A stretch of 63,750 nt of DNA, counting the filler, from Asterionella formosa (Eukaryota), in the NCBI GenBank assembly GCA_002256025.1. It is 10 parts of 10 records of this genome, joined end to end, with 100 filler letters (N's around TTAATTAATTAA, not from the genome) between each part and the next. Parts side by side here need not be neighbours in the genome. Positions count along the whole stretch, not along the records: positions 1 to 18,299 come from NKIB01004089.1; 9 more parts are not named here. One strand, written 5' to 3'. The position numbers were made by a program, and so were the translations under genes. The notes under the pieces were generated by a model that had not been told where the DNA came from, did not search any database, and was given only the letters and a program-made list of their open reading frames with translations. Positions 1-63,750 of the stretch are shown one piece after another. Each line of letters starts with the position of its first letter. Position 1 is the first letter of the stretch.

Positions 1-393
1 GAGTTCTACACAACCTTGGATCCTTCTACAATCTGTAAAATTCTGGAAATTTCTAGTTTTCATTACCTTCCATTTAAGACTCAATCTCTTATATATATCA
101 CTACATCATCAAGTGATATACTGACTCCTGGTACCCAGCATTATATCAAACAATTGTGATGACATGAATTCTAGGATGGGCGGGTTTGTACGTATTCCTT
201 TTGTTAGCACTGAGCTCTTTTACTCGTGCTCAAGCAGTTCTTCGTCGAAGTCCCTCCTTTTTGCTTTTATCATATATTTTTACCCGTACTACCTCGTCGC
301 GCATTATCGAATCATCTTTGTATTGCCTTGGACTTGGCTTGCTTCATTATATTCTGACTTAACCTCTCTTATTCTCTCGCTCTCCGACCCACA

Positions 394-1112
394 ATGGCAG
401 GTGTCGGTGTTGTAATTGGATTTGTTTCCCTCGCCTTCGTTCTTTCGTTTGTTGGTGCCTACTTTTTTAGCTCATTCATTGATTGCCTCACTAGACCCAG
501 TGAGGAGCGCCACAGAGTGCACTTTGAGTCATTACAAAAAATGAAAGAGGATGTCAAGAAACGGGTTTTGGATGCGCTATTTCCTGCCAAGGTAAGAATT
601 TTATTACCGAATGCTGGATTATACATGTCAACGCAACAATTGTTTCACGCTTACATTGCGTAGAAATATGAAATGGGCGAGGTTGATGCTGCAACAGAAG
701 GAAGCGAGGCAAAGCCTGTAGAAATGGAGCCATGCGCCATTTGTATTGAGCCTTTTAGTAAGTTCAAATTTCAAGGTTTCGCTTGACTTCAAGTGTGAAT
801 GTCCTGCCCAGTTTTCTCACAATTAAATGTTCGATCATCTGGGGGACACCAACAGAAGCAGGCGACATTGTTAGTGAGGGGCGTGGCTGTGCTCATCAAT
901 ACCATAGAGCGTGCATCCTCGAATGGGCGACCAAGCAAAATGATTGTCCCGTTTGCAGAAAAGCATTGTGGAACGACGATGACTACAAGAACGCTAAGAA
1001 TAACTTATTTCCGAGTTCTCTGCAGCCTGGTGGCGAAACAACCCAAATACCAACACAAGCTGAAATAGAGTTGCAAAATGTTACTCAAGCTGATACCGAG
1101 CATGCTGTGTGA
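394..1112 (+). CDS. RING-H2 E3 ubiquitin ligase with N-terminal transmembrane helix (ATL/RNF-like), 3 exons: 394-591, 664-757, 856-1112
   Basis: GT-AG introns at 592-663 (gtaaga...tag) and 758-855 (gtaagt...cag) join three pieces in frame. The product has a hydrophobic N-terminus (GVGVVIGFVSLAFVLSFVGAYFF) and CAIC...CAHQYHRACILEW...CPVCR, a complete RING-H2 ligand set. Confidence 0.88.
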
Positions 1113-1540
1113 AATTAACGAGTCTGTACCCTGTAAAGTTTTGTGCTGCATTGTGCTTCACGCGAACATTTTTGAGAAATGTGAAGGAAATTAACGTGGT
1201 ATCCATTTCTGATTACAGTGGGATCAAGTTTAAAAGTTCCTTTCTTGTTTCCAGTTAATCCTTAAATTTTGATTAATACTTCATGGAGATTACATGGTTG
1301 AATGGAATTATCAAATAGATTCAATACAACCACAAGCATCATGAGGAGTGAGTGATGCACTATTCCTGGTGATGTGTGTGCCACAGGTTCCCTTTTGGGA
1401 ATCATGTCATCACCATGACAAAAGAGCAAAGATAAATACCGTAAATCCCATGTTCCTGTTCTTGCTCCTGTTTCCTCTTTGTACATCTGGTACTATGCAC
1501 CCAAATATCTTACATGTGCAGAAAGAAAACATATTATTAA

Positions 1541-1698
1541 GGGTTGTCATGCTAAAATCGGCAATTTTATTGCCGAAAAATTCGATATGCCCCATATTGC
1601 CCTTAAATAAAAATTACTTAAGAAATTACTTAAAGCCTAAAAATTACTTTGAAATACCTGAATGGCAAGACGATAGCTGGAGCGGGAATTGCTAGAAA
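1541..1698 (+). mobile_element. Dispersed repeat A, copy 1 (probable DNA-transposon terminus with AATTACTT subterminal repeats)
   Basis: Clearly alignable to the reverse complement of 33661-33820. Starts TAA|GGGTTGTCATGCTA and contains three aattactt units. Confidence 0.7.
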
Positions 1699-1853
1699 TT
1701 TAAGTCCATGCGCCACCATGAACATCACCATGACTTGAATTCCTTGCTTTTTTTCTCTTTTATTGGCTGATTTTCTTCAATGGTGGCTACCTAATGTAGT
1801 TTCAGGATGCACCCAGTCATAGCTATGAGGATCTGCAGTCATATGCTAACCAT

Positions 1854-1920
1854 GGGGGAATGACATAGTGGCTAAGCACATTGTCTTCATAAATGAAGTT
1901 GTGGGTTTGATTCCTGTTTC
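1854..1920 (+). other. Degenerate tRNA-like sequence (tRNA pseudogene or SINE head)
   Basis: A-box-like TGACATAGTGG and B-box-like GGTTTGATTCC at tRNA spacing, with CAT in an anticodon-loop-like segment (tcttcataaatgaag). The acceptor stem does not pair well. Confidence 0.45.
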
Positions 1921-2299
1921 TTTTTTGGGAAGCAATTGTTGGGTTCAATTCCCACACTCCTTACCATCCCACATGGTCTTGCATGGTGTGCAAGAAAAAG
2001 TGGGTTGCCCCCCTACAAGCAGTGTGTACTGTCTCCCATGAACAAACCATAGATTGCGGGGCGCCGCATACCCACAATTGCAATATTATATAAGGTATTT
2101 GTTCACCTGCAGTAGCAAATCCATAGTTTTTCTTGTTGGCTCACATGAAACTCTTGAAATCTCGCGCCCATGATAAAAACGCATTCTGTACCGTGACAAG
2201 AAAAAAATAATTTGATACATTTGTAGCATTATAGCTAAGAACAACATTATCGGCCTGGCAAGGCAACAATCACCTTCCTCATCTTGCAATAGCTACCCC

Positions 2300-4348
2300 A
2301 TGACGGAATCAACAAGAATAAAACCTTGCTTTTCCACTCTTCACGAAGAGTGGCTGCTTAAGTATGGACAAGTCCTCGAACGTGCAGGACATGATGCTAG
2401 TCTGCTGGGTGAGATGGTAGCTTCTCGAATTGGGCTGTCAGGGGCACTCCAATGCGGTGAAATGAACGCGCAAGACAAGGACGTGGAAGCGGTTCAAGCA
2501 TTGTTGGAGAAAACTCTTTTGCGCATAGATCAGGATGCTGGTACTTTCGACATTTCTTCAATGGAAGCCACGATCAAGATGGAACAAGTAAACGTTTCAC
2601 AATCTGATGAAGAAGCGGATGCAATTGATGCTGATGGATTTTTTGAAATGTATCCTGAATGCGTTCGAGCGGAATGGGATGAAGAGGGATCTGAAAGTGA
2701 CGACGACGACGAGAAAATAATTGAGGAGCATCGAGCACGAGCAGACAAGAAGCAGCAAGCACTTGTTCCAGGACCGCCTTCTTCACAAAACTTCCTTCCA
2801 GATAATAATTCTGAATTAGCCAATGCGTCCGCTGGCCCAAATCACAATTCGACAGTCAATTCTATTGAACAGCGAAATCCTTATCAAAAAGCACCAATGC
2901 CTTCACTGCCTCGAACCAAAAATCCATACCATGCCGCCCTTCCAATAGCTCCAGCTTGCGTGAATGTTTCCGCTAAATACAACAATGAATTCTCCGGTCA
3001 GATGAAAAGCACTTCTTGGAACGAGCATCGAAATCAGCACAATCTATTTCAGACTGCCAGGGAATATGACGATGCTGGTGGCGGTGAGCACGATGAAAAT
3101 TATCAGCGACAACAAAATCAACAAAAGCAATGTGGACAGAACCGTTCACGCTTCGATCGACATCAGGATCATTCAAGTCAGGACCAACGTCTGCCTCCCC
3201 GACAACCACAAAAGCAGCTTGAACCAGAGCAGGCTCGACCTGCCAACATCCCAGACTCTCTGAAACGAAAGTTTCAACTTCCTACCAAGCGAGGTGCCAT
3301 CGACTGCAAAAATGATAGTAACAAGAAACAAGGGGCTGGTGGCATTGTTGGTATGCGACCGACGTCGTCAGGTTCCAATTCTGGAGGCGAGGAACTGCCA
3401 GAAGAGCTCAAAGGACTTGATAAGGAGTTGATTGAAAAGATTCAAAATGAGATTATGGAATCTGGTGAGACGATTACATTTGATGATATTGCAGGATTGG
3501 AAGATGCAAAACAAACAGTTCAGGAACTCGTGTGTTGGCCTATGAAGCGACCTGATCTCTTTACTGGCCTTCGCCGCGGTCCTAATGGTCTCTTGTTGTT
3601 TGGTCCACCTGGAACTGGTAAGACTCTGATTGGAAAGGCGATTGCGTATGAGAGCGGGGCAACATTCTTTTCTATTTCAAGTTCATCCCTGACGTCCAAA
3701 TGGATTGGCGAGGGCGAAAAGCTGGTTCGAACTCTCTTTGCTGTTGCTGCCTACCGTGAGCCCGCCGTGGTATTCATCGATGAAATTGATTCCTTGTTAA
3801 CGCAGCGAAAAGCAGATGAAAATGAAGCTAGTCGCCGAATTAAGACTGAGTTTCTCGTTCAACTTGATGGAACTGGAACCAGTGGGCGGGGACGAGTGCT
3901 TGTGATCGGTGCAACTAATCGCCCTCATGAACTAGATGATGCCGCTCGACGGCGGTTTGTGAAGCGCTTGTATATTCCGTTGCCGGCAAGATCAGATCGA
4001 GAAATCCTGCTTCGGTCCCTATTGATCAAGAACAATAATATTTTATCGGACGAGGACTTCACAAACCTTTCAAATGAATCTGATGGTTTCAGTGGTGCAG
4101 ATCTGAAAGCACTTTGCGTTGATGCCGCTATGGGACCTTTGCGTGAACTGGGGGCAAAGGCCCTGGAAATTGAGCCAAATGATATCCCACCAATTGCGTA
4201 CAAGCATTTTCGACGAGCACTTCGAGGAACCAAGGCTAGCGTGGCTCCAGCTGAACTTGCCATATACATTGAATGGAATTCAACTTATGGAAGCAGGAGG
4301 ACGAACGTTGATGATGACAGCGAAGACGACGGTGGTTCTACAAATTAG
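2300..4348 (+). CDS. FIGNL1: Fidgetin-like 1 AAA ATPase (spastin/katanin/fidgetin clade)
   Basis: ITFDDIAGLEDAK, Walker A GPPGTGKT, SSLTSKWIGEGEKLVR, Walker B FIDEIDS, SRRIKTEFL, GATNRPHELDDAARRRFVKRLYIPLP. Also has the fidgetin-like FQTAR motif and a Vps4-C-like end (YIEWNSTYG). Single exon. Confidence 0.88.
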   Translation: MTESTRIKPCFSTLHEEWLLKYGQVLERAGHDASLLGEMVASRIGLSGALQCGEMNAQDKDVEAVQALLEKTLLRIDQDAGTFDISSMEATIKMEQVNVSQSDEEADAIDADGFFEMYPECVRAEWDEEGSESDDDDEKIIEEHRARADKKQQALVPGPPSSQNFLPDNNSELANASAGPNHNSTVNSIEQRNPYQKAPMPSLPRTKNPYHAALPIAPACVNVSAKYNNEFSGQMKSTSWNEHRNQHNLFQTAREYDDAGGGEHDENYQRQQNQQKQCGQNRSRFDRHQDHSSQDQRLPPRQPQKQLEPEQARPANIPDSLKRKFQLPTKRGAIDCKNDSNKKQGAGGIVGMRPTSSGSNSGGEELPEELKGLDKELIEKIQNEIMESGETITFDDIAGLEDAKQTVQELVCWPMKRPDLFTGLRRGPNGLLLFGPPGTGKTLIGKAIAYESGATFFSISSSSLTSKWIGEGEKLVRTLFAVAAYREPAVVFIDEIDSLLTQRKADENEASRRIKTEFLVQLDGTGTSGRGRVLVIGATNRPHELDDAARRRFVKRLYIPLPARSDREILLRSLLIKNNNILSDEDFTNLSNESDGFSGADLKALCVDAAMGPLRELGAKALEIEPNDIPPIAYKHFRRALRGTKASVAPAELAIYIEWNSTYGSRRTNVDDDSEDDGGSTN

Positions 4349-4422
4349 GAATACTCATTACTTCACAAGAAAACAATATAGAATATAGACAAGATGATCT
4401 CAATATGATAATAATTCTAAGC

Positions 4423-7400
4423 TTAAGTATCGCTAGGCAAAAGAAAAACAAAGACTCTTGCTCCTACCGTGCAAACGTCTTCGTTGAACAAAGGGAAACT
4501 TCCCATTTCGGAGGTGATTCGCTTTCCATTTACAGTGACAACGTCTTTACTGGAATTCCCGGCACGAAACTGAAAATCGCTGACTTGTGAAGGTAGGTGT
4601 TCGATTATTGCTGCATTTTCCGTGCAAGTCCCCTCCATACCTCCAAGATGACAATCAATTTTCCCCACAGGGCCGCCAAGAGGAAGGGGGCCAAAGCCTA
4701 TCTCCCTACAGGTCTTTTCTAGGGTATTTCCAGCCCTTCCAATAATACAATGCGTGCTTTGTAATACAGTTCGGAAACGTTCGTTGTATCCGTTCTTTTC
4801 GTACTCGGCAGCGAGAGAAGCTACAGCAAATAGTTCATGAACTTGGGATTCAAAATCACACATAGATGCAAATGTTTCTGGGTTCCAACCAAAAAGAATC
4901 GGGGACAAGCCAAGCAGCATTGCTCCGCCACATGGTGGCTCACTATGGTGAGTGCCGACAGGGATACACGCTTCTATCGCCATGTCAACTTCTAAGGGTA
5001 TACCGAGAAAGGATACGCAGTACCCGTTTGATTTGACAGCAGCGAGGCGTTCAGCAACCATGTGAGCCAACTCTTCGTCAGTCTTTGTGGCAAAAGCTGG
5101 CTTCGGTCCAAGTACAGGGGCCCTTGAAACACTCTTTGCGAGAGTTACCAAGTCCGGCCTAGTATGCGTTTTCGCTTTCTTCTCACCAGGACTGTTGTCG
5201 ATAGCGACGCGCTTGACCCCAGCTTCAACAGTAGGTTTCTTTTTGCGCCCTCCCGTTCCTATTTTCTTCGCTGCTGCCTTCTTCTTTTCAGCTTTGGGAG
5301 CCACTGGAAAGATCTCACCAGCCCCAATTGCATCTTTCTCTTGCTCATATGCGGCAGCTGCTTCCTCGCCCTCCTGCTGAGCCTTCTTTGTGGCTTCTTC
5401 TCCATAAAGTATTAAATGAGCCCATGCGTATACAGCAGCAGCGTCCCATTCTGAATCAAATGTACCTAAGTAATGATTGCACCCGTTGAATGAAATTTGA
5501 CTTTGCCACCGATCGTGGCCTTTCCGCGCTTGACGACAAACTCCACGATACGCGTATACATGCCGCTTTGAATTTCCTCCGGTTCGCGACGTTTGACGGG
5601 GGTCGCGAAGAAGCGGTTTGACGTGCTTCGGAAGATCTTTAATGTTGATGATAGACAAGGCGGGCACCACGCTACTAGATCCACCACCCAACATCTCCAC
5701 CCCTCGTTCAGCTGCTAATGCAGCAGTGCTGTTTTCCTCATAGGGAATCCTTGTTCCATTGGCCATGAAGTTTAATTGAACCTCATTGTCGTCAGCGCTA
5801 GCATTGATTACATCATCATGCATACGGGCTGCCAATTCGACAGAATCAAGGAGGACCACGTCTTCGCTATTGCCATCTGTAAGTGATTTCCCTCTGATCT
5901 TGACAAAGTGTTTCCCAGCTGGATTAACCCAAACCCCTCGGTACCCTGGAACTCGAAACGACCCATCTGGGTCCTTATCCTTTGCAGACGCAGACACTTT
6001 GCCGCCTTTTGTTTTCTTGCCAACGACTCCAACAGGACCGTGTTGTTTTGCTTTTGATACTTTTCCTTCGCCTTCAGGTGGACTTCCATCATCCACAGAA
6101 CCAATAGGTTGTCCACAGGATCGTTCGTGATGAGTTCGAGCTTGGGAAGTACCGCAGTCGCTTCCACATGTGCGGCAAAGCCAGGTCCCTGGTGGAGAAT
6201 GTTGAGCTGCTTGATGTTGTCGAAGTCCTTGCTCCGAACCGAAACTGCGACAGCAACGAACTGCAAAACGATATGCAAGTGTACCAGTTACGGCACCACC
6301 AACACCAGACGACGTCGTCGACGAAGCAGTTAATACTTCCTCGCAAATATGCCCGTGAGTAGTTGACTGTTTCATGGAATCGATGATGCTTTTGAAGGAA
6401 GAAACGCCCAATTCATAACGCAACCATGAGAATTCTGAAGTTCCAAGCCACGACAGAGCCAATCGACGTGATTGCGAAATCTTGCCGTCCCCAACAAATA
6501 TCTCGTCCGGAATGATCATTGGAACTGGAGCATCATCTTCAAAGCTATTCTCTTGTGGAAGCTCGCCGCACATGGCCATAATAGCCAACTCTAGCATATC
6601 ATCTTGATTCTCTTCGGGGCAATGAACAACAACGCAACGAGCCAAGAGCTTGCGCAAGTATTCCACACTAGCAATATCCTGTGTAAGTTTACTCCGATCC
6701 CATTCATCTTTGATCACGTCTACAAAGTTGGGCATCAAGAAGCGCAAGAGACCAGGCTCAGGAATGAGGTTCCGTGGGTCTTTTTGTTTGGGCCACATTT
6801 GACATGTGGTTAAAATACGACGTCGGACAGTCAAACCGATACAAGCAGTTTTGATATCATTGTCTTCGCGTGTTACATCCCATTCGGCTTGATACGATGT
6901 CCCAGCAATTCCAATGTGCTGATCGTTGCAACTAAAAATACCTTCCTCCCAGAGTTGACCCAATAAACTATTTGGATCAGATTGTGCCGCTGCAAGCAGA
7001 GCGTAACCGTCATCAAGCAGGGCCACTTGCCACGGTTGTTGGCAAAAGTGCAGGTAGTCTTCCAAGAACGACGAATAAGAAGTCACCAAGACATGAAAAG
7101 ACGACGTCTTCAATCCATGCGCCTTGCTCCAGTGCTTACGAAGGAATCGACGCAGGGCTTTCGAACCAATGTAAGATAAGACTCGAAGTTTGGACGACTC
7201 TGGCTGCGGCCCCAAAGAAACTTGCGACCCGACCCCATCCATTTCTTGGGCAAATAATTTAACATTGGGAGTTGTAGTGACAATTAAATGAGGTCCATAC
7301 TGACCACTGGTATCGGCCATGGACTGAAGAAAATCTGCAATTCGTCCATGTCGTGACTTCCATTCCGCGTCATAAAAGACTGTATGTCCTGATTCCAACA

Positions 7401-8313
7401 CTTGTTGCATCCGGGGTCGACAAGTGGACTTCCAGGTTGATGTTAAACTGGAGGGATTTGGGTTGAAAGGAAATGGTGGAAGTGGATCTTCATCCATGGC
7501 ATCTTGAAAGGATTCATTGTCCTTCCATTGAAATGGATTCTCCAACTCAATTACACTGGACGGGGACTGACTTGCTGCATTGTCTTTTCGATAGTCCTGT
7601 CGTTGTTGTGATCGCCTGGCGGCGTTTTTTGCCAAGGCCGCCGCTCGATTTCCAAGTGTTAGGGCTTGCAAGACGACGGCCCCCATATTAACGACGGCCG
7701 GTTTGTCGTGCGTTGATGTGTTTTGCGGGACATTGACGTGGTCCAAGTCCGGCCCTGGTGTCAGTTCATTGAAGGCGATCGAGGCAGCACTGCAAAGGAC
7801 AGCTCGTGAAATAAGGGCACGGGAATCTGAGTTTCCTCCAGCAATAATTGTGGCTCCTTTGTTGCTGGGTGGTCCCCGTTTAGATTCCGTGGGAGTATGT
7901 TCGGAAGGACTTAAATTTGTGGTGCTTGAAACCTGTTCTGCTTTCAACTTGTTCTCTTTGTTTTCTCTGGCTCGTTCGAGCGACATGGTTCGCAATGCTT
8001 CTAAACACTTCCAGTCTTGCAGCACGGGCAAAGTGCAATCATCGACCTTTCTTACTTCTATAGCGTCGTCATCCTCATTGAGTGTGTTGCTGGACGACGT
8101 AGCTTGAACTATGCACATGGCACCGGCGTTGAACGCTAATCTGATGACGGAAGCCTTGTCACGACGAATGCGAGCTAGGCACGTTTCGATATCAAAATGA
8201 GATGACACTGCCATGGTGGATGAACTCCCTGGTGTGAGCTCCGTAAGGGCATCTCTAGTTCTCCAATAGGTCGGACCCGATGCCGGTTTTGATCTTGACA
8301 AAGTGACTTCCAT
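4423..8313 (-). CDS. Large AP2-domain DNA-binding protein with a degenerate SNF2-N-like region, two C2H2-like zinc fingers and an FHA-like C-terminus
   Basis: Uninterrupted ORF of about 1296 aa from the first ATG at 8313. Canonical AP2 (YRGVCRQARKGHDRWQSQISFNGCNHYLGTFDSEWDAAAVY) and a second degenerate AP2 (YRGVWVNPAGKH...LAARMHD). Zn fingers CCRSF...HQAAQH and CRTC...HERSC. SNF2-like GPHLIV...FHVLVTSY...WQVALLDDG. Confidence 0.85.
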   Translation of the reverse strand: MEVTLSRSKPASGPTYWRTRDALTELTPGSSSTMAVSSHFDIETCLARIRRDKASVIRLAFNAGAMCIVQATSSSNTLNEDDDAIEVRKVDDCTLPVLQDWKCLEALRTMSLERARENKENKLKAEQVSSTTNLSPSEHTPTESKRGPPSNKGATIIAGGNSDSRALISRAVLCSAASIAFNELTPGPDLDHVNVPQNTSTHDKPAVVNMGAVVLQALTLGNRAAALAKNAARRSQQRQDYRKDNAASQSPSSVIELENPFQWKDNESFQDAMDEDPLPPFPFNPNPSSLTSTWKSTCRPRMQQVLESGHTVFYDAEWKSRHGRIADFLQSMADTSGQYGPHLIVTTTPNVKLFAQEMDGVGSQVSLGPQPESSKLRVLSYIGSKALRRFLRKHWSKAHGLKTSSFHVLVTSYSSFLEDYLHFCQQPWQVALLDDGYALLAAAQSDPNSLLGQLWEEGIFSCNDQHIGIAGTSYQAEWDVTREDNDIKTACIGLTVRRRILTTCQMWPKQKDPRNLIPEPGLLRFLMPNFVDVIKDEWDRSKLTQDIASVEYLRKLLARCVVVHCPEENQDDMLELAIMAMCGELPQENSFEDDAPVPMIIPDEIFVGDGKISQSRRLALSWLGTSEFSWLRYELGVSSFKSIIDSMKQSTTHGHICEEVLTASSTTSSGVGGAVTGTLAYRFAVRCCRSFGSEQGLRQHQAAQHSPPGTWLCRTCGSDCGTSQARTHHERSCGQPIGSVDDGSPPEGEGKVSKAKQHGPVGVVGKKTKGGKVSASAKDKDPDGSFRVPGYRGVWVNPAGKHFVKIRGKSLTDGNSEDVVLLDSVELAARMHDDVINASADDNEVQLNFMANGTRIPYEENSTAALAAERGVEMLGGGSSSVVPALSIINIKDLPKHVKPLLRDPRQTSRTGGNSKRHVYAYRGVCRQARKGHDRWQSQISFNGCNHYLGTFDSEWDAAAVYAWAHLILYGEEATKKAQQEGEEAAAAYEQEKDAIGAGEIFPVAPKAEKKKAAAKKIGTGGRKKKPTVEAGVKRVAIDNSPGEKKAKTHTRPDLVTLAKSVSRAPVLGPKPAFATKTDEELAHMVAERLAAVKSNGYCVSFLGIPLEVDMAIEACIPVGTHHSEPPCGGAMLLGLSPILFGWNPETFASMCDFESQVHELFAVASLAAEYEKNGYNERFRTVLQSTHCIIGRAGNTLEKTCREIGFGPLPLGGPVGKIDCHLGGMEGTCTENAAIIEHLPSQVSDFQFRAGNSSKDVVTVNGKRITSEMGSFPLFNEDVCTVGARVFVFLLPSDT

Positions 8314-8660
8314 GATGATTCTTGAATGATTTACACGCAATTTTTATTTATCTTGCTTTATGTACGAGAGAGATTGACCGTAGCCTTCTTGTGTGCTCGG
8401 TTGGGTAAAGAACGCGATTACTGATCGAAGAATGGCATTATCACCAGTGAATGATTCGTCTGTACGATAAAAATGTACTCGTAAACTGGTAGTAGGACTA
8501 TATTTCTGATCCGTCATGGTGCTTTCGTGTTCCTCCTTATGCATTGTTGCCACTTGTTCTCTGTTGCCACTATACTCCTCCTTGGTTTCTTCTGTACGAT
8601 AGCTAGTAGCTACCGGTATTCGCATCCAAAAAGTTGCTGTATCATGCTGATTTGCATCGT

Positions 8661-8760
8661 AGGTACCTGGTACCAGGTACCAGTTACCGTTACATATGGA
8701 GGTGCGTATCATGATATCCACATTTTCCATGAAGTATCGAGTCTACCTACCAGGTACTGT
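8661..8760. promoter_or_regulatory. GGTACC/CCAGGTACC palindrome cluster upstream of the AP2 gene
   Basis: aggtacctggtaccaggtaccag lies about 350 bp 5' of the ATG at 8313. The same motif family recurs upstream of most genes in the window. Confidence 0.4.
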
Positions 8761-10148
8761 AATACTAGAACGGTTGCTGGGACGTGGGTATGTAGGCTAG
8801 GTAATACCGGCAGTAGGTAAAAAAGCTGTTGCTAGGAGTCATTAGTAAAGGAAATTCAAATTGGTAAATGAAAGTGGACACACGATATGAACAACCACAG
8901 TGCAAATCACGACGAACCAATCATTGCTGGACTAAAGAAAAATATGTTAACCAAAGGTTTAATTCAACTAATGCACACTATAAATTAATTTCATACCCTG
9001 TTGGTTTTCCTGCTGGTACCTGGTAGCAGTTGGCTGTCTGCAATAAATCCACATGAAGGTTCAACATCCATTTTGCTGAATTGCTGAAGGCAATACACGC
9101 CTAAAGTGGTCTCAGCCCTGCAAGTGAACATGTATACAAGGAGGCATGCAGGAGCCACCAAGAAGGGTATTTTTGAGGCAAGCAATTTGTAAGCTACAAG
9201 CTATTGCTGCACCATTAGTAGGTAGCTGATCATCTGTGATCATATGCATACCATTACTAGAATGAACTTTGCTTGCATTGAATGGACAGAGTGCGCAGCA
9301 TTTCCTTTGATGATCATTGCGGACACAATGATTGCAGAAATTCGTACCTTTCCTTGCTTGTTGTTTCCTGATGATCCCTTCTTCTTAACACAACAACACA
9401 ATGCAAACCAGAATCATAGCTAAATTTCACCTGATTTGTTGTCTTGCCTTTCTTGTTTGACTGTTTCACATCGTGCTGCATGTATTTTTCGTTTCGTTTC
9501 CTCTTTCGTTTGAATTGCGCTTTGTATAGACTCCATCAGCACTTTGTCGCTTTCCCTTTTGCTTCCAGAAGGATTCTTGCAGTGCTGACATCTGCATTCT
9601 ACATTGTTCGTATACATCCCTTGATTATTGTGCTGCTCCTTCTGTGTGTTACCCAGCAACCGAAGCCAACTCTTCATTGTTATCCCATCAGCCCTGACAT
9701 TTAGGGTAACCAAAGTCGCAGCATTTGCAGAAGATGTGTGAATTACATTCCTCCAATTCCGACTCTACAATTAACCTGTCTTGACATGTTGTACATGTAT
9801 CATGGATGTCATTGAATTCGAAGATGCCATTGTTTTCCAAATGTTGTGTATTCTCACTCATGGTGGATTGTTGCGTGTTCGGTTGCTAGTCATCAACAAA
9901 TATTTTCCATGCCATTGGTGGGTCGTCATATGACACATATGTGTTGATCATAGTAGTATAAGGTATATATACATCAGGTGATATCATAGACTGTATCTAT
10001 ATATATATTTAGCTAATTCGGAAGGAATATGTGTAAATAGACACAAATTTCCACTGATATAAATATTTCAAATAGAATCATTTCATTTCAAATTGTTCCA
10101 TAGAAATTCGTAGTTCCGAGAAATTTCGGAACCCTGAGCAGCAATATT

Positions 10149-10226
10149 ATAAATTTTGCCTAGGGTTTCAAATTCAGGAACCTTAAAATATAAATTTTGC
10201 CTAGGGTTTCAAATTCAGGAACCTTA
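10149..10226. repeat. Tandem duplication of a ~37-bp unit
   Basis: ataaattttgcctagggtttcaaattcaggaacctta occurs twice, separated by 4 bp. Confidence 0.85.
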
Positions 10227-10227
10227 C

Positions 10228-10680
10228 TAAGGAAACCATTGTATACACTCTACAGATAGGATTAAAATATATCCAGTATTCACCTTGTTTTTGTTTGTCT
10301 CCTGAAAAGTGCTGTGGCAATTCACCTCTCACCATGCCAATCATGATCCATCATGCCCAGTCGTCTGAAGCGAAATGAATTCATTGATGATGCCTGTAGC
10401 GATTCGTCTTCAAACAGATGTGGTTAGATGGTGAATTGCTTGGCTTCTCGTCGTGGGATTCATGTATTCTTATCGTACATATTTCTTCGGACAAATGATG
10501 ATTCCAATGTATCTGATGTTGGCGGCAAGTTTTTGCACCAGGCATTTTTGAGCTTAATGGATATTCTAGCTAAGTAGCCTACTTTTGTGCATGGTACTGA
10601 TACAACCATGCGTGGTTTAAGCTAAAATTTAACACGTACTTTGAACACACTATAATATTTATACTGTAGACTCAGTATTA
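10228..10680 (+). mobile_element. Dispersed repeat B, copy 1 (non-autonomous DNA-transposon end, PIF/Harbinger-like TAA|GG boundary)
   Basis: About 450 bp alignable to the reverse complement of 34845-35296. Similarity begins at TAAGGAAACCATT in both copies. Confidence 0.7.
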
Positions 10681-11401
10681 TCTTCTTTAAGAGTCCAGAA
10701 TTTTAACTTATATCCTTCACATATTCATTGATTTTATGTATGCCCCATTTCGTAATCACAATTATAATTCTCATTCTATCCTGCCTGGCATTGCTCAATT
10801 TGGGCTTTCAACAGGGACCTTTCTTCGACTTTTGATTGATCCCATCATCTGCTGCTTGTTATGCTAGCTAGTTAGAGCGGATTAGTGAGTATCACATTTG
10901 GAATGTAGAAATTATACGTCTCGAATTGGCAATTTGAGTGCTTCTATTCTCCCTTTGATTGCTTCCGTCATTTGGATTTGTTCCATGCTATCAATTTCGC
11001 TCGATTGTAGCTGGAGAGGGTATTGCCACCATGATGATAGTGTGCCTGTTCACCATTAAATGACTGCCATGGTACTGTATCTGGTCCGGGAGGTAGACAG
11101 GTAGTACGGTATGTGGTAATATTTCTCTGCCACAAATGACAACCGGTACCCATGCGTAGTATTAAACTACCCAGTATCATTGTACTTACTACCGGTAGTA
11201 TTCTTACTTGACCTACATTTTATTGTACTCCCCTACATACGATCCATTCATAGATTTGATTGTTATGCTTGACTGTGTTCTGCCTACGGCGAGACTACGT
11301 TATTATTTCTGTTGTCGATAATCAAATTGTGTTGGTGCTTGTATACTGTGTACCTCGTCATTCAATAGCTGGACAGTCGTTGGACCTACTTCTCAGCCAG
11401 C

Positions 11402-13300
11402 ATGTATCCCATCAGTATCGCCCTCAAGGCGAAGATTGCTTTGGACGGAAGTGAAACGGAGAAGCGCGTTGGAGCCGTGCTGTTCGACGAAACAGTTCAA
11501 GTGCTCTCGTCCTTTGAACTCAATCAAATTGCGTCGCTCACGTACAGCGATGGAACATGCGATCAGATTTTCGAATTGCTCGGACTCGTCATGTCCAGTC
11601 CTATGGACGTTACCGTCCTCTCGCTGGAAAAGTCTGTGGTTGTCACAACACATGCTTTGATCTATGGAAGCGAAAAGTGCGTCAGTTCCGCGTTGGCCCT
11701 TTCTCGCTGGGTAAACCGACTTTGCGAGTTCAATACAGTATTGCTGGCTCAAAGCCAAAACGGAGTTTCTAGTTGGTGGAACTCTGTAAAAGGTGGCGCT
11801 GTAGACAGGGGCTTCCCCGTTCGCGAGGTGGCTCAGAAGTTGCAGCTCTTGTTGAATGATACAGAAAAAATACGACAGGTTCGAGCCGACAAGGCTGATC
11901 CTAATTCATTGGTTCCCGTGGGTGATGATCGAGTAGCCTATGTGAGTGACGAAGTCAGGCTGTTCATGCTCAAGAAGCGAATTCAAGAGCAGCAACTGAT
12001 TATTACAAAATCGAATTTGGCCAAAGCACAGGGCGGATATGGCGGCGGATATCAAACAAAGGATGGTCAGACTGTGGTTGGTGCAGCTCACAGCTTGGAC
12101 GAAATGATTGCCTACGCAGACCGGGAAAAGAAGAAATACAGTGACGATGGACCGATCTATGTAAGGCCCGAAATAACAACAGCTAATACTTGGCAGCAAC
12201 CAACACCAACAATTGCTCCAATTCCATCAGCGACGACGGATCTATTGGACATGGGGGCTCCAGCACCAGTATCAGAACCTTTTATGAATTTGATAGATTT
12301 TGAAACTATTGCCATCACGTCACCAGCACCCGCCGTGATGGATTTTTTCGCTGCATCCCAACCCCAACAACCCTCAACCGCTCCACTCATTGATCCCTTC
12401 GGCGCTGTTTTGGCCGCACAGGTAGCGCAACCTAAAGTCAATGAAACACAAGATTTGCTAAGTATTATGACCATTAATAGCGTCACATCAACACCTTCTC
12501 TTCCTCCATCAATCTTTGATTTGACGGGTCAACCTTCGATCATCAATAATTCCATACAAGCAATGCCTTCATCGACTCCTGTTCCGACAATTTCTGGACT
12601 CTTACCACCAAAGCCACCAGTTGCACATGTTATGACGAGTAATGAAGATCGATTTATGGCACTTGACATGTTGTCTGGACCAGAGACAACGAATTCTGGA
12701 TCCCTGTTGAGCGGATTGGAAGCTCAAAATCGAATTTTGGGCTTAGGAAGTAGTCCAAAGGGGAATGAAGCAATGACAAGTAGTTTTGGAAGTCAACTTG
12801 GGAGTGCTACAACTATTCTCGCAAGCACCATGAGTGGTTTATTTGGTGGTGGACCTCAGGGTTTAACAGTGCCGAAATCAGGAAATGATGTATCGACTAT
12901 GATGGAACTGGGTCCAAGTTCATGTAGCTTGCCACCAGATCCCCAAACTGGTACACCTCATACAATTCACACATCCTTGACTGGTAATAGCCATTTTATG
13001 GGAGATATGGCAATGTCGTCGTACGGAATGGGCATGACAATGGGTGGTGATTCATATTTGACTAATAAAACTGATTACAGCTCTCCAGGTGCAATGGGAA
13101 TGCCTCCTCCTTTGCCCATGGAATCACCACCATTCCCAACAGGTGGTATACCTGGAATAACAGAGCGTTACGGTCCTCCTGAAACAGACAACGATGACAG
13201 TGGCTTTGGAATTGCCATGGGAGGTACCATTGGGTCTGGCCTGGGCGAACCTGTTGGACCTCCTCCAGGAGCGCCTCCTCCTCCACCACCTACCCTGTAG
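11402..13300 (+). CDS. ENTH-domain (epsin-like) clathrin adaptor
   Basis: N-terminal ENTH features (ELNQIASLTY, KSVVVTTHALIYGSEKCV, DRGFPVREVAQKLQLLLNDTEKIRQVR). The disordered tail has clathrin/adaptor-type motifs (DLLDM, NLIDF, LIDPF, DLLSI) and a poly-Pro end. Confidence 0.85.
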   Translation: MYPISIALKAKIALDGSETEKRVGAVLFDETVQVLSSFELNQIASLTYSDGTCDQIFELLGLVMSSPMDVTVLSLEKSVVVTTHALIYGSEKCVSSALALSRWVNRLCEFNTVLLAQSQNGVSSWWNSVKGGAVDRGFPVREVAQKLQLLLNDTEKIRQVRADKADPNSLVPVGDDRVAYVSDEVRLFMLKKRIQEQQLIITKSNLAKAQGGYGGGYQTKDGQTVVGAAHSLDEMIAYADREKKKYSDDGPIYVRPEITTANTWQQPTPTIAPIPSATTDLLDMGAPAPVSEPFMNLIDFETIAITSPAPAVMDFFAASQPQQPSTAPLIDPFGAVLAAQVAQPKVNETQDLLSIMTINSVTSTPSLPPSIFDLTGQPSIINNSIQAMPSSTPVPTISGLLPPKPPVAHVMTSNEDRFMALDMLSGPETTNSGSLLSGLEAQNRILGLGSSPKGNEAMTSSFGSQLGSATTILASTMSGLFGGGPQGLTVPKSGNDVSTMMELGPSSCSLPPDPQTGTPHTIHTSLTGNSHFMGDMAMSSYGMGMTMGGDSYLTNKTDYSSPGAMGMPPPLPMESPPFPTGGIPGITERYGPPETDNDDSGFGIAMGGTIGSGLGEPVGPPPGAPPPPPPTL

Positions 13301-13575
13301 CAAACATTTGAAAGTACCTAGCTGCATGTCTTTAGGTGTAAATGAATGGAATGCTTCTTCAAGTGTATCAAGTCACTATTCCAAGGTGGTATGTAAATAG
13401 ATTACTTTGATGTATTATATCTGGTATTCAACTGATGTGGTTCTGCTATTTTTTATCGCCTTCATGTTTACTACATATAATACATTATTATTCTTTCTAC
13501 CATTCTTTGTGTAGCTACAGAAAATCATATTCTACACCAGTACATATATTGAATTGCCAGAGTATCTATTATGTA

Positions 13576-14611
13576 CTCCCTCCATTCATGCATACTGGTA
13601 GTTGCAACGAAACTTTAAGTAAGTGCCTCTCATGAAGTGCAAGCTCCAATGATTCCCTGGCCAATAACTCCTCCTATTTAAAAATCATTCCAAATCAAAT
13701 GGTGTATATAATATATGTTCTAAGTAATCTAGAATTAGGTGACCCTGACCCCGAGTTTTTGGTGCGTTTTTTGTAGAATTGTGTCCCAATTGGAATGTTT
13801 GCTCCAGACCCCCCCCCCTTTTTGTTGACCCTTTGTTGGTCAATAGACATAAAAAGAATCATTTAACAACAGAACAGTAACAATACATCGCCGATTGTTT
13901 GCTTCGCAACCTCAAATGGGAGGCTAATGATATCGTGAACATGGATGGCCAGCTCGTCATAAATCTAGGCATACACCAAACTTTAGCTATATTGTTCGAC
14001 ATCTGTAGATTTAATTATTGTTGACCAGAAATGCATGCTTGTTAGTGTATATAACTTCATTTTTATGGCGTCTTAAAACTATACTACTGGGATAGAATGT
14101 GTTATGTGGCGCCCCTTGGCAACATAAGTAACTGAAATCAGCCAAACAAACGTGGTGACGCCGGCATGTATGTAGCAGAGGAAGCATGCCTGTAAGTGTA
14201 TTGAGCTATATCTTTTTGGTATTCATAGCCGATATTACATACATGGATTCAGGTAAGTACAAACTTTACTTAAATTATATGACATCTGTAGAACGAAATA
14301 ATTATGTTTAGAAATGCATGCTTGTTAGTTTATTTAGCTGTTTCTCTTTGGTGGTAATAGCCGATATTATACACATGGATACAGGTTGCTCAGTACGCTG
14401 GCCAACAAAAACCACCCTAATCGATCCACATGTATCGCTATTTATTGTTATACTCGCCTAAATTCACTAATCTAACTGACACACCGCCCTGTCGCCTGTA
14501 TCACCTCGCGTAGAAATTTATTTTGAATTTCTATGCAGGCGTTCCTTAAAGGACGTGAATCGAGCTGAGCTAGTTGCTGAGCGTGTTGCAATTATACATG
14601 AATGGAGGGAG
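13576..14611. mobile_element. Stowaway-like (Tc1/mariner) non-autonomous element, 1036 bp
   Basis: TA|CTCCCTCCATTCATGCATA ... TATACATGAATGGAGGGAG|TA gives an 18/19-bp TIR and a TA target-site duplication. No ORF. Internal direct duplications at ~13998-14060/14281-14340 and 14225-14254/14357-14386. Confidence 0.88.
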
Positions 14612-15581
14612 TATTCCGAAATATGCGTTTGTCAGCCATACATTTTTGAAAGTAGCTCTACCACATTGAACAAAAGCCAACCCAATCATAGTTTGGGTCA
14701 ATACACATCATGATGTGTCACGTTGGTCGAAAAAGCAAATATATTTTAGCCACCGCATCGACCAAGACCAAATCTGCTTTGTCTTGGCAAACGGCAAACT
14801 ACAACCCAATTATTACATGAGTCATGCTTGCTTCGTCACAGTGGCGCCAACATTTTGGATCCCCTTTCTGTTCAATTCTGAAAGCCTTTCCGGTCACCTC
14901 CTCCTCTAGATTTGATACGTAGTACTAATGTTGCACCTCCAACATCTCTGCCTCCACAAGTCAAAATCAATTCAGAAACCAATCCAACCAAATCAATTAT
15001 AGCATCGTTTTCTGCTCCTACAGGCCCAATCTGAACATGTATGAAATTTCGTTACGATGACAAAAATGTGTGAGTTGCAATTGTTAAGGAAAATGTGTTG
15101 ACAATTTTTCAAACCATTTTCCGCTGGCCTATTTGCTTTTTCACTTTTTATTCTACTCCCTGTTTGTCATTGTTACGCCTTACCTTTCGATTTCTGTTTC
15201 ATACTACTTTGGTTGCTTCACAACATCGAGCCGAAATTTTCGATCCTTGTTACAATCATTCTTGTGCAACCAATTTTTCATGCAAATACGATTGGTATTC
15301 CATGGACCATGCATTTTTGATGTGGCTTCTATTCCTTGATTTATAAACTTGCTTGACTATATCAACTCAATTCCTGAGCGACATTACTCATTGGTCACTG
15401 CTCAAACCTAAAATTGGACTGCCGAAATCTCCAGTGTGCTCCTATATTGTCCCCAAATAAAAATTACCAAGAGATTCCAAAAATAACTGAGACACCCACA
15501 TGATCTCATCGAAAAACAAAAAGATTGCTAGGGTCGTGGCTGTGTACATTTTAGGAGACAGGCGGAGCATGTGATTTACGT

Positions 15582-15636
15582 TACTTGCGCCACCCAGCCT
15601 CGAACACATGTAAACTCGCATGCAAGAGACCACCTC
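15582..15636 (+). repeat. Dispersed repeat C, copy 1
   Basis: tacttgcgccacccagcctcgaacacatgtaaactcgcatgcaagagacc is nearly identical to 35621-35676. Confidence 0.75.
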
Positions 15637-16162
15637 AAGCGTGTCGTACCAGTTAAAAATGGCTTTGAGCCACTTCGAATGGCTTTGAGTCACTTAACGA
15701 TATAATATTCACTGTGTACACATAGGTTTTTTCTAATTTTCCAGTTATGACTATTTTTAGTACGACAACGTTGTTTCTGACGTTGCGCCGGATACAACAT
15801 ATCTTGTTGTCGATTAGGTCTTATGCGTTAGCTAATCAGATTAATGTGTCCGAAAGTAGCGATTGGCCAAAAAGGGTCAAAACAAATATTATACCATTGA
15901 GCCGGCATCTGCCGGAAATGCACATAAACATTTGTGAAGGAAACCTAATATCTAATATTTATATAGTTACGTTTAACCGCCACGGACAATATACTATCAT
16001 AGCAATAAATGAATCAATTAGTCACTCAGAGTAAATGAATGCAATATTTCTTGAAGGCCAAAAAAATCGCGCCATATTTATACGTGAGCCCGTAAATCAC
16101 ATCAGAAATTGCTTCCGATGCACCACAAAATGAAGCAAATCGCGATCATCCTATTAACAACG

Positions 16163-17770
16163 ATGAAACCTACAGCAAGAAAACAGCCTCAACCATCCAA
16201 AAAGTACAAGGTGATACCTAGTAACTCATTGGATAAGACTGTTGTGTTGCTTATTTAAAATAATTTAGTAATGGAATTAGAAACTTTAAAGGTAAATAAC
16301 AACGGGAAACTACCATATGGCGCAATCTCGAATATTGTTGCATCTACTAAGGCGGCTACACTGACTTGGCTAACAAAACCTATGGTCCAGTACCATTTAC
16401 AGAAGCTAAATCAGGCAGTAAAGTCATATAATTCACTAGTACAATTAGCTGCTTCTATGACACCAAATGATTCACAGTCGTTGGCAGGACACATCTCATC
16501 CGTTTCTACCCTGACTGCGAATTCAAGTATTAATGTCCATCTTCCAGTTGATGCATTCGTGAGTAGTGATGTTACAAGTGTTGCAAGGATGAAAAATAAT
16601 GAAGGAAAAGAAAAAGAAGCAAATAATGAAAACGGAAGGGTGAGAAAAAATGAAGAGAAAGAACAAGAAGCAAATAATGAAGATGGACTTACCTGTGAAG
16701 CTTTGGGGAATGTCCGTGAAACTGACAACGATGATGCCACCCTTTATTGGCGTCTAAAGGGCAGCACCAACGCCATGTCACGAGATAATGAACAACGCAT
16801 TGCACGAGCAATTGCTGAGGCCTCACAGCAATATAGGGTTGTTAAAAATCATGCAAAACATAACAATACTTATGTTGCAAGAGGTGAACTTACAAAAAAA
16901 ATCCAAGTTTACAAATAGAAGAACCAAGTTGCACCTTCCACCCATATCAGTTCCTTCACAGTCCGTACACGTGCTAGGAGAAATACTTCTTTTGCCACCT
17001 CCTTGAAGCAGGGAACCCCGTCAACCTTACTTGGTGCAACTGATTACCCAGCTTGCTAAAATGCGCACCCCAATCACTGTTGCTAAGGGCCTTCAACTTG
17101 CCAACTCAATTATTGAAGGGACCCCAACATATGACAAATTAATTGCATGGAAAGAGAAGCACAACATACATTACCGAATCCATGGAAACTGTCAACTTGG
17201 ACTGGGATACTGGCAGGGATTCACAAAAAGAAAAAACACCTTGTGACAAGCAAGAAGGCAGTGAAATTTGAATCCAAGAGAGCCGATTGGTGCACCTTCC
17301 AGAATTTCGAAACCATGTACAATGACGTTTATGAAGAGATGGTGAGGGGAGGAATTGCCATGAAGCTGAATGCAAAAGTCAAGCTCAGCAAGGAAGGAGG
17401 ATTAATTGTTGAACATGCACATGAAGCTTTTGGGTTAGAAACAAAATACGACCTGATATGACCAGACAAGCTCTTGTTTGTGGATGAGGTAGGATCAAAT
17501 ACAACTCAAGCAAAAGATGGGAATGTTGGTGGTGAGAAACGACTGTCTGCAACTGGTCAACAACCTCAGATACGCAGTGCCACAAAGGATAGCCACTTCA
17601 CAGTCTTGGGTTTCACAGCTGCCAATGGGATGCCTTTGATGTGTGCTATAATATTTGCTGCAAAAGAGCTGGAACAAGCATCTACAACGCCGATTACTGG
17701 TACAGCCGCCACAAAAAAAGGTAGTCAAATATGATCACCCAGATTAATTATTCGGGTGGCCCAACATGAC
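16163..17770 (+). pseudogene. Fragmented pogo/Fot1-like (DDE_1, CENP-B-related) transposase
   Basis: Successive same-strand ORF pieces (16271-16918, 17031-17246, 17147-17461, 17474-17734) broken by frameshifts and stops. CENP-B-HTH-like segment (LITQLAKMRTPIT...LGLGYWQGF), first catalytic region LFVDEVGSNT, and FTVLGFTAANGMPLMCAIIF. Confidence 0.75.
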
Positions 17771-18299
17771 GAATTTAGTTACGTACATAATTTATGGGTA
17801 TGACATCACATAAAAATATAATGCATCATACAATATATATGAACGGAGTGAACTAAAATAGTTTCGACAATTTCCATAATTATTTTAGAAACCCACATAA
17901 TTTTTGGGGCCAACTGACAATATTTTCTGGCCACACAAAGAAAAATTTGTTCAGTAATAATCTCTATAATATGGTCCTTTTCTCAACAATTCGCAACATT
18001 CCCGTTCACAAATATTCTTCACTCTGACTACCATTAATTCAGTTTGTTTGCTCCTATTTTATCTTTACTTTGATCACATTAATACCTCAAGGTTAAACAA
18101 ATATATATTCTAGTCAAACAAATAATTATGTGTAACCAATCAACGTTTAAATTAAATTCTAGCTACAATCGCAAAATCAATCAAATTAATTGCTTCGCTA
18201 TATAGTTTATATTGATACTTTCTATAGATCGCAATTCTCAGACCAATACAACAAGCAATGGATGTTCATTCTTGCAGCTGGATGCTGTAACTAATCGCA

Positions 18300-18399
18300 N
18301 NNNNNNNNNNNNNNNNNNNNNNNNNNNNNNNNNNNNNNNNNNNTTAATTAATTAANNNNNNNNNNNNNNNNNNNNNNNNNNNNNNNNNNNNNNNNNNNN
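18300..18399. other. Artificial contig linker (N44-TTAATTAATTAA-N44); others at 36697-36796, 55090-55189, 56328-56427, 57565-57664, 58802-58901, 60039-60138, 61276-61375, 62513-62612
   Basis: Nine identical 100-bp spacers with a six-frame stop core. The flanking contigs have near-identical lengths within each size class. Confidence 0.97.
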
Positions 18400-18523
18400 T
18401 GATGCTGCCCTGCAAAAGTGTAAAACGTAAAGTAATAAGAAAATAATTTTTGTAGTATTAACGGAGTAAAAATAAACACGGTTTGGGGGGAAAATATATA
18501 CATGTACAGATAGAAAAATATGC

Positions 18524-18730
18524 ACTGTAAGCCACCGCTATGCAATAATCTTAGTGACTTTGGAAAAATTATTTCTTCATGGCTAGATACACTGAATCAA
18601 AACTGATTCCTTAATAGTATAGCAGAGAGCATTGTCTAACATAAGCTTTGTACTTGCGTCAAGTTTTGATCGTTGAATTACATAAATATTTTTAGTCGAA
18701 AGATAGAGTAAAATAGCGGTGGCTTACAGT
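18524..18730. mobile_element. Short MITE-like element (207 bp) with perfect 18-bp terminal inverted repeats
   Basis: actgtaagccaccgctat (18524-18541) and atagcggtggcttacagt (18713-18730) enclose an AT-rich non-coding interior. No clear TSD. Confidence 0.7.
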
Positions 18731-20605
18731 TTTTAAGTGGTACCACCACCAAGATGTTGCAACACGAGCCCGAAATTATCATACACACAACGCACATTAT
18801 GCATTGCTTTATAAATGCATCATGCATACATACTGTATGCAATAAATCCCGGTAAATGTTTGTGCCTGTAACCTAAATTTTGGTCGTTCGAATTCTGTGG
18901 ATCAAAGCTTGTACCCTTTGAATATACCAGTATTTATACCGTCATGTGTAAACTATAGTGCAACCTACACTAGTTCAACTTCTTTATCCTTGTAACAGCC
19001 AACTGCCCTAGTAGTTAGAGCAATGATGGTGCTACCTGAGTAACACCACAGTCGTCACATTGCATTGTGCCTCCTCCTTCTGATGCAAGGGGAGTTAAAT
19101 TATTTTCATTCCTCTGATGTCATTACCAACCTTGTTTTCCAGCTCCTTATCCTACTGTTGGGTAGCACTGCACCACCTTGTTGCATCATCCCATCTTGAC
19201 CCACATGGACCACATCACCTTCAATTCCTCCCCCCCATCTTGTTGTCAATGGTGTACACCTCTTCTTCTGACCCATTCACAACATCCAGCCATTTCTCAA
19301 CCTGATTGAAATCTGGTTCCAGATGACAAGCAAATATGTAGGTGTTTTCATCCAAACAGACAGAGCTACCTGGCAGGTAACCCTGCATACTGGCTGGGCT
19401 AAAAACCTCCCAAGAAGTGCCCATGCCACTGTCAAATGCTACATCGTTGAGCTAGGCAACATATTACAAAATGAAACATTCACATTACGACACCTAAGCT
19501 CCGTATTATGTGAAGTGACTTTCACGTAGCCAATGACAGCACTCCTTCACTCACATATAGCAGCACTATTCATGAAAAACTCATCAAAATGTACTGGTGA
19601 CACAAAACAACAACATCAAAAATTTGAACGCATCAGAAAAACAGAAACAATCAGGTGGACCAAGAGATTGCTATTTCAAACTCATAATCAAAATCACTGT
19701 TCTGAATAGAATCGGAAATTCTTTTAATCACGATATATTCCCAACAGCAACGCTAAATAATTCGCCAAAGATAAGTGGTGTCAGCGAGAATTTTTTGTCA
19801 CTGGCAGGTGTCTGGTATATGTGTCAAGGCCTGTGAAACAAAAAGCAATGCACATTCAGTTGCAAGGAGATCAGATACATCATTCACCATATTTTTCAAT
19901 GCTGCATTACTCAAACAAACATGAGACAAATTACCCCACATCGACGAACAATTGACTAAGGCGAGTCCAAGGATAGAATGTAATTTTTGCACAAAAGAGT
20001 CTGAAACTGCTCAATCGGTCAGTCTGGGGAAATTTGTGATTAGATTCAAGGATCGAGATTTGACCTTTTTTAAGCAAATGACAAACAGTGTAATGCTGCA
20101 TATATATAAGTATTTCTACTAGATGTAACTTCGAAATGACCAACTCAATGTTCCATAGAAATGTGAACTAGAACACAAAGTACATACGTGAAAATCAGTA
20201 CCAACAAATAATCATTTCCGAAAAGAGGCTTTTGTCAGTTTCCTCATTTTTTTCACAGTGGAAACAAATAATCATTAAAAATAATTAATCAGGCGAGTCA
20301 CTGCGGATTCAATGGTGCCCCTACTTTGTTTATATCGTAAACAACTGAGCAAACGACGATTAAAAAAATCAAGCGGCGATTTCAATTTTTGTTGTCAATA
20401 TTAATGCAAATAAATTTTAATTAATTTACGATCCCTTGTATATGTCAGGCTTGATAATTGTACAGAGCAGCCAGGAATGGCTCATTCTAAATTTCTTCGA
20501 AGATCTTTAATAGGTTTGTCATGGTCAAGGTGGATTTTTGAATCATTTAGTGTATATTAGGAGTACATAAATATCAAACGTAGCTATGTATGCCGGAAGT
20601 TACTA

Positions 20606-20660
20606 GGGGAATGGCTTAGTGGTATGGAAACGTTCTGAGGTAGTGGGTTTGATCCCGAAA
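20606..20660 (+). other. Second degenerate tRNA-like head
   Basis: GGGGAATGGCTTAGTGGTA...GTGGGTTTGATCCC has A- and B-box-like motifs and the same GGGGAATG start as 1854-1920, with a shortened middle. Confidence 0.4.
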
Positions 20661-21376
20661 TTCTTTACCTTTTTGTTTATGTAGTCCTCCCTAGGGTTAT
20701 TGTTGGCGGTGACACAGACAACAAGCAGGTCTAAGGCCCACTTGGGGGCCAAGTGCGACTTCACAACCTCCACAAATGTCGAGTTACATAACAATAGCAT
20801 ACTATCAAATTTGAATAATATTTTATAGAAACTGGCAGTTCTACAAATCTTGCTATTAGTAATGGCATGCATGTTATCATTGTTGCAATTACTGGTACCA
20901 GCAGCTAAGTTGCGGTAAAAACAATGACATTGATATAAGTATGAAATATGTGGCCAGCGGTATCGTGTAATAATCAATTCAAATACCCGGTTTGTGTTTT
21001 GACGAGAAATCTTGTGAAAAAATACAGCCTGACTGCAGCTCCAGGGTGGGGGCTGGTACTATGCAACAAATGTACGAAAAAACGTAGATAGTTTGTCCAC
21101 TGAGATTAAGCCGCTGGTGTGTCATCATTGTGCACATCGGTATGCACATATGATCATATGTAGCGAAGCAAGCAATTTTATTGCAATCAATGCATCATGT
21201 ACTCTTCTCTAAACAACAATAGAAATCGAGATGCACACAGTGGTTCAGATAACAGTAATTTCAATCAATCATTATATTGTTATAGTCGCCGTCTGTAAAT
21301 AAAAAACCCGTTAGGCCTAACAATTTTGCTGTAAGACCCACTGCCCCAAAAATTCTCAGTATGACGTATTATTTTT

Positions 21377-21467
21377 TGATTGATCATACAAAAAAACTGA
21401 TTGATCATACAGAAATATTGATTGATCGTACAGAAATAATGATTGATCATACAAAAAACTGATTGAT
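21377..21467. repeat. Minisatellite, ~21-bp unit x4
   Basis: Repeats of tgattgatc(a/g)taca(a/g)aaa.... Confidence 0.85.
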
Positions 21468-22615
21468 ATCAACTAACATTTTGGTGTTCAATCTAAAGAT
21501 AGTAATCGCGAGATCAAGTCAGTTATTCATTCGGTCTAACCTTTGGAATGCTAATATCAAAAAGAATTTTTAGCTTTTGATCTAAAGTTCATTACTACTG
21601 ATCTAACTAATTTCTCTCATTGATCAAGTCTATTATCATGTTCGATCAATGATGAACACAAATCGAATTAAATGGATTACTATTTAATAATCAAACATTC
21701 TACTTCTGGTCACCCATACTTTCCACTGTGCATCCTCTATCAGAATGAGCACACAGTGGTCCTCCATACCTTAATTTTCACTTCCGATAGCTATGTTTAG
21801 ATCATTGCCTCTTCAAAAAGAAATGAGAGAGTAAACGAAATTGATGATGTTTTATTCGAACCTCTACCATTGCGAATGGCAGCAAGTCACATTCTCCAAT
21901 GTTCTTATACGACTTTCCTGTAAGAGATAATAACAACAATGTTAGCAAAACTGTTGCATCAAGTAAGCAAGGCAGCCATCTAAACGAAGATATGTGCAAC
22001 GAAACGATCAAATGAATAATCCATCACTCCAATTTCCGTATGAGCAGGCAATGTGCATATAACTTACCTGCATCATGGAAGGGAAAGATGTTATTTATGT
22101 CGAAATCCAAATTATTGGACACAGACACTACAAAGCCTCTGCATCATTGTGCACAAACATATTAAGAGCGGTTTCTTACTTCGTAATTAGGTTGGATTTT
22201 TATCGTTCGTCCTGAGGAAGTGTAGAAACTTTGAGTGGTAGCAGCGCACATGAATAGCGATACAATTTTATAGTTTGCTTCCGGTCTCACATGGTACTGA
22301 TCATAAGCCCCTTGGTAGCCACAGTTGAGAAGCAAAACAATCATATAACTTACCTCTTCTCACCGGTTGGTTTAATACCAGTATAAGGCTCTCTATCACC
22401 AACCCCCTCATCAGTTTGTTATGTGGAATAGAATGCATTACCGGCATGAATTTTTTAACAATATCACAAAATTTCCTCTTCTTCAAAAGTGTGTATAACA
22501 TACATCTCTGTGTGTCTAGTAACTTTTTCGAAGGAACATTCTTTAATACCACCCTGCCTACCAGTATGTATGATTAGATAAAATATACAAAACTTAACAG
22601 GAATTCGAATACCCA

Positions 22616-22773
22616 GTACTGTGAAACTGTACCTATTACTACGCTGGTACTGCGAAACTGTAGGTTTGCTCTACCAGCATTCCCTTCTTCCGGTCGGAAC
22701 ATGACGTGGTGGCTACAGTGAAACGGTACCTATTACCAAGCTGGTATTATGAAACCGTAGCTTTGCGCTACCA
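22616..22773. repeat. Imperfect ~60-bp direct repeat built from TGAAAC.GTA units
   Basis: gtgaaactgtacctattactacgctggtactgcgaaactgtaggtttgctctacca versus gtgaaacggtacctattaccaagctggtattatgaaaccgtagctttgcgctacca. Confidence 0.75.
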
Positions 22774-34844: not shown

Positions 34845-35296
34845 ACTACTAAGTCTACAGCATGTATATTATAACAACGTGTTCAAAGTAAGTGCCAAAG
34901 TTTAGCTTAAACCATGCATGGTTGTTGTTTTGAGTACCACGTACATATGTAGGCTAGATGACTAGAATATCTGTTAAGCATCATATACATGACCAGAGCA
35001 AAAACTTGCTGCCACCAACATCAGATATACCTAGTATATCATCGAAACATGGATGATGCGACTACATGAATCCCACAAGAAGACAAGCAATCCAACAACC
35101 AACTGCATCTGTTTGACAATGAATCACTACTGGCATCATCACTGAACTGATTTTGCTTCAGACTGGGCATGATGGATGATGATTGGCATGGTGAAAGGTG
35201 AAATGCTGGAGTCAGTTTTCAGACGATGAACAAAAATGAGGTGAAAACTAGACATAATTTAATCAAATCTGTAGAGTATTTAAAATGGTTTCCTTA
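34845..35296 (-). mobile_element. Dispersed repeat B, copy 2
   Basis: Reverse complement aligns with 10228-10680, e.g. caccatgccaatcat..tccatcatgcccagtc and ggtttaagctaaa. Confidence 0.7.
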
Positions 35297-35620
35297 AGTA
35301 GACCCCTTGCCAATTTTGGCAATCCCAGGGCTAGAAAAGGGAGGGGCAATTGGCATGAATTGTATTGCCAAAATGCGAACATAAGAAGTGTACAAAATTT
35401 ATTTTTAAGATGGGCAATAGCAGACCCATTGCAAATTTCGATGTGAAGATAGGAAATAAACAAAATATTTTTATATGATGTGATATAGTATTCTAAAATT
35501 GACATTTACACTCAATGAGCTCAATGAGTTGGCAGTAGGTAAGCGAATGGTGCAAGGCTGGGATGGCACTCATAGGGTGACCCTCTCGCAGTGCCTGGGG
35601 TGCCACTCATACAATCAATG

Positions 35621-35676
35621 TACTTGTGCCACCCAGCCTCGAACACATGTATACTCGCAGGCATGAGACCCACCTT
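35621..35676 (+). repeat. Dispersed repeat C, copy 2
   Basis: tacttgtgccacccagcctcgaacacatgtatactcgcaggcatgagacc matches 15582-15636. Confidence 0.75.
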
Positions 35677-36435
35677 GGGGGTGTATTGCCTTCAGTACCA
35701 CTTTACTGATTCCTCAGAGCATGCATGCATTACGATTTGAGATGTGGGAACCAAGAAATGAGAACATATGTATAGCTGATGCCATTACCTTGAACAGTTC
35801 CTAGATACCGGTAGGTTCCTACATAGTGCGCTTTTCGCATATATGTCAACATGATGTGTGGAATCGTGATTTTCTGCGGTCGATCGTGTCAAATAAATTG
35901 TTTACTTTGGCGACGACATCATCGCTGGGACACCACATGATATTTGGCACGATCGACCGGCGACAGCATCTCAAGATTCCATTCACGTTGACTACATAAC
36001 AGGTAATAATTTTTCCTTTTTACGTACGTAAATTTGTTAACAATCGCGCATATGAATTGAAAATTAGAGTGCGCCCACCTCCTGTCGTCCCATACCAAGC
36101 AAGTCATCACGAGTAAGAGGGACGACATTTCGGTTGTGGCCACGAGTTGATTCTATACAAGCGAAGCTATAAACCTAACGGTACTTCAAATCGGTTGTCC
36201 AAAGGTATCACATCATAAAAACTCTGACAACAACTCAGTGTTTCTCCTAACAACAACGCCATCGGTGCACAATAACTACACACAAGATTAACTCACTATC
36301 AAACCATAAACACACTTGTAAGTTGATCGTTTTCAGCGCATTTGTGATTTCCGTTTCTTGCGAAGTTTCTGACTCCTTCTCCTCGTTTGTTCATCAGAGA
36401 CTCTATTATTCATTCAATTGATCACACCTTTTCGA

Positions 36436-36696
36436 ATGAAGCGCTCCGGTCTCGCCATTATTCTTGTTTGCTCACTTTTTAATCCTGTGTTCGGTCGTAT
36501 TCGGGGACAATGGGGACACAAACGAGAACTCCTCGAGGATCCTCGCCGAGCCAAGATGAAAGTGGACAGTGACAAGCGTCGAGCCTTTGGAGATATGAAA
36601 GGAGGCATGATGCGTGCTCACATGATTAGCAAATCAGCGTCAACTACGAATAGCCTTTATGTACAAAACGGCGTGTTTGATGTCGAACTATCTCTC
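36436..36696 (+). CDS. 5' fragment of a secreted or membrane protein, cut by the contig end
   Basis: MKRSGLAIILVCSLFNPVFG is signal-peptide-like and the frame stays open to the linker. Confidence 0.5.
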
Positions 36697-36828
36697 NNNN
36701 NNNNNNNNNNNNNNNNNNNNNNNNNNNNNNNNNNNNNNNNTTAATTAATTAANNNNNNNNNNNNNNNNNNNNNNNNNNNNNNNNNNNNNNNNNNNNTCTT
36801 CGTCGTTCTGACGATTGCTGTGGTAGTC

Positions 36829-37779
36829 ATGACAGAAGCATTCATTCCTGAACGAAGTAATCCCGCTTGCGACCCACACCTCACGAGATGCGGTGCTTCC
36901 GCTGAGGGACGATCGAAAGCAGAGCGAATGGACTTTTCCCCGAATAGTATACTCAGATACTCGTCCATGGATGCAGCTGGTAAGTCGACTTGGTACTCGA
37001 ACGTTGCAAAGACTTACCAGGAATATCGTCCAACCTACAGCGAAGCGATTGTCACTTACATGATACAACGATGTCCCAATTTGAAACCCACTGACATGTT
37101 GCTGGAAATTGGCAGTGGGCCAGGAACAGCCACTTCCTCCTTTGCTGGGCTTGTTAAGAACATAACTTGCGTGGAACCCAATGTCGATTTCTGTGAGATT
37201 GCCGCAAAGACAGTCGGCCAAAAGTTTCCCAACGTTGAAATTCTGCACACTTCTCTGGAAAACTACACCACCGACGTTAAGTTTGACGCGATTTTGGCAG
37301 CATCATCCATTCATTGGTTAGATCCAGACATCGCTCGTGAGAAATGCGCATCACTCCTCAAGGATGGAGGGTCCCTCCTATTGCTATGGAACAATATGGT
37401 GCAACCGACTGAGTCTGTCATAGATGGATTGAAGGACATTTACATTAAGTATGCCCCACACTTGTTCGAACCATATGTGACGCCTGGAGTGACACGACTG
37501 GAATTATTGCGGGAGGTCGGCAATCGAGTTGCTTTTGGGGCATTCGAAAATCTACAGTTTGGGTACACTATTGAGAATTTGGAATTGTCAGCGTTTGAAT
37601 ATTGCCAAACTCTATTGACGTATTCGCCCTATTTTGTGCTGGAGACAAGGGATGAGCTATTTCGACAAATTACTCATTATATTGACACTCAACTTGGTGG
37701 GACCATATCCTTGACATATGAAGCAGCATTTCACACAGCCACCAAGGTTAGAATTTCTAGTAGCCCAGACGAATTATAA
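36829..37779 (+). CDS. Class I SAM-dependent methyltransferase, bacterial-like (alternative start 36928)
   Basis: Y..YRPTY motif, motif I LLEIGSGPGTAT, CVEPN, FDAILAASSIHWLDP and LLKDGGSLLLLWN. Intronless. Confidence 0.88.
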   Translation: MTEAFIPERSNPACDPHLTRCGASAEGRSKAERMDFSPNSILRYSSMDAAGKSTWYSNVAKTYQEYRPTYSEAIVTYMIQRCPNLKPTDMLLEIGSGPGTATSSFAGLVKNITCVEPNVDFCEIAAKTVGQKFPNVEILHTSLENYTTDVKFDAILAASSIHWLDPDIAREKCASLLKDGGSLLLLWNNMVQPTESVIDGLKDIYIKYAPHLFEPYVTPGVTRLELLREVGNRVAFGAFENLQFGYTIENLELSAFEYCQTLLTYSPYFVLETRDELFRQITHYIDTQLGGTISLTYEAAFHTATKVRISSSPDEL

Positions 37780-39178
37780 AGCCCAAAGCATTTTTGGAGT
37801 GAATAGTAACTTTATCAGTTTATTGATCTTGCAAATCTGACCTTGACGATGCGTCGGACAACTTTTTTCGTTGTGTTGTGGAAACTAAACCTGGGCATTT
37901 CGAAACTGAAGGAAATCTTTTATATTGACAAATTCTCACATCCTTCGTTTCAATGCAAGGATTGATGGAGGTGCCGAGCCAGCCATTATGATGCTTTTCT
38001 TGCTCGATGGCTGAGTACCGTCCTTATCATTATATCATTGGCTGGTCATTGTTACTCTATCATTTCAAGATTTTTTCGAAAATGATGGTTTGTTTCATCA
38101 AATTTCTGTATCACCAACAGGTTTTTAGGCTGGGTCACTTCTACAGCCATTGATAACTGTATATCACATCCATTGTCACCGAGAAAATAACTGTAAACAC
38201 GCCAGCATCACAGCAATAATATTGATCCAACTTTGATAGTTCACCAACCAACATTTTCGTATTTTATTCGTAGTTTTTATTTTATACACTCTGTTTCTGC
38301 CTTTCAGCACTTCCAGTCAAATGGTTGAAATTGAATTCTTGAAAATGTTTTCCCCACTGGTAGGGTAAAATAGAAATAGTCGGATATGAAGTGAAACCTC
38401 AAGCCATTCTTGTTAAGGACTTTGCCAATAGGCCAAATGTTGACTGCCATGGAACATGTACCAGGCAACAAAATTTCAAATAGTCTATACATACCATTTC
38501 TTTGATACAATGAGTTCATTTGGAACTATCATCAAATCAGGGCTGGTACAGCTGCTCCTGCAAGCATGCATAAATCACATTAGCAGGGCGAATAACTGAA
38601 GGGAATACTTTGTTTTGTCACTAGGCTTGGGTATCTGGTGGAATAAAGGTAAGCTACTATAACAAAGAGTTTGTAACTATCATGACACATCTATTTATAA
38701 TCTAGGTGAATTCCTCGCACTTTTTCAGACTCACAAGAAACAGTTAGGGAAGAGCTGTCTGTTCCTAGGTTTGTCTTATAGCATTGAAAGGAGCAAATAG
38801 TGCATTATACAACAGAGGAATTGTACAAACGCCAGTGTTGGTACTTGAAGAATTGAGCAGGGTATCCCCATAGGGTTTTTGACTACTATGACTAAAATAT
38901 TTCCCCGTGTGTACCGGTAATATGTACCGGTACTTCTACTGTACATACAGAATGCCAGTGTCCTGTTGTCAGTGAAAATTACCACATTTCGTGATGCGAT
39001 ACTTCTCCGAATACAATATATAGTACCAGCACTGCACACCGTAAAAAAGTGCTCCCAATATGTTGCAATAGCACTCATTGCGGCTGTGCAATCATGTGTA
39101 TCTATATTGTCACGCGCGTTTGTGAAATCGATTCCACTACCGGTAGTGATCGCCACCTGTTGAAACAAACCCGCCGAC

Positions 39179-39787
39179 ATGCCGCGCTTCTTTGACGACT
39201 ATTCCAACACTTATCTGACCCACGACAGTGCTGCCGGACGCAAGCAACAGCGACGTGGCTGGAAGTTCCGTGAAAATTTCAAACTCCATTACGAAGCACA
39301 TCTCCAAGAATGGCAGTCCGGTCCAATGGGACTAGCGAGTGCTCAACAGGCGTCCCTCAAGAGACCTGGAACTGTTGCGCCTCCGCTCCCTGATGGATGG
39401 GTAGAGGAGCTGGACGAAGCGACACATATCAATTATTACGTGCATGCCGAGAGCGGAAGGAGGACGTGGGTTCGACCGGCTTTTCGCCCTCCACCCACGG
39501 GCGCGGCATTCAGCAGGGGACCGCCAAACAACTATAGTCACCAAGGACCGCCTCCACCGAGCCATATGAATCACCCAGGGCCGACTCCCCCTCAGCCATA
39601 CTCACAGCCTCCGCCTCATTTTACCCAACCTGTTCCTGCCTTTCGCCAACCGCCTCCCGCCTTTCATGGACCTCCTCCACCGATTCAGCAGTTTATGGGC
39701 CCGCCCCCACCAGTTCAATTCAATGCCCCCCCACCTCCATTTACTAGTCCTCCGCCTCCTCATCAGTTTCATCCACCGCAGCGATAG
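39179..39787 (+). CDS. SNRPC: Atypical U1 snRNP protein C (U1-C) with a WW domain and Pro-rich tail
   Basis: [33 protein letters not shown] aligns without gaps to the U1-C N-terminus ([33 protein letters not shown]). WW domain [32 protein letters not shown]. Poly-Pro C-terminus as in U1-C. Confidence 0.82.
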
Positions 39788-40060
39788 AGTTAATACTTAG
39801 TTTTTCAACGAAGTATTCGAAATAGGAATCCTAGCTCATTTTCTTGATTTCGCTTATGAATAGGGAAGCATTTCAATTATTAGTTCTTTGCGCTTGACCT
39901 ACCTCCTTTTTAATGTTCAATCGTCGGAATCTTAGGTAAAATTTAACCTCACTTGTATTAAGTACTTTGAGACTACCTACCGGTACTCATTTGCTAACAT
40001 TTGCTAGGAGGAGGGTAGACCATATTGTGCAGCCAGCCCTGATGTTCTGCTCATATATAC

Positions 40061-40230
40061 TACCTGGTACCAGGTACACCAGGTACCGGTAGTTAGTACA
40101 TGTGATGAGAGACTACCGGTACCCTGGTACCTGGTACCTGTTACCTGGTACGCGTCTGTGGTGGTATGTTGCCACCAGTAATAACTGGTGCTGGGAGTGG
40201 TACTTGGTTCCAGGTACCAGAGGAGGGTCC
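40061..40230. promoter_or_regulatory. GGTACC/TACCGGTA palindrome cluster
   Basis: tacctggtaccaggtacaccaggtaccggta...taccggtaccctggtacctggtacctg, about 650-800 bp upstream of the gene at 40886. Confidence 0.4.
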
Positions 40231-40885
40231 GGTAATTGAGATATTTAGCTAAATCTTTTCCGATGTCGAAAACGTGTTTTACCAAACCTTTCAGGGCACC
40301 CGGAGGACCACCTACCGCACATACCGGTACATATCTTTATTTTTACATTCCGGTATGTCGTGACAGTGAAATTCTTTTTCTTATGTGAAACGCAGTGCTT
40401 CCGTAAATGGTTGCATGAAATATTACATACGTTGTACCGGTACAAAAATTGCGTGGTCACAAGGAAACGAGCCCAACCATCACATTTCGTGAAGGTAGAC
40501 ACGATATACCGATGTGGTGTGTACTTGAGGGAATAATAATCATGTGTTTTATGTAGAGTCTAGCAAAAACACATACGGGTATATGATAGTACTGTTGGCT
40601 TTACCTTTTTTCAATCAAATCATTCTATTTCTTCAAGCCGTCTATCTGCTCATCATTCGGTTTCGTTTTGCAATCATCATCTTTCTGTGCATGCATCATT
40701 CCAAAAATTTAAAGCAAGCCTGTGGCTCATTCCAGTTTAGGTCACAACTGCTTTTTATTTGCGTTTAGATCTTGATGTCTGACCACAGCTACCGGTACTA
40801 GCTAGACAGTGCTGTTGCTTTCAATTTTGTTAGTAACTGCTGCAAGTTCACAAGAACAAGGACAGAATTTGGCGAAAGTCACAAG

Positions 40886-42311
40886 ATGCGACACGAGGGA
40901 GCCTCGAAAAACGACACCAAAGCTGAAACGAATAGCCCTACATCGCTCTCGTCACCCAGGATGCACTGTCCTCCACATGTCCATGGCGTTGGCGTCACCA
41001 CTGTGAACGAGCCCACAGGATTTAAAAGCACTGGGTCTGATGTCAGCCGAATCGACCTGATCATGGCCGGAACAGCGAAAGGGAACAACAGCCTGAGTAC
41101 CGGGACGTCCCAGCTGAGCTCCTCACGTGGAACGGTATTCCCTCGGCCATTACTGGGGGGCAAGATTCAGGTCGAGGGCTCATCCGACCATCACGTCTTT
41201 GTGCAACGGATTCCCTGCAAGGCACGCGGCATGGGAGCCTCACATACACCACAAACGGCATACTTCGAAATCCGACTAGGAGCTATCCGGCATGGCGATG
41301 TACGTAGTTGCTTTTTTGAAGGTCTTGGCTCCTTACCCTTGTCCAAACACTCATGCCGTGCGTTCTATGTTATACTATGACTCACCGAATTTTAGACGCT
41401 CGTCTGCTCTCATCCCACTTGTTCAGGTAGCGGCAGACGATTTCGATACTGCTCTGTTTGCGAATGCCCTGTAGCTAAGAGAAATTTCGTAAGAAATGTT
41501 GTTCCTATGCTTAAACTATACGATTTGCTCCAAATTAACATTCTTTCTTCCTCTTGTCGTCGAACGATGTGTTCAGGTAAAGCGACACTCGCACGAAGGA
41601 GACCCTCCCAACGAAAAACTAGCCATGTTCCTAAAGGAATATCAGTCAAGCCAGCACTCACCTGCCAGTCAGGCAGAAGAAGATATTAGCAGTGAAGATA
41701 GCACCATTGGCGGCGATAACAATGACGAGAAGAATATTGCACTGCAACGGAAGAGACGAAGTAGCCTTAGTTTTGATGCAGCCGACACTTTGAAATCATT
41801 TCGCCGAGCCTCCGACGTTGAAGTTGCTTATCCTATGCGAGACTCCAATAGCAAATCTTCGAATCATCTGACCAATCCCACCGCTAAGCCACATTCAGTC
41901 CAACTAAGTTCGAAAGAGGTTGAGTGGTTGACCCTGCTTCACTGTCGGCCACACGTCGCCCAACCAGGCGCCATGGAACGATGGATGGAGACTATCATTT
42001 CTGTTTCAGACCCCGACTGTCACATCCGCGTGGATTCGACAACGCCGCCTTCGTGGGTGGAGAGCTATCGTGTTTCTCAGCCACAGGCAGTCGCGACTTA
42101 TGATAGGACGGGACACGCCCAGCAAGACTTGTCAAACGGTCTTGGTCAATTCAACTCATCGGCGACATTTTTTTCTACTGTTACACCGGACAGCAAAGAT
42201 CAAAAGATACCGGGCCAGGGAGGCAGAGTTTTACCAGAAAATATGGTCGGGGCTGCTCCCAATACTGACGTATCAAGTAATGCGGAGGGCTTGAACATTG
42301 CACAAGTATGA
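40886..42311 (+). CDS. Cys/His-cluster (putative zinc-finger) protein, 3 exons: 40886-41299, 41396-41488, 41577-42311
   Basis: Introns 41300-41395 (gtacgt...tttag) and 41489-41576 (gtaaga...cag) are both phase 0. Splicing restores IPCKARGM...H...AYF...HGD-TLVCSHPTCSGSGRRFRYCSVCECPVAKRNF-VKRHSH. Confidence 0.8.
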
Positions 42312-42793
42312 TGATATGGGTGTCTTTCTCATGAAGATTCTTGCGCAGTGGTTACAGATAATTTACTCGAACCGTATTACATAGCTCGAACATATCTCTT
42401 CCCAAGCTATATACATACCGGTATGTCCCTTCCTCTTGGATCTATTGCTAATATTTGTCTCCCCTTCAAGCATTGTAAGGACTACCGGTATATATCTTTG
42501 GTCATACGTTTGCATGTTGACGTATAAACTACCATATATCGAGCCATACATCATCTAAATGATTTGTTAATCATCTCACGTCATCAACACGCATTCGATT
42601 GCTTGGTGCAATCATGGGCAAATTAAGGCGTTCCTTAGTTATACCCAAATAAATATTCAGCGAGAATCTATGTCAAGTTTTGCAATAAATCGACATTTAC
42701 AGTACAATTGATTTTTCTGGTCATTTAATATTTGAATTTCAGTGCTTATAGCAAACATGATGTCTCTTTAATAGTTTCCATCTAGAGCATGAT

Positions 42794-43507
42794 CTACACA
42801 TGATCGACTTCTGCAGCAAATTTCTTTGCCTTTTGTTTGGCTCGCTTTTTGGCGTTCCGTTGCTTTCGCTTCTCAATCTCTTCTGCCGTCAACTCCTCGT
42901 TCCCCTTTTCACCTTCGTTGCAAATTTGGATTTCCTTGCTATCCTTGGTCGGCAAGGATCTTCGCTGAATGGTGCTCGTTTCAACAGGCTTCCTTTTGGC
43001 AGAAAGGAGTCTTGCTTCCTCCGCTTGGGAAAATGCTGCTTCAATGTTTCCATCAAAGAGGTTGACGAACATTTTGGAGTTATACGCTGTGGAAGCCTCA
43101 GCCCAAGCCCGTCTCTCCACATCGGTAGCCTGCAACCCACCTGTTGTCAACTCTTCTGATGCCATGAAGGATTGCACCCCTTGTAGAATGGTCGAAACAG
43201 ACCACAAGGGATTCCATGACTCGGGGTGGAAATCACTCATGCTCAGACATAATCTGGTGTTGACCGCGAACCGACCACTGGGAGTCAGCATCATGATGGA
43301 AGGCGGCTTCATTGGGTAACTGCTTGGGAACTTTATTTTTCCAATGTAGGTGCCAGCCTGAAAGGGAGTTTCGGGCGGGCCTTTGATGGCATAATGCCAC
43401 GTGAGAATGTCGCTCTCATCGGGCTCTGCAATGATTCCCGGTGGCGGGTCCTTTTTCAGATTTGTCAGTTCCTTTCTCAACCGACCGGTTGCCATTTGAG
43501 GGGCCAT
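42794..43507 (-). CDS. UBC6: Ubiquitin-conjugating enzyme E2, UBC6/UBE2J family
   Basis: YPMKPPSIMMLTPSGRF, and the catalytic Cys in RLCLSMSDFHPESWNPLWSVSTIL...SFM. Confidence 0.9.
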   Translation of the reverse strand: MAPQMATGRLRKELTNLKKDPPPGIIAEPDESDILTWHYAIKGPPETPFQAGTYIGKIKFPSSYPMKPPSIMMLTPSGRFAVNTRLCLSMSDFHPESWNPLWSVSTILQGVQSFMASEELTTGGLQATDVERRAWAEASTAYNSKMFVNLFDGNIEAAFSQAEEARLLSAKRKPVETSTIQRRSLPTKDSKEIQICNEGEKGNEELTAEEIEKRKQRNAKKRAKQKAKKFAAEVDHV

Positions 43508-43989
43508 GATTTGTGTGCCTTGATAAGGAGCGACCAGTCGATATCATACCATGCAGTTTCGATTATATGTTGTGCATCATGATGACGAGTACCGATGCGT
43601 ATATCGAGCATACTCAGGAGGAATTTGTGAATTCACGTCCTTCCCTTGAAATTTTTCAATATGTATGTATGCATGGCCTTTCTCTAATACCGTTAACTGG
43701 TGGAGTACCAGGTACCAGTACCCAGTACCAAAAGGTACCGTAGTCAAATTCAGTCTCCTTATACAGGAAACGAAAATACCTTTAATTGAAAGGTGAAAAA
43801 GTAATTTACCAAAAAAAGGTTGACCTTGTATTGGCTGGCTCTGTTGTTAGGGTTGCGAATCCGTGCTCTCGCCAATACATACAAGGAAATAAGCTCTTTT
43901 TTCAATACAAGATAATTTTCAAAATGATCCTCCAATGCAAGGTATTATGTACAATGTAATGTATGTTGGGGTTTTAATGTGGAAACCAC

Positions 43990-44215
43990 TTCCATAAACA
44001 GGAAACTTGGGAAATTTATAGTTGCTGAGATTACATTGATTGCAGGCGAAATTAAAGTCCCAGAGAAACTCCTCAAGGAGCTACAATGCGTTTTTGATAA
44101 AATGGACAAAATCGGAACAAAGAAGAAGTGACATGAATTCCATGGTTGTGTTGGTGCTATCAACGGTTTTTCCATTAGAATTCAGATACCCAGAAAAGGC
44201 GAATGTGCATCACCC
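43990..44215 (+). pseudogene. PIF/Harbinger transposase remnant
   Basis: FHGCVGAINGFSIRIQIP (within 44135-44195) matches the GCVGAIDG..I.I..P first catalytic motif of DDE_Tnp_4, here with D replaced by N. There is an in-frame stop just upstream. It lies in a 3-kb AT-rich region without long ORFs. Confidence 0.6.
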
Positions 44216-46727
44216 TTATCATAGAGAAATTATTTGCATCTATTAACTTACAGGACATTGCTGGAGGTGATTGCTGCTTCCTTGGGAATTATATGGAATT
44301 GCCTGGTAGGACACAGGATTCAACTGCATTTAACTAAACCAAGAAGCTGCTGCATGATTGGTTTTTTGAACAGTCAACAGCTGATGAAAGAGGTAGAAAA
44401 TCTTGGTTGGCAGGGATGGGCTAAAGCAGATTTGTGCCTTATTCAAGATTTTTTCACCATGGCCTGGTCAGTTTCTTATGTCAAGGGCTCCATACAAAGA
44501 TTCATTCAATTAATTGTTTCTGGGGGGCTGGGGGAGGAAGAAATATAATTGAACGGGTTTCTTAGGGTATGCAAGTTCTTGGAGTTTATTGTGGAGGCCA
44601 CTCATGATCAAGCTTGACATGACACCTATAATCATGCATTGCATTTGTAGTCTCCAAAATTTTCTAATTAAAGCAGATGACATGGTCAATATTCCTATTA
44701 TTGGTCCTTTAATGTGATTTTTTGGTAGTGGAACTAGCCAAAGTTGAGTGGCAAGATTGAGAAACACACGGAATATTGGCAGATATTATGATAGAATTCG
44801 CCTTCAGAATGAAGTATATTTGGAGGAGCCTATAAATATACCCATTCCAGAAGCTATGATGGGATAGCAATGATTGCCTGCCTTGTTAGGAAAGAAATCT
44901 CTGATGCCCTTTAAGCTACCCAAGTGCGTGTTTCGTCCTCAGCAATCTTTAGGGCACTTGTAAATTGCTGAAGAATAATTGATTATAAATTATTCACAGC
45001 TTGAATGATTTTAAATTCGGTACCTTCTATGATCTATTATATTGTTCTTAAATGCTGCTTAGTTTCTTAATTAAAACCATGAAAACCTTTTTTGTTGTTG
45101 TCACTAATTGACTCAGGAATATTCTCCTCAATAGATCTCAAATAATCTTGATTTGACTGCTCCAGTTTCTTATTCAATTCATCGCTCATATTAGTGATTA
45201 AACTGTTCATTATCAAAATCGTTCTTATTTCGAAATCATGATCAGTTTCATTTTTTTCTTCAGCATGAAATCCAATTGTTTCAACAACACCAACAACCAT
45301 GCCCCTGGCCTGTTTCTTTCTTTTCCTTTGTTTTGTTTTCTTCAGGGCAATCCTTAGCGATGTGTCCAGCGTACTTGTTGTAATTAAAACATTTGATACC
45401 TTACGCCTTTAGTTTCTTTGTTTGCATCTGCTGTATTATTCTTAATTTGGCAGTCGGCTGCCTTGTGTCTCTGTTTTCAAAAATTCTTGCATAGCCCCTT
45501 GAAATTGCCATATGAAAACAAAGCAATCTTGTTGGTATTTGCCTCCTTGAACTTCCTTTTGTAGAATGATAGAAGCTTAAATTTCATATCTGACAAAGTA
45601 ATAGTTCCGATTGCTACAATCATTTGCGGGATGACTTCGACCTCTTTCTTTTTCAAATGATGTATTGACCTGACTAATCCTCCTGTTCATGATATTATCG
45701 AGAGCAATGAACCTTTCATCTGGGTCCGCTTTAGTACCACTCTCCACAGTACAATCGTTGAATTCTTCTGTTTGCTAAATAAAATCAGTAACTTGATGAG
45801 GAGCATAGCGATCCTCCAAATAACGCACGCCAGGCAAAAAAAGCATCTCCATCCATCAAATTATCTGTATTGGCTGTGTTCACATTCACAAATTAAATCC
45901 CACTGGCACTGGTAAGCACCCCAAGGCGATGCATATTTAAATCCGCACAATCAAATCAGACCACTCTAACAACAAGTACAGTGTATGCAATGAGCTACAA
46001 ACAAATGAAATAATCTAACCGAAAAAACAAGAAACTCAAGGAGCTTGTTGAGAATGGCTGTAATCAAATAAGATGCAGTATTCAATCAATAAGAGTCATG
46101 ATGGTCATGTCATCACATTTAATTTTGATCCAAAATATCATAAATCTGCACAATAATATCAGAGTCTGCCATAAATACCACAAAAGGCAAGGCAAACACA
46201 TGGGAGACCAATAAATGCCTCATTAAAAGATCAAACCAAGTCATATGCCTTCTCCTCAGTCATCAAGACATGGGGACAAATTGTCCCACAGTGTATCTAT
46301 GTGGAAGTCAATTAATTTATAATTTAAATGCCTTTCATGAAAGCCACATTTGAAAAGCCAAAATGTTTCTTTATCAATCCATTCGCACAAGCTTGGAGGG
46401 AGAGGTGAATTGATTTTAAAGTCTCTACATCTCTATGTCGAATAAACATGTTCTTTCTTATAAAACCGAAATGGTTCTCGAATGAATTGCCAATCTCACT
46501 TTATAAAATATAGACTCAACAGTTGTTCATCCAGTCATTGTAGTTCAATATCCTGACTTTTGATATTCTCGTAACCAATTTATTTTCACATTGGTTTACC
46601 GGTAGTTGATTTCCTTTATGTAGTAGATTTACTGAAATGCGTTCCTAGAGTTAAGACAGTATGTACCAGTGTACAGAGAGATTCAAGCAATGCAGATATG
46701 CCATAATATTGGAGACTATATAAGTTT

Positions 46728-47702
46728 TCACAATTTACTGGTCAACTCTGGAACGGCGTCAAACAAATCCGTGACCAATCCATAATCCGCCACGTTAAAA
46801 ATGGGAGCATCTGGGTCCTTGTTAATGGCCACAATTGTCTTGCTGTCCTTCATCCCACTCAAATGTTGAATCGCCCCTGATATTCCGACTGCAATGTACA
46901 AGTCGGGCGCAACCACTTTTCCCGTTTGTCCCACTTGCATGTCGTTTGGAACGAATCCGGCATCGACGGCAGCTCGACTGGCCCCGACGGCTCCCTTTAG
47001 CTTGTCTGCCAACTTCTCTAACAAGGCAAAATTTTCTCCATTGCCCAATCCTCGTCCACCGCTTACAACAATCGAAGCCGTTCCCAAATCTGGTCTATCT
47101 GTCTTGCTGACGTGCTCGCTGACCCATTCTGATTTGTTATAGTCTGTGATGCCAGTCACCGCCATTGTGTTTCCAATTTCTACCAATTCAGCCTTGTCGA
47201 AGGATGTGGGGCGAATGGAAATCATTTTGAGGGAATCCGTCATTTGAACCTTACAAAGTACGTTTCCAGCGTACATGGGTCGTACGAAAGTATCCTGACT
47301 TTCGATGGTCAAGACATCCGTCACTGGCGAAACCCCCAACAACGCCGCTGCCCGTGGCACCACAGTTGAGCCAAATTTGGTATGTGCCGTGACGACGTGA
47401 CCATAGTAGTCTCCTTTGGAGGCCACGTGATGATGAATGGCAGCTGCCGTGGTTTCCGGAACTTTCGACGATGTCTCAAAGTAGTGCGTCGTGGCAATTC
47501 CCGTCGGGATCATGCTGGGCGCTACTTCGCCCACGACGAGCAAGTCGATTTGGTCGCCACCCAACAGCGCCGCCGCTGTCACGGCCGATTGAGTGGCAGC
47601 GACTCCAGTGGCGTCGGCTACAACCAATGTCGATGCATGTCTAGTACAGCATCTGGCTGCTGTGGCTGAGGCGAGGCGGAGAGAGCGAGCGGCAGAAAGC
47701 AT
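46728..47702 (-). CDS. ETFA: Electron transfer flavoprotein alpha subunit, mitochondrial
   Basis: Mitochondrial-type presequence MLSAARSLRLASATAARCCTRHAS, FVRPMYAGN, VVSGGRG, VGASRAAVDAG, QVGQTGKVVAPDLYIAVGISGAIQHLSGM, AINKDPDAPIF. Confidence 0.96.
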   Translation of the reverse strand: MLSAARSLRLASATAARCCTRHASTLVVADATGVAATQSAVTAAALLGGDQIDLLVVGEVAPSMIPTGIATTHYFETSSKVPETTAAAIHHHVASKGDYYGHVVTAHTKFGSTVVPRAAALLGVSPVTDVLTIESQDTFVRPMYAGNVLCKVQMTDSLKMISIRPTSFDKAELVEIGNTMAVTGITDYNKSEWVSEHVSKTDRPDLGTASIVVSGGRGLGNGENFALLEKLADKLKGAVGASRAAVDAGFVPNDMQVGQTGKVVAPDLYIAVGISGAIQHLSGMKDSKTIVAINKDPDAPIFNVADYGLVTDLFDAVPELTSKL

Positions 47703-48162
47703 CGTGATGGTTCAGTGATGCTACCAGGTACTACCGGTAAATTTATGTTGTTCTTTTGTGCACATCTACGTAATATGCAGTCTATCATCATGATATTTTT
47801 ATGTATATACTGTCAGAAAGTGCCATTACCAGTGGTATATCGGTACCCTGGTACCAACATACAATTTCACCGGAGCGCAGTAGAAGAAGCGCTTCGTAAT
47901 TACCGGTTATTCCTTGACACCCCAGTGACATCACTCCCGTGAAAGCATGGATTCGGTTGGAGGATATCCAAGACTGGACACCCGAGTGGATGCGTCGACT
48001 ATTTCATTGGGTGTGCGTTGGTGTCGCTTCACTATACTATAGATATGAGATATGCATTGGATGGGAATGCAACAATCGTTTGTGAACGCTACCAGGTACG
48101 ATCTGACATATCCTATACATGACCATAATTACATCGTCCTCCTCATCACAATAGCTTCAAAG
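47703..48162. promoter_or_regulatory. Putative bidirectional promoter between ETFA and the thiolase gene
   Basis: 460 bp between divergent ATGs. Contains ctaccaggtactaccggta and cggtaccctggtacc motifs. Confidence 0.55.
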
Positions 48163-49488
48163 ATGGCCTCTCGCCAACTGTCCAACATTTTCGTTGTCGC
48201 CGCCAAGCGAACGCCCTTTGGCAGCTTCGGTGGCTCTTTCAAAGGCGTCTCCGCTACTGAACTCGGCGCTGTGGCCACCACGGCAGCAATGGCGCAAGCC
48301 TCCATTGACCCCAACATTATCGACTCGGTGTTCTTCGGCAACGTCATTGCCTCCAGTAAGGACGCTGCATACCTCGCTCGACATGTTGGCCTCAAAGCAG
48401 GCATTCCTATTCACGCACCGGCGCTCACGATCAATCGCCTTTGTGGATCTGGCTTTGAATCGGTGATTCAGGGGGCGAATTCGATTAGACTCGGCGAATC
48501 AAACATTAACGTCTGCGGAGGAACAGAAAACATGAGCATGGCACCCCTGCAAGTCAACGGTGAACACGCCAGGTGGGGAGTGACTCTCGGACAGGGCATG
48601 GTGTTGGGGGATGCCCTTTGGGACGGACTCACAGATTCACATGCAGGTGTCCCGATGGGCGTGACGGCGGAGAACTTGGCGCTGCTCTATGGAATTACTC
48701 GAGAGGTTAGTGCTGTACTGTGCTGTGCTCGACACATCATGTGTGCTTCTGCTGTCTTTACTACTTACTATACAGTGTCATTTATCGTTCAACAACAACT
48801 AACTCATACATTTCCTTAGCAATGCGATGAATTCAGTATCCGCTCGCAGCAAACATGGGCTGCTGCCAAGGCGGCTGGTATCTTTGATCTCGAAATTGCT
48901 CCCGTACATGTCAAGAATCGCAAGGGGGGTATGGTTATCATTGATACCGATGAACACCCCCGCATCGAATCTACACTTGAGTCCCTAGCTCGCCTCAAGC
49001 CTGTCTTTTCAAAAGACGGGGTCGTTACAGCTGCAAATGCAAGCGGAATTTCTGATGGAGCTGGATGTATCATACTGGCAAGTGAAGCTGCTGTCAAGGA
49101 ACACAATCTCACTCCACTGGCAAGACTTGTTAGCTATGGTATAACGGGTGTGGATCCCACAATCATGGGCATTGGTCCAGTCACTGCCATTAGGCAAGCA
49201 TTGGCGAGAGCTGGAGGATTGACAATAGACGACGTGGATCGAGTGGAAATCAATGAAGCTTTTGCCGCACAGTTCTTGGCATGTGCAAAGGACTTGGAAT
49301 TGGACATGGCAAAGACGAATATTCATGGAGGCGCCATTAGCTTGGGGCATCCATTGGGAGCCAGTGGAAGTAGGATTTTGGCCCATTTAGCACATGAGTT
49401 TACGCAAAAGCCAAACAACAAGATTCATGTTGGAGCAGCATGCATTGGGGGTGGACAAGGGATCGCCGTGGTGATGGAGAGAGTATAA
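48163..49488 (+). CDS. ACAA2: 3-ketoacyl-CoA thiolase (ACAA2-like), 2 exons: 48163-48705, 48820-49488
   Basis: Intron 48706-48819 (gttagt...ctaac...ttag) is phase 0. Motifs AKRTPFG, INRLCGSG (catalytic Cys), TAANASGISDGA, EINEAFA, GHPLGASG and CIGGGQG. Confidence 0.93.
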
Positions 49489-49922
49489 TTGAACCCACAT
49501 GCTCCATCGTCGAATTGGATTGCTTATGTCCATTCGTTTTGTTCGGCATTCGTATTCGAAGTCTTGTAGGTATTAGTCGACACGGGTTATTACAAATCTA
49601 ATAAATATTTGTGATAAAACTGTGGAATGCTCATTTACGACGCGGAACAAAATGTAGGTTCGCTCAAACTTGGATATCGATTTCGTCGCGCTCATTGGTC
49701 AGACTATATTGCTGCGTGTGATCATATCTTATTAGTCAGTCGAACTATTTCTATGGAAAAACGAAATGCCATCAGTTCATGGAAAAGTGATTTTGCTAGT
49801 TCACAAATAGTCGGGGATTCCTGATATTGGTTTGATTGGTTTTCGTCCCCTTCATCGGTTGAAAGTAGACACGTATTAAGTCCCAGATCAATGTTATCAC
49901 TGAAGCAGGACCAGCACTTGTT

Positions 49923-52488
49923 TCACTGAAAAATTCTGGCTTGCTCCTGAAAGATAAACTCCGCATATTCGTATAGCTCCATGTCCCATTGATTGTTTGA
50001 TAATATCAAGTCCCATAGAGCAGTGCCCTCTTCCACCACTTCGTGACGATGTTTCAAAGGCCAGTCCCACTGAAGCTTCTTCTCGTGGCACTCTTTTACC
50101 CTGTCACCTTTCGGTGGATAACCAAAATATCTTTCAAATCGCGAGAACGATTCGCCTTTTTCCTTCAACAGTCCGACCAGGCACTTTTGTCGCACGATCT
50201 CTTTGGCAAGATTGACATCTTCCACGGTCAATTCGCCCTTCGTCAATTCATTTGTAAGGAATCGCGTCATCCAATTGTTTTCGGCTAGTCCGCTCTTGAA
50301 ATATTCCTCAATGGTCAAGTCCGAAAGCTCCTTTTGAAAACTTTTCCGTCGTCGCCACTTGGTATCTTGTACGAAATGAAAAAGGCTTACAGCTCGCTCC
50401 ACTGGATGCCGAAAAATAGAAAACATGCGACCCTTGTTTCTAGGCGAAAATAGCGTGGAAGCATGATAAAACTGAGTCGATATAATGATGTCGACTTTTT
50501 CTGACCCAGCCAAGTCTAATTCTTTTGCTCGTTCGATGCCTTGCGGTGTCGAAGTGTCAACATTCACGTACTTTATCTTGGAATCCCCTATGATTTGAAG
50601 CTCCTATAAAAGGTGAGATTATCTGAGGTCAGTTAAAATAGAAATGATAAATGAGAATTCCTAATCGACAATCGATATTCATGCGACTTACATTCGCCTG
50701 GCCTGCGCTCCCTCCTCCTCCAGCATCACTTGCTAGCGTGAGCGATAAGCATTCTCCGAAGATGTCATGAACAGTTCCACCTCCTGTTCTTGGGATGTGC
50801 CAAAAGAACGGTATATCGATTCCCTTCTTCACTGGCAAATCGGTTACATCAGCAAGAAAACCAAAATTATTAGGAAGCTCCAATGCCTCCACATGGCCAT
50901 TACTAGAAAATCTAGACAACTTCCCCCTGTTCGCATCGTGTACTACTGCAATGACTTCTTCCGTCGAATGATGAGCCATTCCTCCTCGAATCTTTCTGTC
51001 ACCTTGTCGATTGGTCATGCCGCCATCAACATTTTCCCGCATATTATATTTAAAAAGTTTTGTTGGCCGTCGATTCACCCGGCTTGTCAGTGCATGCATC
51101 ATTGCCAATCTCAAAATTAGCAACACGACCGTCATGGCACCAAAGAAGCCAAGGTATTTGAGGCCATTCTCATACCATTGATGTCGCTGTCTGCTTTGAC
51201 TAGCTTTGGCCTTGCCTCCTTGTTCCCCCATCAATTCTCCAAAGTAATCTTCTTGTTCCTCCGCGTTTTCTTGTTCTTCTTTCGCTTTTCTGTCTTTTTG
51301 GTGCCACGTGGTTGGAAAGACTTTTGCAGATATGTATCTAAGTAAGAGTCGAAACTGCGATAGAAAGGGTTCCAAAATTTTGGTCCATTGCATCATACTT
51401 CTCCGCCGAGACGATATGCGTCGCATAGATGATGTACTGTTCAGATACGCCTCTTCTCCTTTGGACCGATATGCGTCTGCTCGTATCGTATGCCCTGGTA
51501 CTTCTTGTGATTGCTTGGTAGGAGGTGATCGAAAAAGTGGATCATCTAATGATGGAATTTGTCGATTTTGCCGCGGAGCAGCGAAAGGTTGAATGGCTCC
51601 TCCACTTGTTGCCCTTTTTGCTGGACCAATCATATCGGCAATCTCGTCCAGCGTATCTGTAAATGACGTCTCGCCGAGTGAATACGACGTAGGGCGCGGC
51701 AAGGATCTACTTGTTCTCGATCCCTTGCTTCGCAACCAGGGATACGACCCTCGGCTTCCTTCCACGGTCGAGTCGTAAATGGATTGCGAAGTCACGGACG
51801 AAGTGATTTGCGAAATGGTATCATCATCTCGTTCTGCGTTGACAATCCCCCCAAACAAGGGCGCCTGTTCAAACGTAGCCGGATGCAGTGCAAGGTGGTT
51901 CAATGATGTAGTCTCAAGTATCATCCCATCAGCTCCGTCTACATATGAAGGAATTTGATCCTCAGCTAATTCACCGCGAGAATTTTTTCCAGATCTCGAG
52001 TGTGCGAGATTCCTAGAGTCGCTCCTTGAATTGGGCGAGAAATCGCGGTGTTTCCTAGAGTTGGACGAACTATCGTGCCGACTTCTGCTGGCGGCTGAGC
52101 CGCCTGACTTGTAAAAAGGCGCATCTTCTAAAGCGGAGGAGGATGAAAATCTATCTCTTTCCGAGCTGACTAATAGATTCAAGATATCGTCAATGTCATT
52201 TAGGTCGGAGGGGTCGTTGGAGACTCGTCCGTTGTCGCCGTGCACAGAGCCTCGGCCACCTGAACCCTTGTGATTCACGGTTCTAGTTCCCGACGAATAC
52301 TGATTTGCCGATGTGTATCCCGCGTTGCTGGAAGTGCCGCCAAGCATGTCATCCAGAAAAGCTAAATGCATATCATCGCTGTCCTCTTGTTTCCCTTGAT
52401 TTGAAGGTCCCAAGTCGTCGAATTGATCGCTAGAATTGGATCGCTTAGGCTGTCGTTGCGCCGTCGATGTTGTCTTCCATCGTGACAT
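49923..52488 (-). CDS. Type II membrane sulfotransferase-family protein (Sulfotransfer_2-like), 2 exons: 52488-50692, 50603-49923
   Basis: Intron 50691-50604 (gtaagt...tttatag) joins the exons in frame. TM helix LGFFGAMTVVLLILRLAMM, 5'-PSB-like PFFWHIPRTGGGT and 3'-PB-like FRHPVERAVS. C-terminal NNQWDMELYEYA. Confidence 0.85.
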
Positions 52489-54287
52489 GTCACTCAATCA
52501 AAGTATTATCAATGTGCACTTCAGCGATGGGATCACGATGTGGCAGCCTATTCGTTTATGATCAGCTCATACAATGACAAATAAAAGAAGCGCTCTGTTG
52601 GCCCATCCCATGGTCGTTTCTAAATAGTACATGTAATAAATGATGACCCTGATATAATAGTAGCTACATATATAACAGACAGGTCTCTACTCCATCGTGC
52701 ATATATGATAATGCCTGGCTGCTGCTGGCATACATACGTACTATACAATTTTGTGCATGGCGGATTCTTTCCAGCCCTCATACCGTTAGGCTGAATGGCC
52801 CAGCAGGCAGGGGTTGGGTGGGTCCATCACATCTAGATCATACAACAAATGTATTACTAGCATTATACCTTTTGGAAAAAGTCGTCCCCCTGTGTTTGAT
52901 AAACCCTTACCAGTACACCCCTTCACATAAATCTCAATGGATTTGGGGGTTTTGAAACATGCTAAGAAGGCTCTTATAATGCTAATCATAAAAATATAAA
53001 AAAAGTGTATTTAATCATTTGGAAGAAGTACCAAGTATATGAATTGTTCCCAGTCGCCCTGCAATTACCACATTCATTACCAGTTGCATATTCAAATTGT
53101 GACTTATCTCATTGATTAGCATGGTTGTCAGAGCCTGATGGGTGTCCATGCTTAAAACAGGGGGACACAATATCGACAAGGGAAAAACATCATCTTTTTC
53201 CTATTTTTATATTTTTTTAATAAAGATATGTAGCTACACTAGTACTACCTGTTGTAACATGATGACTTCAGGACTTCTGTATTCACTCTCACAACTTGCT
53301 CACTTTTGGCATCAATTGTAAAATAACTTATATCATGCTTTCAAAGACCTCGTCATGGTTACATGTGTTTCTTGTCTTGGTCGCTTTAGCTTATGTTTTT
53401 TCAGTTTGTTGCATTTGGAGTAGGGTGAGGAAGAGGACCCGGAGAATATTGATTGCTGTGTGCTGGATTCAATATGCACCACTGTTTGGCAAGTTGATCG
53501 CTTCAGTGCTAGGTTTCTTGTATGATTGTATTGCTAGATTGGAGATTATTGCCACTCTCATTTTGTTTTCTTTGGGTTTCATGGCTCATTTGTTCGTCTT
53601 GTGTTGTTGTCTTGCATTACTTTGCTTGTTTTGTCAAAAAAAATCAAAAGTCAACTCAAATTACATTGAATGGAAATTATACTGAAACGGAAGCAACCAA
53701 ACCAAGAATCACAAGAGATGCATGTTAATCCCAACAAGTTGTTTTTATTGAAAGCTGAATCACATGGCGGCTGAACACAGAATGATCGATTCCACTACCC
53801 AGGCAATACAACCAACCATCAAAGAATTGAAACCAAGCAATGGAACTGTCGATTTGGACGATTGTTGATATTCTGATACACCCAAAATAAGATCGCTGGA
53901 GTTCTAGGCATATAATAGCTAGAGGAGGTGGCAATCTATTTTTGTTACCAGTAGACTGGTCTACATCGACTATTCAACTTATACAATATACCGGTAATCG
54001 ATTATTGTTTCTGCGCATACATACTATACATACTACACCATTCAATTAGGAACAATTTTCTCTGCTTCATGAAAGTGAACTCCAGAAAGTTTGGGTGCAA
54101 ATATTCATAGTTGAACAGAGGAAGTACTGTTTATCAGGATACTTCACATACCTGTGCTTGTCCCCATAGCTTGAGGCAATCAATGAATACTTAAGTGCAT
54201 ATACCGGTGAACGACAATCCAGCTACTAAATATAGTACTAGCAGGACTTGAGAAGATCACATTTTGCCGAACAAAACTAATGTGGAA

Positions 54288-55089
54288 TCATCTACCATGA
54301 CCATTCTGTTCCATCTCAGCTGATTGCTCAATGTCCGACCTACTACGGCGACCCCGGTCTTGAATGATAAGAGGTTCACCTTCAAAATTCCCCTGGCCTA
54401 GATTCCAGCCTTCATTGGCAATTACTGCGCAGTACACCGCCAGCTGAAACCACTGATTGTCAGCGAGCCATACATCAATTGGCCCTTGGATTGGTATGTG
54501 ATGTTGAACAAGAGTTTTCGCTGCCCTTTTCGTTATAGCATAAGCATGCGTATGAAAACCATAGGTTGGCCGGTACAGTTTAATTTCTGGATCTAGTGGA
54601 TCTTCCCATCGCACTGAACGCGGCAATATGTCCTTGTTTTTAGTGTGGACGGTTGTCGAAACTGGACTTGCATTCACATACTGCCTCTCCCCACGACTTG
54701 AAAATCCAAGATACAGAATATCCCAATGGTCCGGAATTTTTTTCATCGTAGTTGCAAATGCTTTGGCAAATCTACTTTGCCCTCTATATGTTGCAAAGAT
54801 TGCATCGTCCTCAAGAATCAGCACTGAGCAGTCTTCTCCGCCGATAGTTGGATCTTCGCCTAATTGTCGCCAAATAGAAATGTGCGACAAGGCACACCCT
54901 ATTTCTCCGTGTGTCATGGACCGTATTCCAGGTGATGTTATTCGTCGACTGTATTTGGCGTTTTGAGTACAGTCCCATCGCACTACAATATCATCGTCGT
55001 CCTGCTTGTTCGTTCCATCTATCGCATCGAACCGTTCCAGCTTTCTGGCAAATGACTCGCCCACATTCAGGGCACGCTTCTGAATCATG
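54288..55089 (-). CDS. Glycosyltransferase family 25 (5' part lost at the contig end)
   Basis: ERFDAIDG, GEIGCALSHISIW, LILEDDA, WDILYLG, THAYAITKRAA and PIDVWL. Confidence 0.88.
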
Positions 55090-55189
55090 NNNNNNNNNNN
55101 NNNNNNNNNNNNNNNNNNNNNNNNNNNNNNNNNTTAATTAATTAANNNNNNNNNNNNNNNNNNNNNNNNNNNNNNNNNNNNNNNNNNNN

Positions 55190-56327
55190 ACAAGCGCCTA
55201 TGTTGCTACATTCTTGGGGAAGATGGAACCTGGAAAGGCGCGGTATGGGTGGTATTTCCGACACCACATACCGTATTTGGAGAGGGTGGGACCAAGCTTG
55301 GCACCTGCGGCCGCAGGCGCTCAGATAAACCCACCCGGATCCCCAACGCCCATGATACCACCAGATGGCTGTGGGACACCACTGGTGGTGGGCACCCTTA
55401 ACATCAACGGGCTGCAGCGGAAAAAAACAGATCTTCGGTTTCTGTTGCAACAAACCCGGTGTGATGTTATGGCGGTGCAGGAGACGCTGCTCCGATCAAC
55501 GGATTGGCAGCTTCGTTTGCCAGGTTACCATTGCCTCACAGCAATGGGGGACCTGACAGCGTCGCAGCGAGGTGTGGCAATACTGGTGTCGACCAAATTC
55601 AACTGTACCCCAGTTGGTAAGGCCACACCATTTTGGACTTTTGCGAGAGTCTATGGGGCCACGCTCTTGAGGCCTATTCTTGTGGGAACAATTTATGTCC
55701 CATGCAGAGCGGATCGCATCCGAGTGCTCAGGGCCCTGCCCCGAGCCTTGGACGCTCTACATCGGGAGTTCCCAGAAGATCCCATTGTGATGATGGGAGA
55801 CTTCAACATGAAGATGACGGAGTTGCAGATTCTGATGGGACCGTGGCGGCTTCCCTTTCGGGTGTTACCCATCCGAGGGGGGGCCTCCACTCGCCAAAGC
55901 CGGCGGGAGGGACAGCCAACACCTGCCATTGATTTCATCACATATTGTGGTGACACAGTGGCGGCTGTCCCCCCTGCCAGGGTCCTCGACACATGGGATA
56001 TTTCGGACCACTTCCCAGTTGTTGCGGACCTACCTGGGCTTACCAGAATCCCAGAGATGGGGATTGCCCCACCACGGCCGGAATCACTGTACCGGCGGAT
56101 TGTGATGGAGGAGAAGGAACTCAAAGTAACCGTGGCTAATAGTAATTATTGGCAGCCACTAGCTGACTCGCTGGAAGAGGACCTGGAGGATGTAATCGAG
56201 TGTTCACATTCACTCGAAAACCCCACCAGTTACCACCAGGAAAGGTTGGATGGTATGGCCAAGAAGTTCACTACAACATGTCACCAGGTGGCAGAGGACC
56301 TGAACCTCCACCAACGGGTGGCGGGAC
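55190..56327 (+). mobile_element. Non-LTR retrotransposon (LINE) fragment encoding an APE endonuclease
   Basis: The whole contig is one open frame. APE motifs GTLNING, AVQET, GVAILV, IYVP, MGDFN, IDFI and SDHFPV. More GC-rich than the host intergenic DNA. Confidence 0.88.
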
Positions 56328-56819
56328 NNNNNNNNNNNNNNNNNNNNNNNNNNNNNNNNNNNNNNNNNNNNTTAATTAATTAANNNNNNNNNNNNNNNNN
56401 NNNNNNNNNNNNNNNNNNNNNNNNNNNTAATGTCCTCCTCGCTTGCTCTTGACTGTTTGTCCATCTGTTTGCCCCAAATCGAATTTCCCTTTTCCTGGCA
56501 AAACGTCACTGTTCCATTTCTTTCTGTCTGTGCCACGAGCGAAACAGCGGCGGGTATACCGGTATGTCCTTTCGTAGCGCATGTACCTGTTTATTTACTC
56601 ATATACCGGTAGGTAGCAGATTCATGAGTTTATCGAATTATGCATATACAAAAATAATATTGTCGTCCTGCTTTCAGTTTACGTTCGTCAACCCATATTG
56701 TTATCTTCCTTGCTGTTGTGATTACTACATGTAGCGACAACGACTTCCTTAATTAGCCTACTCAGAACATCTTACTGATCCTTGTTGTAGTTTGAGGCAA
56801 GACGATAAGCGAACGAACA

Positions 56820-57564
56820 ATGTTGTCGTGGATTCCTGGACGGCCTTGTACTGGCGTTCGACGACGATGTAATTCAATGATTCAGAGCGCATTTGCGCAC
56901 TTGAACGATCACACTTCAACACTCAGAATACATGATGTCAAGACGAGACTATTGTGGAACTCATCATCTTCGCTGGCTTCCATCAAGAGACCAACAGAAG
57001 GAAAGCGACGGTATCTCCCCACAATAAGGACCTTGTCCACCGAAAATTCGTGTGCGGCCAAAGCTGTCATTAGCACCTCCAGCGAAGCTCTCCGCGTCAT
57101 GAACTTGGCCAATGAGTCCAAAATGCCACAAGATGCCGAACTGGCTGGACAGACATTACTCGAATTGACGTATCCCCCTGATGCCATGGCCTCCAACTCC
57201 CTGGAATCTCGAAGGGACCTGCACCGGTGCTTCTTAGTCGTGGCGTCGCTTTGTCTGGCGCACCCTTCACAGGTCCTACTTGGCTTGGAATTGACTCGAA
57301 GAGCGCAAATATTGAGTATACCCTTTCATTTGCCACTTTATCAAAAGCTCGTCACAGCGCTAGCACTGGAGCAGAAACCAGACCAACGAATTCTGGAAGT
57401 TGCATCTTGGGCTTGTCTGGCGCTCAACACCTCTCTCCAATCCAGCTTCTTTGCCGAGGCCATGGTGGCTCTTGTGAAGCAAAATCGCTTTCGAGAAGCG
57501 AGGGATCTGATTTTTGAGTTGAAGGAACGACATGACATTGAGCGCTTGGACGGATACACAACCA
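56820..57564 (+). CDS. 5' part of an uncharacterised helical-repeat (possibly PPR-like) protein with an organellar-type presequence
   Basis: A 248-codon frame open to the linker. Arg/Ser-rich N-terminus and PPR-like helices (LYQKLVTALA; FFAEAMVALVKQNRFREARDLIFELKERHDI). Confidence 0.6.
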
Positions 57565-57664
57565 NNNNNNNNNNNNNNNNNNNNNNNNNNNNNNNNNNNN
57601 NNNNNNNNTTAATTAATTAANNNNNNNNNNNNNNNNNNNNNNNNNNNNNNNNNNNNNNNNNNNN

Positions 57665-57746
57665 ACGCAATAATCAATGCAGCAGAGAAGCAAGCGAACA
57701 GCAGGCCTGTGAGGGCCAACGCAACTTGAACCTGTCCGTTTCTCAT
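57665..57746 (-). CDS. Probable gene start (signal or anchor peptide) cut by the contig end
   Basis: caaaATG gives MRNGQVQVALALTGLLFACFSAALIIA, which runs into the linker. A GGTACC cluster lies upstream. Confidence 0.45.
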
Positions 57747-57949
57747 TTTGAATAATTATGACTACATCGTCAACACTAAATTAGGAGCAGGGTTGGGAAG
57801 GGAAGGAGAGTAAACGCAGATTACCGGGGAGTCGACTGCATCGTTTCAACTCAGCTTCTCTCTTCCAAAGAGTATCGGTATACCGATAATACCCTACACA
57901 ACAAGCAGTCCAAGAAAATGGAGTCGTTGTGATCTATCATGATCCGTGT

Positions 57950-58300
57950 CCCGGTACCGGTACTCTGTTCTCGTTTCTTGGGTGTATGTATAGAGTTGTG
58001 ACCTACGGTTCGCCACAATAAGTACTGCATGCCCATAGAAAGTACCAGGTACCAGGTACCTGGTACCAAGTACTTGTATCTATGATCTACCTGGTACCTG
58101 GTACCCTATTTACGTACATACTTAAAGGTGGACTACCGGTATAACAGTACCGGTACGGTAGTGCAATTCACTAGGCTACCAGGTACTGGTACCTAGTACC
58201 TGGTACCACAGCTATACAGTACCTGGTACGGATTCCATGCATTGTACTCAGGTTGTTCTTACCAGCACGTCTAAGAAATGGTGGCACCCCGCCTGGTACC
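57950..58300. promoter_or_regulatory. Densest GGTACC/TACCGGTA/CCAGGTACCTGG cluster in the window
   Basis: For example gtaccaggtaccaggtacctggtacc (~58042-58067) and tacctggtacctggtacc. Confidence 0.4.
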
Positions 58301-60138
58301 TGGCTATGAGGTTCCAGCTACGATTACACTACTGGTATGGGAGTACGAGGTGCCTGTATACCAACCCGTGCATAACATAGTGCAGGCATTCCCGGTGAGA
58401 CCGGTAGGTAGTCCAATCGAGAAAGCAATCTTACTTGATTGCAGGAAGTAAAACAAAGCTTTTTTTCACCAGCATCACTCCTCACCTAGAATACTTTATA
58501 TAGGATACCAAGGGACTACCAGTACTTACTATTCGCCCACTAGGATTGGGTGTTGCCATACTACCAAACATTGAATATAGGAGATCCAATGCGTCATAAA
58601 ACGACAAACTGGGACCACAACGGAGGGAACGCACGAGTTGAGGGTATCAAAAAAATAGAGTTGGGAATTCAGTTCATTGTTGCATTCTGATCGCTTCGAA
58701 GGGGACAGTCACAACGCAACTTTCTAGCCTTAAGAATTCATTGTTTCATCATTCTAATATGCTGACCCATAATCCGTCAATCCATGGTTCCACCTCTTGC
58801 ANNNNNNNNNNNNNNNNNNNNNNNNNNNNNNNNNNNNNNNNNNNNTTAATTAATTAANNNNNNNNNNNNNNNNNNNNNNNNNNNNNNNNNNNNNNNNNNN
58901 NTACAATGATTTCACAATCATCACTGTGCAATGGACTTCGATTTCAAGTTCATCATGAATGAACTCAACCATGACAACAATGAGATTGGATGAAAAAATT
59001 ATTTAAATGGATACATAAAATTTATTCAAATGTGTGTTACTTATGTACAAAATTTTACTTAAGCTAAAATTATGTTGTACTGGTAGCTATGTATGTTGGC
59101 TACCTCATGTAGTTTCAGCATGCACCCAGCCATTAAATAATTTGAGTCGTAACAGGGTAAAATAAGGATGAATGTCAGTTTTTATGTGGTAGCAGTAGCG
59201 TTACTCTACCAGGTAGAGTACAAGGAGGTACCCTGGTACCTGGAAGTTGCGGTAAAACACGTTTTCAACTTAAGAAAAGATTTAGCTACAGATCTCGATT
59301 ACCGTACCTTCCTTTAGTCCCAAATCTACAAAGGTAAGTATTTACTAATCGAAGATGGCATTCGGAACCCTCGGAATAGGTACAATGGGACCACGTACAA
59401 AAAATACAGTCACCCCCATGAGTATGATGTATGTGCAGGATAGCGAGAACTCAAATGAAGTTGGATTGTGCGCAGCGTTGTCCATCAAGTCGATTCGGGG
59501 CACAACAGATCATTTCGCTTCTCTGATTCCTAATCTCCACTGTTGAGGTCATTGTCTCGCTTCCACGTTTTTTTCAGGAGAGTATTGCAATAGAAAATCC
59601 AAACGGAACCAAGTTGTAAAAAGGTTCTAAAATCAATTCGGAACATCAAAATTGTTTCGGTTCACTGTTCGTGTCTGTCCTTCCACGGGGTAATGGCGAA
59701 GATTTTTACATTTCAAACTTCAATAGTGATTACCGGTATTTGCCTTTTATAGCAGAATATTCATTTTCGCGTGTGCCGCTCGCGCCTTTCAACCCAGTTG
59801 GACTTGTTTGGATCACCTCATCCCGCCATTTTCCTTGGACTTCACATTGAGTTGTGCATGATTGACGAAGGAAAAAAGTCTGCTTAGGGTGATCTGTGGT
59901 ATACCATTTGCCATCATCGCCGAGACGATTCGAATATAAACCTCAAGATTTTCTCGCTGCGTCAAAAGGCTCGTTCAAGGAAGCCTCACAATATCGACGT
60001 TACAATCATCAATCCACGCACCAATATCCATCGTGGCANNNNNNNNNNNNNNNNNNNNNNNNNNNNNNNNNNNNNNNNNNNNTTAATTAATTAANNNNNN
60101 NNNNNNNNNNNNNNNNNNNNNNNNNNNNNNNNNNNNNN

Positions 60139-60698
60139 GCCGCGTCCACTCGCTAAGCTGCCGCTTGTCGTTGCGTCTGGGGTGGCGCTCATGGGGTTCG
60201 TTGGTTCCTTGATTGGTGGCTGCGGCCTTCAGCTGCGCTACTCGAATCTATAAAGTGTTCAAAAAACTTGATTAGATTAAAATGTTGAAACTCCAGCCTT
60301 CCATGTGAATGGCTGTTCCTTTTGTTTTATTTTTATCTCGAAACAATGTTGTAACAACTGCCATATTCGACTGTATCGTAGGCCTTGAACCTAGTACTGT
60401 GTTAATCGAATACAGTTGATGAAATTGATAGCAACGAGGAAGTTGTCAAACTTAAACTTTCACTTTACTAACTGGATTGTTTCGAGATAATGGTCTCGAA
60501 ACACTCTTATTACTCACACTGCACTTTAACATATTTTCTTGACCTCTGATTGCTTTTCCTTGCGTGGTGCCTTTTACCACGTCAGCCCAGGTAACTCTTG
60601 TTAGCGGCTGTACGGTTTTAACTGTAGTACTGTACTCTCTCGTGTCTACTATACCCTTCACGCCTGTCCTGTGGCAGTCAGCTCGAATTTTTCCAATA
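60139..60698 (-). mobile_element. 5' LTR (60698-60283), leader and probable gag start (ATG 60192) of an LTR retrotransposon, probably diatom Ty1/copia (CoDi-like)
   Basis: A 416-bp segment bounded by imperfect inverted ends TATTGGAAA...TTTCAACA, followed by ttttaatctaatcaag and an ORF start MSATPDATTSGSLASGRG. It begins exactly where the hevein gene loses similarity. Confidence 0.65.
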
Positions 60699-61048
60699 CT
60701 AGTGCCACAGTATCCGTAAAAGCTGCAGCACTCACTAGAAACTTCACAATTCCCATTCCCGACTTCGCCATTTCCACATGGAACAGAGCTATTACCAGGT
60801 GGTGCCATGACTGGGGCATTAGATACTGGCGCCGTAGTTGCTGGGTCCTCGGTCAACATTGTGCAAAAATCGGCACCGGTGCCACAGTAACCATAACTGC
60901 TGCAGCACAAAGTTGAATCATCACACAGTCCATTTCCAGTGATTCCGTTTCCACATGCGACTTGAGTCAAGTTTTGAGAAAGTACTGACTGCAAGAGGAT
61001 CATGATGCTCACAAGAGCAAGAGCAGAATTGTTGATGGATATCATCAT
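60699..61048 (-). pseudogene. Secreted hevein-like (CBM18) chitin-binding protein, interrupted in its second domain
   Basis: Signal peptide, then CGNGITGNGLCDDSTLCCSSYGYCGTGADFC, a Pro/Thr linker, and CGNGEVGNGNCEVSSECCSFYGYCGTS. The expected final Cys of the second domain is replaced by LTR-derived sequence. Confidence 0.78.
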
Positions 61049-61375
61049 GTTTGATGAAAAGGATGGAAACGCATGTGAGCAAACAAAAGCTTTTCCGTCA
61101 TCATAATTCATACCTACCGTAAAACCTGGTGTCTCGTACCCCTCAATGTACACAGCCACGACTGATTTTACTTAGAGGGGAGTACAAGACATCAGACCTT
61201 TTTTGATAATCCAACACTGCGAGCAAACCAACTTCACCACCGTTTTCTCCGTAGTCTAAAACGTAAATAGCAATANNNNNNNNNNNNNNNNNNNNNNNNN
61301 NNNNNNNNNNNNNNNNNNNTTAATTAATTAANNNNNNNNNNNNNNNNNNNNNNNNNNNNNNNNNNNNNNNNNNNN

Positions 61376-61840
61376 TTATGGTTGTGCCAAGTTCCTCACC
61401 TTCTCAATTTCGCTGTTCCATTGCTTCCAAAATCATCATTCCGTGAAAGTACTGATAGTGCCAAATCTTCATCCTTATCATCAAAGACTGTTGGCTCGAA
61501 GAAAGGAAAATGTTCATCTACCTCATCCAATTTGTCCCATCATTCCTCTTCTATGGTACAAATGGCAAATGCATTAGAGTGTTTTGAACGAGTAAATGCA
61601 GTGAAACTTCAAGTGCTTCAGTCTTCAGCAGGACCAAGACGCGAGAAAGAGATCCTAGATGTTCTGGATCTCTATAAAAGTCGTCTCAAGAATGCTCGGA
61701 AGGATTTGGAAGAGTTGGAGAATCATGGGTATGACTCCAATAATTCTGATGTAGTTCAGGCTCGACTAGAAATTAAGATATGCAAGAGAAAGCGGGATCA
61801 CTATTTTCATCTGCTTTCAGAAGGTGAAACATCAGATTAA
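61376..61840 (+). CDS. 3' part of the probable accessory ORF of a PIF/Harbinger element
   Basis: Ser-rich then coiled-coil ORF that ends 30 bp from the convergent Harbinger transposase. Harbinger elements carry a second ORF. No Myb/SANT domain is visible because the 5' end is missing. Confidence 0.5.
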   Translation, partial: LWLCQVPHLLNFAVPLLPKSSFRESTDSAKSSSLSSKTVGSKKGKCSSTSSNLSHHSSSMVQMANALECFERVNAVKLQVLQSSAGPRREKEILDVLDLYKSRLKNARKDLEELENHGYDSNNSDVVQARLEIKICKRKRDHYFHLLSEGETSD

Positions 61841-61870
61841 ATCCAAATAATGAATAAATTATATATTTGT

Positions 61871-62512
61871 CTACATTAAATTTATTTCGTGTAATTCTTT
61901 CCTTCTCCTCTCTATATTCACAGGAGGTCGTTGCACGCCCAAGGTTTGCAATCTGGTAAGAATCACATCTCGCATCACAGAGCTTCCAGGCAATATACAC
62001 AATGGTTCCACAGTTGGCAAGTAGCCCCAACCAAGGGGTGACAAACTGACTGGAATTATCTCTGTAAGTATTTGATTATCATCCATAATCTCGTTATCAA
62101 TTATCTTCTCATTAATCACATAGTTATGAAGTCGAGCACATGAATCAAGAATGCGTGCAGATGTTTCCAAGCTTGTCGATAGGTTTTTTTTCAGAACACA
62201 CCATTTTGTCTGAAGAAGACCAAATGCCATTTCTATTCTTATCCTTAGCTGTGAAAGGAAAAAGTTAAATGTATCCTGTGTTGGATCATCACGTTGTGAG
62301 CCAACAAAGGGAACAAGCATTACATCAGACAATGTGTAAGCTGCATCGCCGACCAGATAAAAACCTGTGTTGAATGCTGCAACTCGATCGAAAATGGAAG
62401 TTCGTTCAAAAGCTACTTGGTCACTGCATTTTCCCGGTGCAATTACACCAAAATAAATAAATCTTGAGTCAGCATCACAAACAGCCTGGACATTGATTCC
62501 ATAAGTCATGTA
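61871..62512 (-). mobile_element. PIF/Harbinger transposase (DDE_Tnp_4), 3' part, frame intact
   Basis: YGINVQAVCD, PGKCSD, YLVGDAAY, FNFFLSQLRIRIEMAFGLLQTKW and CARLHNY. Confidence 0.92.
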
Positions 62513-62612
62513 NNNNNNNNNNNNNNNNNNNNNNNNNNNNNNNNNNNNNNNNNNNNTTAATTAATTAANNNNNNNNNNNNNNNNNNNNNNNNNNNNNNNN
62601 NNNNNNNNNNNN

Positions 62613-63750
62613 CATCAGCGGACCCTACGCGAAATCCGCTGTTGGCAATCAGTACTGGGTCATGGCAGTGGACGACTACACAAGAAAGCGCTGGAGCTAT
62701 TTCATTAAAAAGAAGAGCGATATCGGAACAGTCATTGAAATTTTACTATCAAGTTTAGCCGGAGCCGGTCACAAGACAAAGTATGTCCGTTGCGATGACG
62801 CAGGCGAAGAATACTAAACAATTGAGAAAGGTATGTGAAAATCGCGGTATAAAAATGGAATTTACTGCCCCGCACACTCCACAACACAATGGTGTAGCGG
62901 AACGCGGTTTTGTCATTGTGCGACAGAGGGCACTAGCAATGATGCTAAGTGCGAAACTAACAGATGAGTACCAAGGGCTATTATGGGCAGAGGCGGTACA
63001 TACAGCTACACGTTTAACAAATAGTACAGTTAACTCAGTAACTAAAAGAAGTCCCGACGACATGTTCTACGGCGAAATGAATCCAAGAAGGCCCTACAAG
63101 TTATACAAGCAATTTGGGCGCGTAGGATGGGTTACTGCAAGACACAGCATTAAGAAATTAGACGCACGTTCTTTCAAGTGTGTCTTTTTGGGTTATTCGG
63201 AGGACCACTCCCAAGATACGTATCGTATGTATAATCATGAGACTAACACTGTAATCAATACACGCGATGTTAAGTGGAGTGAGTGGCATGGAACAAACGC
63301 ACCTACGGACGGACTAGGAAAAATCTACAAGGACAATGCTAAAGAGAAAGTAACAGTTCAACCAGAAGCTGAAGTCAATAATGATGGATTAGATGATGAT
63401 TTCTACAATGAAGATTTACTACCAGAAGGTTCAGACAACAAGGAAGATGATGACGACAAGGATAAATCAACCGCAGACACTGAAAAAGGAAAATCTACCT
63501 CAAGGAGTGATGAAATTTCTGACCTAGAAAAGAGAAATGTTTTGAAGCAACAGGCAAAGTTGGAACGAGAAATGAAGAAGTTGGACTCATCGTACAATCC
63601 AACTAAAAATGTTAAATTCCCTCCAGACACTTCACTACCAAATGTGATTGAGGAGGAAGCTTCTTTGAATAAGGAAACTGAAGTAAATTTCGTATTCAAT
63701 GCAAGTCTTGCATCGGACCCAGGTTTACCAAATAGTTATGATGAGGCAAT
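62613..63750 (+). mobile_element. Ty1/copia pol fragment: integrase core and downstream linker, one frameshift
   Basis: ISGPY...YWVMAVDDYTRKRWSYF...VRCDDAGE, then after a +1 shift near 62808: FTAPHTPQHNGVAERGF, LWAEAVHTA, KKLDARSFKCVFLGYS, YRMYN and TRDVKW. Open to the window end. Confidence 0.92.

Follow-up and report, generated by a model that had tools for sequence, protein, structure and literature searches.

What becomes of a chromatin remodeller whose motor is disabled and halved, and why should it be joined to zinc fingers, AP2 domains and an FHA-like C-terminus? The question is raised by a gene of the diatom Asterionella formosa (assembly GCA_002256025.1) that lies in a window, meaning the whole stretch of DNA analysed, of 63,750 nucleotides with filler included. 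A sequence-only reading had proposed that a dead remodeller-derived part is kept beside putative DNA-binding domains, and this is borne out by the matches of lobe 1, the fingers and the AP2 domains set out below.

Gene structure and conservation

The open frame runs from 8343 to 4423 on the minus strand with an ATG at 8313 and no intron, it was found as a single copy in its own genome, and the motifs quoted in the sequence-only reading all lie where they were placed (GPHLIV at 7296-7279, WQVALLDDGY ending at 7003, finger motifs at 6255-6115). RNA contigs from three runs in two studies cover the gene end to end with neither gap nor joint and do not split 4423-8313, in keeping with its having been read as one gene. 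A mis-joined or spliced gene is ruled out by these contigs, by seven matches in the homologue search that are transcripts marked complete, and by the identical domain order of metagenome loci, several of which have introns within AP2 domain b. A start at Met34 (as in P0002) is less likely given a conserved W-R-x-R-D motif at residues 17-21.

In the survey of diatom orthologues that had been proposed, 8000 candidates were scored and 118 proved to be homologues at E <= 0.001; the gene is conserved across diatoms. Databases label the diatom members merely "AP2/ERF domain-containing protein", and a search of full-text literature, with most subscription papers outside its coverage, found no paper on this diatom and oomycete family. 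The features are as follows.

4423-8313, minus strand: single-exon gene, 1296 amino acids, encoding a pseudo-ATPase lobe 1 of INO80 descent, then a zinc-finger pair, a pair of AP2 domains and an FHA fold
8512-8547, minus strand: possible transcript 5' end, where three RNA contigs stop ~200-230 bases before the ATG; a weak hint, as contigs cannot show a start
7936-8190, minus strand: N-terminal helices of the predicted model, residues 42-126, possible remainder of an HSA region
7762-7845, minus strand: helix, residues 157-184, superposing on the post-HSA-like helix that precedes the motor in SRCAP, BRG1 and Sth1
7531-7686, minus strand: long helix, residues 210-249, and NPF motif before the lobe, in the order seen for the helix and NP motif ahead of the motor in INO80
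6616-7458, minus strand: INO80-derived ATPase lobe 1, residues 286-566, whose fold is complete and carries an insert specific to the family after Walker B
7342-7371, minus strand: Walker A remnant; Asp315 kept, with INO80 Gly, Lys, Thr and Gln replaced by Trp318, Arg321, His322 and Arg324
7003-7020, minus strand: Walker B remnant, in which the first Asp is kept, Asp mostly replaces the catalytic Glu, and Gly follows
6364-6615, minus strand: conserved helical linker, residues 567-650, standing where INO80 has lobe 2 and the Rvb-binding insertion (pLDDT 85-98 in ten-residue blocks)
6199-6345, minus strand: zinc finger 1, C2H2 (C657, C687, H700, H705), with a 29-residue loop between the cysteines
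6115-6177, minus strand: zinc finger 2, C2HC in diatoms (C713, C716, H729, C733), C2H2 in oomycetes
5764-5946, minus strand: AP2 domain a, divergent, three strands and a helix in the model
5569-5676, minus strand: highly conserved linker before AP2-b
5389-5556, minus strand: AP2 domain b, where conservation within the protein is highest
5161-5298, minus strand: Lys-rich disordered stretch (from sequence; pLDDT < 50 over most of it), candidate nuclear localisation signal
4432-4932, minus strand: FHA fold in which strand 1 is followed by a helical insert and the phosphothreonine motifs are worn (from the predicted model and structure matches)

Origin of the ATPase lobe

The SNF2 relic is real, though the bounds first drawn for it, 7350-6650, are too short, the whole of lobe 1 lying at 7458-6616. 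It matches solved INO80 by profile (E 8e-14) and the predicted model (residues 1-744, pLDDT 81, pTM 0.75) matches Snf2-family motors at Z 16-18. Fold searches by themselves do not separate subfamilies (SRCAP Z 18.3, INO80 Z 17.1), but sequence refines the earlier label "SNF2/SWR1/CHD-like" to INO80: the diatom lobe-1 profile scores 45-55 bits with INO80 chains, 30 with the next subfamily and 28 with SWR1, and a less diverged oomycete relative scores 105-121 bits with INO80, 70 with SRCAP and 61 with SWR1. In a tree where the relics are long branches, and where the INO80 and SWR1 rows were picked by similarity to them, 17 relics form one clade (100/100) inside a branch with 16 INO80 sequences (100/98), and grouping the relic with SWR1 is rejected (p-AU 0.012). 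These profile scores and this test rule out an origin from SWR1 or CHD; the relic descends from INO80. The confident model and 47 positions conserved in at least 90% of diatoms, 17 of them common to INO80 and 30 new, speak for a lobe that is still under constraint.

The N-terminal helices of the predicted model (residues 42-126) are possibly what is left of the HSA region. Structure alignments start at model residues 158-168 against chain residues 223 (SRCAP), 540 (BRG1) and 392 (Sth1), at helices which we take to be post-HSA. For the pre-lobe helix hhalign gave P 0.002 for oomycete against INO80 and 0.026 for diatom against oomycete, at low probabilities. Homology to HSA or DBINO was not significant in profile tests against INO80 N-termini, neither domain had a Pfam match in the query or the homologues scanned, and an Atlas search with residues 36-285 gave no usable match. 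A complex predicted between Arp4 and residues 36-260 is weak (score 0.35 against 0.00 for the best control, no fewer than 24% of contacts shared between runs, partner pLDDT 35 or higher); in calibration, passes at <= 0.60 comprised 5 of 78 solved complexes and all four mismatches that passed.

Loss of the catalytic motifs

Walker A had been called unrecognisable; a remnant can be recognised by alignment at 7371-7342, but it is dead. Among homologues with a residue there, the Asp is present in 107/107, the Trp in 107/108 and Arg321 and Arg324 each in 108/108, Arg321 standing where INO80 has Lys in 26 of 26, and the Thr position is His or another residue, with intact GKT absent. GxGKT-like strings do occur in ten family proteins, located away from the Walker A position. 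The suggestion that WQVALLDDGY replaces the DEAH of Walker B holds, with DDG in most homologues (D434 in 112/112; Asp at the next position in 89/112 and Glu in 19/112; G436 in 109/112). So does the claim that no second RecA lobe is present: the query and 28 homologues have no Helicase_C match, the motif VI pattern occurs in 0 of 229 family proteins (fragments included), and residues 641-1296 fold as fingers, AP2 and FHA in place of lobe 2. Since the Walker A Lys and Thr are replaced, the Walker B Glu is mostly lost and lobe 2 and the Rvb-binding insertion are gone, the sequence predicts a protein incapable of translocase work. Four surface-type residues of the lobe, Arg321, Arg324, Arg388 and Arg392, are invariant, which suggests a binding role for it.

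Zinc fingers, AP2 domains and the FHA fold

Two zinc-finger motifs had been placed at ~6255-6115 and are present, with the correction that finger 1 starts earlier, at Cys657 (6345), 29 residues before its second cysteine. Its ligands C657, H700 and H705 are found in 118/118 homologues and C687 in 110/118, with core residues F691 in 118/118 and L697 in 117/118; each ligand of finger 2 is kept in 116-118 of 118, and its core positions hold Cys and Arg.

The AP2 fold, a three-stranded sheet and helix with profile matches to solved AP2 domains, is present. The degenerate AP2 read at ~5945-5820 corresponds to AP2-a at 5946-5764 (ERF096 E 6e-5, AtERF1 E 0.013). The second, read at ~5550-5400 as canonical, is an AP2 domain by its matches to WRI1 (E 1.4e-7) and TEM1 (E 3e-4) and by a Foldseek search in which WRI1-DNA ranks second, but it is not canonical, lying under the Pfam cut-off. 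The best score against PF00847 is 18.7 bits where the cut-off is 33.3, and at E <= 0.1 that profile matches AP2-a in 3 of 26 members and AP2-b in 0 of 12. Mean consensus share is 0.94 in AP2-b, 0.87 in the linker before it, 0.59 in the lobe and 0.52 in the helical linker after the lobe, and AP2-b is likely the main DNA reader. AP2 genes appear to be few in diatoms, with one other in this genome, on two identical-looking contigs. The Lys-rich stretch that had been noted is found at 5298-5161.

The C-terminal pattern likened to an FHA domain does fold as one (Z 12.6, rmsd 2.2, 100 aligned), starting at about residue 1128 with a helical insert of ~45 residues, and FHA-type chains lead a wide structure search with the C-terminus (47 rows). 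Atlas matches to the region score 0.92-0.93 with low shared-feature counts. It may resemble the FHA domains of the MCRS1, FOXK or plant FHA2 type. No FHA chain was matched in PDB sequence searches with the diatom profile or an oomycete stretch, and none of the 12 FHA matches in the same genome is close to it. The canonical phosphothreonine motifs of FHA domains are GR, SxxH and NG. Here 44/81 homologues retain the Arg of GR and 68/81 the Ser (Thr in the Asterionella copy), Ala stands in place of the His in at least 90%, and Asn-Gly is absent from the binding loop, so the phosphopeptide reading once proposed for this module is doubtful.

Relatives in the oomycetes

The architecture reaches beyond diatoms into oomycetes. 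Saprolegniales have a collinear relative that shares the relic, the finger pair and the FHA with the diatom proteins, a pair of CXXC domains taking the place of their two AP2 domains; because the matches in relic, fingers and FHA are collinear, the fusion is one of common ancestry and predates the split of diatoms and oomycetes. The finger pairs share 49% identity over 45 residues, finger 1 having ordinary C-x2-C spacing in oomycetes. The two FHA regions align at an hhalign probability of 96, and that of oomycetes, which keeps the Arg, Ser and His of the binding motifs, reaches the Pfam cut-off in 4 of 8 scanned Saprolegniales proteins that are full-length or nearly so. The oomycete relics also lack the catalytic motifs, with more of Walker B lost and different residues at the Walker A site. 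Homologue searches turned up no named members from Phytophthora, Pythium, brown algae, Phaeodactylum or Bigyra.

The apparently missing INO80

In the fragmented assembly of this genome SWR1, Arp4 and Arp6 were seen, and intact INO80, Arp5, Arp8 and Ies6 were not. The best locus for a fungal INO80 query, in a loose first look that scored 31 of 74 candidates, is intact SWR1 (SRCAP 685 against INO80 447 bits), and DBINO had no match over its cut-off. Actin-family matches look like actin, Arp1, two Arp4-like proteins, Arp6 and an Arp11-like protein (Arp4 alone was checked against the PDB), and YL1_C matches look like Swc2 and a Swc6-like protein; searches with PAPA-1, NFRKB and MCRS_N, run without a positive control, were empty.

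In a published table resting on reciprocal BLAST with the human protein, INO80 is not detected in 10 of 10 stramenopiles (three diatoms and seven others) and is present in Plasmodiophora and 3/3 ciliates (PMC10538959 source data). INO80 has been reconstructed in the toolkit of the last eukaryotic common ancestor (bioRxiv 10.1101/2021.11.30.470311); passages of PMC13589156 hold nothing on the distribution of Arp5 or Arp8. Diatoms and water moulds seem to be without an INO80 motor, and as no named members came from the groups listed above, we tie the published absence to this gene for diatoms and, by lineage, oomycetes only. The family suggests that INO80, scored absent from all surveyed stramenopiles, was perhaps converted rather than lost.

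What the protein may do

We think it probable that INO80 lives on in stramenopiles as a chromatin adaptor that has no catalytic role, is targeted to DNA and carries an exchangeable DNA reader. Its core is lobe 1 of the INO80 motor, disabled at Walker A and Walker B and shorn of lobe 2 and the Rvb-binding insertion, and the truncated gene acquired the finger pair and the C-terminal FHA before diatoms and oomycetes split, leaving between them a slot filled by two AP2 domains in diatoms or two CXXC domains in Saprolegniales. The product would be ATP-independent: AP2-b, aided by AP2-a and the fingers, may select DNA sites, the dead lobe may hold the DNA backbone or a partner through its still conserved surface, and the N-terminal helices and non-canonical FHA may recruit further proteins, with the Arp4-actin module and the intact motors SWR1 and ISWI as possible candidates. 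Such an adaptor would mark promoters for other enzymes and move no nucleosomes itself.

A bolder version, which we regard as tentative and rather unlikely in full, is that an early stramenopile abandoned INO80 sliding and rebuilt the gene as a one-chain hub in which HSA-derived helices keep their grip on Arp4-actin, DNA is clamped by the dead lobe, the fingers and FHA do duty for former accessory subunits, and a lineage-swapped reader cassette (CXXC in water moulds, AP2 in diatoms) delivers SWR1 or acetyltransferase complexes to promoters. If true, no remodeller before it would have been shown to become a sequence-directed factor throughout an entire branch of a eukaryotic supergroup.

Somewhat less likely again is a stand-alone AP2 transcription factor, in which the relic is a mere folding scaffold for helices and fingers and has no link to remodeller subunits. 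The conservation of AP2-b and its linker above that of the lobe would fit this, as would the 30 of 47 conserved lobe positions that differ from INO80, the complex-specific subunits not found in this genome and the precedent of MOM1 (PMC2507757). Against it, oomycetes without AP2 keep relic, fingers and FHA, which makes these the ancestral core and the reader the changing part, and the four invariant arginines suggest that the lobe binds something.

That the dead lobe binds a nucleotide or other phosphate ligand in a remodelled P-loop, as an allosteric switch on DNA binding, is improbable: Asp315, Arg321, Arg324 and Asp434, which occupy the Walker A and B positions, do not vary among 107-112 homologues, but Trp318 takes the place of the loop glycine in 107/108, and the different residues and further loss of Walker B in oomycetes mean that such a site is not family-wide. 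We give very little credence to a relic derived from a duplicate of INO80 or SWR1 with an intact INO80 present and missed; the assembly is fragmented, our search a loose first look and the published table a reciprocal BLAST with the human protein, but INO80 is highly conserved, other Snf2 genes were readily found (40 matches), the published table is blank for three diatom genomes and for seven from other stramenopiles (PMC10538959), and an SWR1 duplicate is excluded by the tree test. Had the gene been duplicated long ago and the intact copy later lost, the outcome would look the same as direct decay. A split motor, with lobe 1 pairing in trans with a separately encoded lobe 2 as an active or partly active remodeller, once proposed for MOM1 too (PMC2507757), can be set aside as the least credible, for despite the whole lobe-1 fold and a Walker B Glu in 19/112, the Walker A Lys is Arg in 108/108 and each of the 18 contigs that match fungal INO80 in lobe 2 matches it in lobe 1 as well, leaving no orphan lobe 2 among the 31 of 74 candidates scored.

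For diatoms the family provides a candidate regulator that is expressed, strongly conserved and present in single copy, and it amounts to a natural experiment in which DNA readers are swapped on a fixed scaffold. Two questions become testable in laboratory diatoms: how promoter nucleosomes are positioned and H2A.Z is turned over without INO80, and what a lone lobe 1 is able to do.

Comparison with known systems

The INO80 ATPase is the nearest family in every sequence test of the relic, sharing the lobe-1 fold, subfamily-typical stretches between motifs Ia and III and the helix and NP motif before the motor. It differs in that here Walker A and B are disabled, there is no lobe 2, Rvb-binding insertion or DBINO match, and the relic is fused to zinc fingers, AP2 or CXXC domains and FHA. 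YY1 is a zinc-finger factor and MCRS1 an FHA protein. In INO80 complexes the two are separate subunits (PMC7171469 table). The Saprolegniales proteins named "Chromatin-remodeling ATPase INO80" in UniRef (e.g. OQR99517.1) have relic, finger pair and FHA in the same order as diatoms and differ in their two CXXC domains, an FHA without the first insert and a less diverged relic; the label is automatic, and the catalytic motifs are missing there too.

Plant AP2/ERF factors with two AP2 domains, such as WRI1, share the tandem AP2 folds, with WRI1, TEM1 and ERF096 the nearest solved chains, whereas the diatom AP2 domains fall under the Pfam cut-off and are set between an INO80 relic with fingers and an FHA. 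Arabidopsis MOM1, derived from CHD3, is likewise a former remodeller gene whose product retains half a SNF2 domain and regulates chromatin without catalysis; that partial domain proved dispensable and some plant homologues keep the whole ATPase (PMC2507757). MOM1 retains lobe 2, whereas here it is lobe 1 of INO80 that is kept, across diatoms and oomycetes, with DNA-binding domains fused to it. Yeast Hda2 and Hda3 are single Snf2-like lobes without an ATP-binding motif that bind DNA and anchor their complex on nucleosomes (PMC7793584), and they differ in resembling lobe 2, having coiled coils, serving a deacetylase and carrying no sequence-specific reader. By analogy, they offer the best model for how the relic may work.

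The gene and its neighbours

The gene lies on the minus strand of a contig that occupies positions 1-18299 of the window, which from 18300 on consists of other joined contigs, the joins being marked by paired runs of 44 N. Its open frame runs from 8343 to 4423, with the first ATG at 8313 giving a protein of 1296 residues. Contigs assembled from three RNA runs of two studies extend unbroken from 4100 to 8512, 8547 and 8523 respectively, with no gap, joint or indel, and a fourth run covers the gene in fragments. As these contigs span both the gene and its convergent neighbour, they are evidence for colinear sequence in RNA libraries rather than for strand or level; they nevertheless cross the whole frame, so that a single, unsplit gene is confirmed, and every motif quoted in the sequence-only reading was found at its position. 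The features around it, together with the single further AP2 gene that turned up in the genome of Asterionella formosa, are as follows.

Features of the contig and a second AP2 gene

762-1112, plus strand: short frame with a RING-H2-like Cys/His pattern
2303-4348, plus strand: AAA ATPase that ends in a Vps4_C-like part and converges on the relic gene
11402-13300, plus strand: ENTH-domain protein with a long low-complexity tail
Locus L106, 1375-3135, minus strand: AP2 gene with a Pro-rich region followed by a C-terminal AP2

The AAA ATPase, which we read as fidgetin-like, also follows the relic gene on its downstream side in 8 of 44 metagenome loci, among which two pairs are near-duplicates, and the ENTH-domain protein is beside the relic gene in none of the 44. 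The short frame probably represents the final exon of a RING protein anchored in the membrane.

One copy of the gene was found in its own genome. A search with residues 250-1296, in which 8000 candidates were scored, gave 118 homologues (7 of these rows being transcripts marked complete), and those with a species name are diatoms, both centric and pennate, except for one labelled Alexandrium. In many diatom homologues (loci L045-L081) the AP2-b region contains short introns at several differing positions, with none in the Asterionella copy; because these introns fall inside AP2-b, gene callers truncate the protein before the FHA domain. Two further proteins, P0205 and P0208, are truncated diatom-relic copies fused to unrelated flanking sequence, and are possibly decayed duplicates or gene-calling errors.

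A dead first lobe of INO80 descent

Pfam gives the product only a weak SNF2 match of 17 bits. The proposed SNF2-like first lobe was borne out by predicted structure and profile together: an AlphaFold model of residues 1-744 (pLDDT 81, pTM 0.75) matches Snf2 motors across the whole lobe, with SRCAP at Z 18.3 (rmsd 3.3, 246 aligned) and INO80 at Z 17.1 (rmsd 3.3, 228 aligned), scores which do not separate Snf2 subfamilies, as fold alone cannot. A profile built from 23 diatom lobe-1 segments matches eight INO80 chains at 45-55 bits, whereas no Snf2 subfamily outside INO80 exceeds 30 and SWR1 reaches 28. In a tree of 231 columns, made from 46 of 62 aligned segments (16 were dropped for run time), the 17 relics group as a single clade (100/100), nested in a branch that also contains the 16 INO80 rows (100/98). 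Long branches lead to the relics, and the rows for comparison had been picked by similarity to them, a choice of which the PDB searches are independent; the shared fingers and FHA domain lend the clade further, independent backing. Grouping the relics with SWR1 was rejected (p-AU 0.012). The relic is thus very probably a lobe 1 descended from INO80.

Where the sequence-only reading had seen no recognisable Walker A, a remnant is visible on alignment with 26 intact INO80 proteins: Asp315 is kept in all 107 homologues with a residue there, a loop Gly has become Trp in 107 of 108, the Lys has become Arg in all 108, and His most often stands in place of the Thr (70/108). In Walker B the first Asp is kept (112/112); at the position of the catalytic Glu, 89 of 112 homologues have Asp and 19 have Glu, and motif III is altered. 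Changes of this kind are known to abolish hydrolysis. The claim that there is no second RecA lobe held, with no Helicase_C match in the query or 28 homologues and the motif VI pattern in none of 229 family proteins, fragments included; lobe 2 is therefore missing, and with it the insertion by which INO80 binds the Rvb ring (PMC7171469). The protein almost certainly lacks ATPase activity and, as judged from its sequence, cannot slide nucleosomes. It is INO80 by descent, yet it does not qualify as an active INO80.

Fingers, AP2 domains and the FHA domain

Both zinc-finger motifs were substantiated, their ligands being kept in 110-118 of 118 homologues; finger 1 is formed by C657, C687, H700 and H705 with a loop of 29 residues, and finger 2 is of C2HC type. 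The two AP2 domains stood in part: AP2-a has a profile match to ERF096 (E 6e-5) and AP2-b to WRI1 (E 1.4e-7), but both lie below the Pfam cut-off. AP2-b and its preceding linker are the best conserved parts of the protein (mean consensus shares of 0.94 and 0.87, where the lobe has 0.59), and AP2-b is predicted, with good confidence, to bind DNA. In a model of residues 641-1296 (pLDDT 75, pTM 0.41) the C-terminus, described earlier as FHA-like, indeed appears as an FHA fold (Z 12.6, rmsd 2.2, 100 aligned) with a helical insert after strand 1. Judged against what we take to be the canonical phosphothreonine motifs, its own are worn, with the Arg in 44 of 81 and Ala at the His position in at least 90%.

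Relatives beyond the diatoms

A full HMMER scan with the lobe-1 profile over 1.84 billion representatives gave 509 hits at E <= 0.001, of which 150 were listed. Among the matches listed, other relics fall between the diatom members and true INO80 proteins (15 of 27 scanned proteins carry DBINO): one from Tetraparma gracilis, one from the oomycete Thraustotheca clavata, one labelled Symbiodinium and several unnamed. The Thraustotheca protein in turn brought up eight more from Achlya, Saprolegnia and Aphanomyces. The oomycete relic, in which the Walker motifs are lost too, matches INO80 at 105-121 bits, SRCAP at 70 and SWR1 at 61. The oomycete proteins are collinear with the diatom one: the helix and NPF motif ahead of the lobe, lobe 1 itself, two fingers that are 49% identical across 45 residues, and the FHA all match in that order, with hhalign probabilities of 99.5 and 96.2. 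The oomycete slot between fingers and FHA holds two CXXC domains, far above the Pfam cut-off, to which KDM2A/B, DNMT1 and MLL provide the closest solved chains; CXXC domains of this kind read unmethylated CpG. In databases the diatom members go under AP2/ERF and those from oomycetes under INO80, each label capturing half of the family's make-up.

Two unnamed relics have a weak AP2-like end and no fingers. P0218, P0222 and P0234 are unnamed or oddly labelled relics with this arrangement; the last is labelled Symbiodinium microadriaticum and could be either contamination or a genuine member from an alveolate.

Intact INO80 in the same genome

Among 40 SNF2 matches in the genome of A. formosa, the best match of fungal INO80 is a locus that scores 685 bits with SRCAP and 447 with INO80, and DBINO has no match over the cut-off. 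Ten actin-family matches, read from sequence, include actin, Arp1, two Arp4-like, Arp6 and Arp11-like proteins (Arp4 checked against the PDB), with none like Arp5 or Arp8; those to YL1_C look like Swc2 and a Swc6-like protein. The Arp4-like genes are at loci L036 and L037, and the PDB comparison covered L036. Intact INO80 was thus not found, although with a fragmented assembly, and with searches in which only the best candidates receive a score, this does not prove its absence. Independent support for a missing intact INO80 is provided by Funabiki and colleagues (PMC10538959), in whose source data reciprocal BLAST failed to detect it in 10 of 10 stramenopiles, three diatoms among them, while it is listed as present in Plasmodiophora and 3 of 3 ciliates; the entry is also blank in several non-stramenopiles, such as Emiliania and Guillardia.

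Proposed function

On balance we favour an adaptor for chromatin complexes, acting independently of ATP. DNA sites would be selected by AP2-b, with AP2-a and the fingers, and proteins would be recruited by the N-terminal helices and FHA. The lobe keeps the arginines and TSY motif between motifs Ia and II, which we take to contact DNA. By analogy, the lone lobe could grip the DNA backbone or a partner in the manner of Hda2 and Hda3, whose single Snf2-like lobes are described as doing so (PMC7793584). In the model, residues 157-184 form a helix that can be superposed on the one preceding the motor in SRCAP, BRG1 and Sth1, but by sequence there is no significant homology to HSA/DBINO. When residues 36-260 were modelled in complex with the organism's own Arp4, the score was 0.35 (best of three controls 0.00), at least 24% of contacts agreed between runs and the partner pLDDT was at least 35, which supports the pairing weakly. 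A pass at so low a score was seen for 5 of 78 solved complexes and for every one of the 4 mismatches that passed, so such a prediction is more often wrong than right unless the pairing was likely beforehand.

The chief competing reading is that the protein acts as a stand-alone transcription factor and the relic has a purely structural role; in its favour, the partial domain of MOM1 turned out to be dispensable (PMC2507757). Lobe 1 of the present protein is still constrained: conservation reaches 90% or more at 47 of its positions, of which 17 agree with INO80 and 30 are new.

Comparison with known systems

In full-text literature searches, from which subscription papers are largely missing, no INO80 lobe-1 relic combined with fingers, a swappable DNA reader and FHA came up. 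The diatom and oomycete family with this make-up is real and conserved. Like MOM1 and Hda2/3 it reuses half of a remodeller without catalysis, but in both of those the half is lobe 2, whereas the relic is lobe 1.
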